A DNA stretch of 61,682 nucleotides, filler included. It is 8 parts of 8 records of this genome, joined end to end, with 100 filler letters (N's around TTAATTAATTAA, not from the genome) between each part and the next. Parts side by side here need not be neighbours in the genome. Positions count along the whole stretch, not along the records: positions 29,275 to 43,119 come from SRR31147125_16976; 7 more parts are not named here. The stretch is one strand, 5' to 3'. Both the position numbers and the translations under genes were made by a program. How positions within the stretch are numbered: position 1 is the stretch's first letter; each line of letters begins with the position of its first letter. A model generated the notes under the pieces. It saw only the letters and a list, made by a program, of their open reading frames with translations, ran no database searches and was not told the DNA's origin. This document shows, piece by piece, positions 1 through 61,682 of the stretch.

Positions 1-480
<480 letters not shown>

Positions 481-489
481 CTAATTGTT

Positions 490-864
490 TTATTTTTTAG
501 GTTTTTTTGCACCATAAACTGATCTAGATTGCTTTCTGTCAGCAACACCAGCAGTATCAAGCGCACCACGAACAACATGGTATCTAACACCCGGTAAATC
601 TTTAACTTTACCACCACGAATAAGAACAACACTATGCTCTTGTAGATTGTGTCCTATACCAGGAATATAAGCAGAACCTTCCATACCGTTTGTAAGTCTA
701 ACCCTTGCAATCTTTCTTAACGCTGAGTTAGGTTTTTTTGGTGTCATTGTTCTAACAGCCAAACAAACTCCCCTTCTTTGAGGACATTGTTTTAGTATAG
801 GTGAGTTAGATTTACTAACTGAAGTTTTTCTGCCGTTTTTTATCAACTGATTAATAGTTGGCAT
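490..864 (-). CDS. rpsL: 30S ribosomal protein S12
   Basis: MPTINQL...[11 protein letters not shown]...HNLQEHS...KDLPGVRY; true start taken as ATG at 864 after an AAGGAG RBS. Confidence 0.98.
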
Positions 865-945
865 ATTCTCTATGTTTCTCCTTTCAAAATAAGTTTTAAT
901 ATATTTAAAACCTTTTTGCAACCCCTTGAAAAAAGGTGAATTCCA

Positions 946-1221
946 TTACGATAAGATGCCTATAACAGCAGCACCTACATCTATCCCACATAGCTTACCA
1001 AGCTCTTTCATGCAAATAGTAGTAATAACTTCTATCTCATGATTTTTAGCAACTTGTTTAATGCTTTCAACAAAATCTAAATCAGCATCATGAGCTATAT
1101 ATATTTTTTTTATTTTCCCATTACCTGCTTGTTTTACAACCTGCTTAAGTCCAATAACTTTGCTTAAACGGTCAAAATTTTCAGGTACATTATTATTTAT
1201 AATCATTTTAACTTTTTTCAC
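946..1221 (-). CDS. L7Ae/L30e-like ribosomal protein (YbxF type)
   Basis: KVIGLKQVVK...IYIAHDAD...MKELGKLCGIDVGAA; canonical Firmicutes position upstream of rpsL. Start uncertain. Confidence 0.9.
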   Translation of the reverse strand: MKKVKMIINNNVPENFDRLSKVIGLKQVVKQAGNGKIKKIYIAHDADLDFVESIKQVAKNHEIEVITTICMKELGKLCGIDVGAAVIGILS

Positions 1222-1255
1222 AGCCCAAACATTTTATCACTAGCAAAATCAATTG

Positions 1256-1954
1256 TCAATCCAATTTTTGTACGTTTTTGTCAAAAATCTTCCCAAAATC
1301 ATTTTCTTTTTTAGTAAAATTCAAAGTTGTTACTAATTTATCGTCACTTAGCAAGAACCAACCCTTTTGCTTCATTCTATCAATCAAATCAATTTCAAAG
1401 ATATTAAACTTAACCTCTTTTGCTTTTCTTTTAATATAGATTTGGCTTGTTACCTTACCCACTATATAACCTATAAAGCCAAGCAAGACAATCATTCCCC
1501 AAACAAAAATGTATCCTTGCTCAGAAAAACCAGCATCGATATCTACAAAAGGTATGATTGCAATAATTATTGCAACAAACAACATCATTATAGCTATTTT
1601 CAAAGAATATGCTATTACAAAACTGCGTTTACAGCTTTTACATATGCCTAGCTTTAGCGGTAAAATCGATCCAATAGTTGCTACTCTATTCTTTTTACCT
1701 AAACCAAGTATCGAAGCTTTTTTTGTAACCGGTTCTTTATGAGCAATCATGATATCAGCATAGAAAGCTTTTTCATTAGGCGTATCTGCTTTACAAAACA
1801 AGCACTCTTGACCACTAACAACATCATCAAAATCTGATGGTATCAAAGTTTTTGTATGCTGCCATGCTGTCGTTGCATTTTCAACTTCATCTTCATCATA
1901 TCCATTTTTTCGAATATTTTCTTTCAAAACATCTTCATGCAACCTATCAATCAT
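1256..1954 (-). CDS. Hypothetical membrane protein with two CxxC pairs and two TM helices
   Basis: 232 aa ORF with AGGAG RBS; CLFC and CKSC pairs; two hydrophobic segments (IAIMMLFVAIIIAIIPF, IFVWGMIVLLGFIGYIVG). Confidence 0.8.
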   Translation of the reverse strand: MIDRLHEDVLKENIRKNGYDEDEVENATTAWQHTKTLIPSDFDDVVSGQECLFCKADTPNEKAFYADIMIAHKEPVTKKASILGLGKKNRVATIGSILPLKLGICKSCKRSFVIAYSLKIAIMMLFVAIIIAIIPFVDIDAGFSEQGYIFVWGMIVLLGFIGYIVGKVTSQIYIKRKAKEVKFNIFEIDLIDRMKQKGWFLLSDDKLVTTLNFTKKENDFGKIFDKNVQKLD

Positions 1955-1973
1955 ACTTTGCTCCTAAAATATC

Positions 1974-5574
<3,601 letters not shown>

Positions 5575-5615
5575 TTATTATTTAAGTTTATTCAATGTTT
5601 TATTAAACATATTAT

Positions 5616-6111
<496 letters not shown>

Positions 6112-6211
6112 NNNNNNNNNNNNNNNNNNNNNNNNNNNNNNNNNNNNNNNNNNNNTTAATTAATTAANNNNNNNNNNNNNNNNNNNNNNNNNNNNNNNNN
6201 NNNNNNNNNNN
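6112..6211. other. Artificial contig spacer
   Basis: N run, TTAATTAATTAA (6156-6167, stops in all frames), N run. Confidence 0.99.
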
Positions 6212-6419
6212 GGAACTCACCTGGAAGGGTATCCAGGTAATTTAGTTTTACAAGGTCATCCTTTCTGTAGAAAGGTTGCACTGAAAAACCTTCGTTAGTC
6301 CTCCAAACGAGCTTGCGGTCAAAGTCGGCACCTTTTAAATCGGTAACCACTTTTTCTTTCCAGGCCTCAGCGCTGATTGGTGGAAATTCTTCAAATAGCT
6401 TGATATATTTTTCTGCCAT
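6212..6419 (-). CDS. mutA: Methylmalonyl-CoA mutase small subunit, N-terminal fragment
   Basis: MAEKYIKLFEEFPPISAEAWKEKVVTDLKGADFDRKLVWRTNEGFSVQPFY, the typical Bacteroidetes MutA start. Confidence 0.88.
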
Positions 6420-6838
6420 AATGTAACTGTTAAGAAAATCAGGCTGCAAAATTAGTTCTTTTTACATAGGAGTATCCCATAAACAGGAAGTTTTTAACCT
6501 TTAAGTAACAAATATCATGTTTTGATTTTCAGGCATTTAAATATGAAACAATTTAGATATTTCGAAATCATCGGAAATAAGATCATTCGAACACAGATTC
6601 AAAACTCATCAAAATTACATTTCTTTTTAATTAACATTTTTTAACAATTAGCATATATCCTTTTAAAACAGGAATTATAGAGATATGTATCTAATTTTGT
6701 TTAATTATTAAAACAATAATATAAACAATTATGCACTAATACCTCTTTATGATAGTGTAAAACAATTTATAAACAGTTGACGACCAACTAGAACATGGAA
6801 GTCAAACAATATTTGATATGAAACTAAATTTTTAAGTC

Positions 6839-8590
6839 ATGAAAACAATTAAACAATCTTTATTAGCCGTATTATTGATGGGATTTATATTTATCTCATG
6901 CGAAAGTGATGATGAAGTGGATATGATTCCACAATCTCTTAACATTGTTGAAACTGCATCAGAAGCAGGCAGTTTTAATGTTTTAATACAAGCAGCCACC
7001 AAAGCAGGCTTAGCAAATTTTTTAAGTACGGAATCACCAATTACCGTATTTGCGCCAACCGATCAAGCATTTGTAAATCTCTTAAACGATCTTGGATTAA
7101 GCAGTTTAGATGATATCGACAATGCAACTTTGACTTCAATTTTAAAATATCATGTAATTAGCGGAGCTGTTTATTCGAATAACTTATCAAATGGAATAGC
7201 AGCAACGATAAATGACAATGGCCCTGATTCCAAGAAACTTTCTGTTTTAGTGAATATTGACAATGGAGTTTCAATCAATAATTCAAACGTTACCGCTCCT
7301 GACGTTATGGCCAGCAATGGTGTTATTCATGTGATTGATAAAGTGCTTGTTCCTCCAACCGTAGTTGACATAGCCGTGACTGCCAACTTCAGTTCGTTAG
7401 TTGCCGCTGTAGCAAAAGCTGAATTAGTAGAAACTCTTAATGGAGATGGACCATTTACAGTATTTGCTCCGACAAACGAGGCTTTTAATATGCTATTTTC
7501 ACAACTTGGCGTAAGTGGCATTGATGAAATCAGCAAAGAAGATTTGCAATCAATCCTAACTTATCACGTTGTTGCAGCAAATGTACAGTCAGGTGATCTT
7601 TCGGCTGGTGATGTTGAAACTGTTAATGGGGAATCAATTTCAATTAGCCTTGATGGAGGTGTTATGATTAACGGGATGGCCAATGTTGTTAGCGCTGACA
7701 TACAAGGAACAAATGGTGTAGTTCATGTAATAGATAAAGTTCTTGTTCCAGAAAGCATGATGCAAACAAATACAATTGCCGATATTGCCATAGGAACCCC
7801 AGATTTTTCAATATTAGTTGCCGCACTCGCCAAGGCAGAATTAGTTGATGCTGTTTCTGATCCCGATGCGATGCTTACAGTTTTTGCACCTACAAATGCA
7901 GCTTTCGAGCAATTACTATCAGACTTAGGTGCAACATCTTTGGACGACCTAACAAAAGAGCAACTTTCAGAGATTCTATTATATCATGTAATGGGCTCTA
8001 AGGTAATGTCCGGTGACATTTCAGATGGATATTTCCCGACATTATCTACTTATAGTGGGAACAATATGTCAGTATTGGTTAGTACCAATGGAGGAGTATA
8101 TTTAAACGGTGACGCTATGGTTACAACACCTGATGTAGAAGCCGACAACGGAGTAATTCACATTATTGACAAAGTTATTCTGCCGCCGACAGTGGTTAAT
8201 ATTGCCATTAATAATCCTACATTTTCAATTTTAGTTGAAGCAGTTGTAAAGGCAGAACTAGTTGAAACCTTAAGTGGCAATGGACCATTTACCGTATTCG
8301 CTCCAACAAATGCAGCATTCGAAGCTCTATTCACCCAATTGGAAGTAAGCGGAATTGCTGACCTCACAAAAGAACAATTAGTTCCAATACTAACATACCA
8401 CGTTGTAAACGGAAATGTTTTAGCTGCCGATGTAACTTCAGGAATGGTTCCAACTCTTAACAATGGAAACTCAATTGATATCGTTGTTGACAATGGAGTT
8501 GTGATTGACGGATCAGCAACTGTTGTTGCCACAGACGTTCAAGGGAAAAATGGAGCTGTTCATGTAATCGACCAAGTACTACTACCATAG
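6839..8590 (+). CDS. Fasciclin (4x FAS1) surface lipoprotein
   Basis: Lipobox FISC followed by acidic ESDDE; four repeats of TVFAPT(N/D)xAF...ILxYHV...NGVxHxIDxV. Confidence 0.95.
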   Translation: MKTIKQSLLAVLLMGFIFISCESDDEVDMIPQSLNIVETASEAGSFNVLIQAATKAGLANFLSTESPITVFAPTDQAFVNLLNDLGLSSLDDIDNATLTSILKYHVISGAVYSNNLSNGIAATINDNGPDSKKLSVLVNIDNGVSINNSNVTAPDVMASNGVIHVIDKVLVPPTVVDIAVTANFSSLVAAVAKAELVETLNGDGPFTVFAPTNEAFNMLFSQLGVSGIDEISKEDLQSILTYHVVAANVQSGDLSAGDVETVNGESISISLDGGVMINGMANVVSADIQGTNGVVHVIDKVLVPESMMQTNTIADIAIGTPDFSILVAALAKAELVDAVSDPDAMLTVFAPTNAAFEQLLSDLGATSLDDLTKEQLSEILLYHVMGSKVMSGDISDGYFPTLSTYSGNNMSVLVSTNGGVYLNGDAMVTTPDVEADNGVIHIIDKVILPPTVVNIAINNPTFSILVEAVVKAELVETLSGNGPFTVFAPTNAAFEALFTQLEVSGIADLTKEQLVPILTYHVVNGNVLAADVTSGMVPTLNNGNSIDIVVDNGVVIDGSATVVATDVQGKNGAVHVIDQVLLP

Positions 8591-8625
8591 TTTCGTTCAA
8601 TATATTATTTCACGCCATGAAAAAG

Positions 8626-8656
8626 AACAGGGTTAGCACAATGAGCTGACCCTGTT
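8626..8656. terminator. Hairpin between convergent genes
   Basis: AACAGGGTTAGC-loop-GCTGACCCTGTT. Confidence 0.7.
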
Positions 8657-8671
8657 TGATGTAAAACTATT

Positions 8672-11012
8672 CTAAAACTCAACCTTATAGCTCAAGTTCG
8701 GCACCATAATTTGATCAAACTGTTTCTCTGGCTGTCCTGTTTTTAAGTTGAATTCATAATCGCGGTATTCCTCATGACCCAACACATTTAGCAAATGTAA
8801 AGACCAAACACTTGCATGATTCTTTTTATTCTTTCGATATGAAAAACTTAAAGATAATACTGTAGCCGGATTTTCCTGTTCTTCATAAGCTTTTGAATAA
8901 TCGTAAATCAACTCATTTGAAGCAATCGATTCATCGATCAATAAAGGAGAATAACGATCACCTCCCAAGAAGCTAATTCGCCCATTCACACTCATTGTGT
9001 TATTCTTATTTTTCCCTACCTGCCATTCTTTTCCCGCCAGTAAATTCACGATATAGTTCTTATTATACAGGCTATTCCGCTCTACACCATCGCCCCCCTT
9101 ATACTTTGAATCGAAAATAGAAGCTGTTGCTAAATAGTAAAAGCCCTTCCTAAGGAATCGCTCAAGCGTAAAATCTACACCAATACTGGTACCGGTTCCA
9201 TCATTCACCAGCGTTTCATTAAAAAACCAATCCAATTCTAAATTTTGAAGCGAAAAATAAGATCCGTCAACCACTGGAACATCGTATAAATATTGGAAAT
9301 ATGGTTCAATTTTGAATCTGGTATTCTCATCCAAATTGATATCATAAGCCAGTCCAAAATGATGAGACTTTGACATCTTCATTCTCTTGTTTGGCTGAAT
9401 TACTCCATCGGAAGTCTGTTGCTGAGCCAGATAAAAACCAATCATCTCAATTCTACTATTTAATCCATATGCAGCACCAATAGAGTGTTTGCGATTAATC
9501 TGCCATTTCATTCCAACTCTTGGTTCAACAGAAAACTCTTCATTCAATCCAAAATAATGCACATGCAGTCCAAGGTTCAGATCAAACTGATTCTTCAACT
9601 TTACTGTTGACTGCGTATATGCCTGAGCGGAAAAAGCATTCCCTTTTTCATCTGCAAAAACCAGAAGTTGTTCATTTAAGCTTTGTGCTTCACGATTAAA
9701 TACATTATAGTAGTGTTGACTCAAAATAACACCCGATCGATTAACATGACTTCTCCCAAACTTATGATTGAGCGTACTTGAGAGAGTGTATTTCCAGGTT
9801 TTGTTTTCGACCCGTTCCCGTGGTATCAAATTGTTATTCTCATCCAGTTCATCGTACTCAGTCTCTATGCTATTGCCCGAAGCAGCAAAGGTTGTGTGCA
9901 AATATGTTTTATTACTCAACAGAACCTTATGGGTTAAACCTACGGCTCCATTTATCAAGTCCAAGGAATAAGCTTCTTTGTCCTGCACCGTTTCCCAGTC
10001 AGTTTGATCTTCAATCGGATCGCGATCCTGATCATCAATAGCACCAATTCCCCACAAGGAGAAATTACCCAATTTTTTTGTCGGATAATTCAACTTGAAC
10101 GATAAATCCTGAAAGCCAATACTACCAGCTTCCTCGGGTATTAAACCTCCCAAAAGACCGAATGTAGAATACCGATAATTAAACAAGTAAGACGATCCTC
10201 CTCTTTGTTAAGCGGTCCCTCTGATGAAAAGTCAATGCCTGTTATTCCTGCCTGAAAGGTATGCTCATATTTTTCATTGTTTCCTGTTCTTAAACGAACA
10301 TCAAAAACACCAGAAAGTGCATTTCCATATTCAGCGGGGAAAGCTCCGGTGTAAAAATCGGAGTTTGCCAACATATGACTCGACAATGCAGTAACACCAC
10401 CTGCACCAAAAGCAATCACATTTGCAAAGTGGGTGGGATTTGATATTTCAATTCCTTCCATACGCCATAACATGTTCCGCGGGAATTCCCACGAACTACA
10501 ATCCCATTGTTGCCAATTTCAGAAGCCACACCGGCAAAAGATCCTGCCAAACGTGCCGGATCATCAAAGCCTCCTGCATATCGATTTGCCTCCTCAACGC
10601 TCAACTGCCTGGCGCTAATGGATGCCATTCTGTTTATTGCTTGCTCTTTAGAAGTACGTGCCACAATTTTAACTTCTTCTAATTGTTCAGAAACTTCTTC
10701 CAAACCAGCATTCAAAATCAGCTCCTTCGCTGAGCCTACTAAAATCTCACGAAAAAGGAAATCCTCATAGCCAATAAAACTAATAAGAACATTATACCTC
10801 CCGGGCTTCACATTCCACAGACGAAACTCTCCCAGCTCATTTGTAATTGTTCCTAACTGAGGATTTGTCTCTAAAATAACTACCGTCGCCCCTGGCAATG
10901 GAGCCATCGTTACTGCATCGGTAATTACTCCTTTTATAACTTGTCCGTTTTGAGAAAAAGAACAAATCCAAAACAGCAACAATACAATTTGAATACCTAT
11001 TTTTCTAATCAT
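8672..11012 (-). CDS. TonB-dependent receptor with CarboxypepD_reg-like N-domain (two apparent frameshifts, near 10475 and 10200)
   Basis: Three overlapping ORFs: signal peptide + IKGVITDAVT...PLPGATV; plug WRMEGIEISNPTHF...GAFPAEYGNALSGVFD; barrel ending YKVEF. Confidence 0.92.
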
Positions 11013-11171
11013 TGTTTAATTGTTTACCTATTCTCAATTCTTTTACATGAATACATATCACTTCCATTCTCGTACATAACGAGTCAATATCAGGCTGACC
11101 ATCAGCCTTATCTGTTTTTGATATCTGCCAATATCTCTTTTCAAATGAGCATATCGGTCTTTTTTAATGCT

Positions 11172-11936
11172 CTATTCCAACCAAGCCTTGAAGTTATGAA
11201 CACGCTCACGGCTAACAATCACATCTTCATTAAGATGTGGATTCAAATGCAACTTCAATCTGCTATTGAAATAAGAATGTATTGTTTCTACCGAATTTAT
11301 TCTGACAATCATTTTACGATTTATTCTGAAAAAGCACTTTGGATCAAGCATTTTCTCCAATTGATCTAATGAATAATCCATAGGTAATTTCATTTTACTT
11401 ATGCTGTTAGCCCAAACCAAACCCTCTTCATAATAGAAATAAGCAATATCCTTTGTTTCAATACGCTTAAGCTGCTCGCCAATTTTCACTAAAAACCGAT
11501 GCTTATATTTTCCTTCCTTGCTCAGCTGTTTATAAAGTGTATGAAAAAATTGCGACTGCCCGGGAATTATCTCATTTCTGTACTTTGTGAACTTTTCAAA
11601 TGCTGAAACCAACTCCTGAAAATCAATGGGTTTTAAGATATAATCGACACTATTAACCTTAAAAGCTTTTAAAGCATATTCATCATAAGCAGTGGTGAAA
11701 ATGATCGGCACTTCAATTTTTACATGTTCAAAAAGTTCGAAACATGAGCCATCAGATAAATGAATATCCATTAATATTAGATCAGGATCTTCCTTCAATT
11801 TAAACCACTCCACCCCTTCACGTACTGAACTAAGCACTTCTACTACCTCCAGATCGTAATTCAGCTTACCAAGCAACTGCTCCATGCGTTCAGCCGTAAG
11901 CTGTTCATCTTCAAATATCAATATATCTAGCTTCAC
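11172..11936 (-). CDS. LytTR-family response regulator
   Basis: Receiver DLILMDIHLSDG, FTTAYDEYALKAF; LytTR domain FFRINRK...VIVSRERV. Confidence 0.95.
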   Translation of the reverse strand: MKLDILIFEDEQLTAERMEQLLGKLNYDLEVVEVLSSVREGVEWFKLKEDPDLILMDIHLSDGSCFELFEHVKIEVPIIFTTAYDEYALKAFKVNSVDYILKPIDFQELVSAFEKFTKYRNEIIPGQSQFFHTLYKQLSKEGKYKHRFLVKIGEQLKRIETKDIAYFYYEEGLVWANSISKMKLPMDYSLDQLEKMLDPKCFFRINRKMIVRINSVETIHSYFNSRLKLHLNPHLNEDVIVSRERVHNFKAWLE

Positions 11937-13026
11937 TTTTCAATAGTTTTGGTAGTTTAACTGCAAATGAATCGTCTGTTTCACGAATCAGCAACACATA
12001 GTCTCCAAGTAATTGGTATCGTTTGCTGATATTCTCCAAACCTATGCCTGAAGACCCTTCAAGCAAGTCCCTTTTATTCTTATTATTCGTAACTTCAATG
12101 TGGTTTTCTTTTCCTGATATTGCTACTACTAAAGGATCATCTTTATCAAATCGATTATGCTTGATTGCATTTTCAACTAACATTTGCAGTGAGTTCTTCG
12201 GTAAAAAAACAGTTTCTTTTAACTCGTTTTCAATATCAATATTAAACCGAACATTTCCATTAAATCTCATCTTAATCAGAAAAATATAGGAATTTAAAAA
12301 TTTCAGTTCCTCATCGAGCGATGCTAAGCTTTGATTTTTGCCATCAAGAATATACCGATACATTTTTGACAACTGATTAATATACTCTTCCGACAAGTTT
12401 GCATCCTTATGAACCAATGAGGACAAAACACTTAAACTATTAAAAAAGAAATGAGGATCAATCTGATTTTTAAGCGCCTCAAACTTCGATTGAATATTTT
12501 CTTTTTTAAGTTGCTCTGCTAAAATTTGAGCTTCTTTCCAGTTTCGGAAATAATAAACAAGATTAATAAAAGCCGCTATTACGAAATAAAAGATGAGTAT
12601 AATTAATGAAAAATCAGGATCAAAAATCCGGTATTCAGACCATACCACATCCTGATCAGCTAATTGATAAAAAAGTTTAAAATACAAACCTGCAAAACTT
12701 ATAGCAATAAGAACTCCATATGACAAAAACATAAAAGTGCCCAATGCAAGTCGCACCCCATATCTTAGTCTCTTAAAAGTTGATAATTGGATTTTAACAG
12801 CCAACCATTGACCTAATTGCAAAAAGAAAAATCCGGTTACGACAAAAAAGAAGTGAAAATAGATTCCACGACTACCATAATCCCAAATTCCTTCAAATGA
12901 ACGATCGTATTTCTTTATTAGGAAATGAAGTCCATTGATAAGAATAAACCCCAAAGAGAGTACAATGATGTTGTATATTTTTTTCTCAGAGTTATTCATA
13001 AATTGCTCATTCGATTTCAAGAACAA
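11911..13026 (-). CDS. LytS/YehU-type membrane histidine kinase
   Basis: TM region, then LKNQIDPHFFFNSL, LQMLVENAIKHN, GIGLENI. Start probably at 12999. Confidence 0.95.
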   Translation of the reverse strand: MFLKSNEQFMNNSEKKIYNIIVLSLGFILINGLHFLIKKYDRSFEGIWDYGSRGIYFHFFFVVTGFFFLQLGQWLAVKIQLSTFKRLRYGVRLALGTFMFLSYGVLIAISFAGLYFKLFYQLADQDVVWSEYRIFDPDFSLIILIFYFVIAAFINLVYYFRNWKEAQILAEQLKKENIQSKFEALKNQIDPHFFFNSLSVLSSLVHKDANLSEEYINQLSKMYRYILDGKNQSLASLDEELKFLNSYIFLIKMRFNGNVRFNIDIENELKETVFLPKNSLQMLVENAIKHNRFDKDDPLVVAISGKENHIEVTNNKNKRDLLEGSSGIGLENISKRYQLLGDYVLLIRETDDSFAVKLPKLLKSEARYIDI

Positions 13027-13085
13027 AACAACAACTTAAATAAACACACAACAAGTTAGTCCTTTTAAGTTGAAGGATAAATATG

Positions 13086-13115
13086 ATGAATTGTAATAAG
13101 CATTTTACGAACTGT
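13086..13115 (-). promoter_or_regulatory. LytTR-type direct-repeat binding site
   Basis: Minus strand ACAGTTCGT-N12-ACAATTCAT, matching the [TA][AC][CA]GTTN[AG][TG] 9+12 LytTR pattern, directly upstream of the kinase. Confidence 0.65.
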
Positions 13116-13149
13116 AAAAATTTAAAAAAGAACAGGCAAAAACATTGAC

Positions 13150-13995
13150 TTAATCCCCTGCAAAAATTGCTGCCAAAAAACTACGTTCTTTCATTTTATA
13201 TCCCCTTTCAGTTTTCCCAACAGTAACACTTTCAGTATAAAAATCATGCTCAAAGAAAAGAACATACTCTTTCTCAACAGCTTCTTTCAGGAAAGCTTCC
13301 TTTTCCTCCATCGCAGTTACCGGAAACAAATCGTAAGCCGCCAGCCAAACAACAGGAATATTTGCTGATGTTGGAATAAAATCAGACATATACACAATTG
13401 TTTTACCTTCATTCTTAATAAATGGAATCATCTGCCCGGGAGTATGACCATTGTAAATGCGTACTTCAATTCCTGGAAATAACTCACAATCATTTTCAAC
13501 CAACTGCATGCCTCCGCCCTCTTTCAGGAAATTAAGTATTTCAGGGTAATAGGCAGCTTGCTCTCTAATGTTAGATATTTTAGAATGTTCCCATTGTTGC
13601 TTGCTGCACCAGTGTGTTGCATTTGGGAATTGAAGCCTCAATTCTCCATTAACATTCAAAACAGCCCCATTGCAATGATCCCAGTGCAAATGAGTGAATA
13701 AAACATCGGTGATATCTTCTACAGAGTACCCGGCATTTTTTAATGATCTCGTAATAATTCCTGTTTGATAATGCCCATTGTTGCGTTTAACTTTCTCAGA
13801 ATAATGATCACCAACTCCTGCTTCGATCAATATTTTTCGTTCACCAGTATCAACCAACAAGCATCTCAAAATTAATTGTGTGACATTATTTTCATCGGCA
13901 GGGTAAACTTTAGACCAAAGAGGCTTTGGGATTACACTAAAAAGTGCACCTCCATCGCAAGAAAAATGCCCAGCATGTATCGGAATTAGTTTCAT
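13150..13995 (-). CDS. MBL-fold metallo-hydrolase (YtnP-like)
   Basis: DGGALFSVIPK, THLHWDH, GHTPG; start MKLIPIHAG. Confidence 0.92.
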   Translation of the reverse strand: MKLIPIHAGHFSCDGGALFSVIPKPLWSKVYPADENNVTQLILRCLLVDTGERKILIEAGVGDHYSEKVKRNNGHYQTGIITRSLKNAGYSVEDITDVLFTHLHWDHCNGAVLNVNGELRLQFPNATHWCSKQQWEHSKISNIREQAAYYPEILNFLKEGGGMQLVENDCELFPGIEVRIYNGHTPGQMIPFIKNEGKTIVYMSDFIPTSANIPVVWLAAYDLFPVTAMEEKEAFLKEAVEKEYVLFFEHDFYTESVTVGKTERGYKMKERSFLAAIFAGD

Positions 13996-14025
13996 TTTTT
14001 TCTGAATTAAAAAGCAAAAGTAAAA

Positions 14026-14055
14026 AATCCCGAACATTCATGATGCCCGGGATCT
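14026..14055. terminator. Probable terminator hairpin after GH3
   Basis: ATCCCGAACAT-loop-ATGCCCGGGAT imperfect stem; A run gives a U tract on the minus strand. Confidence 0.5.
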
Positions 14056-14074
14056 TCAAAATCTAATTTTATTG

Positions 14075-16168
14075 CTATTTAATCAACGTTGTTTTTCCAA
14101 CTAAACGAATACGACTCTCAAGTGTAGTTGTTGTTTCAGCATCATTTGATCCAACCATAGCTGCTTGTTCTCCTCCAACTGAAATATTAAACCAGCCTGG
14201 TTCAATCACCCGTTGTTCCTTTTTATTAATGATCGAAAACTGTCTTGGATCAATTGTAAAGCTAACTGTTTTTGTCTCACCCTTTTTCAAATGAATGCGT
14301 TCAAACCCTTCAAGCTGACGAATAGGTCGCACTGTTGATGCTTTTTCATCGGTTAGGTATAACTGAACAACTTCATCTCCATCAACATTTCCAGTGTTGC
14401 TAACATCAACCGAAACTACAACAGGTTTATTAATCTCAGTTTTCTCGGGAAGTTGAAGATTCGAATATTCATAAGTTGTATAGCTTAATCCGAATCCGAA
14501 AGGATACAACGGTTCATCTTTAAAATATCGATAAGTTCGACCTACCATGTCATAATTCTCAAAATCGGGGAGTTGGTCAACAGATTTATAATAAGTTACC
14601 GGCAAGCGCCCTGCAGGATTATAGTCACCAAAAATAACATCGGCAATTGCATTTCCACCCTGCTGCCCCGGGTAGCCGGCAGTTAAAATAGCAGGAACAT
14701 TTTCAGCAGCCCAATTAATAGAAAGCGCACTGCCATTAATAAGCACTAGAATAATTGGCTTACCTGTAGCAGCAATAGCCTTCATCAGCTCTGCCTGAAC
14801 TTTAGGAATATCCAAATGGGTACGGTCTCCACCAGAGAAACCATCCAGTTCTATTTTCATTTCCTCGCCTTCCAAACGTTCATTAAGCCCAAGAACCAGT
14901 ACAACAGCATCTGATTTCTTTGCAACAGCAACAGCTTCGGTTTTCATATCCTTCCGAGGAACTGACCACATCATTTTAGCCATCGCATCTCCGTAAAAAT
15001 TTCTATATTTTACTTCAATCTGATATTTCTTTCCTGCCTGCATTTCAATTTCCCCGGTACTATTAACTTTTAAGTGGTGCAAGCGATTACCCCCGCTTAT
15101 CTTTTTCCCCTCCACAAAAATTTCCATTTCAGGTTTTCCCCAATCTGTTAAATAGTATGTTCCTGTTTCTGGAGCAATAATATATCCAGACCAACGAATA
15201 CTATAATCCCCCATTTTCAACCCAGGATGTGGAGTTCCAATATCCCATACGAAATCTATGTTATCGTCAGTTTGTGCGAATAAAGGCTCACCCTCAAACT
15301 CTTTATTATTAAAATATTCACCTGTTAACCCCTGAGATCCCTCCATTGTTTCGAGGTAAATTGACGGAATCACTTCCATAGTTGGAATGCCTTCAGCCAT
15401 GTCGCTTCCTTTGGCAAACAATACTTTTGTTTGAGGTTCAACTTTATTCTTTACTCCTTGCAAAACGGTTATTGGATTTGATGGAATACCATTGTAATTT
15501 CCCCAAAGCGAAAGAACATTATCAGCATTTGGGCCGATAACAGCAATTGTTTCCAGCGATTTTGAAAGTGGCAAAGTTTGAGATGCATTCTTTAGTAGTA
15601 CAATACTTTCTTGCGCTGCCTTTCTGGCCAGATTATCATGAGCAGCATTGTTATTTACCGAGAATGGAATCTGGGCAAACTCAAACTTTTCAATCGGATC
15701 AAACATTCCCAACTTAAAACGAGCTTTGAATAATCTTTTCACTGCCACATCAATTTCAGCTTCCTTAATCAATCCTTTTTCAAAAGCTTCATCCAATGAC
15801 TCATAGGTACTTCCGCAATTCAGATCACATCCTCTTTTTACAGCAAGAGCAGCAGCTGAAGCAGCATCGGGTTCTACTTTATGGTATTTCCAAATATCAG
15901 AAATTGCTCCACAATCAGAAACCACGTATCCATCAAAACCCCATTCGTCACGAAGAATTGCAAACAGGTCTCTGCTGGCACAACATGCTTCACCTTTGAA
16001 CCGATTGTATGCACCCATCACCGAATAAACACCGGCATCTTTTACCAGGGTGCGGAATGCAGGAAGGTAAGTTTCACGTAAATCTAACTCACTTACATTT
16101 GCATCAAATTCGTGCCGCAATGGTTCTGGCCCTGAATGAACCGCATAATGCTTGGCTGTAGCAACAAC
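14075..16168 (-). CDS. GH3 beta-glucosidase/xylosidase with PA14 insert and Fn3-like C-domain (5' truncated)
   Basis: KHYAVHSGPE, YVVSDCGA nucleophile motif, GDYNPAGRLPVTYY, DEVVQLY. Confidence 0.95.
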   Translation of the reverse strand, partial: VVATAKHYAVHSGPEPLRHEFDANVSELDLRETYLPAFRTLVKDAGVYSVMGAYNRFKGEACCASRDLFAILRDEWGFDGYVVSDCGAISDIWKYHKVEPDAASAAALAVKRGCDLNCGSTYESLDEAFEKGLIKEAEIDVAVKRLFKARFKLGMFDPIEKFEFAQIPFSVNNNAAHDNLARKAAQESIVLLKNASQTLPLSKSLETIAVIGPNADNVLSLWGNYNGIPSNPITVLQGVKNKVEPQTKVLFAKGSDMAEGIPTMEVIPSIYLETMEGSQGLTGEYFNNKEFEGEPLFAQTDDNIDFVWDIGTPHPGLKMGDYSIRWSGYIIAPETGTYYLTDWGKPEMEIFVEGKKISGGNRLHHLKVNSTGEIEMQAGKKYQIEVKYRNFYGDAMAKMMWSVPRKDMKTEAVAVAKKSDAVVLVLGLNERLEGEEMKIELDGFSGGDRTHLDIPKVQAELMKAIAATGKPIILVLINGSALSINWAAENVPAILTAGYPGQQGGNAIADVIFGDYNPAGRLPVTYYKSVDQLPDFENYDMVGRTYRYFKDEPLYPFGFGLSYTTYEYSNLQLPEKTEINKPVVVSVDVSNTGNVDGDEVVQLYLTDEKASTVRPIRQLEGFERIHLKKGETKTVSFTIDPRQFSIINKKEQRVIEPGWFNISVGGEQAAMVGSNDAETTTTLESRIRLVGKTTLIK

Positions 16169-16268
16169 NNNNNNNNNNNNNNNNNNNNNNNNNNNNNNNN
16201 NNNNNNNNNNNNTTAATTAATTAANNNNNNNNNNNNNNNNNNNNNNNNNNNNNNNNNNNNNNNNNNNN
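16169..16268. other. Artificial contig spacer
   Basis: N/TTAATTAATTAA/N linker. Confidence 0.99.
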
Positions 16269-17010
16269 GAGTTCCGACAGAAATCTGTCTATATGATAAC
16301 TTACCTGTAATAACAGTATCACTGCCGGCTCTGGTAAGAATCAAATCATTTGCACTGAAGAGATTTGAGGCAAAGCTATTTTCCAGAAAATCAAAATTAT
16401 CCTGAAACAGGATATTATTACTGCTGAAATTGAGACTCAGCTCCGCCGAAGCAGAAAACTGATAAAAGGTATGCGGGATTATTTTATCATTGTTGAGTGC
16501 AAAGACCTGCAGATTCTGCGCATTATTATCTGTACGCAGGAGTCCGACAATATTACTGATAAAGCAGTCAAAACTAGTGCTGTCTATCGCTGCTGCTGCA
16601 ATATTTGAATGAGTAGTCAACTCGCATACTTCATGCTGAAGCGAGGTATTGTTCTCCTGCAGCATAATATTACTCTGCTGAAGCACCTTGTTTTTCTGCT
16701 TATTCTTCAACCTCCCCGCAAGCCCGAAGAAGATACACCCCGCACTCCAGAATAGAATAAAACAAAGCAGCTTCACCGCAGCTGCCGGCAGAGTATTATA
16801 ACTCAACTTAACAGCGAGAAAACAGAGCAATATTGCAGTTATTATACCACCAGCATTGATAAATAATTCACTGGTGAATATGCCTGTCGCACAATCTGGC
16901 TCTTTACAGCAATAATGAGGCTCGTCACCTCCAACTATTTTCTTAATATCAAATAAGCTTTTCAAGAATCTAATAACAGTTTTAACTCTGCATATTATCT
17001 TGCTACACAT
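16269..17010 (-). CDS. Hypothetical membrane protein, N-terminal part (3' truncated)
   Basis: Open frame with two hydrophobic helices followed by a coiled-coil-like stretch; no family recognised; start uncertain. Confidence 0.55.
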
Positions 17011-17142
17011 TTTTTTCCACCTTATTCTGTCAGAATAGTACACAGTTATCTAACTTATCGACAAAATAAGGGAAATATACAGCAATAATCTCATTTTTCT
17101 CAAAAATTTGTTATATATATTTCACATAAGAGCAAAATTATA

Positions 17143-18900
17143 TTACTCAACGACTATCGGCAACACCAGAGTAAAGACCGACCCCTCTCCTACAGCACTT
17201 TCAAGTTCAACCCTGCCATCATGGAGCATAGCGATGTGCTTGACAATTGAGAGTCCCAGACCTGTGCCACCTTCATTTCTACTCCTTGCTTTATCAGTTC
17301 TGAAGAAACGTTCAAAGATACGTTCCTGAAACTCAACCGCAACTCCTATCCCCTGATCTGCTACTGCAATTCTGGCAATTCTCCCCTGAATCTCAACAGA
17401 GATATCAACCCTGCCTCCCTCTTCACTATATCTTGCAGCATTGGTAAGAAGATTTATAACTGCCTGCTCAAGAAAGTTGGAATTACAGGAGACCTCCTCA
17501 CTCCCATCGTAATAATAACCTACCGTTATCTTTTTCTTCATAAACTTATCACTGGTAAGTGCTATCGAACTCGATATAAGCATACCCAGAGGCAACCTCT
17601 CTCTAGTCATGTTTACCCCGCTATCGAGTCGGGAAAGGATCAGCAGATCATCAATAATCGTTGCCATTCTCCTGGACTGTTCAAATATTATCTTCAGAAA
17701 CCTGAGAGAACTCTCCTTGTCATCAACAGCCCCATCGAGAAGTGTCTCAACAAAACCTACAACAGAGGTTATCGGAGTCCTAAGCTCATGTGAAACATTG
17801 GCAACAAAATCCTGTCTGGTCTGCTCAAGACGGAAGATTCTGGTCAGGTCGTTGAATACCAGCAAAATCCCAGCTTCATCACCGAGCCGCATTACCCGCA
17901 CCAACACATTCTTACCTGAAGGAAGCAACTCAAGCATCTTCTCTGCCTCATTTATTCTTCCGGCTATACAATCATCAACAAGGGTATGAATCTCAGGAAC
18001 TCTGATAACAGCATAGAGTAATGCCCCCGGCTTGAATTCTTCCTGCCCGTCAAAGATATTCTCTGCAGCCTTGTTGGCATACATTACATGGGATTCATGA
18101 TTGAGCGCAACCACACCCTCAGTCATACTCTCCAGCACCATATTCTTCTCTGTACGCTCCTTATCCAGCGCAACAATCTTACTCCCTATCTCTTTTGCCA
18201 TATAATTAAGCGTATTGGTTGTACGGCTTATTTCATAAATATCCGACGGTTCAATCTTAAAATCATAATTATCTGTAGAAAACTGCTCTGCTCCCAGTCG
18301 CATATGCTCAAGAGACCTGGCGATCTGTCTGGAGATAAGATAAGCAAGAAGCGTGGAAAATATCAGAGAGACGACACCTGAAAGAACTATTTCCCAGATA
18401 AATTCATTGATATTATCATGGATTCCTGATAACGGATAACTTACCCGAATCACCCCAACCACCTGTTTGTCAATCTCTAGCGGTGTTCCAGCATACATCA
18501 TCTGCAGTTTAAGCTCATTACTATAACGTATATTTACAGCACTTTTGCCATACAGGGCAGATTTGATCTCCGGCCTAGTAGCGTGATTTTCCATGATAGC
18601 GGCATTTTTTTCGCTGTCAAACTCAACCACACCTTCAATGGATACTACAGTAATACGCATATCACCATCTGCCGCAATCTGAGTGAAATACTCTCTTGCT
18701 GTATGCGAAAGCCTGCCTTTATAAATCGTTTTATAACTCTGAGTAATTATTTTACCGAATTTAAAAAGCTCAACCTCTTTCTCTTTTATATAATTACTTT
18801 CATAACTACTGGTAATAAAAAATGAGATCAGCAGCAGTACCCCGATAAGGACAAATATAAACGGCAGCAGGACTACCCAGAGAAATTTTCGCTCTCTCAT
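17143..18900 (-). CDS. phoR: PhoR-like sensor histidine kinase
   Basis: MENHATRPEI periplasmic motif, HAMP, PAS, DFVANVSHELRTP, RIFERFFRTDKARSR, GGTGLGLSIVKH. Confidence 0.85.
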   Translation of the reverse strand: MRERKFLWVVLLPFIFVLIGVLLLISFFITSSYESNYIKEKEVELFKFGKIITQSYKTIYKGRLSHTAREYFTQIAADGDMRITVVSIEGVVEFDSEKNAAIMENHATRPEIKSALYGKSAVNIRYSNELKLQMMYAGTPLEIDKQVVGVIRVSYPLSGIHDNINEFIWEIVLSGVVSLIFSTLLAYLISRQIARSLEHMRLGAEQFSTDNYDFKIEPSDIYEISRTTNTLNYMAKEIGSKIVALDKERTEKNMVLESMTEGVVALNHESHVMYANKAAENIFDGQEEFKPGALLYAVIRVPEIHTLVDDCIAGRINEAEKMLELLPSGKNVLVRVMRLGDEAGILLVFNDLTRIFRLEQTRQDFVANVSHELRTPITSVVGFVETLLDGAVDDKESSLRFLKIIFEQSRRMATIIDDLLILSRLDSGVNMTRERLPLGMLISSSIALTSDKFMKKKITVGYYYDGSEEVSCNSNFLEQAVINLLTNAARYSEEGGRVDISVEIQGRIARIAVADQGIGVAVEFQERIFERFFRTDKARSRNEGGTGLGLSIVKHIAMLHDGRVELESAVGEGSVFTLVLPIVVE

Positions 18901-19586
18901 ACATCCTCCTGAAAACGATAGCCAACCCCTCTGACAGTCTCAATAAGAGCTCCGGCTTTGCCCATCTTCTTACGCAACCCGACAATCTGCACATCTACAG
19001 CTCTATCTGTCACTACCGCATCTTCCCCACGTACAGCATCGAGAATCTGATTGCGAGTAAATACCCAGCCAGGTCTCCCTGAAAGATACTTGACCAGCCT
19101 ATACTCCGTATCAGTCAAATCAAGCTTTTTCTCACCAATAAGCACTTGGTGCTTCTGTGGATAGATAGACAATTCACCCCTGATAATAACCTCACTATCA
19201 TCAAGCTCTTCCGCAGCTTCATTGCGCCTGAGAACAGCCTTGATACGAGCTATGAGAATTTTCGGACTGAACGGTTTGACCATATAATCATCTGCGCCCA
19301 TCTCCAGCCCGACAATCACATCTGTCTCTTCTCCCTTGGCTGTAAGCATTATAATCGGTATTGCAGGGTTCTTCCCTTTGAGTTTACGACATACCTCCAA
19401 CCCATCCATCCCCGGCAGCATCAGGTCAAGCAGTACCAGATCAGGCACCTGCTCCAGCGCAGCCTCCAGACCTTCTTCACCATTACCCACAGTCGCTACT
19501 GCCCAGCCAGCTTTCCGTAGATTATACGCCACAAGCTCCTGAATATTCTCATCATCCTCAATCATCAAAATATTATATTTTGTCAT
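18897..19586 (-). CDS. phoB: PhoB/PhoP-like OmpR-family response regulator
   Basis: LLDLMLPGMDG, LTAKGEE, GADDYMVKPFS, IETVRGVGY; overlaps phoR by 4 nt. Confidence 0.85.
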   Translation of the reverse strand: MTKYNILMIEDDENIQELVAYNLRKAGWAVATVGNGEEGLEAALEQVPDLVLLDLMLPGMDGLEVCRKLKGKNPAIPIIMLTAKGEETDVIVGLEMGADDYMVKPFSPKILIARIKAVLRRNEAAEELDDSEVIIRGELSIYPQKHQVLIGEKKLDLTDTEYRLVKYLSGRPGWVFTRNQILDAVRGEDAVVTDRAVDVQIVGLRKKMGKAGALIETVRGVGYRFQEDV

Positions 19587-19682
19587 ATCTTATTTCTTTC
19601 CCGAATTCTGCTTTATCGCAATAACTCTGTTAAAATTCATATTTGTAATTATCCTTATCGATTATTATAATATAACTATTAA

Positions 19683-19699
19683 TGTTAGATCTTTGTTAG
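19683..19699 (-). promoter_or_regulatory. Putative pho-box-like tandem repeat
   Basis: Minus strand CTAACA-AAGAT-CTAACA (11-bp period) about 100 nt upstream of phoB. Confidence 0.45.
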
Positions 19700-19870
19700 T
19701 GCAGCATAAATACTTTATTATATTATTATACTATAATAGTAACTGGTTATGCCACTCAAGAGAAATTCATAATTATCATGTTTACCCAGTAAAAATTACG
19801 GATAGCTCTGGCAATCCAAAGCTATCCGTAATAAGACTATCTCTAATAAAAGTTTTCTATTCAGAAAGTA

Positions 19871-21499
<1,629 letters not shown>

Positions 21500-21719
21500 T
21501 CAAAGCCCCTGTATTTAAGATATTATTATAATTAAAAAAATCAATTAATTCTAATTATCAGGATTTTATTTATCATGACAAGAGAGAAGTAGAATTATTG
21601 GAGTATAATCTGCATATTTTCTCAAACTTCAAAAAAAACTCGCCTGATATTGATTTTTCATAATAAATATATATGATAGATTTACGAATAAAACTGATAA
21701 AAGCACTGAAAATAATCCT

Positions 21720-22255
21720 ATGGCTCAAATAAAACTACCACAACCTGTAAAACTAATCACCGGCATTCTGGCTTCCGATGCTGAAGCACTCGAAATTGCC
21801 AGAGAAAGAATCACCTCTCTCTGGGGTGAAACAGAGATATATTCAGGCGAACTCCTTTTAATTATTCACAATACTATAAAAATGAGGCTGGAGAGAATAT
21901 TATCCGAGCTTTTCTCTCTTTCAAAAAGCCTATGCAGCGTGAAGAGCTTATTGAGAAAAAACTCCAGAGCAATCAACTTGAGGATACTCTGGCAGCAACG
22001 CTCAATAACGGTTTCTCCCGTCCTGTCAACATCGACCCGGGTTATCTCGCCCCAGAGAAGCTTGTATTAGCAAGCTGCAAAAATTTCGCCCATAGAATAT
22101 ATTTAGGGCAAGGAGTCTTTGCTGAAGTGACTCTCTTGTATAAAGCTGGTAAATTTGTAACTCTGGACTGGACATTTCCTGATTACAGCTGTGGCGATTA
22201 CTTCCCATTCTTTTATAAAGTAAGAAAAATTCTGATGTCAGAGAGGGATATGTAA
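21720..22255 (+). CDS. DUF4416-family protein (frameshift near 21855)
   Basis: PQPVKLITGIL start joins RPVNIDPGYL...LVLASCKNFAHRIYLGQGVFAEVTL...WTFPDY. Confidence 0.8.
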
Positions 22256-23036
22256 TGGAAAAGTATCGAGTATGTACCCTTGCCAGTGGCTCCTCTGGAA
22301 ATTCTGTCTATATTGAATCAACTGAAGGCGCTATCCTGATAGATGCCGGCATCAGCGGTAAAGCAATAGAAGCTGGCATACGCAGAGTAGATGGTGACAG
22401 CGGGAAAATTCAAGGAATAATCCTCACTCACAGCCATAGCGATCACTCAAAGAGTGCCGGCATTATTGCCCGCAAATATAATATACCAGTCTATACCACC
22501 AAGGCAGCCCATGCTGACTGCGTAAAAAGACTTGGGCAGAACGTCACTTATAATTTTTTCAAACCAGCTGAGAAGCTCACCCTCGCCGGTTTTACTATCG
22601 AGACAATACCTACCCCACACGATGCTGCCGAGTCGGTGGCTCTAATATTTGAGAAAGATAGTATCCGTTGCGGCATTCTGACAGATCTTGGTCATATATT
22701 CTATAAACTACAGAAAGAGATATCGACCCTTGATGCGGTAATTCTTGAAAGTAATTATGACCCTGACATGCTCGAGCATGGTCGTATCCATGGCATCTCA
22801 AGAAGCGTATCTCATCAAAAGCAGGACATATTTCCAATGAAGAAGCGGCCTATCTTCTTCTTCATAATTCAGGAGAGAAACTTCAGGCAGTCATGCTGGC
22901 GCACCTCAGCAACAAAAACAACACCCCAGAGAAAGCCTTGCAGTGCCATGTAGACATACTCAAGGAATCAGACAAAAAATTCAAACTTATGGTCGCCCCC
23001 AGAAGCGAACCTTCTGAGATTATCTCGCTAAAATAG
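22255..23036 (+). CDS. YycJ-like MBL-fold hydrolase (frameshift near 22783)
   Basis: LASGSSGN, THSHSDH, TPHDA, LESNYD; alternate frame continues YPWHLKKRI...GHISNEEAA...LAHLSNKNN to TAG at 23036. Confidence 0.88.
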
Positions 23037-23119
23037 TTTTATTATATGGTGATTGCATCCACATATCCCTGCAATACCAATATACCCCTGAGTAAAATAT
23101 AATTCGGACAAGGAAAGTA

Positions 23120-23783
23120 ATGTTAGCAAAACTATATTCAATAGCAATCTCAGGAATTGATGCTATACCGGTCGAGGTCGAGCTGGATATCAGTTCCGGC
23201 ATAGTAGGACTACGCATGGTTGGACTGCCTGATAAAGCGGTGCAGGAAGCAAGCGAAAGAGTTCATGCAGCTCTCAAAAACAGTAATTATTCTTTTCCTC
23301 AACGGAAGATGATTGTCAACTTCGCTCCGGCGGAGCTGAAAAAAGAAGGTACAGTCTACGACCTATCACTGGCGCTGGCTATTATGCTGGCATCAGAACA
23401 GCTTGAGACCGAGGTTGCAGATAACTATCTGATTCTCGGTGAACTCGCACTTGATGGCAAGATACGTGGTGTTCGTGGAGTCCTTGCCGCAGCAATCACC
23501 GCAAAACAGCACGGCTTCAAAGGTATTATAATCCCCAAATGCAATGCAGCAGAAGCTGCTGCCCTCAAAGAAGATACAGAGATTATTGCTGTCTCGACCC
23601 TGACAGAAGCCGTAGGTTTTCTGGCAGGTGAATTTACCCCGCAGAGTATAGCCGAGATAGCTGCCGAGAATGAAGTGGAAGAGCTTGAACTGCCATTCTG
23701 CTTCTCAGATGTTAGAGGACAGGAGCGGATAAAACGAGCAATGGAAGTAGCCGCTGCAGGCAGACACAACATCCTGCTGATGG
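23120..23783 (+). CDS. comM: ComM/YifB Mg-chelatase-like ATPase (3' truncated)
   Basis: VGLPDKAVQEASERV, NFAPAELKKEG, GELALDG, FSDVRGQ, AAAGRHNILLM. Confidence 0.9.
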
Positions 23784-23883
23784 NNNNNNNNNNNNNNNNN
23801 NNNNNNNNNNNNNNNNNNNNNNNNNNNTTAATTAATTAANNNNNNNNNNNNNNNNNNNNNNNNNNNNNNNNNNNNNNNNNNNN
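23784..23883. other. Artificial contig spacer
   Basis: N/TTAATTAATTAA/N linker. Confidence 0.99.
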
Positions 23884-24044
23884 CACCAGATGCTATGGTT
23901 AATGAAATCATAATACGTCGTGTAAAAAGCAAGCCCATCTTAAATCTGGTTTTGGACAGCCAAGAAGGCAATGCTGGTATTGAAACTAGACTAGAAAGCT
24001 TTATTGATATAATAAAATTTAGAAAGGAAAGTATAAATGAGTGA
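23884..24044 (+). CDS. C-terminal fragment of an acyl-CoA dehydratase activase-related protein (DUF2229-like)
   Basis: PDAMVNEIII...PILNLVLDSQEGNAGIETRLESFIDII; overlaps the next start. Confidence 0.75.
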
Positions 24045-25101
24045 TATAAGAGTTACATTCCCCCATTTAGGCAGTTATTACGTTCCTTTCGAAGTTTTAT
24101 TTACAAAAGGCTTAGAAGTGGAATACATTACACCACCGCCAATCACACAAAAAACTTTAGATATTGGCAGTAAATATAGTCCTGATTTTGTATGTGCACC
24201 ATTTAAGTACAACTTAGGAAACTTTATTGAATCCATTGAAGCTGGGGCAAATACCTTGCTGCAAGTAGGCGGAGAATGCCGATTGCAATATTACGGCGAA
24301 CTACATGAGCAGATTATTGATGACTTAGGCTATGATGTAAAGTTTGTAAATCTTTCAAGTGCTAATCTTAAAAATCCAAAATCTTTGTATGACCACTTAA
24401 AAATAATTAACCCTCAAATGTCGCTAAAAAAGGTGATTAAGATACTGACCATTGTTATTGATATGGCGAAATATATTGACGAGTCTGAGGACTATATTAG
24501 AAAAAATATTGGGTTTGAAAAAATATCAGGTTCTTTTGATACATTGCAAAAAGAATTTTTAAGTGACCTTAGAAACGTTACCACAAAAAAGCAATTACGA
24601 GTAATCGCACATAAACACTTAAAAGAGCTGAAAAACATTCCTACAGATAAGCCTAGCAATCCTCTTCATGTAGGAATAATCGGCGAGTATTATACCATAA
24701 TGGAACCTTTCAGTAATCATTTTATCGAAAAAGAATTGGCGAAAATGGGTATTGTTGTTGATAGATGGATGAATGTATCCAATTCTATGTTTACTGATGC
24801 TAGAAAAAAAGCTAAAGAACATATCTCACATTATGCAAAATACAATATGGGAGCAACATGCATGATGACTCTCGATAAGGCTATTCATTGGGCAAAGAAA
24901 AAGTATGATGGAATTATTCATGTGAAATCATTTGGCTGCACGCCAGAAACTGATGTAATACCTGTACTTCAAAATATTAGTTCAGATTATAAAATTCCGA
25001 TACTCTTTTTCAGCTTTGATTCACAAACAAGCGAAACAGGTATCAAAACTAGGCTTGAAGCTTTCTATGACATGATACAAATGCGAAAGGAAAAACTATG
25101 A
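24037..25101 (+). CDS. 2-hydroxyacyl-CoA dehydratase-related subunit
   Basis: VTFPHLG, SPDFVCAPFKYNLG, GGECR, FGCTPE, FDSQTSETGIKTRLEAF. Confidence 0.85.
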   Translation: MSDIRVTFPHLGSYYVPFEVLFTKGLEVEYITPPPITQKTLDIGSKYSPDFVCAPFKYNLGNFIESIEAGANTLLQVGGECRLQYYGELHEQIIDDLGYDVKFVNLSSANLKNPKSLYDHLKIINPQMSLKKVIKILTIVIDMAKYIDESEDYIRKNIGFEKISGSFDTLQKEFLSDLRNVTTKKQLRVIAHKHLKELKNIPTDKPSNPLHVGIIGEYYTIMEPFSNHFIEKELAKMGIVVDRWMNVSNSMFTDARKKAKEHISHYAKYNMGATCMMTLDKAIHWAKKKYDGIIHVKSFGCTPETDVIPVLQNISSDYKIPILFFSFDSQTSETGIKTRLEAFYDMIQMRKEKL

Positions 25102-26057
25102 AAGAAAAAGCATATTTAGGGTTAGATATAGGATCAATCTCCACAAAAGGCATTATAGTTGATGAGAATAACAACATTTTAGCAAGTGAATATTTATGGA
25201 CGGAAGCCGATCCCATCGGTGCTGTCAAAAGGTTAATACCAATATTAGAAAATCAATTTGACAAAGAAAACTATAATGTCGTCTCAGTAGGAGTAACAGG
25301 AAGTGCCCGTAAATTAATAGGCACTATAACAGGTGCAAGTGTTGTGAAAAATGAAATAACAGCACACGCTATTGGCACAATGTCCCTATATCCTGATGTT
25401 AGAACAGTATTCGAAATCGGCGGACAGGATTCAAAAATTATATTAATAGAAAACGGATTTATTGTAGACTATGCCATGAACACATTGTGCGCGGCAGGAA
25501 CAGGTTCGTTCCTTTCTAGCCAAGCCGCTAGACTAGGTGTTAGCGTAGAGGACTTCGGACAAATTGCATTAGCTTCAAAAAAGCCTACGAAAATAGCAGC
25601 TAGATGTACTGTATTTGCAGAATCCGACTTAATACATAAAGCCCAAATCGGACATAAAAAAGAGGATATTATTGCTGGTCTTTGCCAGGCTGTAGTAACA
25701 AACTATTTAAACAATGTAGGAAAAGGCAAAAAAATCGTTGCTCCTATTGTTTTTCAGGGCGGAGTTAGCAAAAATATTGGCGTTAAAAAAGCATTTGAAA
25801 AAACAATTGGACATGAAGTAACTGTAGACCCAAATAGTCATTTGATCGGTGCTCTCGGTTCTGCAATTCTAGCAAAGAAATCTAAAATCGAAAAAGTATT
25901 CGATTTCAAAATAGCCGAGTTCGATTTTGTTACAAAGGGTGTTGAATGCCGTAAATGCGCAAATAACTGCGAAATCATCTGTATATACCAAAATAATTCT
26001 TTAATTGATGCATGGGGTAATAAGTGCGACAAAGGGGCTATTAAAATATCGTCTTAG
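25098..26057 (+). CDS. CoA-substrate-specific enzyme activase (HgdC/BcrAD-type ATPase)
   Basis: LGLDIGSIST, EIGGQDSK, MNTLCAAGTGSFL, RCTVFAES. Confidence 0.93.
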   Translation: MKEKAYLGLDIGSISTKGIIVDENNNILASEYLWTEADPIGAVKRLIPILENQFDKENYNVVSVGVTGSARKLIGTITGASVVKNEITAHAIGTMSLYPDVRTVFEIGGQDSKIILIENGFIVDYAMNTLCAAGTGSFLSSQAARLGVSVEDFGQIALASKKPTKIAARCTVFAESDLIHKAQIGHKKEDIIAGLCQAVVTNYLNNVGKGKKIVAPIVFQGGVSKNIGVKKAFEKTIGHEVTVDPNSHLIGALGSAILAKKSKIEKVFDFKIAEFDFVTKGVECRKCANNCEIICIYQNNSLIDAWGNKCDKGAIKISS

Positions 26058-26089
26058 CTAACTGGCTTAACACTATATTTATTAAAAAA

Positions 26090-26122
26090 TGGGTATGCAA
26101 AACTGATTAAGCGTACCCTTTT
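26090..26122 (+). terminator. Possible rho-independent terminator
   Basis: GGGTATGC...GCGTACCC followed by TTTT after the activase gene. Confidence 0.5.
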
Positions 26123-26281
26123 ATTATTACTGTTTAGCTATATTTTATCCGTGCATAAAAACCTATCATTTTACATTATTAAGCAAATTACTTAATAGAA
26201 TATTATTATTAATGAATGTATAATTAGCAGTACAAGCTTATTCCTATTGAAAGCTATACCTGATTAAAAGGAGACTGTTTA

Positions 26282-27517
26282 ATGCTAATAAAAAAAATGA
26301 TGTTTTCTCTTAAGGTATTATTCTTTATAATTATATCTTGCTTTATTGAAAGTCACGATGCTGTTACTATAAATAGCGAAAGTATAGAAATTGAATTTAT
26401 TGAAAACTCCTCTATGGAAGAAGTTAATCCAGATAATTCTAACAAGCCAGATAAATGGTCTAATAATTCTTGGGGCGATAATACCGCTAAATTTACATTT
26501 TTGAATGAAGGCTATTTTGGTAACCATAGTGTTAAAGCCGAAATTGAAGAATATGTAAGCGGTGATGCCAAGTGGTTTTTTGATCCTATAGAGCTTATCC
26601 CCAGAGACTATGTTTTTAGTAATTATTATCGCTCCAACGTAGACACAAGGCTTGTACTAGCGATTACTACTAAAAAAGGAAATACAGAATACTCTGATTT
26701 GCCTATCGCTTCTGCATCAGAAGATTGGACAAAATATGAAACATCATTTTCAATGCCTGAGTATGGAGAAACTGTTACCATCTATCATTTATTATCCCAA
26801 GATGGTTATCTTATAACTGATTCTTATCAGATAAAACCTTATAACCATACAGGATTTAATCAGGGTCTGCTAACAATCACTTTTGATGATGGGTGGGAAA
26901 CAAATACACACACAGCACTTCCCATTTTGATAGATCTTGGTTTTAAATCAAATCAGTTCTATGCTACCACCTATATTCAAAATTCAAGGGTACCAAATCC
27001 TAAAGAGCTAATTCAGTTATTTATCGACGCAGGTCATGAGATTGGTTCACATTCTGTAACTCATCCATATCTTACAACATTATCAAAGAAAGATTTAACT
27101 TATGAACTCATAGAATCCAAATCCTTTTTAGAAAACTTTTTAGATGTAGATATTAACTATTTCGCAACCCCATTTGGAGATTATAATGCCCCTGTAAAGG
27201 ATGAAATAATGAAATATTACAGTATTCATCGTACAGCAATAGATTTTGGTTTTAATTCCAAAGATAATCTGGATTTTAGTCGTTTGAAAAGTCAATCCGT
27301 TCTTTCTACTACTACAAAAGAGGAAATAGAGCAATGGGTTAAAAAAGCAAAGGAAGAAAAGTTGTGGCTTATCCTACTTTACCATGAAATTACCGACAAT
27401 CCAAACGAATACGATACCACTGAAGATATGTTTATTGACCATATGCAAGTAATAAAAGATTCAGAAATCTCAGTTGTTACAGTTTCAGAAGCTATTGCAG
27501 AAATTTCAAGTCAATAA
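26282..27517 (+). CDS. Secreted polysaccharide deacetylase (CE4/NodB) with N-terminal CBM-like domain
   Basis: N-terminal hydrophobic signal; TFDDG, HEIGSHSVTH, FATPFG, LLYH motifs. Confidence 0.9.
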   Translation: MLIKKMMFSLKVLFFIIISCFIESHDAVTINSESIEIEFIENSSMEEVNPDNSNKPDKWSNNSWGDNTAKFTFLNEGYFGNHSVKAEIEEYVSGDAKWFFDPIELIPRDYVFSNYYRSNVDTRLVLAITTKKGNTEYSDLPIASASEDWTKYETSFSMPEYGETVTIYHLLSQDGYLITDSYQIKPYNHTGFNQGLLTITFDDGWETNTHTALPILIDLGFKSNQFYATTYIQNSRVPNPKELIQLFIDAGHEIGSHSVTHPYLTTLSKKDLTYELIESKSFLENFLDVDINYFATPFGDYNAPVKDEIMKYYSIHRTAIDFGFNSKDNLDFSRLKSQSVLSTTTKEEIEQWVKKAKEEKLWLILLYHEITDNPNEYDTTEDMFIDHMQVIKDSEISVVTVSEAIAEISSQ

Positions 27518-27549
27518 TTCAGTCCCAATTATTTATGTTAAATATCATA

Positions 27550-28404
27550 CTAGTCTCTAAATAATTGCTCAATACCTTGTGTTCTGTCTAAAATTATTTG
27601 CATTTCATTGTCAGATAAATCTGGCAACTCTGGGTTTTCTCTTTCCAAACCAATCATAAGGTCTAAAAATGAAGCATCGCCAGGTGTAACCATTATTAAA
27701 TTGCCGCAGTTGTAAGTATATCTCATCGCAAGAGCCGCCAACTCATTATCATTTATAATTGGATAATACCACAGACCTTTAACTTTTTCCTCTCCATCTA
27801 GCAAAGGACGTAATGCTAATGTTTTTATTCCTAGTATGCCCATATTCTTTTGTTGTGCCATTTTTAAAACCAATTCGCCCTTACCTGTTCTTATCATACT
27901 AAGAAAATTGAAAGGATGCATTACAGTATCAAAATCAAATTTATTCATCAAATATAAAGCTGAACGTTCTCTGTGGCAAGTAAACCCTAAAAATCTTATC
28001 TTCCCCTGCTGCTTTGCTTTAACTAAGGCTTCCATCGCTCCATTGGGTGCAAATATCTGCTCTAAATCTTCAGAATCGTCAATTGCATGCAATTGATATA
28101 CGTCAAAATAATCTGTATTCATAGCCTTTAATGATTCATTTAATTCCGCTTCAGCTTCAGCTGCTGAACGCTTTTTAGTTTTGCATGCTAAAAAAACATC
28201 TTTTCTATATGGTGTAACTGCTGGTCCAAGAACATACTGTGCATTTTCATATGAGGGTGCTACATCAAAGTAGTTTATACCGTTATCGATAGCATTTTTT
28301 ACAATACCATCTGCCTGCTCTGCTTGTAGGTTTCTTACCATAATCCCGCCAAATGCTATTACCGAAGCATTTATTCCTGTTTTTCCAAGAGTTCTATATA
28401 TCAT
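27550..28404 (-). CDS. Aldo/keto reductase
   Basis: RTLGKTG, GINYFDVAPSY, DYFDVYQLHA, GKIRFLG. Confidence 0.93.
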   Translation of the reverse strand: MIYRTLGKTGINASVIAFGGIMVRNLQAEQADGIVKNAIDNGINYFDVAPSYENAQYVLGPAVTPYRKDVFLACKTKKRSAAEAEAELNESLKAMNTDYFDVYQLHAIDDSEDLEQIFAPNGAMEALVKAKQQGKIRFLGFTCHRERSALYLMNKFDFDTVMHPFNFLSMIRTGKGELVLKMAQQKNMGILGIKTLALRPLLDGEEKVKGLWYYPIINDNELAALAMRYTYNCGNLIMVTPGDASFLDLMIGLERENPELPDLSDNEMQIILDRTQGIEQLFRD

Positions 28405-28473
28405 ATTTCAACACCTTATCATGTTTTATTACTACTCTTATTGTTGTAAATATGATATTTTTTATGTAAAGAG

Positions 28474-28508
28474 ATGTCCTAGATTGCTAAATAAGCAATC
28501 TAGGACAT
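28474..28508. terminator. Perfect 15-bp hairpin
   Basis: ATGTCCTAGATTGCT-AAATA-AGCAATCTAGGACAT. Confidence 0.65.
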
Positions 28509-28658
28509 ATCACCGTTTATTCCAGCTGTGTAAATCACAGCGACACTTGCAAACTTTGCACGCAGTGCGATAGGTCTTGTATTATAATTGCACCTAGGAC
28601 TCTCCAGTCACATAATTATGTTAAAAAATGTGAAAATTCGCTTTAGTGATGTAAAGCA

Positions 28659-29174
28659 TTACTTTTCCTTTAATATCTTCACTCCATAACTATCTAGCTT
28701 CAAAATACCGCTTATGCTTCCTCCGCTTAAAACATCCTCATACTTCAAACTACCTAAATTAATTTCCTTTTCTTCTTTGTTAAAGTTCATAACAAAAACA
28801 AATTTATTATTCTCATCATACCTAGTTTGAATAGAAATACCTTTTGGAATATCTGCATCAATAATTCTTTTTATATTCTCTTGCCCAATTAAATAGCTGT
28901 AAAAATCATTTTCAAAATCATTGTTATTCCTAAAAGCAATGTAGTATGCCTTACCTTTTCCAAATTCATTTACAGTAAATGCAGCACGATTAGCATAAAA
29001 ATCTTCTTTGTAATGCCCTATAGCCTTTGCAGTTTCTGGATGGATTAAATCACATATTTCTTTTACTTCATACGGCTTGTCTTCCATTCCATCCAGTGTT
29101 ACTGTTACATGATTTCTATCCTCTGTATATAATCCGTCGGTTTCTTCTGCCCAAACGCCCAATACCTTACGCAA
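28659..29174 (-). CDS. GH42 beta-galactosidase, C-terminal part
   Basis: LRKVLGVWAEETD, YKEDFYANRAAFTVNEFGKGKAYY, FVFVMNF; resembles the GH42 trimerisation and C-terminal domains. Confidence 0.85.
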   Translation of the reverse strand: MRKVLGVWAEETDGLYTEDRNHVTVTLDGMEDKPYEVKEICDLIHPETAKAIGHYKEDFYANRAAFTVNEFGKGKAYYIAFRNNNDFENDFYSYLIGQENIKRIIDADIPKGISIQTRYDENNKFVFVMNFNKEEKEINLGSLKYEDVLSGGSISGILKLDSYGVKILKEK

Positions 29175-29274
29175 NNNNNNNNNNNNNNNNNNNNNNNNNN
29201 NNNNNNNNNNNNNNNNNNTTAATTAATTAANNNNNNNNNNNNNNNNNNNNNNNNNNNNNNNNNNNNNNNNNNNN
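29175..29274. other. Artificial contig spacer
   Basis: N/TTAATTAATTAA/N linker. Confidence 0.99.
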
Positions 29275-29319
29275 GGATGTTTAATGGGGGGCCTGCTTAA
29301 ATCATAAAGTGGGCAGCAA

Positions 29320-29347
29320 AAAAGCCAGCTATTTCTTGCTGGCTTTT
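29320..29347. terminator. Bidirectional terminator-like hairpin
   Basis: AAAAGCCAGC-TATTTCTT-GCTGGCTTTT. Confidence 0.7.
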
Positions 29348-29380
29348 ATTATTTTTTTTGAATTTAAACTTAGTCGAGGC

Positions 29381-29520
29381 TCAGCGTTTCATTTATTTAA
29401 GAAAATCATTGAAATCCATTTCAACACTTTCACTCCTTTCGATTCTTCTCCATGTTTCTTCAGTCCTGATTGCAAGTTCTAAGTCTTTTAAGTTCCTGAA
29501 AGCTTTAGTTCTTAATAAAA
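29381..29520 (-). pseudogene. Remnant of an AbrB/MazE-type antitoxin C-terminus
   Basis: Manual translation NLKDLELAIRTEETWRRIERSESVEMDFNDFLK*MKR*; no start codon, in-frame stops. Confidence 0.5.
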
Positions 29521-29581
29521 TTACAGGATGTTGAATATGTGCTAATCATCCATCCTGAATTAATAGAGGTAGCACCAGCAG

Positions 29582-29763
29582 GCCTCCCAGGTGGATTGAA
29601 CAGCCAAACCATCAAAGATTATCAAGGCATTAAAAAAGATTTGTTGAGAGTGTGAATGAGATCATTGCCTCGGATAGGGAACAACTTGCAGCATATAATG
29701 TTCATCAGGCCGTGGAGTTCCGTAGCGAGTTGTCGAAAACCATGGTCAACAAGATTCTATAAT
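29582..29763 (+). pseudogene. Decayed gene fragment, possibly a glycosyltransferase C-terminus
   Basis: PPRWIEQPNHQRLSRH*KRFVESVNEIIASDREQLAAYNVHQAVEFRSELSKTMVNKIL*; protein-like but broken. Confidence 0.3.
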
Positions 29764-29845
29764 GTGCTTTAGTAGAGAAAGAGACCGAGAAATAGTAGTA
29801 TATAAAAAGTCGATTTGGGTAAATATAGCGAATGGTAGTTGATTA

Positions 29846-32538
29846 CTATTTTTGCAGCCGGCCTGTAGTTTGAAAGTACTTTAAGTATTTCTCGTTTTTT
29901 ATTGCATTTGGATGGTGGAAATTCCAATCCCCTATATGTTCAATGACGCTTGCTGGAACACACCAACCGATATGCCATCCCTTTATGAAACGAGTCTGAA
30001 AATCGGTCCAACCCCATACCCCATTACCTTGTGGAATTCTATTGTCGAAAACTTGTTTACGTGCAAGGAAGCGACCACCGACAAACCTTGCAGGATAGTA
30101 ACCAATGCCCGAATCATTAATCATGATCCGATTGTTTTTACCTTGACTTGCATACTCTTGAGCACCTGCAACCCCTAGTTTCGGATGTGCCAACAACGCA
30201 GCGACCAGTTTCTGTAACCACCCAGATGTAAAAATACTATCATTATCGATTTTCCCTATAAAAGAAGATTTTGGTCGGCAGTTGGTTAAAAAATAGCTTA
30301 TTCCACCTGCAGCACCATAATTTTTGTCAGCAACAATAAAAACATCAATTATTCCTTGATGTGTTCGAATAAATCTGGCTATTTCACTTATACTATCATC
30401 TGTTGAGGCTTGGTCGATCACTGTGAATTTAACCTGTTCCCAAGGTATCCCACAATCGACTTGCCGCAATGATTCTAGGGTCATCCATGTATATTCGCTT
30501 CGATTGTATGAAAGCATTAGCAGATCTACTAAAGTATCTACCTTACCCGTTTTCTTCATAACACACCAGGTTCTTTTTTCACTATTATTCCCTTCTTTTA
30601 TCTTGTGAAATCCCATACATTGGATAGTAGATACTAGATCTTGTACCTGAGGACGATGTGTATCATCCACGAATAACAAGCCCCCAATCTTTAGGTTTGA
30701 CAGCCAGGGCATACATCCAGACCTATTATTGCCTCTAGGGCCATCAATTACTATTACATCTAACTGGCCGAAATAGAGGTATGGATAGTGTCCTTTTAGC
30801 AGCGGAGAATATAGGACTTTTATTCGATTAGACGCAATTTGACTAATGCGCTCAGCCCGGTCTTTACTTTCTTCGAGTGAAAAAACTTGTTTGCAATTCT
30901 CAGCCAATGCTTTAGCTGAAATTAAATTACCGCTACCCAGGTCCAAGGCAATGCCACCTGGGGTAGTCATTTGTCTAATCGCTTCCTCAAGCCCAGGACC
31001 AGCCGAAAAGCCATTTCTTACTTTGCTCACGTTAAGTGACCTCTTTGTGTGTTTTTCAATGATTTGATGAACCTGCTCGGGTGTTACAACTAAACGTTTA
31101 CTATCATCATAGATTGGATTACATTGATATAAATTTCTACCAAACCAAAAATGAAAAATCATATCATTGTAAGTTACACCAAAACCCCGACGTAAATTTC
31201 TATGACCGTTCCAATTAAAAGGCGCCTCAAAAGAGATCTCCACGTGGGTAGGCAGTAAAGCTTCAACATATTCTTGATTGAACATATCTTTTTCGTGTAA
31301 ATAACTGGTTATCTTTCCAGCTGGATCTAACCATGGCAAACGGTTTGTTCTTCTTCTGGAAAGACTTCCAGCATGTAGATCAAGGTGATATTTTTTCAAA
31401 AGATCTCTATGGAAAACCATGAATGATGGATGTAAATGATAATCAAGTTCACGGCGGGCTACATGATTTAGTATCCCAATAACCTTTTTTTCTCAAGCTC
31501 TCCAAGTGCCCATTGATCCCAGGACTTTATTGGAAAGGCATCCACATCAAATAAAGCAATATACTCATTGCTAGTGTTGTCAACCAAATACTGCAATGTT
31601 TCGCCATGGCATCTTGAAGGTGATCTAAGAACTGTGACGAAATCAAAATCCTGAACAATCTCTAAAAAACGATTTTTTTCCTCCATATTGCTACTATTAT
31701 CAGCGATATAATAATCAAATTCAGTTTTAGTGTGCTCCCTAATTTGAGATAGGTGGGTTGGTAAAACCTTGGATGCATGATGGGAGGCGACATATATACC
31801 AAGCCGAGATTTAAGTTCTGAACGAAATTGAGAATATAATGCACGATTTTTTCGTAATTGCTGGTAATATCCTTTAGGCATTATGTTGAGTGAATGAAAC
31901 ATGTGATAAAAGGATTTACTTGTATTTAATTCATGAAACCGTAAACTTTTAGCTAAACGATCATTTAACTCGGTATCTTCAGCACCATAACCAATAAAGT
32001 CCTCTCGAAAAGGTTGACGTAATAAATGTTGGCGCAAGACAGTGATTTGACTCTTACCAGTAAGACTTAATTTACCTCGATGCGCCATAAATTGTTGCAT
32101 GGAAATGTAGCCAGCCATAAATGAACGAGTCACGGATTCTGATTGAAGAAATACTGGTGTTACAACGACAGTTGTCGGATGCATTTGTAAAGAGATGGCT
32201 TTAAACCACCCAGGACTAATAATCATATCACAGTCTACGATAGAAATATATTCGCCAGATGCATTTTGAACTCCATGATTCAAGCAGCGGACTTTTGAGA
32301 AAAGATCGGTGGGCGTATTGTTAAGAGGGATGTATTTTGCACCGAATTTGGATAAATCGAGTCCTTCGTCGTACATATCCACAACTATTATTTCTGAGGG
32401 CACCTCATGTTCGCGAATTGATTCCAGACATTTGAGTAGTGATTGTTTGCGTCGGGAATATGCGATTATTATGCTGTTTATTGTTGAGATCATATTTATA
32501 TTCTCAATTAAGCAAAACAATTTTTTGTATCTTCTCAA
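29846..32538 (-). CDS. Multidomain glycosyltransferase (GT2-GT2-SAM methyltransferase-GT2); frameshift in A run near 31488
   Basis: 31468-32538 (IIVVD, IVDCDM, GYGAED, LFDVDAFP) continues after a one-base correction as VIGILNHVARRELDYHLHPSF into 29846-31420 (LDLGSG, IVIDGP, LFVDDT; LSYNR, VIDQASTDDS, KIDND). Confidence 0.85.
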
Positions 32539-32549
32539 AACACTTTGAA

Positions 32550-33190
32550 ATTAATCTTATCTACAAAAAATGAATAAGTATCGTTATTCGAATTTTGAAT
32601 ACACGCCAATCTTTTTCCAAATTTCTTTTTGAACGCGGTAATAACTTTTTCCTCCTTTTAAAATGTATCAATTATTTTTTTCTTGGAAAATCCAGGATAA
32701 TATTTACCATTATTGTTTTTGAATTGAAAATTATTATCTTCTTTCGATATCAATATTAGTTATGGAAAATTGGTATACAATTCTATTAACCAATTATCTC
32801 AACAATGAAATGGATCACCAAGTCCAATATAACTATGATAGTTAAGTGTTGATATCTTTTATAATTCCGATTGATCTCATCATTAAATTCAATTAGAAAT
32901 TGTTCAGATTTTTTGTCCTTTTATATTATTCCTTATTTAATTTCAACGAAAATACACTCCAGAATATAAATCAATAACAATATAGTAACTTAAATACTGT
33001 AGCATTTTGGGAATAATATTAACTTTTTAAAAGATCGAAAACCGTAGTCTTGTTATAATTTTGATGTCATGCAAAAAATTAGATGTTAATTCTTTTTTAA
33101 TTCTACAATTTACATAATTCATTCATTAGTACTGAGCTACTTGTATCTTTAATCTTACCCTGGACAATTAAATTAATTATTTTCGCATAT
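32550..33190 (-). pseudogene. Probable decayed ORF downstream of the toxin-like gene
   Basis: About 640 nt AT-rich with broken protein-like stretches (GLGDPFHC*DNWLIELYTNFP*LILISKEDNNFQFKNNNGKYYPG). Confidence 0.3.
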
Positions 33191-33191
33191 A

Positions 33192-34085
33192 CTAGTTCAG
33201 AGAGCATTTTTTACAATTTGGGGCATTATCTTTTATCTTCTCCCAATACTTTATACTTTCTGAAATCTTTGTTCTTTCTTTTTTACATCGTTTTTCCTTT
33301 AATAAATCTTTTGCCTTTTTGATACCTGCTTCATAAGCACTTTTTTCGTCAGCAACACAGTCTTTCATATAACCACCATTATGTTTTTTTTCACATTTTT
33401 TAAAATCTCTATAGGAGATTCTCGGTTCTCCGCCGAACAATGGTTTCGAACTTTTTTCATCTATACTCTTCTTGAAATCACTACATGCTTGTGAATTGTT
33501 TTTAACATGTTGTTCTTCATGAGCCATGATTGTCTCAAAAAGGCATGGATGTTTACTTTTTATCTCAGGTTTTAAAATGTTAATTTTCGGTTTTCCTGTA
33601 CCAACAACTCGAAAATCCCTTTTTAAAAGAAAATTATTAAAATCATCCTGGTGAACTTTTATATCACAATCGATTTTAGCAACATTACCAGAAAGAGGAC
33701 TGTATGATGGATATGAAATATTTTGAAAATTCAAAAATCTACTCTCACTTTTTTCACATTCTATTGTTTTATTTTGTGATCCATTAAGATCCTTTTGCTT
33801 TTGTTTACTTTGCAGATTTCCCTCTTTAACTAAATTCATTACAAATTTTGGTATAATTAGCAATCTTTGTCTGCAGTTGTTCGCAAAGTAGCGAATTCTT
33901 TTTTCACCTGTTTCAGATTTTATTAATCTCTGAACTGCCTGATTACCTATTGTTCTTTGAAGGTACAAAATATGGTCAATAGGCGAATTTGTGATTTGAC
34001 TTTTTCCAGGTTTCGATCTATGGATTACCGAACCTTTTTTATTTAATTCAGGTTTTTTTGTAGTCATTTTTAGTTTTTTGAACAT
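33192..34085 (-). CDS. eCIS-cargo-like protein with Cys-rich HExxH C-terminal domain
   Basis: N-terminal SPIDHILYLQRTIGNQAVQRLIKS; C-terminal CLFETIMAHEEQH...DEKSAYEAG with many Cys. Confidence 0.7.
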   Translation of the reverse strand: MFKKLKMTTKKPELNKKGSVIHRSKPGKSQITNSPIDHILYLQRTIGNQAVQRLIKSETGEKRIRYFANNCRQRLLIIPKFVMNLVKEGNLQSKQKQKDLNGSQNKTIECEKSESRFLNFQNISYPSYSPLSGNVAKIDCDIKVHQDDFNNFLLKRDFRVVGTGKPKINILKPEIKSKHPCLFETIMAHEEQHVKNNSQACSDFKKSIDEKSSKPLFGGEPRISYRDFKKCEKKHNGGYMKDCVADEKSAYEAGIKKAKDLLKEKRCKKERTKISESIKYWEKIKDNAPNCKKCSLN

Positions 34086-34380
34086 TTATTATATTTTTTA
34101 CCAATTGAATATAAGTTCTATGTTAAATAATGATGCATAATCATGAAGCTTGATTACGAATAATAATATTTTTTATGAAAAAAGATTTAGCCTTTCTCGT
34201 AAGTTTTTAAATCGAAATGCAAAGACCACCAAAGAACAATTTGTAATTTAATTCTCTATATGTTTCTTGTATTGCTTTATCATCAGAATAAACCATTGAG
34301 CTACTCAACAGCACACGTTTACCTTTCATATACCTCATGCGCTTAATTTTCAATGACTTAGAATAGATCTTCACAAAAAG

Positions 34381-35337
34381 TTATTCAAATAACGGAGTTA
34401 TCTGGAAATTCTTCATCCATGGCACCTTTCGAAAGTTTTCTATTGATGAATGGGTCTCAAAAGCATGCCAGGCATACTTATTGTTGAAGCTGAACCAAAC
34501 ATCTTCAATCCCGATTTTATCTGTGGAATCCTCTGCTTTGGGGAAATCGGTCAATTGCAAGTATCCATTTTCCTCAACTTTCCACCAGGGCGTCGTTGAA
34601 TTCAGATGATACCAGGTAGCCAAATCATCGGCTAAAACATAAACCGTCAAGTGTCCACCTCCGGAATAAGTTAAGCCAACGACGCAACGAACACGCCACT
34701 CCGGGATGCCTGCTGAAATCAGATATGATGCCAACTCGATGCCCCAATCATCACAATCCCCTTTTAGCAACTGTCGCAATTCATAGGGATACATAAAGAA
34801 TTCACAACCGAAACCCTTTTCGTCATATTCATAAAAATATGGGTTAATCTCTTTAACGCGTGAGTGATGGTATATTCGGTAAATATCGTCGTTACATATA
34901 TTCGGGTTTGATACTAACATGGAATGTTCAGATAAATCCTTATGAATCAGCGAATCGTTAATTGTTATCATTTGTCGTACATCCACAGCAAAATGCATTT
35001 GGTACCCAGGGAGTTTTCTGGCTTTGAAAAGAACGTTAGCTTTAGGGATACGATTGTTCCAATATTCCTCACTATACTTTTCCGGTTCTGGCGGTTTGTA
35101 ACTCCGCACAATCCTTGCACTATATATCAAATCACCTTGAGGGTATCCAGCAACCGTAACCATATACCCGATGTAGTTTTTGTAGGCACTCACCGCAGCC
35201 GCTTTCATCGCATCCAGGGATATCGCCGTTTGAATAGGATACGGAATTGGATAGAACTTATCACTATCCGTCTCTAAAATCACGCTCTCCGCATCCTTAA
35301 CTAATTTGCCTTCAAGTTTTTCGACTTTAGATTGCAT
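34381..35337 (-). CDS. Transglutaminase-like cysteine protease-fold protein
   Basis: GDCDDWGIELASYL...GGGHLTV...WYHLNST; AGGAGG RBS. Confidence 0.8.
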   Translation of the reverse strand: MQSKVEKLEGKLVKDAESVILETDSDKFYPIPYPIQTAISLDAMKAAAVSAYKNYIGYMVTVAGYPQGDLIYSARIVRSYKPPEPEKYSEEYWNNRIPKANVLFKARKLPGYQMHFAVDVRQMITINDSLIHKDLSEHSMLVSNPNICNDDIYRIYHHSRVKEINPYFYEYDEKGFGCEFFMYPYELRQLLKGDCDDWGIELASYLISAGIPEWRVRCVVGLTYSGGGHLTVYVLADDLATWYHLNSTTPWWKVEENGYLQLTDFPKAEDSTDKIGIEDVWFSFNNKYAWHAFETHSSIENFRKVPWMKNFQITPLFE

Positions 35338-35451
35338 GATTGTTCCTCCTATCTTGATAAATTTTTATAAAAATAAAAAAATAATCTATTTTGATGATGA
35401 GCATCTTTACCAAATAATTCTTCAAAGATTTAGACATCTAGATTACATTTT

Positions 35452-35628
35452 TCATTTCTCAATCCGCCTTAGTACCAATAGTTCAATATGTTTCTTCTAT
35501 GGTTCGGTTTGAATAAGCTCTTAATTCTTCTTCTCTAATTGACGTTGCACCTATGGTTCTTACATTTACATGACTTTTCTTGCCACTTGCTCAACGTTTT
35601 ATTCAAATTTATCTCTGGACTTACCCAA
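35452..35628 (-). pseudogene. Decayed eCIS/DUF4157-type leader segment
   Basis: One frame reads LGKSRDKFE*NVEQVARKVM*M*EP*VQRQLEKKN*ELIQTEP*KKHIELLVLRRIEK*. Confidence 0.6.
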
Positions 35629-36246
35629 TCCATGGAAAATTCTTTTGGCCTTAATTCGCGTGTACCCCGCCATCGATGTTCGACAGAGTCTCTTACAGGG
35701 AAATCTTTGAGCAAGCCCCCTGATAAACCTTTTTTGTGTATATCAATCATCGTTAAGATACACGGGGCTCCGTGATGGGCATAAGGAATGAAATTTTTGT
35801 AAACATGTATATTTATCAGTTGAAAATAAGGATGTGAATAGGATATTGCATCTGTGTTGTGAGGGGAAACATTTATACCGTCTTTATTCACAAATTGGAT
35901 TTCACCAACACCAAAAGTCTTGTCTTCAAATAATGCCATCATCTCTTCAATTGGCGGCTTTTGCATAATAATATCTGAATCGAATAATAATGCATAGTCA
36001 GTCTTGGCCATTTCTAATCCTTTATGCATCCCTTTTCCATGACCAATATTATAATCCAAGGAAACCGATCTGACAAATGGATCTCGAATGCTTTTAACAT
36101 ACTGCTTGCAAGAATTATTTGGCAATGAACCATTGATAATTACAATTTGCAACGTTGGATAAAACGTGCGTATGGATTGTAAACTTGCTTCAATTAGGAC
36201 TCTGCCTATTATACGAGACAACAATACCAGTTATATTATTTATCAC
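35535..36246 (-). CDS. GT2 glycosyltransferase (frameshift near 36205)
   Basis: GTG start at 36246 gives INNITGIVVSYNRQS, joining LIEASLQSIRTFYP...NIGHGKG...LLFDSDI. Confidence 0.82.
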
Positions 36247-36269
36247 GATAGTACTGCTAAAAAGCAGTC

Positions 36270-36952
36270 TCAATTGTCATCTAATGGTAAATTAAAAATA
36301 CCCAACATACCCATTTGAACATCAACCTGGTGATCAATTTCAGCTTGGCTCATATAGCTTTGAGTTGTATTCCCAAATGTAAATCCACTGGAAAAATATT
36401 TTGATAGACTTGATTGAACATCTGGTTCATCATATTGTTACTTATCGTAATACTAACTCTTTGTTCAAGTGTATTAGCAATCGTTTTATCGAGAAGGCTT
36501 CAAATCAGGTCATTGGCGTTTTTTAAATCGATTTTGAGCAATTTGCGACCATACATAGTCTGACAGTAACCGGACAATGACTGAAACAAAAACATTGAGG
36601 CATACGCATCATCAGTAATACCTATCAGTCCCAGGTCATCCGGTATTAAATCTTCTTCAAGCTTCCAGTACTGTTCTAATTCATCCATCATGTGGTTCAT
36701 TTCATTCCGAATGCCAAATTTTGCAGCATTGTTCAAACCTTCTTCGATATAAATTGGCACTTCATTTACATAAGTGATTACAAATTGACTTGCAGCCTTG
36801 GCTTGTGTCATATCCATTTTATTTCCATTATTTCGAGCCATTTCTATAGCAAGGCACGCAATGGTATTTGTTTGACGTTCATTCTTAATTGCTTTGTAAA
36901 TGACTTTTTTATTGCTTGTAGATTCATGATTTTTCTCAAGGTTAATTATCAT
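36270..36952 (-). CDS. YkvA/DUF1232-like protein, interrupted by an in-frame TGA (36500) and a T-run frameshift (~36392)
   Basis: DLIPDDLGLIGITDDAY motif; frame stays open past the TGA (SLLDKTIANTLEQRV...) and, with one T restored, ends IDHQVDVQMGMLGIFNLPLDDN*. Confidence 0.65.
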
Positions 36953-37457
36953 TTTTATGAAAAATACTTTTAATTGATTCAGGCAATTTAGTAATTACAG
37001 CCTTTACCATCTCAACAGCGTTATCACTGATATTACCACTATCATAGTTAACAGATAACTCTCCATCTTTGTATTCTACTTTCAAGGAGCTAGATACAAT
37101 TGACATAACTAAAACCGATCCAATTGCCAGAACAATGCCAGCCCCTAGGGTATGTATTTGGTGTGTTTCCATATACCGTTCCAACAGAAGTGATTTGTCT
37201 GGATCTTGAGTCCACTGTTCCATGATTGTTCTAACTGTGGGAACAACTTCCTCTGGCTTAACCAATGATTCCATTTTTTCTGTTTCCGCCTGTTGTATCA
37301 ATCGTAATGTCTCATCAGTACTAAAATCGTCAGGTAAATTTTTGATAACATCGACTGAATCAAATTGAATTTCATTAGCAAGGTATCCGGAAAAACCTTG
37401 ATACAAACTTAATATTTCATTATCACTCATTTGGTTTAATTTTGCCGATAATTCCAT
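36942..37457 (-). CDS. Small protein with internal hydrophobic helix and beta-hairpin (EACC1-like layout)
   Basis: 171 aa; AAGGAG RBS; HTLGAGIVLAIGSVLVMSIVSSSLKVEYKDGELSVNYD. Confidence 0.8.
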   Translation of the reverse strand: MELSAKLNQMSDNEILSLYQGFSGYLANEIQFDSVDVIKNLPDDFSTDETLRLIQQAETEKMESLVKPEEVVPTVRTIMEQWTQDPDKSLLLERYMETHQIHTLGAGIVLAIGSVLVMSIVSSSLKVEYKDGELSVNYDSGNISDNAVEMVKAVITKLPESIKSIFHKNDN

Positions 37458-37469
37458 AGCGAATCTCCT

Positions 37470-39890
37470 TTATCTCCAGTCACCTATTAAACCATATCCT
37501 GCCCAAAAATATTCATTGGGTAAATGCGACTCATGACTGGTTTGTTTAAGTTTTAACACTGCCTTTTGATGGGCGACTGCTTTACTCTTGTTTTTATTTA
37601 ACCTTTCATCATAAAAATATGAATAAAATTCATTCGCATTATTAATATCCACATTCCAAAATGTTGATATCAGGGAACAGGCTCCTTTTTGAAGAAATGC
37701 CCATTCAATTCCCAATGCATCGCCACCAATACCCTCACGTGCATATCCGGCAACGCAGGCTTGCAATGAAATGTGAGAATGCGTCAAATCACATTCCCTG
37801 GCTAATAATCTTACCGGGCTTAACAGGTGTAATCCATCATCTTTATAATTATAGTTGGGATCCTTTTTATAAAGTGTCGGGAGTTTATCATTATCAGACA
37901 ACAGTAATCCGGAATTATCAAACGGGTTGTCTTCAAAAGGGAAGAATCCATGCGTTGAAAAATGTATAAGCTGGTTGTTTTTAAATGCAGGAATCACATT
38001 GTTAAGTGATGCATTTGTTAGACTAACACTTGTACAATTATCCGAAAAGTTTTTTGCTAGAAGTGATGGACAGTAATTAAATGCTTTTTTCAAATCCGGA
38101 TTTTTAATATCATCAGTTGATGGCACATAAACAGTTAAGCAACTCTCAGTTCTACTGGCTGGTTTTGACAGTAAATAAATCAGATGACCGGCATTGTGTA
38201 TCCTGGATACTGTGAAAAGCTCAATCATTGGTTTATCTTTAATTTTGAGATAATGCAGCGGAAAAAGATAAAGCAAATGATCAGCCGAATAACAGATATG
38301 ATCGCCTTCCTCAATTTCACCCTGGTCAACCAGTTTTTCAAACATTGATAAAAAAGGACTTAACTCCACTATAACATTTATTTTTTTAAATTGCAGATTC
38401 CAGGTTTCCGGATTGTGCAGATTTTTATGATAATATTTATCCAACCAACTTTTACCAATAGGTATTTGCGCGGCATAAATCTTACCTGTTTTTACAATGA
38501 TCGACAAATAGCTGCAATCGTCATCGACATGGAAAGTCAGGTAATGGGCATTTTCTTTAGCTAATATTGGTTGTAATCTCTCACGGATACGATACAGATT
38601 AAATTCGTCAACATCCTGCAACGACTCGGTTTCCAGGGTATCTGTGATGGCTCTGCCTTTTGAACCTTCAATTGCATCGAGCATATCATCAAATCGTTGC
38701 GATTTAAACATATGTTCAACTGACGAATAAAACAGATAAGGATACTGTTGAAATACGCCGCCACGCTCAAATGGATCTTTTATCCCATTGCGGATAGATT
38801 CAAGATTCTTCCTTAAGTTTATCAGCTGGTCCGCAGCGTTAGATGATTCATTCAACCTGCTGTAACAAAGATATAAACCATAATAGGCATCATTTACCAA
38901 CGTTGCATTGTTTAATTTGAGTGCAGATTGGAGTGATTTTTTTAAGATATTAATTGAATTGATAATTTCATCTCTGGATGGTTGGTTACCGACAAATATG
39001 CCGGAAGCTCTTCTGATTTCCTGCCTGACTGTTATTTCATTCATTTCAGTGCTATCTCTTTGCAGAAAGGACTCTCCCTTTGAAAGGATATCTTCGAGTT
39101 GAGTAAATCCAGTGCGTGTATACGGATCCAGGTTTTCAGACTGTTTCATTTGGTCAATCAAGCCCGGATCCATGCCAGATTGCTCCACCATTTTTTTTAG
39201 AGAATCCAGGATGGTGCTTGTACTTGCCTGCTGATCCTGATACGATTTCTGTTGGCGCTGTTCCGCATTTTTATCCAATTCTCCAACATCAGCTTTTAAA
39301 TCCCGTAATTTTGTTCTTAATCGTTGCAATTCAATGTCTGCCGCGGGATTGCCTTCAATCCCCGGTCGGTTAAAAGCAATTTCCCAGGCATCATCAATTC
39401 TGTTTAGGTGCATCAATATATCAATCCTGGAGATTAAAATTGCTTTAAAATTATCCAAAAATGACGGTCGGTCTTTGGCATGTAGTTTTTCCGGATCATT
39501 CTCATATTCCTGCCAAAACGACAATTCATTCAATATAAATTTCTCTGCCGTATCATATTTACCCAGGTTAATTAATGCGTTTATATAATTATGTGCATAA
39601 CCAATGACCGTCATTAAAAACAAATCAGGATATTTACCGGATAAAAATAATTCTTTGCCATAACGGTAGAGCGCACTTCCCAGCATTTCTCCAAAGGTGC
39701 AATTACTTCCATGACAATACGCTGGTAACAAACTGCCGAATCCGAGAAGCGTTGACAGCGGATTGTCCGTTGTTATCAGGCCCTTCATGACATCTTTCAT
39801 ATTATTCTCAGGAAGCTGCCGCCATAGTTCCAAGTTTAAATTCGAATCTTTTGTACTCAGGTACTCAAATATTTTATTGGTATCTAACAT
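37470..39890 (-). CDS. Helical/TPR-like + CHAT (caspase/HetF-like) protease
   Basis: C-terminal LYLFPLHYL, LIHFSTHG (His), SLQACVAG (Cys), LISTFWNV, YFWAGYGLIGDWR; helical N-terminal half. Confidence 0.92.
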   Translation of the reverse strand: MLDTNKIFEYLSTKDSNLNLELWRQLPENNMKDVMKGLITTDNPLSTLLGFGSLLPAYCHGSNCTFGEMLGSALYRYGKELFLSGKYPDLFLMTVIGYAHNYINALINLGKYDTAEKFILNELSFWQEYENDPEKLHAKDRPSFLDNFKAILISRIDILMHLNRIDDAWEIAFNRPGIEGNPAADIELQRLRTKLRDLKADVGELDKNAEQRQQKSYQDQQASTSTILDSLKKMVEQSGMDPGLIDQMKQSENLDPYTRTGFTQLEDILSKGESFLQRDSTEMNEITVRQEIRRASGIFVGNQPSRDEIINSINILKKSLQSALKLNNATLVNDAYYGLYLCYSRLNESSNAADQLINLRKNLESIRNGIKDPFERGGVFQQYPYLFYSSVEHMFKSQRFDDMLDAIEGSKGRAITDTLETESLQDVDEFNLYRIRERLQPILAKENAHYLTFHVDDDCSYLSIIVKTGKIYAAQIPIGKSWLDKYYHKNLHNPETWNLQFKKINVIVELSPFLSMFEKLVDQGEIEEGDHICYSADHLLYLFPLHYLKIKDKPMIELFTVSRIHNAGHLIYLLSKPASRTESCLTVYVPSTDDIKNPDLKKAFNYCPSLLAKNFSDNCTSVSLTNASLNNVIPAFKNNQLIHFSTHGFFPFEDNPFDNSGLLLSDNDKLPTLYKKDPNYNYKDDGLHLLSPVRLLARECDLTHSHISLQACVAGYAREGIGGDALGIEWAFLQKGACSLISTFWNVDINNANEFYSYFYDERLNKNKSKAVAHQKAVLKLKQTSHESHLPNEYFWAGYGLIGDWR

Positions 39891-39899
39891 AGGTACCTC

Positions 39900-40361
39900 T
39901 TAACGGATTTGTTTTATAATTTCGCTTAGAATTCGAGCTGAATCAGTTTTATTTGGTGATAATCTCATTGAAGCATTTGCGTTCGTTAATATTTGTATTA
40001 CTGATTGTAGCCGTTCTACTTGCTGTAAATTAACTAAGTCATGCTTTTTCATAAGTGATCTCTTGATTTGTTTAACAATTAAATCGATCATGAGTATTTC
40101 TAGCTGATCGTCTGTTTTTTCTTTCTCATGATAGACATTATCATTATTCACTATTAATTTACTGTCTTGAGTTTCTATTTTGAAAATGATGATTAAAAAT
40201 AACGCCATTAAGCCAACGGAACAAAAACCAGCAATAATTTTTTCAAATGAGGAAGTAGATTCGATCATCCATAGAACTAGCATAGATTCACATACAACTA
40301 AGAATGTAGCCATTAACGCGTAGAAGTTTCTTATTTTTTGAGGCTTTATATCAACACTCAT
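39900..40361 (-). CDS. Two-TM membrane protein
   Basis: FYALMATFLVVCESMLVLWMI and IIAGFCSVGLMALFLIIIF, then a soluble helical tail; ends 9 nt before the CHAT start. Confidence 0.75.
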   Translation of the reverse strand: MSVDIKPQKIRNFYALMATFLVVCESMLVLWMIESTSSFEKIIAGFCSVGLMALFLIIIFKIETQDSKLIVNNDNVYHEKEKTDDQLEILMIDLIVKQIKRSLMKKHDLVNLQQVERLQSVIQILTNANASMRLSPNKTDSARILSEIIKQIR

Positions 40362-40472
40362 CTATGCACCGAGTAATGTTTTATCATCATTAAGTAATAA
40401 ATTTTATTATATTTGAGAATTAATAAAATAAAGCATTTTATCTATTTTTTGTCCGCCAATACAATTATTATT

Positions 40473-40994
40473 TTAATTCCTTTTAAGGTTCAGTTTAATA
40501 ATCCATATATTCAATTGAATCATCCAATTTTTACTATCCTCTTTAATAGTCCTAAAGTTATTTTTCTCCACAAAAAAGTGATAAGATATACTATTTGATT
40601 TTTGAATATATGCTAAAAGTAAGGTATCGCATAATGATCGTGCGTGATTTATCACTTCTTCAAGCACTAATGATCCAAAGCCTTGTTGTTGGAAACGTTG
40701 ATCGATAATTACAGAATTTAGAAATATTGCATCCATAATTTTAAATTTATCTTCAGTCCACTGCTTAGAGAGCAACCAATAATACCCTATGAATTCATAT
40801 TGATTTGTCTTTAGAATTCTTATGATTGAATTTTCGTCGTGTATTAAAGGCACGAATTCATTTTTTAAAAAATCATCCCAATTCCTTCCTATATATTTAA
40901 TATGCTGTTCCATATTTTCTTTTGAAACACGCTCAATTATTGTTTGGTAGGAATAATCATAATTTCGCCAAATTAAATCTTTTCGATTTGCCAT
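40473..40994 (-). CDS. GNAT N-acetyltransferase
   Basis: VIIDQRFQQQGFGS acetyl-CoA motif, N..SYHFF...NNF. Confidence 0.85.
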   Translation of the reverse strand: MANRKDLIWRNYDYSYQTIIERVSKENMEQHIKYIGRNWDDFLKNEFVPLIHDENSIIRILKTNQYEFIGYYWLLSKQWTEDKFKIMDAIFLNSVIIDQRFQQQGFGSLVLEEVINHARSLCDTLLLAYIQKSNSISYHFFVEKNNFRTIKEDSKNWMIQLNIWIIKLNLKRN

Positions 40995-41034
40995 TATTTT
41001 TCTTTCATTGTGAACGCTAAAGTTTTGCCTGTAA

Positions 41035-41190
41035 TTATAGGTTTATTCTATTTACATCCTTAATGTTGCCACCATCAATTAAATCCTTCACCTTTTCCAA
41101 AATTACAGAAAAGAGCAAATATTCTTCTGATTCAAAATCAGGAACCTTCTCTAAGGTTTGACGCACAGCTAAGGATTCATAGGGCTCCAT
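41035..41190 (-). CDS. Short ORF or gene remnant (51 aa)
   Basis: MEPYESLAVRQTLEKVPDFESEEYLLFSVILEKVKDLIDGGNIKDVNRINL*; frame is open upstream as well. Confidence 0.25.
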   Translation of the reverse strand: MEPYESLAVRQTLEKVPDFESEEYLLFSVILEKVKDLIDGGNIKDVNRINL

Positions 41191-41267
41191 AAATGAATTT
41201 ATTATTTGTTTAATACAAACTTCAATTTTTAGGTTAGTAAATATGAAGAAAATGCTTAATTTGCCGA

Positions 41268-42709
41268 TTAATTTTTTACAAATTCTATCTTGAAGACATA
41301 GAAATTATCTGGGCCCAGTACAGGTAAATATCTGTTACCTTTTCCGTCAATTCCCCAACTGTTTGCCCCTTGTACTCTAAATTCTTTTTGATATAATTGA
41401 CTTGGTTCAGAGTTAATATTTATAACCTTATTACCTTCGGAATCATAGGTTAAAAGTATTTTTTGATATATATGCTTGTCTCTTTGACGGTGGAAGTACG
41501 CAGGATTAAATCCTAAAACATATAATTTATGTTCTTCATCGACATAGATTAACTTCCAATTTTTAATACCATATTTTTGTGAGAGAGTATCAGGAATATT
41601 CAGATTTACTTTTTTATCGAAGGTGCCATCATTTTTCAATATATCAATGACAATAGTCGCAGAGTTATCATCATAATTTAGATTACTGATAAAAATATAT
41701 TGATTTGATGGGGCAATCACTATATTCTCAAGTTTTTCTCGCCAGATAGTTGTATTGTTTTTACCTATACATCCCATTTCCAGTCCAAAAACACCATAAC
41801 CGCAACCATAGTCATCTGTTCCAACAGGAATTCCTAATAATTCATACATTTCTTCATTTCCTGAATAAAATATTTCCTTATTTGTTTTAGGATCATATTG
41901 TACCCAATATCTTTTTCTGATGTCATTTTCTATCTCCTTTACATAATAAAAATATCCTATACTATCCATAAACACTCTCTCATAAGATCCTTTGAATGTA
42001 TGAAAGGGCTTTAATTTTCCGGTTTCTTTATCAATTTCGAATATAGAAAAAGCATCATCATCGCTAGCACAAAGGTATAAATGATTATTATTGATTATAA
42101 AATCCTGATAATTAGTGTTAATACTTTGATAATTATATTTCTTCCTATCTACCTTTTCTTTTTTTGCCAGCTTACTGTACCATCAGTTTTGATTTTTCTA
42201 AGTAAGTTATAAGTTATATTTTTATCGTATTTATCTATCAATTCTAATAAATAAATATTTTCGTCCTCGTCTATTACAAAATCAATAATGTACCATTCGT
42301 CATAAGATATGGAAGGTTTTATAATTTTCAACTTATTAATTAATTTTCCTTGAGTAGTTAGAATTAACAAAGTCTTATCCTGAGTTAAAAGAATGATTTT
42401 ATCGAAACGCATAATCCTTATTTCAACAGTACCTCTTACTTTCTCAGGCACTTTTTCAACCATTATATTGGTAAGAGGTGCTCCTGTAAATATTTCAGGA
42501 ATACCATCTTCTTTACCCCAAGAAAGCTTTATGATAGGACTAATAGTAGCTTTGTTCTTAAATAGGATATTTTTATTCCTATTTCTTTGTTTTTTTTGCT
42601 CCATAATTGTATCCATTTTTTCTTGATTTGATATTTTGTCATTAGATAATAAATATATTATAATTAAAAGAAAAATAATAAATGGAATTAAAATTAAATT
42701 TGATTTCAC
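41268..42709 (-). CDS. Membrane-anchored beta-propeller-like protein, probable immunity protein (frameshift in A run near 42160)
   Basis: N-terminal TM anchor; DFVIDEDENIYLL, YVDEEHKLYVLG, GIDGKGNRYL blade-like repeats; frames join via EKVDRKKYNYQSINTNYQDF...GSYERVFMD. Confidence 0.72.
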
Positions 42710-42726
42710 AATAACTCCTCATCTTA

Positions 42727-43119
42727 TTACCATGCCGGAGTGCCAAATGTTACTGTCGGTGCTCCCCAAATTGGTGTCATATAATCGCTTAGTTTTTTGA
42801 TTGTGCTAATCTTCACTTCATCAATAGTACCGCTGACAGATGGTTTATCAGGAGGCGGCCAAAAGGTATATACTTCATCTTTTTTCCCTGTTGCTAAAGC
42901 TACATGATCTAAAGTTGATGGATTCCAGAATACTAAATCACCTCTTGACAGTGTCGAGGTACCTGAGATGTAAGGACTTGTAGAGGAAGCCATCTTGGAA
43001 ACCCAATCAGCTATAAGGACAGCAGTATATAGGTTATGAATCCAATTCCAATCAATTACACCGCATCTATAAGCGGCTAATAAAATCATTTCCCAGCAAT
43101 TAATTGTTGTAGTTTTTTT
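42727..43119 (-). CDS. C-terminal papain-like/NlpC-P60-like domain (5' truncated), probable toxin
   Basis: TTINCWEMILLAAY...RGDLVFW...HVALATG. Confidence 0.68.
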   Translation of the reverse strand, partial: KKTTTINCWEMILLAAYRCGVIDWNWIHNLYTAVLIADWVSKMASSTSPYISGTSTLSRGDLVFWNPSTLDHVALATGKKDEVYTFWPPPDKPSVSGTIDEVKISTIKKLSDYMTPIWGAPTVTFGTPAW

Positions 43120-43219
43120 NNNNNNNNNNNNNNNNNNNNNNNNNNNNNNNNNNNNNNNNNNNNTTAATTAATTAANNNNNNNNNNNNNNNNNNNNNNNNN
43201 NNNNNNNNNNNNNNNNNNN
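43120..43219. other. Artificial contig spacer
   Basis: N/TTAATTAATTAA/N linker. Confidence 0.99.
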
Positions 43220-45569
43220 TTACCAGCTTTATATTCAGCATTTTCCTTTAAGTCACCCAAGAGACGCGCAGAACCAATCTCCTGTGAATTTTTAGGAATT
43301 TCTACATCCAGAATATTCTGCAGCTGGTTCTGTTTCCCTTCATATGCTTTTCGAGTAACCAGGAGTCCGCCACTTACTGTTGTTACTGAAGCAGATTCTT
43401 CTCCGAAAAAGGTGAATTTCGGGAATCGTTCAATAATAATATGTTTCAGTTCTATAAGTACGGCCGGATCCAAATCATCAACATCTTTCACAAGACTATA
43501 GACTCTCTGAATAGAATCTTTAGGACTTTCCTTCAAAAATTTATGAAGATTCTTCTCAGAAAAGAGAATAGTATTTATTGTTTTAGCTATTTTTCTATTT
43601 GGAGCTACATCTCTTTTACTGTTAACAGCACGGTTGGAAATATCGAGCATATGCAGCAGGGCTAATAGAATTTTCTCAAAACTGAGTTTAATCGTTCCTT
43701 CCCAGAAAGTTCGTTCATAATTCTTTACAAGCCACAAAAACACTTCCGGCATCTCTTTATATCGATCATACGCTTCCCGAAAAATTTGAAGAACAACATC
43801 GTTCTGTCCTGATCTTCAAGTTCATCAACAATGAAAGTTGAAAGATAGTAGGGGTACAGCTGTTTAAACAGCTGTGGCCAATCTTCTCTTGCATTCATCA
43901 ATTCCTCGAGGAATGATCTTTTCAGCTCAGCATCAGGCAGATTGCTGAAAATCTGGTCCATATTATTAATAGAATCGAGAAGCTGTCCAAATTTCACTTC
44001 AATGTTATGATTGAGAAATGAGTAGGATTTAACCAGTTTTTTTACTATGAGATAACTGGTAATTACTGAATCATTCACTATTGCGAAGTTATTAATGATA
44101 TTTGTAAAATAACCGAAAATTTCTGAGAAATAGTCAGATTCAGGATCACTGTTATCCAGAAATTCTCGAAGAATCTTCACTTTAAGAAGAAAATCTTTTT
44201 CAGCTTTGAACATATTAAGTGTTTTTTCTTCATAAGAAACCGGTGTTTCTCTTACTGAATACTGATCAGTAGCTTCAGGATTAACTCCAAAATAGGGATC
44301 TGTTTTTAACAGTTTCTTGGCCGTGCTGTTCCAGGTAAGCCATTCATTGGCTGATAAAATGGATGGAACCAGCTCAGCTTTAATCTGCTTCAGGCTGGCT
44401 GAGTTATCAAAACTCTGAATTATAGTTCGCAAAGTCCAAAGTACATCCTGTTTTACTTTCGCTTTCAGTCTTTCTTTCGGGAAAACACTCTTAATAACCC
44501 AAATATGATTCTTTAATAGCACATTTAAAGCGTTAACAGCCATCTTCAGAGCCATTTCATGATCTCTTTTTTTAATGAAATCGATAACAAGAGAGTCTTC
44601 TTTTATTTTCTGGATTCTACCGATACCCCATGTTTTATGGTGTACAAATGTGCCCTGATCAAATGAAATATGCTTCTCAAAATCAGCAATAGCGGCATTA
44701 ATATCTCTATATGACTGAGTTAGATTTGTTTTTTCAATATAGTCTTCTATCTTACTGTGGTCAGCAAATTTCTTCCGATAGATATTTATTAATCTGTCTC
44801 TTGATTCACTATTTGTCGGCTGAAAAAACAAAATATCTTTCAGAATCAACAGGCATTTATCCCAGTTCTCTTTTGAGTAATAGATATCATACATACCTTC
44901 AAGCATTTGCGCGGCACGATCTTTATTCAGCGTTTTTGCAACACGCAAAACCACATTCTGCTGATTGTCATAGTCTTCAGGTGAAAATAAAAGAAGTTTT
45001 TGCCAAATTTCTTTTATTTGAGAAAAATTCTTGATAATGATGAAACGATGCAGTGATTTTTTGCAATAAAAAACCGCTTTCTCAATATCACTCAGTTCTT
45101 CATAACGTTCAGCGATCAGGCGAATCAATTCAATTTCATCATAATCAACTTTTATGAGCCTTTCCCAAATATCGAATTTCTCATCTTCTTTCCCGGTATT
45201 CTCATAGCATTCAGCTAAAATACGCAAGGCTATGGCGTTTTCTCCATATTTCAGCAAGCGTAAACAGAGGAATTCTACTATTAGCCACTTACGATTGTCA
45301 TAAAACAGGTTAATCAACTGAATAATATTTGAATCGTCAATCAGGTGTTTTTCCAGAGAAATAATTCCGGAAATATAGAGTGATATAATACTGTTTTTTG
45401 TGTGCAGCAAATGTTCATCACAAAGTTCTTTAACTTTAATCCAATCATTTTTATTAATTTCTTCATAGAGAAGGCTGTCAAGATCTTCAAAGTTATTTAC
45501 CGTGTAACTATTAATTGTTGCCCGAGTCCATTTTTCCTCATTCAGCATTTCATTGATTTTATCAATCAT
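43220..45569 (-). CDS. greA: Spirochaete-type long transcription elongation factor GreA (frameshift near 43760; 3' truncated)
   Basis: LNEEKWTRAT start, FVHHKTWGIGRI, C-terminal NSQEIGSARLLGDLKENAEYKA. Confidence 0.92.
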
Positions 45570-45817
45570 CTACTTTTTCTCCATCTATCACACATTTTAT
45601 TCTACCGTACATTAAAATCAACCGCTCAAAAATAACCGCACTTTTTATTATGCGATTATCAGAGAGTAGATATATTTACCGTATTAAATCTTGTTTCTTT
45701 TAGATCAGATTACATATACACTGTTTACAATTAAAATACGTATATATAAAAATAACTTAATTCTGAGAATCTTTCAACCGATTGCTAATAGAGAAATTAT
45801 TTGCTATGTATATAAGT

Positions 45818-46482
45818 ATGAAAAATTCAAAAGAAATTATTATAGCACCATCAATTTTATCGGCAGATTTTTCTAGAATCCGAAATGCGGTAAAAACAAT
45901 TGAAAAATCAGGTGCTGAATGGCTGCATTTGGATGTAATGGATGGTAGTTTTGTTCCAAACATCACTTTTGGACCAAAATTCATTTCAGATTTACGGGAT
46001 TCAACTAAACTTTTTTTGATACCCATCTGATGATAAATCAACCGGAAAAGTATATTCATGATTTTATTGATGCCGGTTCCGATGCGATAACACTTCACTA
46101 TGAATCGACCGTACATCTTCATCGGGCAATGCAGATGATTAAAAGCAGAAACGTGAAAGTAGGAGTATCTTTAGTACCCTCGACACCTGTTTCAATGCTT
46201 AAACCCATTCTTGTAGAATTGGACCTCGTTTTACTTATGACAGTTAATCCCGGCTTTGGAGGACAATCACTTATAGAAAGCTGTGTGGATAAAGTTGCTG
46301 AATTGAAGACAATGAGAGAACAACTTAATCTTGAATTTGTTATAGCGGTTGATGGCGGTGTAAATGCAGAGACAGTTGTAAAATTAAAAAAAGCCGGGAT
46401 AGATGCTGCTGTAGCGGGAAGTGCTTTTTTCTCTTCTGATAATCCCGTTGATTTTGTGAATATGCTGAAAAAAACAACCTAG
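45818..46482 (+). CDS. rpe: Ribulose-phosphate 3-epimerase (frameshift in T run near 46015)
   Basis: IAPSILSADF, HLDVMDG.FVPNITFGP, DTHLMI, MTVNPGFGGQ, VDGG. Confidence 0.95.
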
Positions 46483-46514
46483 CTGATACTATATCGCTTA
46501 TATAGGAGCATATT

Positions 46515-46949
46515 ATGCTGTCAGTAGTACAAAGAGTATCCTCTGCTTCCGTATCCGTTGAGAATGAAATTGTGGGCTCTATAGGGACAGGATTACTCAT
46601 GTACTTAGGTGTTGAAAAAGATGATTCAGAGAATGATTTGGATTATATTGTCAGAAAAGTAGTGAACGCCAGAATCTTTCAGGATAATCAGGGAAAGATG
46701 AATAAATCAGTACAGGATATCAATGGGGAAATACTATTGATTAGTCAATTCACACTTTGTGCTGATGTAAAAAAGGGTAACAGACCGTCTTTCAACAATG
46801 CGGCTGAACCGGAAAAAGCAAATCTCCTGTACCTGCAATGTTTTAAACTGCTGAATACTTTCTGCAGCACTGAGAAGGGTGAATTTGGCGCATCAATGAA
46901 AGTTACTTCAACAAATTCTGGACCGGTAACTATGATATATAATTCTTAA
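46515..46949 (+). CDS. dtd: D-aminoacyl-tRNA deacylase
   Basis: VVQRVSSASV, SQFTL, GNRPSF, NSGPVT. Confidence 0.95.
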   Translation: MLSVVQRVSSASVSVENEIVGSIGTGLLMYLGVEKDDSENDLDYIVRKVVNARIFQDNQGKMNKSVQDINGEILLISQFTLCADVKKGNRPSFNNAAEPEKANLLYLQCFKLLNTFCSTEKGEFGASMKVTSTNSGPVTMIYNS

Positions 46950-47041
46950 TTATTTCTATTATATTCTCATTTTTTGAATTAATTTTAATGGATTTTCTGT
47001 TATATTGGTATAAGAGACTTAAAATACGTTAAGGAGAAATT

Positions 47042-48106
47042 ATGGCAAAGAAGGGTTCCTCAACTATCCAGAAGCATTCGAATGAATCAGGAAAAGTGCA
47101 GGCATTGGAAGCTGCCAGAGTTCAAATAGAAAAACAATTCGGTAAGGGCTCTCTCATGAAAATGGGTGAGGAAAAAGTTGATATCAGTATTGATTCAATT
47201 CCATCAGGTTCAATATTGTTGGATGAAGCACTGGGAATAGGAGGATATCCAAAAGGCAGGATAATCGAAATCTATGGACCTGAATCTTCCGGTAAGACAA
47301 CTCTTGCTCTGCATGCAATTGCAGAGTGTCAGAAACAGGGTGGTATTGCAGCATTCATAGATGCTGAACATGCATTGGATCCTGCTTACGCCAGAAATCT
47401 GGGTGTGGATATTAATGAATTATGGATTTCTCAACCTGATACAGGTGAACAGGCGCTCGAAATAACCGAATCCCTGGTTCGATCAGGAGGAGTTGATATT
47501 ATTATCATTGACTCCGTTGCCGCGCTTACGCCTCAGGCAGAGATTGATGGAGAAATGGGAGATTCTCATATGGGACTTCAGGCCAGACTTATGAGCCAAG
47601 CCTTGAGAAAATTAACTGGAATACTGTCTAAATCAAATACATGTCTTGTATTTATCAACCAGATTCGAATGAAGATAGGTGTTATGTTCGGTAATCCGGA
47701 AACAACAACCGGTGGTAAGGCTTTAAAATTTTATTCATCTGTAAGACTCGAAGTAAGAAGAATTGAAACTATCTCTAAAAGCGCTGATGAAGCCATCGGT
47801 AATAGAGTGCGCGTAAAGATTGTAAAGAACAAAGTTGCTCCGCCTTTCAGAAAAGTTGAAATCGATCTGATGTTTGGAAAAGGCATCAGTTACTACGGCA
47901 GCTTGCTTGATGCCGCAGTGAAGTATGACCTTATTACGAAAAGCGGAAGCTGGTATACCTTTGGAGAAAATAAAATTGGTCAGGGAAAGGAGAATGCAAA
48001 GCAATTTCTTGAGACACAGAAAGATATTTCTGAAGGAATAGAAAAGTCTTTGCGAGAAATTATGTTCCCGCAATTTGAAGATCGTTCTGAAGATTCAGAG
48101 GAGTAG
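47042..48106 (+). CDS. recA: Recombinase A
   Basis: [34 protein letters not shown]. Confidence 0.99.
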
Positions 48107-48119
48107 TGCGATAGCTTCT

Positions 48120-48865
48120 ATGGAACAGGGATTGGACAATCAGCAGGATATAAAAAATAGTTTTAAACTACAGCAGTTCGAGGGACCTCTTGATCTGCTT
48201 TTTGTTTCTTATACAAAAGGCTGAAATAAATATATACGATATCCCTATAGCTGAAATTACAGAGCAGTATCTTGAATATATGAAGTATGCTGTGGATATT
48301 GATTTACAGAATTTAACTGAATTCTATGCCATGGCTGCAACCTTAATATATATAAAGTCCAATATGCTGCTTCCTGTAGAAGTTGAATATGATGAGGAAT
48401 TTGAAGATCCCAGAAAAGAACTTGTAGAAAGATTACTTGAATATCAGAAATATAAAAAATATGCCCAGCTGATATCAGATATTGAACAGGAAAGAGAATT
48501 TCTATTTACTAGGCGGCAAGTTCAGAAAAAACTGCCTTTTGATGATCAGGAACTTTGGGAAGAAATAGATGCATGGGATTTATTGAAAACTTTTTCCAGT
48601 ATTCTATCAAAAATTTCACCTGAAAAAGTCTTTGATATTTATGAAGAAGTGTCAGTAAATGAGAAAATAACCCTTTTGCATGAGTTGTTTGAGGATAATG
48701 CGGAAATATCATTTATAGATCTTGTTGTACGAACTGAATCTCCTATGGATATTATCTGTGCTTTCCTTGCAATACTAGAAGCTGTTAAAATCAGAATGAT
48801 CAGAATATATCAAAATACTATATTTGGTGATATCCGTATTAAAAAAGGGACAATGCGGATTTATT
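48120..48865 (+). CDS. scpA: Segregation and condensation protein A (frameshift near 48200; 3' truncated)
   Basis: FEGPLDLL joins FLIQKAEINIYDIPIAEITEQY...DPRKELVERLLEY...FLAILE. Confidence 0.93.
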
Positions 48866-48965
48866 NNNNNNNNNNNNNNNNNNNNNNNNNNNNNNNNNNN
48901 NNNNNNNNNTTAATTAATTAANNNNNNNNNNNNNNNNNNNNNNNNNNNNNNNNNNNNNNNNNNNN
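48866..48965. other. Artificial contig spacer
   Basis: N/TTAATTAATTAA/N linker. Confidence 0.99.
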
Positions 48966-49247
48966 CGGTTTCATTTTATGCATTATTTTTTCGTACTCGG
49001 CCTCTTTAAAATGCCCCACTTTTTCGGCATCCATGGTAGTACCAAAAATCTCGTTAAGTTTTGTTATAGTGCCCACGGCAGGAATTCCGGCCAGCGAAGC
49101 AAAAAGTTCAGGATTGAAATCTATTCCGTATTCAACCAAAATATTTTTATACGCCCAATAATGTACCGGCATGGTATCGGCCAATGTGCCATCTAAATCG
49201 AAAATTAAAGCACGGGCTTCTGTATTTATCTCAAGTTTTTGTACCAT
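48966..49247 (-). CDS. HAD phosphatase (beta-PGM/YqaB-like), N-terminal part
   Basis: LIFDLDGTLADTMPVH. Confidence 0.9.
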
Positions 49248-49353
49248 TTCTAAAATTTATGGCGGCCAAATTAATCTTTTATTTGCGGCTGCCGGGAAAG
49301 CTTTCTACATTTAGCGAAAATTTTAAATTGAATTGCTCATAAATTAAGATTCG

Positions 49354-49773
49354 ATGACTGACGTATTTCTCTATACTTTCCCTCAATGGTTTGTTTTTGC
49401 TGCCCTTTTTGTTGTAATCTACGGCTGGGTGGAAAACAAAAAAGCTTTCAGACAAATTGGACTTGGCATTTTTATATTGCTCGGAATTTTTTCGTTGTAC
49501 ATTATTTTAGGCGACTATCTGGCTCCCGGCAATTACCTCACCCCCGAAGAAGTTGCCAGTGAAGAGCTGAACGGAGAAATTCTCGATGAAGTACCAATTG
49601 AAAAACGACTTTTCCCTGCCTACTTATCTTTCTTTGTGGCATCGGTGTTAGCTATTCCAACATTAATACTCGACTGGCTCAATAAAAAACATGCAAAACT
49701 TTTTATTGTTATTACCAGCCTGGTTGCTCTCTTAGGATTTTTTATAATTGTTGGAGCAGTGCGTTCAATGTAG
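49354..49773 (+). CDS. Hypothetical 4-TM membrane protein
   Basis: 139 aa with four hydrophobic segments. Confidence 0.75.
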   Translation: MTDVFLYTFPQWFVFAALFVVIYGWVENKKAFRQIGLGIFILLGIFSLYIILGDYLAPGNYLTPEEVASEELNGEILDEVPIEKRLFPAYLSFFVASVLAIPTLILDWLNKKHAKLFIVITSLVALLGFFIIVGAVRSM

Positions 49774-49819
49774 CACAGATTAAATACTTTTGGTTAAATT
49801 TGTCTTTCTTATATTCAAA

Positions 49820-50807
49820 ATGAAAAAGAAATTCAACAAAGAAGCTGTTTACAATAACTTCGAAAAACTAAAAAACAACAAACAGGCTGTTGTATTACAT
49901 GGTTTGTGTATTAATTGCAACTGCGCTGTGGTTTTTAAATGCGCTGGGCAAAGATTATTCAACCACTATTTCGTATCCGGTAAAATATGTAAATGCGCCT
50001 AGCAAACAGTTTTTGGCCAACGAGCCACCTACAAAACTCGAACTAAAAGTCGATGCGCACGGATTTACACTGTTGCGTCATAAACTCAGTCTGTCGTTTT
50101 CTCCCATTATTTTAAACCTCACCAACATTACTAAAAATGTTGATGCCAACAACGGAATGTTCACTATTCCTACTTCAGGATTAATGCACCGAATAAGAAA
50201 CCAGGTAAGCAGCGAGATTTCAATAGTTGAAGTGCACCCGCTTACCATTCCCATTTTATTAGACAGTCTGAAAACCAAAACAGTTCAGGTAAAGGCCGAT
50301 ATTGAACTTGGTTTTAAACCAGAATTTAATCTGAAATATCCTGTAAGTATAAATCCTTCTGAGATTAAAATTACAGGTCCAAGTGCAATTATCGATACCA
50401 TCGACTATTTATTTACCGAAGAAGAAACGTTTGAAGAATTGAGTAATTCTACCGAAAAATACCTTGAAGTAGTTCATCCTAAAAAAACAAAAATAACACC
50501 CGAAAAAGTTCTGGTAAAAATCGATGTGGAAAAATTTACCGAAAAGGAACTAAGAATACCAATTGGCATAGAAAACAAACCTGCCGATGTAAATATTAAA
50601 CTATTCCCGTCGGAAGTAAGAGTTACATGCCTGGTTGGATTAAGCCGTTTCGAGGAAATTACTCCCAACGATTTTTCAGCAAGTGTCGATTATAAAAGTA
50701 TTTCGGAAAGCAACAATCTTGCGGTTAATGTAGAGCAAAAAACTACTTCAATTCAGCTTGTACGCCAGAAACCTGAACATGTTGAATTCTTGATTGAAAC
50801 CAACTAA
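49820..50807 (+). CDS. YbbR/CdaR-like protein (frameshift near 49895)
   Basis: IATALWFLNAL anchor, IKITGP, VEKFTEK, KLFPSEV; usual Bacteroidetes position before coaE. Confidence 0.85.
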
Positions 50808-50821
50808 ACACAAAATCTCAC

Positions 50822-51421
50822 ATGGCAATTAAAGTAGGAATAACAGGTGGAATTGGCAGCGGAAAATCTACTGCATGTGCAATTTTCAAGCTGCTTGGAA
50901 TTCCGGTTTTTATTGCCGACAGTGCTGCCAAAGAACTCATAAATACCAGCTCCGAAATAAAAAACGGACTTATTGACCTGTTCGGAAGTGACATTTATAC
51001 AGAAAATGGCACAATTAACCGAATAAAGCTGGCTGGCATAATTTTTAATGATAAACTTCAGTTGCAGAAAGTAAACGAACTGGTGCATCCGGTTGTTCGC
51101 TCCGAATTTTTGAAATGGGCAGAACAGCAAAATGCTCCTTACGTTATTCACGAAGCAGCCATTTTGTTCGAAACCGGTTTTTATAAAATGATGGATTTTA
51201 CAATACTGGTTTCGGCACCCGAAGATGAGCGAATAAAAAGAGTAATGCATCGCGATGGAGCAACCACCGAACAGGTAAAAGAACGCATAAGCAAACAATG
51301 GCCCGACAAACAAAAAAAAGAACTGGCAACCATTGTAATTAACAACGGAGATAAGCAACTTATAATTCCGGAAATAATAAAAATTGACAAGCAACTAAAA
51401 GAATATGGCAAAATTTGGTAA
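50822..51421 (+). CDS. coaE: Dephospho-CoA kinase
   Basis: GITGGIGSGKST, LVHPVV, EAAILFE. Confidence 0.96.
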   Translation: MAIKVGITGGIGSGKSTACAIFKLLGIPVFIADSAAKELINTSSEIKNGLIDLFGSDIYTENGTINRIKLAGIIFNDKLQLQKVNELVHPVVRSEFLKWAEQQNAPYVIHEAAILFETGFYKMMDFTILVSAPEDERIKRVMHRDGATTEQVKERISKQWPDKQKKELATIVINNGDKQLIIPEIIKIDKQLKEYGKIW

Positions 51422-52141
51422 ATGGATAGGCGCCGGACTAGGTGCATTTGCAGGAGGCCCAATCGGGGCAATTTTCGGATTTGTAGTAGGCTCGATGTTC
51501 GATGGAGGAACTGAAGCCATTAAGCACGGCCCGTCGAGAGGAGGATACTCGCAGAGAACCACAACAGGCGGTTATGTAATGAGTTTGCTGGTACTGGTTG
51601 CTGCTGTAATGAAAGCTGATGGGAAAGTACTGAAATCGGAGCTCGATTATGTGAAAAAATTTATGGTGCACAATTTTGGTGAAGACTCGGCACAGGAAGC
51701 CATAAAAATGTTACGCGATTTGCTGAACCAAACCATTCCTGTTAACGAGGTATGTAACCAGATAAAAACAAACATGAACTACTCGGCTCGTTTGCAGCTG
51801 GTACATTTTTATTTGGCATTGCACAAGCCGACGGACATGTTGACACGGAAGAGCAAAAACTGATTACCCACATTTGCAACCAGATGGGAATTGGAAATAG
51901 CGACTTTGAATCTATCCAGGCCATGTTTGTGCCCAATACCGATTCTGATTACAAAATTCTGGAAATTGAACGCTCGGCTACCGACGACGACGTGAAAAAA
52001 GCCTACCGCCGTATGGCCATGAAATTCCACCCCGATAAAGTAAGTACACTGGGCGAAGAAGTACAAAACGCCGCCAAAGAAAAATTCCAAAAAGTAAATC
52101 AGGCTTACGAAAATATTAAGAAGGAACGGAAGATAGCCTAA
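51405..52141 (+). CDS. djlA: DjlA-like TerB + J-domain co-chaperone (frameshift in T run near 51808)
   Basis: GGPIGAIFG, AVMKADG, then YKILEI...KKAYRRMAMKFHPDKV. Confidence 0.88.
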
Positions 52142-52250
52142 AGTTAGTTGGTAGTTTTAAAGCTGTCATTTCGAAGGCAGTGAGAAATCTGTTACAACGG
52201 AATTACGAGCAACAGTAGCAGTTTCTGCATCTCATAATCTAAGAGGAAGA

Positions 52251-52287
52251 AAAAGACCCGGTCAGAATTTTTCAGGCCGGGTCTTTT
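52251..52287. terminator. Bidirectional terminator
   Basis: AAAAGACCCGGTC-loop-GGCCGGGTCTTTT between convergent djlA and higA. Confidence 0.75.
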
Positions 52288-52375
52288 GTATTTTATGGCA
52301 CACTTGTTATACACCCAAATTTTTAACAAAAAAAAGAATCAATTTAGATGCGGTACTCTGTGGCTCGATTTGATA

Positions 52376-52666
52376 TTAAATTTCAATTTGAATTTTCACT
52401 TTCCCTCCAAGACCTTTTTCAACTATTTCAAAAAGAGTTTTAAGAGTCAGGTTGCTACCATTGTTTTCAACCCTTGAGATATAAGTTCTTTTCTTTTCTA
52501 ATATTTCTGCAAGTTGGCCTTGAGTTAGTTTTTTTTCTTCTCTTGCCTGCCGCAACTGCAAACCAATATTAAATGTTTCAAATTCACGGTCAAGTTCATC
52601 TCGCCTTTCAGTACCACTTTCCCCGTAAACATTATCTTTTATTTCTGACCAACTTTTAGTTTTCAT
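52376..52666 (-). CDS. HTH-XRE antitoxin (HigA-like)
   Basis: LRQAREEKKLTQGQLA...YISRVEN...LTLKTL. Confidence 0.88.
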   Translation of the reverse strand: MKTKSWSEIKDNVYGESGTERRDELDREFETFNIGLQLRQAREEKKLTQGQLAEILEKKRTYISRVENNGSNLTLKTLFEIVEKGLGGKVKIQIEI

Positions 52667-53013
52667 GCTTCATTCCTTTTTTCTTCGTAATACTCCATCA
52701 TCAATTTTGTAGCTTTCTGAATTTCCCTTTTTGGTGTCTTTTCTGTTTTCTTTTGAAAACCATTTAGTAGGATAACTAATTTACCTTCATCAAAAAAGCA
52801 GAATACTCTCCATATATTTGAGCCTAATTTTATTCTTGCCTCATAAAGACCAGCAACACCAGTAATTGATTTAAGATATTGTGTAGGCACCCTTTCGTAA
52901 GTCTCAATAATTTCAATGACTTTGAAAATTTTGTCTTGAACCTTAGTTGTTTGAGCCCTAAGAAAGTCTTCAAAATAATCTTGATATGCAATTACCTCTC
53001 TTACCCTTTTCAC
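52663..53013 (-). CDS. RelE/HigB (Gp49-like) toxin
   Basis: GLYEARIKLGSNIWRVFCFFDEGKLVILLNGFQKKTEKTP; toxin-first order, 4-nt overlap. Confidence 0.9.
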   Translation of the reverse strand: MKRVREVIAYQDYFEDFLRAQTTKVQDKIFKVIEIIETYERVPTQYLKSITGVAGLYEARIKLGSNIWRVFCFFDEGKLVILLNGFQKKTEKTPKREIQKATKLMMEYYEEKRNEA

Positions 53014-53017
53014 ACCT

Positions 53018-53050
53018 CAAAGGTAACTTAAAAGTTACACAACTCAAAAT
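53018..53050 (-). promoter_or_regulatory. Bacteroidetes promoter overlapped by a palindromic operator
   Basis: GTAACTT-AA-AAGTTAC palindrome (53023-53038) overlapping minus-strand TACCTTTG (-7 TAnnTTTG box), with an upstream TTTG. Confidence 0.65.
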
Positions 53051-53064
53051 TAACAGCTGCCCTA

Positions 53065-53133
53065 AACGCCGCCGAAGAAAAATTCCAAAAGGAAAATCAA
53101 GCCTACGAGAATATTAAAAAGGGGCGAAATATG
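53065..53133 (+). repeat. Diverged duplicate of the djlA 3' end
   Basis: 57/69 nt identical to 52067-52135. Confidence 0.85.
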
Positions 53134-53189
53134 TTCAAACAGAGCCCCACTTTTGGGAAAGACTCCCGAAATAACATAGTCGAAAAAAA

Positions 53190-53777
53190 TTACTGTACTT
53201 CCGGCTCCCACCGCATAAACCAAAAGCGAATATTTTCTTTCTCGTCGTTCCAGTAATGGTAGGTTTCAAATCCTTTCCGTTCGTAAGCCAGCTTATTTCT
53301 TTCCATGGCAGTTTCAAGGTAAATGGGGATGTTTCGATTCCTGGCTTCAGCAAAAACAGTTTCGCGTAATTCTAAGGCCGCACCGGCACCATCGGGCAAA
53401 ACTCCTAAAAACCAGAAATACAAATATTCGCCCGAAACAGGCCTGATATTTTTCCGAACCGATTCGCGTTTTAAAACCTTTGGAATATGAGACAATTTCA
53501 TAGATAGTAAAGCAAACCTGAGTTCGTAAAACATTTCGGTGAACGAAAAAACTCGCTCATTAAATTTATAGCACAAAGCCACGCCCTTTTCATTGGATGA
53601 AATAAAAACACCATCGCGCAAAAACGCCTTTATAAAAGCAAAACTTGCCAGTCGTTTTATTTGCTTTTTTCTGTTTCCTTTCGGATTCAGCATCCAGTTT
53701 ACCCCCGGATTATTTTCGAAGGTGGCGATAATAATTTCTACCACTTTATCCTTGTCGCTTCTGCGTGCTTTTCTCAT
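53190..53777 (-). CDS. GNAT-family acetyltransferase
   Basis: YLYFWFLGV, PIYLET...NKLAYERKGF. Confidence 0.82.
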   Translation of the reverse strand: MRKARRSDKDKVVEIIIATFENNPGVNWMLNPKGNRKKQIKRLASFAFIKAFLRDGVFISSNEKGVALCYKFNERVFSFTEMFYELRFALLSMKLSHIPKVLKRESVRKNIRPVSGEYLYFWFLGVLPDGAGAALELRETVFAEARNRNIPIYLETAMERNKLAYERKGFETYHYWNDEKENIRFWFMRWEPEVQ

Positions 53778-53858
53778 ACATACAAATGAAATGAATTTGG
53801 TATAATTTCCTGAAACATTTATTTATTAGTTTTACTAAAAATTGACTAAAGCATAAAA

Positions 53859-54518
53859 ATGAATTATCCCGAAGAAAGAAAATCCCTGGTAACCGCAGGT
53901 CTAAAATTGGTTGAACAAGGACTTGTTTCTCGTACGTGGGGAAACATCAGCATAAAAATAGACGACAGCGAAATGCTGATTACGCCCAGTGGAAAGTTGT
54001 ACGAGGATGTTACACCCGAGGACATGGTTTTAATAAATTTTAAAACCAATACTTACGATAAAAATACAGGAAGACCATCGTCGGAATACAAATTACATTC
54101 GGGTATTTACAACGATCGCCCGGAGCTGAATGCCATAATTCACACCCATCAAAACAATGCATCTACTTGCGCGGCTGCCCACCGCGAAGTACCGCCCATT
54201 CTCGACGATTTAGCACAAATTGTTGGTCCCTCGGTATGCTGTGCCGAATATGCAGTTCCATCGTCAGAAAAGATTGTGGAGGTAACCGTAAAAGCCATGC
54301 AGGGAAGAAATGCAGCCTTAATGGCCAATCACGGCGCAGTTTGTGCCGGCCGCGATTTAGACGAAGCCTTTGTGGTTTGCGAAATACTGGAAAAAGCATG
54401 TAAAGCTTTTATTGAAGCAGAATTCCTGGGCGGAGCAAAACACATCGACAAATTCGAGGCAGAGGCAATGCACAAAATGTATTTGGAAAAGTATTCGAAA
54501 TTGGCGAAGAGGAAATAA
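53859..54518 (+). CDS. Class II aldolase/adducin family (FucA-like)
   Basis: TWGNIS, ITPSG, PSSEYKLH, IIHTH, ANHG. Confidence 0.92.
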   Translation: MNYPEERKSLVTAGLKLVEQGLVSRTWGNISIKIDDSEMLITPSGKLYEDVTPEDMVLINFKTNTYDKNTGRPSSEYKLHSGIYNDRPELNAIIHTHQNNASTCAAAHREVPPILDDLAQIVGPSVCCAEYAVPSSEKIVEVTVKAMQGRNAALMANHGAVCAGRDLDEAFVVCEILEKACKAFIEAEFLGGAKHIDKFEAEAMHKMYLEKYSKLAKRK

Positions 54519-54565
54519 CAGATAAAATTTTCTCACCCTCCGTCTGTTTACAACGGACACCTTAT

Positions 54566-54830
54566 AGTATTCTCCGGGACCAGCTCTTTTTTCAAAAAAA
54601 GGAAAAGCAGAGAAGTTACTTTTACTGAAATAGAAAAAACAAAATACTCTAATCGAAGCTCGTCCTCCTTTCCCAAAGGAGGTGGCTGACGAAGGAAGCC
54701 GGAGGATTTTTTATAAACTCTTCTCGTTTGAGTTTATTTTTATACCACTCTCTAAATCCCTATCCTCTATAACGTACTCCTTCTTGGTATTCTCAGGGAT
54801 CGGCTCTTCTATAAAAAGGAGGACAAGTTC
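54566..54830. repeat. Degenerate REP-like intergenic repeats
   Basis: GTATTCTCCGGGACCAGCTCTT recurs as GTATTCTCAGGGATCGGCTCTT; hairpin CCTCCTTT-CCC-AAAGGAGG between them. Confidence 0.45.
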
Positions 54831-54943
54831 TAAAATTGCTTTTGCATAAATAATAAAACAAATTCTTCTCTCTAATCTTTGATTGTTACTACGGTATTTT
54901 TTCGGTAAAATTGCAGTTTCAAAATAATTCTTCTTACAAAAAA

Positions 54944-55570
54944 ATGGAACTAAGTTTACTCATATCATATATTGGAGCATCTTTTTTACTAGCCGTAATG
55001 CCCGGCCCCGATAATATTTTTGTGCTTACCGAAAGCCTCACAAAAGGACAGAAAAATGGGATTGTTGTTACCCTCGGTTTGGCAACAGGAATATTAATAC
55101 ACACGCTGGCTGCTGCAACCGGGCTGTCAATTATTATACAGAAATCAGCATTGGCATTCAGCATTATAAAATACATTGGAGCAGCCTATTTGCTGTACCT
55201 TGCATTTAAGGCGGCAAAAGAAGGAAAACCTGCATTTGATACAGCGTCGAACTCGAACGGCGATTTTAACTTTTTCAAACTTTACCGAAAAGGATTCCTG
55301 ATGAATGTATTGAATCCAAAAGTTGCACTATTTTTCATTGCATTCTTTCCTCAATTTATTACATCAAACGGATTTCGCCCCATTGTACAAATGGTTGTTC
55401 TTGGAGCAATTTTTATGATATGTACCATTATTATTTTTGGAACTGTTGCATTACTATCGGGAAGACTTAGCAAATATTTGAACAGCCCAAAATTTTGGAA
55501 CATTACAAAATGGAGCAAGGTTACAGTAATGTCGGTATTAGGAATTACATTGGCACTTTCGAAAAAATAG
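54944..55570 (+). CDS. LysE/RhtB-family exporter
   Basis: PGPDN, KYIGAAYLLYLA, LNPKVALFF; start approximate. Confidence 0.92.
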   Translation: MELSLLISYIGASFLLAVMPGPDNIFVLTESLTKGQKNGIVVTLGLATGILIHTLAAATGLSIIIQKSALAFSIIKYIGAAYLLYLAFKAAKEGKPAFDTASNSNGDFNFFKLYRKGFLMNVLNPKVALFFIAFFPQFITSNGFRPIVQMVVLGAIFMICTIIIFGTVALLSGRLSKYLNSPKFWNITKWSKVTVMSVLGITLALSKK

Positions 55571-55580
55571 TTTTTAATAA

Positions 55581-56336
55581 ATGAAAGTTTGTATTGCAGA
55601 AAAACCCAGCGTTGCCAAAGAAATTGCTCAAATTGTTGGAGCAAAAAGCAGGCGAGACGGATATTTTGAGGGGAACGGTTACCAGGTGAGCTGGACTTTC
55701 GGACATCTTTGCACCTTGAAAGAACCACACGATTACACGGAGCGGTGGAAATACTGGAATGCCAACGAACTCCCTATGATTCCGCAACGTTTCGGAATTA
55801 AAGTAATTGACGACAGCGGCGTAAAAAAACAATTTGAAACACTTGAAGGATTAATTGCAAAAGCAGAAGAAATTATAAACTGTGGTGATGCCGGCCAGGA
55901 AGGAGAACTCATCCAGCGCTGGGTGCTTAACAAGGCACAAAACAAAGCGCCGGTAAAACGCTTGTGGATTTCTTCGCTTACCGAGGAAGCCATAAAAGAA
56001 GGTTTTGCCAAACTAATGGATGGCAACGATTTTAATCACCTCTACGAAGCCGGTAGTGCGCGGGCAATTGGCGATTGGCTTTTGGGACTAAACGCCACCC
56101 GAATGTACACCCTAAAATACGGGCAAAACAAACAGGTACTTTCCATCGGACGGGTACAAACACCAACGCTGGCATTGATTGTAAACCGCCAAAAAGAAAT
56201 CGATAATTTTAAGCCCGAACCGTATTACGAGATAAAAACCATTTACCGCGAAACCACATTTTCAGCAAAAAGCGGGCGCTATAAAAACCCGGAAGAAGCA
56301 CAAACTGTTTTAGATGAAATTTCGGGTATCGACCTG
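55581..56336 (+). CDS. topB: DNA topoisomerase III (3' truncated)
   Basis: IAEKPSVA, DAGQEGELI, RLWISS, SIGRVQTPTL. Confidence 0.95.
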
Positions 56337-56436
56337 NNNNNNNNNNNNNNNNNNNNNNNNNNNNNNNNNNNNNNNNNNNNTTAATTAATTAANNNNNNNN
56401 NNNNNNNNNNNNNNNNNNNNNNNNNNNNNNNNNNNN
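56337..56436. other. Artificial contig spacer
   Basis: N/TTAATTAATTAA/N linker. Confidence 0.99.
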
Positions 56437-56438
56437 TT

Positions 56439-56465
56439 GGCGACCCGTTTCGGGTCGCCTTTTTT
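56439..56465 (+). terminator. Rho-independent terminator of an upstream (missing) gene
   Basis: GGCGACCCG-TTT-CGGGTCGCC-TTTTTT. Confidence 0.85.
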
Positions 56466-56588
56466 ATTTGTTGGTTAAAACATATAGTTTGGTGTGATTT
56501 TTCTTTTCGGTAACCACTTAAAAGTAACAAAAAAGAAGATACCAATAAAAAATTAAAACATGTTTTTTATCATGTTTTACTGAATATC

Positions 56589-56617
56589 TTGACAAGCAAT
56601 ATTCTCTGGAATATGCT
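56589..56617 (+). promoter_or_regulatory. Sigma70-type promoter
   Basis: TTGACA-N17-TATGCT immediately upstream of the riboswitch. Confidence 0.75.
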
Positions 56618-56634
56618 TTGACAAAATCTACTCG

Positions 56635-56777
56635 CTTCAGGAACAGGGAAGTTGGTTCAATGCCAACGCGGTCCCGCCGCCGTATTCGAGGACGAAACCG
56701 ATAATAACCACTGAGCTTTTAGCTTGGGAAGGAATCGGGAGTAGGATGATTCGTTAGCCGGAATACCTGATCTGAAG
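56635..56777 (+). promoter_or_regulatory. Cobalamin riboswitch
   Basis: AGGGAA, GTTGG-TTCAATG-CCAAC, GCGG-TC-CCGC-CGCCGTA, CCACTG...GGGAAG, B12 box AGCCGGAATACCTG. Confidence 0.92.
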
Positions 56778-56825
56778 TTCTCTTTTTTTACCTGGCTTCG
56801 CGCGGACGAATAGGAGGTATACGCG

Positions 56826-57752
56826 ATGCATTCCAACAAATTCTTTATTCTATTTTTAATGGCCCTAACAATTCTTTTCGCATTTGCATGTGACTCATCT
56901 TCCGATGATAGTGTTGCTGATGGCGATACTGAAAACGAGTCTACTACTGATGGCGATACAGACACTCCCGCAGATGGAGACAAAGACCCTGCCGATGGTG
57001 ACACAACCGACGCTACTGATACAGCAGACGGTGACACCACAGAAACAGATGGTGATACAACAGAGCCAGTCGATGGTGACGCCGAGGCGACCGAAGCAGT
57101 CGATGGTGATACTGAGGCTACAGAAACGGTTGATGGAGATACGGAAACTACTGAAGTTGAAGCAGATGTAACTCCAGGCAAAGCTGGTTTGGTAGTCGAT
57201 TTGGGCACCAGAGGTGTTCATACCGAATGTATTGATTTGCCGAACGGTCAAATGACAGGACAAGAACTGCTTGAAGCTTCTTCTCTCACGACAGTTTTCA
57301 GTTATGATGGCTTGTTATGCAAAATTGAAACAGTTGGCTGTAACAAAACTGATGGCAAATGTGATAACTGTGCTTGCCCTAGCTATCCTGACAACTGCAA
57401 TTGGTGGAATTATTATAACCTGACTTCCGGTGCTTGGGTATTGTCACTTGTTGGTGCAAAAGACTACGATGTTGTAAGTGGTTCGGTAGACGGTTGGATT
57501 TTCAACGGTGGCGATCCTAAACCAGCAGTTTACACATTCGATCAAATCTGCAACCCGACAACTGATGGTGATGTGGAAGCAACTGAAACCGAAGTCGAAG
57601 TTGAGACTGAACTCGAAGTTCCAGAAGTTGAGCTTGAAATCGAGACTGAACTTGAGCTTCCTGAATTGGAGCTTGAACTCGAAAAGGAATTAGAAATTCC
57701 AGAGATCGAACTCGAACTTGACAAAGAGCTTGATGTAGAGATAGCTCTTTAA
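56826..57752 (+). CDS. Lipoprotein with DGD-Thr repeat stalk, DUF4430-like domain and acidic E-L-E tail
   Basis: Lipobox AFAC; about ten DGD repeats; LCKIETVGC...WWNYY...WVLSLVGAKDYDVVSGSVDGWIF; AGGAGG RBS. Confidence 0.82.
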   Translation: MHSNKFFILFLMALTILFAFACDSSSDDSVADGDTENESTTDGDTDTPADGDKDPADGDTTDATDTADGDTTETDGDTTEPVDGDAEATEAVDGDTEATETVDGDTETTEVEADVTPGKAGLVVDLGTRGVHTECIDLPNGQMTGQELLEASSLTTVFSYDGLLCKIETVGCNKTDGKCDNCACPSYPDNCNWWNYYNLTSGAWVLSLVGAKDYDVVSGSVDGWIFNGGDPKPAVYTFDQICNPTTDGDVEATETEVEVETELEVPEVELEIETELELPELELELEKELEIPEIELELDKELDVEIAL

Positions 57753-57771
57753 GTCTTTAAAATCACTAATT

Positions 57772-58079
57772 TTTCACCTTCGCTGGTGAAATTTCGCAAG
57801 CTGGATTGCTTGGTAGCGTTTGCCGAAAGCGGCGTCGGCAAACGAATTGTTCCTGCTTGTTTCTGTCTGATTTTCGCCATAGGATCAGATAGTGGAGGAA
57901 AGTGACCTCCTGACCCAAGACTTACGGACTCGGTAGTTAATACAAATACCACTTTTCATCAATCCGGGTCCGTATTCATAGATTCCATTTGCTGCCCGCT
58001 TCTATCGTAATTCTGCAAAACTTTAAACTATTGTTGCCAAAGATGCACGCTAAGGCTATCTTAATCTCACAGGTGGCAA
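57772..58079 (+). ncRNA. Candidate unclassified structured RNA
   Basis: At least six adjacent stems, G-U pairs that work only on the + strand, and two loop-loop complementarities (see findings). Confidence 0.45.
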
Positions 58080-58101
58080 GTATCAATACTCTGGAGATAA
58101 A

Positions 58102-59648
58102 GTGAAGCTGAAAATCATCATCATTGCAATTTCTGTCATTGTTTTTTTGATTGGCAGTATCCCGTATTTTATCGCATATCAAAACGAAGACGAGCAGCAT
58201 GTGTTCAACGGATATCTGCATTATCCGGAAGATATGGACAGTTATGCAGCCTGGACAAAGCAGTCGTCGGAAGGAAATTGGCTGTTTTACAATCCTTACG
58301 ATAGCTCAAAAAATGATGGAGAATTCCTGAGTATTTTATGGTTGTTTTCAGGTAAGTTGTCGGTCGGTTTCAGTGTAATCCTTTGTCTTTTACGGGTACT
58401 TTCCTTGTCGTTACTAGCCCTTGGTTTGTGGCTTGTTTTAAAAGAGTTGAAGTTAAAGACCTTTGTAATTACATGGGTTTATGTGGTTTTCTTTCTCGGC
58501 GGCGGACTAGGCTGGCTGATGCATTTCATGCGTTTGGACGCCCCGCCCCCGATCTTTACACAGAAATTTTTCCATTCGTTCAAATTTCGTTTGTGCCGCA
58601 TTCTGCATTTGCTCATGCTTTTGTGCTATTTGCTGTTTTGTCAGCTTATTTGACAATCAGGAAATCAAGTTTCAGGCAATCGATTTTAACCGGAGTTTTG
58701 CTTTTAATTCTCGGCAGTTTCAGAAGCTACGAACTTGCAGTCGCATATGTTGCAATCGTAACTTTTTTCGTGTTTCATGCTTTTTCAGTAAAAGATAAAA
58801 TCAATCATTTAAAGTTGGTTTTGCCAATAATTTCAATACCTTTGCCGATTTTTGCCTACGCCTGGTGGTTGACAAATAAAAGCCTTGGTTTCTCGATTTG
58901 GGGGACAAGCAATGCATATCCGCCGCCTGAAATTCTGACATTCGTTATTGGGATTTTCCCAATAGTTTTGTGTGGTTTAATCTGGATTTTTGCAAGATCC
59001 TGGAAGCTTCATAGATATACGCTTTTCGATACTTTGTTTGCTTCGTGGATTGCCACAACATGGATCTTGATGTATAGCGGATTACTGCCTTGGGCCTGGC
59101 GTACTTGCGGCACTTTTATAACGCCGATGTTGCTCGCTGGAGCATATGCTGTTAATAGCTTAACTTGGCGAAATTACATCAAAATTCCAATTTTATTTTT
59201 GGTGTTGGTTATAGCTTTGCCGACGACTTTTCTAATTGTAAATGAAAAAACAGAAATCGGACAAACGCAAAATCGATATTATTATCATCATCCGAAACTG
59301 GACGAAACTTTTAGCTGGATTGAAGCGAATAACATAAAGGGAATATTTTTCACCCATGGTCATATCGGGCAGAAAATTCCTGGGAAAACAATGGCCAAAA
59401 GTATTATGGGGCATAAGGATCTGACTGAAAATTTCATCGAAAAGCGCAGAGATTACGCATACTTCGTTGGAGCGAGAAACGCTGGACGAGCAGTCGAAAT
59501 ACTTTGGAAAAATAATACAGAATGGCTTTTGTGGGGGCCGCTTGAGAGAAGAAGAGCTACATTCGATCCGGATGATCTGCAAGGATTCAGGAAATTCTAC
59601 GATAACGGACTTTATAAAGTTTATGGAAACCTAAAAGATCAAGATTAG
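58102..59648 (+). CDS. Polytopic membrane protein, GT-C-like (frameshift near 58548)
   Basis: First loop YPEDMDSYAAW...GNWLFYNPY, about 12 TM segments, soluble tail ILWKNNTEWLLWGPLE. Confidence 0.7.
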
Positions 59649-59792
59649 TTAAACCATCAAAATGACCGAAATTTTCTGCAACCCATCAATCTAAATATTT
59701 GACAGGCGTCAAGTTTACCGCTTATTATTGTTTTTTAACTTAAGTGTGTTACCAAAATCTTACCAATCCAAGGATGAGCTAGAGGTTCTAAA

Positions 59793-61639
59793 ATGTTAGA
59801 TGCCAAACTGCGTAAAATGGGATTTTTATTAAGCCTTATTATTTCCGTTTTCATTATTTGTGGATGTGCAATAAGCGACGGATCGTCATCATCGGATAAC
59901 AACGGCGATGGAGATAATGTTGAAATCGACGGACTGGGCGATTCTGATGATCTTGAAAGTGAAAATTCGGAAGGAACCTCTGAAGATGGCGACACAGCAG
60001 TTGAAGATGGCGATACAACAGCAGAGGACGGAGACACAACTACTCCTGCTGATGGTGACTCGGCCAAAGAAGATGGTGACACAACTATCGAAGATGGCGA
60101 CACAACTGTTGAAGATGGTGACACAACCGTTGAAGATGGAGACACGACTGTTGAAGATGGCGATACAACAGAGACAACCGAAACCACACCTCCTGACTTC
60201 GACCACTCAAAGGCGATTCATGTCGATCCAATAGATGGAGATGACAAAAACGATGGAACCAAAGAAAACCCTGTAAAAACAATCGTTTGGGCTCTCGAAG
60301 TGGCAGGAACTTCCCAACCCAAAAAAGCGGTTTATCTGGCAATTGGTACATATAATGGACAAATCGAACTAATCGATGGCGTTAGCATTTTCGGTGGATT
60401 CGATCCTGCAAATGATTGGGCGCATACGAGCACCTTGTCGGAAATTCTGGTTACCGAAAAAGATGCAGGTGGCAATAATATAAGAGCCATTATTGGCGAA
60501 TACTTGGGAATACATCTTGAACTTGCATACTTGAAAATAAAAACAGGACCAAATAATGCCGAAGCGAAATCCGGATCGAATTATGGTATCTGGGTTTTCG
60601 AGTGTGATAAAGTTCACGTGCATGATTGCACAATAGACGTTGGTGCCGCCCAAAACGGAGCTGATGGAATTGCCGGTAAAAAAGGTGCTGATGGTAAAGC
60701 TGGTGGCAATGGTGGTAAAGGTTGCGATCATTGCGATCAGCCCAGTGCCGGTGCCGGAGCTGGAGAAGCATGTAATGATCCGAATACCAAGGTGGAGGCG
60801 GTGGAAAAGGCCATGATGGAAATGGAGCTGGAACTATTGGTGGATTCGGAGGATCAGGAAATTCAGTAGGTGGAACTCCTGGAACTCCACATAATAATGG
60901 AGACGGTGGAGCTGGCCAAGCTGGTGGTGATGGTGCCGAGGGAGACAATGGTTTTGGAGGCGATGGTTCTGGTGATGTTCCGGGAACTGGATACTGGATC
61001 GGATCTGCCGGTCTTGATGGTAAAACAGGAACACCAGGTCATGGTGGTGGCGGCGGTGCAGGTGGTGCCGGAAAAGACGGTCCTGGAATATGTGTCAACC
61101 ATTGGGGTGGTTCCGGTGGTGGCGGTGGTGGCGGCGGTTGTGCCGGTACATTCGGAACCGGTGGTGCTCCCGGAGGTGGAACATTCGGAGTTTTCTATTA
61201 CAATTCAGTTCCTTATGTAAATAATTGTGATATTCATCTTGCATCAGCAGGTAAAGGTGGCGAAGGTGGTGCTGGTGGTCTTGGTGGTGCGGCTGGAGCC
61301 AAAGGTGCTGGTGGTGCTGCACACAAAAGAACCTGTTGGGGAAACACATATAGTTCATGGGCCGGTGGAGCCGGTGGAGCTGGCGGAAAAGGTGGTGAAG
61401 GTGGTGCTGGCGGCGGCGGTGGCGGCGGAGTCAGCTTTGGCGTCTATGCTTTTGATGCTCCTCCGGGAACTATGGGCGTGATTGAAAACAATTCCATCGA
61501 ACCGGGTTTTGGTGGTAATGGCGGTAATGCAAGCTCGGATGACAAATACAATAAAGGTTCAAACGGTGAAGCAGGTAAAATATATTATCCTGCGATGGAC
61601 CCTAAAGAAGATGGTGACACCACTGAAGCAACGGAATAA
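59793..61639 (+). CDS. Surface lipoprotein: EDGDTT repeats + DUF1565-like domain + Gly-rich region (frameshift near 60790)
   Basis: Signal ending ICGC; HVDPIDGDDKNDGTKENPVKTI...AIGTY...GVSIFGGF; alternate frame GGGGGKGHDGNG... is open to TAA at 61639. Confidence 0.85.
59982..60173 (+). repeat. 21-bp coding tandem repeat (EDGDTTV)
   Basis: GAAGATGGNGAYACAACNGTT-like units at 59982, 60003, 60069, 60090, 60111, 60132 and 60153. Confidence 0.9.
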
Positions 61640-61682
61640 TTATATTTAAGACTAATATCTAAATTCCCTAAGCAGTATCTTT

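Follow-up and report, generated by a model that had tools for sequence, protein, structure and literature searches.

Death effectors that are licensed by a protease, among them the gasdermins, EACC1, Pepco, Csx30, and PCaspase, represent an emerging general logic of bacterial immunity that has parallels in animals. In bacterial gasdermin systems, the protease gene adjoins the gene for a membrane-active protein that is inactive until it is cut; CHAT and caspase-like proteases are known as partners, and release by cleavage has been shown experimentally for these pairs. In the type III-E Craspase, the CHAT protease Csx29 cleaves Csx30. Csx29, separase, and DdvA are all switchable proteases, and each is specific for its substrate.

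For the EACC1-caspase system ("System 4" of Kaur et al. 2020), that study (PMC7159879) proposed that the TM helix of EACC1, with its central patch of small residues, is a sensor. This idea has been superseded by cleavage-activated pore formation: according to a preprint (Evans et al., bioRxiv 10.1101/2025.11.14.688446), experiments established that EACC1 is cut by the neighboring caspase-like protease and that the C-terminal fragment is toxic and permeabilizes liposomes. The same preprint names CHAT and caspase-like proteases as gasdermin partners, describes one caspase-like protease that defends without a dedicated effector, and raises a stress-response role for EACC1 modules linked to DnaK.

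Here, we analyzed a locus that a first-pass annotation had taken for an undescribed four-gene CHAT-protease system. We find that only two of the genes, encoding the protease and a 171-aa protein (p171), make up a conserved unit, and that this unit is a rare two-gene cassette found across many bacterial phyla.

Results

The window is a stretch of 61,682 nucleotides in which eight contigs are joined by linkers (N44-TTAATTAATTAA-N44). The CHAT locus lies on the contig piece at 29275-43119, so its genomic context is narrower than the full stretch implies. The four co-oriented minus-strand ORFs (Table 1), with gaps of 9 and 12 nt followed by an 11-nt overlap, are the same ORFs with the same spacing as described in the first-pass annotation. 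Repeat scans and Pfam calls on the ORFs of the contig piece revealed no CRISPR-like repeats and no gasdermin or NTPase gene, also as annotated, and no tandem repeats. The membrane segments that had been ascribed to the small flanking proteins were found in the 153-aa protein (two strong hydrophobic segments) and in p171 (one, at residues 103-121), but no strong hydrophobic segment was found in the DUF1232-like (YkvA-like) protein, and most members of its family have no strong TM segments. PADLOC (PADLOC-DB v2) gave no family for the 11 window proteins tested at E <= 0.1, and CHAT was the sole domain above cut-off when the locus proteins were compared with Pfam and NCBIfam, in keeping with the earlier impression of an unrecognized gene combination.

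Table 1. Features of the CHAT locus in window coordinates.
Feature	Position	Strand	Basis
TPR-CHAT protease gene, 806 aa, intact, conserved core	37470..39890	-	ORF; Pfam CHAT; homologues; AF2; Foldseek
All-helical N-terminal region (TPR-like), residues 1-446; sensor or regulatory arm (presumed)	38553..39890	-	DSSP; no Pfam family
CHAT catalytic domain (caspase superfamily), residues 523-804	37479..38324	-	Pfam stretch 523-804
His647 codon; Cys712 codon	37950-37952; 37755-37757	-	Invariant in alignments A1, A3
p171 partner gene, 171 aa	36942..37457	-	ORF; adjacency to CHAT; family of homologues; AF2
p171 TM helix, residues 103-123 (predicted)	37089..37151	-	Hydrophobicity; conserved small/polar positions A111, G113, S/N117, A123
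DUF1232-like accessory gene, pseudogene here	36270..36952	-	tblastn with intact homologues; sequence; re-assembly
Open 150-codon ORF at start of DUF1232-like gene, 150 aa	36500-36952	-	ORF
2TM ORF (153 aa), lineage-specific; precedes CHAT with a 9-nt gap	39900..40361	-	ORF; two hydrophobic segments

The 806-aa protein matched the Pfam CHAT family (PF12770) over residues 523-804 with 87.2 bits (cut-off 24, E 1.8e-24). The His/Cys dyad that had been read as intact, His647 in an STHG motif and Cys712 in a QAC motif, was invariant in the 17 and 18 aligned sequences of alignments A1 and A3, and we take these residues to be the catalytic pair on the basis of established knowledge of the caspase fold. 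Residues 4-446 were all-helical by DSSP in the AF2 model (mean pLDDT 84), which agrees with the helical region of about 450 residues noted before the CHAT domain; this region matched no Pfam family. Full-length or nearly full-length homologues numbered 23, at 32-82% identity, and at 11 of 42 related loci the alignment started only at residues ~284-337, which makes the first third of the protease its variable part.

By Foldseek against the PDB, the full-length protease models as a TPR-CHAT fold, with Csx29 TPR-CHAT (E 1.4e-13), separase (1.8e-10), and DdvA (1.3e-9) as its nearest structures. The top 15 matches were all Csx29/TPR-CHAT chains (E 1.4e-13 to 5.4e-11, TM 0.32-0.51), and the TPR-like arm, the CHAT domain, and the His/Cys dyad are common to both proteins. 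In contrast, the score against the NCBIfam model of Csx29 (NF041237) was 13.9 bits versus a cut-off of 300, and identity was 11-13%. Because neither Cas7-11 nor a CRISPR array, Csx30, Csx31, or RpoE is present in the contig piece, the activator of this protease must differ from an RNA-guided complex. Among the 118 neighbors of related loci, there was likewise no Cas7-11, CRISPR association, or Csx30.

To place the locus among its relatives, we used the 42 loci obtained from a scan of one genome per species over 185,579 species. They belong to at least ten phyla, including Bacteroidota, Cyanobacteria, Pseudomonadota, Acidobacteriota, Gemmatimonadota, Nitrospirota, Actinomycetota, Planctomycetota, and candidate phyla. 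Directly downstream of CHAT and co-oriented with it, a p171-family ORF was located in 35 of them, all among the 40 that were testable (at least 300 nt downstream), and it started between -106 and +111 nt relative to the CHAT stop codon. The five testable loci where p171 is missing (L004, L007, L017, L024, and L029) mean that the protease can occur without it. The distance matrices of CHAT and p171 were correlated (Mantel r 0.84 for 27 pairs, with 0 of 2000 permutations as high), and the nearest neighbor was the same for both proteins in 22 of the 27 pairs; such a correlation is expected for any linked, co-inherited genes and is no proof of a functional interaction. Since the remaining flanking genes vary between lineages, the pair travels as a cassette.

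The co-occurrence that the first-pass annotation had suggested checking thus held for the protease and p171 only, and the proposed four-gene unit is not supported. The 2TM ORF, which matched nothing in Pfam, PADLOC, or NCBIfam, was found at none of the 42 loci, not even at L001, the closest genome locus, whose CHAT protein is 56% identical; its single homologue among 5.8 billion proteins is 68% identical. It is probably co-transcribed with CHAT here, and it is a local, lineage-specific addition, not a conserved component. The DUF1232-like gene was present in 11 of the 42 loci at varying positions. Using tblastn with intact homologues from L001, L012, and L028, we found that the window copy carries an in-frame TGA (36500-36502), that homology runs on beyond it in the same frame, and that the frame then shifts at a T5 run (36392-36396) from which one base is absent; the restored reading stops at 36270, where the annotated system had been taken to begin. 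An independent re-assembly of what is probably the source run reproduced both lesions at 31x. The domain named in the annotation could be recognized in relatives: of six homologues scanned against PF06803, three exceeded the cut-off of 23 bits (L008, 31.5; L014, 24.4; L017, 34.2), two fell below it, and the L001 copy gave no match, while the broken window copy itself scored 18.5 bits. DUF1232, for which we know of no function, also occurs on 24% of the members of an Atlas neighbor cluster. We take the DUF1232-like gene to be an optional accessory, decayed in this genome. That all four proteins nevertheless function together is very improbable given these distributions, even though the genes are tightly spaced on one strand, the order CHAT-p171-DUF1232-like recurs in L001, and the homologues of the 2TM protein and of p171 (78% identical) probably share a contig (for both, the longest contig is 4233 bp and the sources are the same).

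The p171 family comprises 323 clusters at 50% identity, matches no Pfam family, and has no PADLOC entry, and Foldseek of the p171 model against the PDB returned no match with E <= 0.001. In the AF2 model (pLDDT 83), p171 is predicted to consist of a helical N-domain (residues 1-98), a linker, a TM helix (~103-123), a β-hairpin (125-138), and two short helices; the segment that joins the N-domain to the TM helix (residues 99-111) was modeled with low confidence. Across 149 sequences, the TM region has a glycine at 113 (140 sequences), a small residue at 111, Ser or Asn at 117, and Ala, Ser, or Thr at 123-125, a pattern of small and polar residues unlike that of a plain anchor. About half of these sequences have Asp at positions 101-102 ahead of the TM helix; because this acidic pair is missing from the window's p171, it does not qualify as a conserved cleavage motif, and no other candidate for one emerged.

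Fusions of p171 also occur. In L016, L028, P0102, and P0167, a second CHAT protease is joined to the N-domain alone (HMM positions 5-133), and the whole protein carries a C-terminal EAD11 in L009, L018, P0061, P0097, and P0104 or an EAD1 in P0140. The arrangement is consistent with a fixed handle and an output that can be swapped. In a wide VIA-align search, CARD/PYD domains made up 16 of the 50 matches listed, aligned to p171 residues 1 to ~103, with Z values of 2.7-4.0 that are far below the tool's stated noise level; no death-like Pfam family matched any of 126 p171 members.

The fusions bear on the question of whether p171 is the effector or instead regulates the protease from the membrane, to which it would be anchored. 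It might sense the state of the membrane and activate the protease, or keep it inactive as a securin-like pseudo-substrate, with other cellular or invader proteins as the real substrates. The predicted protease fold resembles that of separase, whose activity securin holds in check, and that of DdvA, a CHAT-bearing transmembrane anti-sigma factor, and the protease is kept without p171 at five loci. Kaur et al. proposed a sensor role for the small-residue TM helix of EACC1, and Evans et al. provide a precedent for defense without a dedicated effector, although for EACC1 itself the sensor has given way to a cleavage-activated pore. The N-domain/second-protease fusions and the EADs suit a handle with a payload better than an inhibitor, and neither a sigma factor nor another evident protease target is encoded nearby in the window piece or at related loci. 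We regard the regulator as less likely than an effector role.

The neighborhoods of the related loci were also examined. PADLOC found no system-specific match among 118 flanking ORFs from the 42 loci and none for eight CHAT or fusion proteins, and its generic cross-hits in the flanks were to a sigma-54 activator, HflX-type GTPases, and RsmF-type methyltransferases. The flanking ORFs were for the most part housekeeping genes, with no defense-island context. In the cyanobacterial L013 and L020, a co-oriented Hsp70 gene (508-510 aa) is found two genes upstream, and a universal-stress-protein gene lies upstream in L001. Effector classes listed by Evans et al. occur beside the pair as an MBL-fold gene (L041), DUF7379 α/β-hydrolase-like genes (L016 and L022), and a metallophosphoesterase gene (L028).

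The absence of a defense-island signal, the housekeeping flanks, and the stress-protein genes would agree with a protease that serves regulation or quality control through a membrane adaptor, for example in stress signaling or development, and not immunity or suicide. HetF is a CHAT protein and DdvA-type proteins are signaling proteases, which offer models for such a role; for DnaK-linked EACC1 modules, Evans et al. make a similar suggestion. On the other hand, the sparse and patchy spread of the 42 loci, their frequent decay (CHAT is split in L024, L032, and L042), and the EAD fusions and co-located classes of protease-activated effectors are typical of conflict systems, not of core physiology, and we consider a purely regulatory cassette improbable.

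The first-pass annotation had called p171 EACC1-like, which holds as an analogy but not as family membership. Both p171 and EACC1 are small non-enzymatic proteins with a single TM helix and a central patch of small residues or Gly, both stand beside a caspase-superfamily protease, both occur alone or fused to EADs, and both are patchily spread. EACC1 has short α+β extensions, and in p171 a predicted β-hairpin follows the TM helix. However, none of 126 p171 proteins (26 + 100) matched the EACC1 family PF19953 at E <= 0.01, and a six-frame search of eight cassette-bearing genomes found no EACC1 match above cut-off. The EACC1 model has 107 positions and a short N-terminal extension, whereas p171 has about 165 aa and a helical N-domain of ~100 residues; EACC1 is encoded 5' of its protease and p171 3'; the protease domain of the EACC1 system is N-terminal, before variable domains, and here it occupies the C-terminus and follows a constant TPR-like arm. 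A further difference is that the EADs seen in the p171 family are EAD11 and EAD1, placed C-terminally.

CATRA, as briefly described elsewhere, resembles the cassette as a conflict system of caspase, TPR, and a small protein with proteolytic activation. Compared by Pfam models, the four window proteins matched neither CATRA-C (PF20270) nor CATASP (PF20271) at E <= 0.1, nor did any of 126 p171 members at E <= 0.01. Gasdermin pairs likewise set a protease gene beside a membrane protein, but no gasdermin family was matched by Pfam in the window's contig piece or among the neighbors of related loci, and p171 is far smaller, with a hydrophobic helix that is pre-formed. By PADLOC, Pfam, and NCBIfam, no named system matches the protease and p171 cassette.

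Discussion

We propose, by analogy with the EACC1-caspase and gasdermin pairs, that the CHAT protease and p171 form a mobile protease-effector cassette that acts as a protease-triggered switch for membrane damage, and we give this reading an even chance of being correct. The TPR-CHAT protease would be latent in the cytoplasm until its helical N-terminal arm receives a trigger. The activated His647/Cys712 site would then cut p171 between the helical N-domain and the Gly/small-residue TM helix, much as Csx29 cleaves its dedicated neighboring substrate, and the released fragment of TM helix and hairpin would oligomerize in the inner membrane and dissipate it, leading to arrest or death of the cell. 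The cassette may serve in phage defense, although neither a PADLOC match nor a defense-island context speaks for it.

A bolder combined reading, on which we place little weight, is that p171 founds a hitherto undescribed family of membrane effectors gated by a protease. Their N-domain of ~100 residues would be a bacterial handle of the death-fold (CARD/PYD-like) type, used in a two-step protease cascade. If so, the handle would gate a small pore-forming TM-hairpin in the simple cassette, and the handle joined to a second CHAT protease would be "CARD-caspase"-like, with hydrolase or phosphoesterase effectors following. A TPR-CHAT sensor that works independently of CRISPR would start such a cascade, which would parallel the logic of the apoptosome or the inflammasome. 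The p171 N-domain on the second protease makes a protease cascade directly testable.

In this genome, two of the four genes first proposed stand outside the system: the 2TM ORF and the DUF1232-like pseudogene. The compact pair of 806 and 171 aa is well suited to asking what activates a TPR-CHAT protease without Cas7-11. The cassette would add to the protease-licensed systems a CRISPR-free TPR-CHAT sensor-protease together with a so far unnamed family of small membrane partners.

Layout and genomic context of the CHAT-protease locus

As the first-pass annotation had described, the ORFs form a row of four co-oriented genes, with 9 nt between TM2 (an ORF with two transmembrane segments) and the CHAT protease gene, 12 nt between the latter and the gene for its small partner p171, and an 11-nt overlap between p171 and the DUF1232/YkvA-like ORF p150. 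The window itself consists of eight pieces connected by seven N44-TTAATTAATTAA-N44 joints and is not a single molecule. Because the locus sits within one of these pieces, its true context is limited to 29275-43119 (13.8 kb). An ORF at 43168-43752, a truncated rpoB at 5616-6077 and a topoisomerase fragment at 55581-56384 are joint artefacts and represent no real ORFs or neighbours.

Positions of the locus ORFs and of the filler joints in the window
Feature	Position	Strand	Description
TM2	39900-40361	minus	153-aa ORF
CHAT protease	37470-39890	minus	806-aa ORF
p171	36942-37457	minus	171-aa ORF
p150	36500-36952	minus	150-aa ORF
Joints	6112-6211, 16169-16268, 23784-23883, 29175-29274, 43120-43219, 48866-48965, 56337-56436		

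The remaining genes of the piece encode family-2 glycosyltransferases, a GNAT acetyltransferase, weakly matching transglutaminase-like and NlpC/P60-like proteins, and unassigned products. Three family-2 glycosyltransferase genes and the weak transglutaminase-like cysteine-protease gene lie on one side of the cassette (29846-32538, 34381-36224), and this side looks like a surface-polysaccharide region, not a defence island. No tandem or short-spaced direct repeats were found in the piece, and promoter-like sites in a promoter and terminator scan of 36000-41100 were fewer than in shuffled sequences and so carry no information.

The protease and p171 are inherited as a pair

To the 185,579 species represented by one genome each in our scan belonged 42 loci encoding relatives of the protease (L001-L042), spread over at least ten phyla, and gene families at these loci were defined by iterated HMM searches over all of their ORFs. 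In 35 of the 42 loci, a p171-family gene lies directly 3' of the protease gene and in the same orientation; three of these p171 genes are imperfect (two ORFs in L010, cut by the contig end in L025, a weak fragment in L042). The seven loci counted as lacking p171 include two with too little downstream sequence to judge (L002, L008); the testable ones are L004, L007, L017, L024 and L029. Among pairs of a 700-1000-aa CHAT ORF and a 150-260-aa p171 ORF, size limits that excluded 9 of the 35 p171 loci, the distances within the two families were correlated (Mantel r 0.84, 27 pairs, a value reached in 0 of 2000 permutations). This correlation shows joint inheritance and is no proof of interaction, and a prediction of the CHAT-p171 complex, run without alignments, scored 0.17 against a mark of 0.34 and counts neither way. 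The main rival to p171 as a substrate, namely that it senses the membrane or inhibits the protease in the manner of securin while the protease acts on other targets, is in our judgment possible, if rather unlikely.

The other two genes of the row behave differently from this pair. TM2 was found in none of the 42 loci, whose proteases reach 56% identity to that of the window; proteases at 70-82% identity occur in the protein database. A single TM2 homologue (68% identical) was found; it and a 78%-identical p171 homologue have the same longest contig, of 4233 bp, and the same sources, and the two are therefore probably located on one contig in one close relative. The p150 family is present in 11 of the 42 loci: upstream on the same strand in eight, after p171 in L001, directly after the protease in L017, and upstream on the opposite strand in L034. 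All-against-all clustering of the locus ORFs gave no further family common to more than close relatives, and 118 flanking ORFs compared with Pfam were mostly housekeeping genes varying by lineage. On metagenome contigs, a first scan found no loci for close relatives of the protease and a second found only four distant ones (31-38% identity). The co-occurrence expected by the first-pass annotation thus stands for the protease and p171 but not for TM2 or p150, and its model of one four-gene system is very improbable.

Several loci have further genes beside the protease. In two gammaproteobacterial loci without p171 (L007:8185-10251, L024:9361-11370), a convergent gene directly after the CHAT gene encodes a 669-688-aa protein; the two are mutually homologous and have a papain-like (Peptidase_C1) domain. 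L032:2786-3139 (117 aa) and L034:6510-6929 (139 aa) encode homologous single-TM proteins about 70 nt upstream of CHAT. The same position is filled by TM2 in the window and, in eight loci, by the DUF1232-like gene; it may accommodate small membrane proteins that vary between loci. In the cyanobacterial loci L013:2661-9541 and L020:2565-9202, the pair stands in a same-strand row preceded 5' by genes for a 257/229-aa protein, an Hsp70 of 508-510 aa and an unassigned 253/299-aa protein, which places the Hsp70 two genes 5' of the cassette. We take this Hsp70 to be shorter than a typical DnaK.

The protease has a predicted TPR-CHAT architecture

The Pfam CHAT domain covers residues 523-804 of the 806-aa protease (E 1.8e-24). 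A database of 5.8 billion proteins yielded 24 matches, of which 23 are full-length or near full-length at 32-82% identity, and the alignment revealed that the N-terminal region is conserved among the relatives as well. His647 (STHG) and Cys712 (QAC) are invariant in the aligned homologues, in keeping with the intact dyad reported at first. The helical region of about 450 aa before the CHAT domain likewise recurs in the AlphaFold2 model (pLDDT 84.2, pTM 0.80), which is helical through residue 446 and turns alpha/beta at 448, with a low-confidence loop (717-725) after Cys712. No hydrophobic segment was found in the protein. A Foldseek search of the model against the PDB gave 41 matches at E <= 0.001; the best 15 were Csx29 TPR-CHAT chains (1.4e-13 to 5.4e-11), and below them ranked separase (1.8e-10), DdvA (1.3e-9), an anti-sigma factor with a CHAT domain, SAVED-CHAT (7e-4) and gingipain. 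Because the best matches are TPR-CHAT chains, the modelled architecture is that of a TPR-CHAT protease. Assignment as Csx29 itself was rejected (13.9 bits with the NCBIfam Csx29 model vs a 300-bit cut-off). The CHAT gene is broken into two or three ORFs in L024, L032 and L042, which suggests frequent decay of the cassette.

p171 defines an unnamed family with a helical pro-domain and one TM helix

Of 1.84 billion entries that represent clusters at 50% identity, 323 matched a p171 profile, 219 of them at E <= 1e-10; most are 155-180 aa in length. The partner had been called EACC1-like, and part of this holds: p171 has a single TM helix and fusions to effector-associated domains (EADs), but 0 of 126 members (26 + 100) matched the Pfam EACC1 model, nor was there a match to CATASP, whose model was also in the library scanned, or to any other small-protein family. 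In the AlphaFold2 model (pLDDT 83, pTM 0.79), a helical N-domain (1-98) is followed by a linker of lower confidence (99-111), a helix (112-123) that falls within the hydrophobic segment 103-121, a beta-hairpin (125-138) and two short helices. Across 149 aligned sequences, the best-conserved positions are D12, R76, L79, A83, L110 and G113, the last present in 140, while 111, 117 (Ser/Asn) and 123-125 are small or polar. Foldseek against the PDB gave no match at E <= 0.001, the ESM Atlas returned nothing but unnamed hypothetical-protein clusters, and hhalign of p171 against the protease (probability 0.4%) gave no domain in common. Another structure search produced matches far under the tool's own noise level (best Z 4.3); at that level, 16 of the 50 rows listed were CARD or pyrin domains on the p171 N-domain, and a CARD/pyrin-like fold is a lead only.

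The p171 fusions show modularity. EAD11 is found at the C terminus of L009, L018, P0061, P0097 and P0104 (P numbers denote database members of the family), EAD1 is fused to p171 in P0140, and in L016, L028, P0102 and P0167 a second CHAT protease carries the N-domain alone. At L016:9114-12946 the N-domain-CHAT fusion (758 aa) is directly followed by a DUF7379 gene, and at L028:6621-10201 the fusion (741 aa) is directly followed by a metallophosphoesterase gene; such an arrangement could be a cascade of two proteases with an enzyme as effector. Just 3' of p171 lie an MBL-fold gene in L041 (820-1908) and an alpha/beta-hydrolase-like gene in L022 (4212-4943), classes described as protease-activated effectors by Evans et al. 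(bioRxiv 10.1101/2025.11.14.688446).

The p150 gene is broken in the window

The fourth gene, initially read as YkvA-like, comes from a family with the DUF1232 motif, but the copy in the window is broken by a TGA and a frameshift and its DUF1232 match falls below the cut-off that L008, L014 and L017 exceed. Intact relatives are 208-247 aa long, and most family members have no strong transmembrane segment. At the TGA (36500-36502) homologues have Gly or Arg; homology continues in frame beyond it as far as the T5 run 36392-36396, where the frame changes, and extends to 36270. Recoding of the TGA was rejected, as all other window ORFs are long under table 11. When the probable source run was assembled separately, giving one 14.3-kb contig at depth 31, both lesions recurred. 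This contig departs from the window only at 36294-36298, where the homopolymer has six bases instead of five; with six, the reading ends ...GIF, just like that of the Aquimarina homologue (L001). Hence one homopolymer of the window, if not more, carries an indel or polymorphism. As the window may itself derive from that source run, the comparison excludes an assembly error, but the lesions may be a sample-specific variant.

Relation to EACC1 and CATRA systems

The EACC1 system was defined by Kaur et al. 2020 (PMC7159879). There, the 5' gene encodes a small protein whose single conserved TM helix has a small-residue patch and which is fused at times to EAD1 or EAD2, and the product of the 3' gene combines a caspase domain at the N terminus with C-terminal domains that vary; the accessible part of its supplements mentions neither EAD11 nor EACC1. 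According to Evans et al. 2025 (bioRxiv 10.1101/2025.11.14.688446), the neighbouring protease cleaves EACC1 to give a C-terminal fragment that is toxic and makes liposomes permeable, and DnaK-EACC1-protease or DnaK-like fusions occur, a link echoed by the Hsp70 genes of L013 and L020. As far as these sources go, the CHAT/p171 pair has the same logic and several common hallmarks. It differs in that p171 has no match to the Pfam EACC1 model in a sequence-versus-model comparison, the gene order is reversed, the protease domain is C-terminal behind a TPR-like arm, and p171 has a long helical pro-domain. No EACC1 sequences exceeded the cut-off in 201 cyanobacterial genomes (at an E threshold, 1e-5, that is too strict), in 301 actinobacterial genomes or in eight cassette genomes. 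In a comparison by Pfam models, those of the CATRA caspase/TPR conflict system did not match the cassette proteins. We found no paper linking DUF1232 with CHAT, and the papers listed for TPR-CHAT and membrane-effector defence are not on the CHAT/p171 pair; Burroughs & Aravind 2020 (J Bacteriol) and Nicastro et al. 2023 (NAR) could already list the family.

Host and origin

Another piece of the window encodes a RecA that shares 59-63% identity with the RecA proteins of five cassette-bearing genomes from three phyla. On a different piece from the locus, positions 43725-45569 encode a GreA-fusion-type protein of 614 aa that is cut by a contig joint and matches the long GreA-fusion model NF011309 (E 2.6e-190) at 634.7 bits, where the cut-off is 714. 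This long type is known from spirochaetes, a hint at the host lineage. The nearest genomic relative of the protease, at 56% identity, is from Aquimarina (Bacteroidota). From this relative, the RecA identities and the GreA-fusion type it follows that the cassette was probably acquired horizontally.

A protease-licensed membrane effector as the most likely role

The reading we regard as most likely, with about even confidence, is that the CHAT protease is a latent switch whose helical arm would receive a trigger, and that p171 would be its substrate, cleaved within the linker that precedes the TM helix to release a membrane-active TM-hairpin fragment. The pairing of CHAT with p171 is conserved and the p171 fusions are modular; by analogy we infer the putative trigger, cleavage, cleavage site and pore formation. 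PADLOC matched nothing among the window genes and gave nothing but generic cross-hits for neighbours at related loci. The empty PADLOC result and the largely housekeeping flanks speak against a defence reading, and a regulatory, non-immune role is an improbable but real alternative. The sparse multi-phylum spread, the frequent decay (split protease genes, broken p150) and the EAD fusions indirectly favour a conflict system.

Taken together, the observation first made at this locus was largely real and its interpretation half right: what is new is a two-gene TPR-CHAT/p171 cassette together with the unnamed p171 family, and we rate this cassette as one of the protease-licensed membrane-effector kind.

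Follow-up and report, generated by a model that had tools for sequence, protein, structure and literature searches.

The hairpin element at positions 57772-57974 is most likely an ordinary gene-end structure. We hold with moderate confidence that it represents the terminator and stabiliser hairpins at the 3' end of the mRNA of a lipoprotein gene that is controlled by a cobalamin riboswitch. The element is about 200 nt of independent hairpins and not the 300-nt nested fold described in a first-pass annotation of this DNA; the structured part is given as ~200 nt because structure stops near 57975. It lies on the last piece (56437-61682; 5.2 kb) of the window, by which we mean the whole stretch of 61,682 nucleotides that was analysed. 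On this piece a terminator, a promoter-like site, the cobalamin riboswitch, the lipoprotein ORF, a spacer and a membrane-protein gene follow one another, with these features:

56439-56459: canonical terminator, followed by TTTTTTATTT
56589-56617, + strand: promoter-like site TTGACA-17-TATGCT
56596-56784, + strand: cobalamin riboswitch aptamer RF00174 (cmscan, 83.3 bits, E 4.6e-19, model positions 1-189 of 189)
56826-57752, + strand: acidic lipoprotein-like ORF of 308 aa with a transcobalamin-beta-like domain at residues ~105-260
57753-58101: spacer of 349 nt containing the hairpin element
57772-57791, + strand: hairpin H1, 7 bp, loop UUCGCU, -8.1 kcal/mol, pair probability 0.95
57817-57844, + strand: hairpin H2, perfect 10 bp with 6 G-C, -14.8 kcal/mol, pair probability 0.87-0.97
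57863-57892, + strand: hairpin H3, 12 bp with 3 G-U, -11.6 kcal/mol, pair probability 0.95
57894-57910, + strand: hairpin H4, GGAGG/CCUCC, loop AAAGUGA, -6.2 kcal/mol, pair probability 0.97-0.98
57923-57974, + strand: hairpin H5, 11-bp stem (1 G-U), 30-nt A/U-rich loop, -16.5 kcal/mol, pair probability 0.96-0.99
57976-58101, + strand: unstructured spacer of ~125 nt with a promoter-like site and GGAG
58034-58062, + strand: promoter-like site TTGCCA-17-TATCTT, sigma-70-like (9/12), 40 nt before the GTG start
58094-58097, + strand: GGAG, putative ribosome-binding site of the membrane-protein gene, read from the sequence
58102-59648, + strand: membrane-protein gene, ~515 aa, GTG start, 1-base frameshift near 58545

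The window is a chain of contigs whose seven joins (6112-6211, 16169-16268, 23784-23883, 29175-29274, 43120-43219, 48866-48965 and 56337-56436) each consist of 44 N, TTAATTAATTAA and another 44 N. Genes at the joins are cut (for example, a topoisomerase gene at 55581-56336), and genes on the two sides of a join are not true neighbours. A Logan contig of run X1, which is an independent assembly, covered 57269-58218 with 0 differences at a depth of only ~4x; its data set is probably the same as that of the window. One X1 contig agreed with the window as far as 57773 (one base into H1) and continued with unrelated sequence absent from the window, and a second contig diverged into non-window sequence in the same manner at 57462. 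These divergences may reflect a paralogue, a strain variant or an assembly branch; judged by depth, the overlap of the diverging contigs with the window is a short part only. The rpoC of the window is 56% identical to that of genome G001. Its core matched 191 of 201 sampled Myxococcota genomes and was 55-64% identical among the matches listed, and since the identity is no higher than this, we place the organism outside the Myxococcota. A 614-aa ORF at 43725-45569 matched the GreA-fusion model PRK14720 (E 2.6e-190) with 634.7 bits, which falls below the model cut-off of 714.

A script check recovered all nine pairings listed in the first-pass annotation (stems and loop-loop matches) at the coordinates given there. 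The pairings that are thermodynamically solid are only the five local hairpins, H1-H5, between 57772 and 57974, whose mean pair probabilities were computed in three sequence contexts. Of the proposed nested fold, these five hairpins stand (0.87-0.99), and the stems that were to close and end it have probabilities of about zero. CTTGG/CCAAG, proposed as the closing stem of H2-H4, had a pair probability of 0.00, and the minimum free energy (MFE) structure instead places a short imperfect helix around H2 alone. The proposed last stem, TTGCCA/TGGCAA, had a pair probability of 0.01-0.02, and its TTGCCA 5' arm is the -35-like hexamer of the promoter-like site at 58034-58062. Five stable local hairpins with no long-range helix joining them are in line with a 3' mRNA tail. 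The independence of the hairpins and the unsupported multi-helix junction speak against a lineage-specific functional RNA.

Two pseudoknots had also been suggested. GGCG/CGCC (4 nt) is at chance level: two loop pairs with matches of at least 4 bases were seen, and the chance mean was 1.3, with a P value of 0.37 for two or more. AAAGUG/CACUUU, a 6-nt complementarity of the H4 loop with positions 57950-57955 of the H5 loop, is marginal (P 0.044, loop shuffles), and this match is suggestive only. We also considered a pairing of riboswitch positions 56749-56760 with the H2 tail at 57836-57847 (11 of 12 bases) and rejected it as fortuitous: the same 1.7 kb contains several inverted pairs that are just as good.

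The folding strength was compared with that of shuffled sequences, and the spacer and the core were both more stable than all + strand shuffles. The 216-nt core (57765-57980) had z-scores of -4.60 on the + strand and -3.57 on the - strand (0 of 200 shuffles as stable, each strand), and its folding energy was -73.3 kcal/mol on the + strand versus -65.4 kcal/mol on the - strand. Four G-U pairs account for the better folding of the + strand: three lie in 57863-74/57881-92 and one in 57923-33/57964-74. On the minus strand they become C-A mismatches, and the wobbles thus work on the + strand only, as previously claimed. On the + strand, the centroid structure of the core equals the MFE structure. 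The whole 349-nt spacer had z-scores of -3.74 on the + strand (0 of 100 shuffles as stable) and -2.40 on the - strand (1 of 100). With sliding 150-nt windows, z went no lower than about -2, and it was positive past 57937 (57937-58086: +1.23).

As a background we used a crude gene map with 25 spacers of at least 150 nt, of which 17 (150-420 nt) were folded whole and 8 long ones were skipped. Three of these 17 other spacers had z <= -4 on one or both strands: the riboswitch region and the spacers at 19587-19870 and 28405-28658. Measured against the genome's own background, the z-score of the core is not exceptional, and hairpin-rich gene ends look like a habit of this genome because 3 of 17 spacers fold this strongly. 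The spacer at 19587-19870 (z -4.65/-4.18) contains perfect palindromic pairing of up to 17 bp at 19795-19832, and that at 28405-28658 (z -4.17/-5.43) a perfect palindrome of 15 bp at 28474-28508; neither spacer has a tRNA or an Rfam match. Functional structured RNAs stand out by GC content in AT-rich genomes. The GC content of the core was 45.4% compared with 37.2% in the window, 47.1% in the riboswitch and 26-42% in the other spacers. Being near that of the riboswitch and well above that of other spacers, it speaks against a plain 3' tail.

The element matches no known Rfam family, be it a riboswitch, tmRNA, RNase P, 6S, SRP, OLE, HEARO or another, in keeping with the first-pass annotation. 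Searching 57600-58250 with cmscan, we obtained no match among the 4227 families of Rfam 15 even at E <= 10, apart from three snoRNA/lncRNA chance rows of 15-16 bits on the - strand (58065-58179), for which the family thresholds are 36-50 bits. A minus-strand reading frame (57749-57952) that had been named as an alternative to the pairing has no homologue and no credible Pfam match. For this 67-aa ORF, no candidate with shared words was found among proteins of 36-118 residues, and the best Pfam match of the small ORFs, the minus-strand ORF included, had an E-value of 0.035 and 14 bits against a cut-off of 27. The + strand ORFs of 28-39 aa have no ribosome-binding site upstream and no family match. 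These searches support the view that the region is probably non-coding, as far as this can be tested.

None of the collections searched yielded a homologue of the element. The 61.7-kb window contains no second copy (best blastn matches 11-18 nt, E >= 2); with no repeat of it in the window, the element does not look like a REP or MITE-like repeat as far as the window shows. Among public runs, the sequence of the element occurs in one DNA run (X1), and no RNA run was listed. Viral contigs searched with the 28-mer of H2 gave 0 matches, and blastn against plasmids and phages gave no match. The stem pattern of H2 was found at 8 loci in metagenome contigs (GC 61-65% in the 6 for which it was given). 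We rejected these as chance matches; none of them matches the 5.2-kb piece beyond 35 nt around the pattern.

Upstream of the element, RF00174 at 56596-56784 is the only Rfam family that passed the gathering threshold in the whole window (cmscan). The element lies 3' of the gene headed by this 83-bit cobalamin riboswitch, in the same transcript region, in agreement with what had been proposed. The product of this gene has a signal-peptide-like N-terminus ending in Cys22 and carries acidic DGDT repeats. For its central domain, 1376 representative homologues were retrieved at E <= 1e-3, with identities of at most 47%, and fusions to an ECF S-component or to a prenyltransferase-like toroid occur in some members of the family. 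The AF2 model has a pLDDT of 88.4. In a Foldseek search of the PDB (best E 1.1e-3; TMt 0.67-0.70), the best 19 rows comprised 3u7z and the beta domains of transcobalamin, intrinsic factor and haptocorrin, and the alignment profile gave only weak chance rows against solved structures (E >= 0.025). The predicted transcobalamin-like structure and the riboswitch control fit a corrinoid binder.

A member of the lipoprotein family was present in 5 of the 201 sampled Myxococcota genomes, with a cobalamin riboswitch directly upstream in 4 of the 5 loci. In 3 riboswitch-headed loci the following gene abuts or overlaps the lipoprotein gene and encodes a conserved second lipoprotein (52-72% identical mutually, no Pfam match). 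A long 3' tail after the lipoprotein gene was found in none of the five loci. Conservation across phyla extends to the combination of riboswitch and binder and does not include the long structured tail; since the distant riboswitch-lipoprotein loci lack such a tail, it stands outside the conserved B12 system. We rejected the idea that the spacer is a remnant of the gene following the lipoprotein relatives (best tblastn E only 2.4-7.1).

Intrinsic terminators have a G+C-rich stem-loop shortly past the stop codon, and both H1 and H2 qualify. H1 starts 20 nt past the lipoprotein stop codon on the coding strand and has the tail TTTCGC; H2 lies 65 nt past the stop codon. H2 is 1 of 7 terminator-like sites in the 5.2-kb piece. 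A terminator-like hairpin within 150 nt of the gene end was present in 6 of 46 window genes, the lipoprotein gene included. In the tail of H2, AATTGTTCCT, a count of 5 T in 8 is obtained only if an offset is allowed; the canonical terminator at 56439-56459 is followed by TTTTTTATTT. Among the hairpins, H2 is the likeliest terminator candidate.

Downstream of the hairpins, 57990-58110 had a z-score of +0.58, with no stable helix over the GGAG site. No terminator or hairpin sequestering the ribosome-binding site adjoins the start of the membrane-protein gene. TTGCCA-17-TATCTT may be the promoter of this gene; 20 promoter-like sites were found in the 5.2-kb piece versus 9.5 expected. Both halves of the membrane protein are 41% identical to P0001 (527 aa), and the gene start at 58102 stands because the N-terminus aligns with this homologue from residue 10. 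The X1 Logan contig has one extra C behind 58545, in a C-run, so the frameshift is probably an assembly error (~4x depth) and the gene probably intact. The X1 contigs also differ from the window at 59780 (+AG) and 60788 (+A). Among 5.8 billion proteins the membrane protein had one homologue, and it had one genome-contig locus, in a Myxococcota MAG (L001), where the gene lies beside PilZ and VWA genes behind a 120-nt divergent spacer with no riboswitch or Rfam match nearby. By these comparisons, the membrane-protein gene appears to have no B12 link and to be unrelated to the lipoprotein gene. The next gene (59793-60869 onward) encodes another acidic, lipoprotein-like product, which has DGDTT repeats, starts with DUF1565 and matches the LIC10774 family weakly. 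Before this gene, at 59699-59728, lies a strong promoter-like site, TTGACA-18-TATTAT.

Taken together, the hairpins begin 20 nt past the stop codon on the coding strand, where the + fold is the stronger one, include a terminator-like H2 of a kind that only 6 of 46 genes have, and end at ~57975, ahead of an unstructured stretch with a sigma-70-like site. A membrane-protein gene with no B12 link, other window spacers folded equally strongly (3 of 17) and distant relatives of the lipoprotein gene without a tail likewise favour a 3' tail. We infer that one stem-loop, most likely H2, terminates transcription, and that the stem-loops jointly would stop 3'-to-5' exonucleases. Blocked exonucleases would give a longer-lived message for an abundant surface B12-binding protein, and 57976-58101 would be ordinary spacer with the promoter and ribosome-binding site of the membrane-protein gene. 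Some points do not fit easily. The U-tract of H2 is poor compared with that of the canonical terminator, five hairpins over 200 nt exceed what termination needs, the centroid equals the MFE structure, and H4 and H5 share a 6-nt loop match. What argues for more than a terminator is the weak U-tract, together with the hairpin count and the GC content. Should the element be no more than a terminator and stabiliser tail, it would be ordinary, and it would serve to annotate where a B12-regulated transcription unit ends.

Rather unlikely, in our judgement, is a lineage-specific functional structured RNA, either a regulator derived from the 3'UTR or a separate small RNA from ~57770, with H4 and H5 kissing. 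The GC content relative to the window and the other spacers, the folding strength (z -4.60, 0 of 200 shuffles, centroid equal to MFE), G-U pairs valid on the + strand only, the 6-nt loop complementarity of H4 and H5 (P 0.044) and the lack of an Rfam family that accounts for the element all point in this direction. So does a weak promoter-like site (TAGAGA-16-TAAAAT, 57736-57763) that would start an RNA at H1, but such sites are common in the piece. Furthermore, 3 of 17 other spacers fold equally well, the tail is missing from distant riboswitch-plus-lipoprotein loci, and with no homologue in the collections searched there is no sign of covariation or conservation. Distinctly improbable is the more specific case that the array is an RNA domain co-regulated by the riboswitch, released as a stable 3'UTR-derived RNA with a compact H4-H5 kiss fold and titrating a protein or pairing with B12-related messages. 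Lying behind the cobalamin riboswitch, such an array would be made only under B12 scarcity. If this were true, a riboswitch would have a second output that acts in trans, and a conserved RNA domain would mean a trans-acting branch added to B12 control in a little-known bacterial lineage.

As an intercistronic element in an operon of two genes, a reading that we regard as improbable, the array would be transcribed by read-through, and its hairpins would protect the upstream cistron after processing, so that the lipoprotein would be made in larger amounts than the membrane protein. The two genes share a strand, with no canonical U-tract terminator between them, and stable hairpins lie directly 3' of the first cistron. 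However, a promoter-like site separates the second gene from the hairpins, the gene families are unlinked elsewhere, the homologue of the membrane protein has other neighbours, and another conserved gene stands behind the relatives of the lipoprotein gene.

We give very little credence to the element having no function, as a set of chance palindromes or as the remnant of a decayed gene or mobile element. It is an orphan sequence by our searches, and hairpin clusters do occur elsewhere in the window, but none of the 200 shuffles was as stable, translated similarity to the gene following the lipoprotein relatives is lacking (tblastn E 2.4-7.1), the small ORFs have no notable Pfam match and the window holds no second copy. 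A regulatory leader of the membrane-protein gene, such as a riboswitch-like sensor or attenuator, is scarcely probable: a long, structured, GC-rich region does lie upstream of the gene, but the 125 nt adjoining the start codon are unstructured (z +0.58), TTGCCA/TGGCAA hardly pairs (0.01-0.02), no expression platform (terminator or helix masking the ribosome-binding site) adjoins the start, the homologous gene at L001 has only its 120-nt divergent spacer with no Rfam match, and we rate this reading low because of the lack of structure in the platform region and the intervening promoter-like site downstream of the structure.

Compared with known systems, the element resembles the cobalamin riboswitch RF00174 in lying in the same transcript region and in having a similar GC content, but unlike RF00174 and other Rfam RNAs it matches none of the 4227 families. 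The REP sequences of malE-malF in Escherichia coli and the hairpins of the puf operon in Rhodobacter are intercistronic and lead to unequal expression within the operon. Like these, the element lies between the gene for a presumably abundant binding protein and a membrane-protein gene on the same strand. It differs in being unrepeated in the window, unlike a REP family as far as visible, in the promoter-like site before the second gene, and in that the two flanking genes are not linked in other genomes. The 'positive retroregulator' that lies after Bacillus thuringiensis cry genes is a 3' stabiliser stem-loop. Unlike intrinsic terminators and 3' stabilisers, the element has five hairpins over 200 nt instead of one, and the U-tract of H2 is weak; it shares with them stable, G+C-containing hairpins directly past the stop codon on the coding strand, and H2 passes a loose terminator scan.
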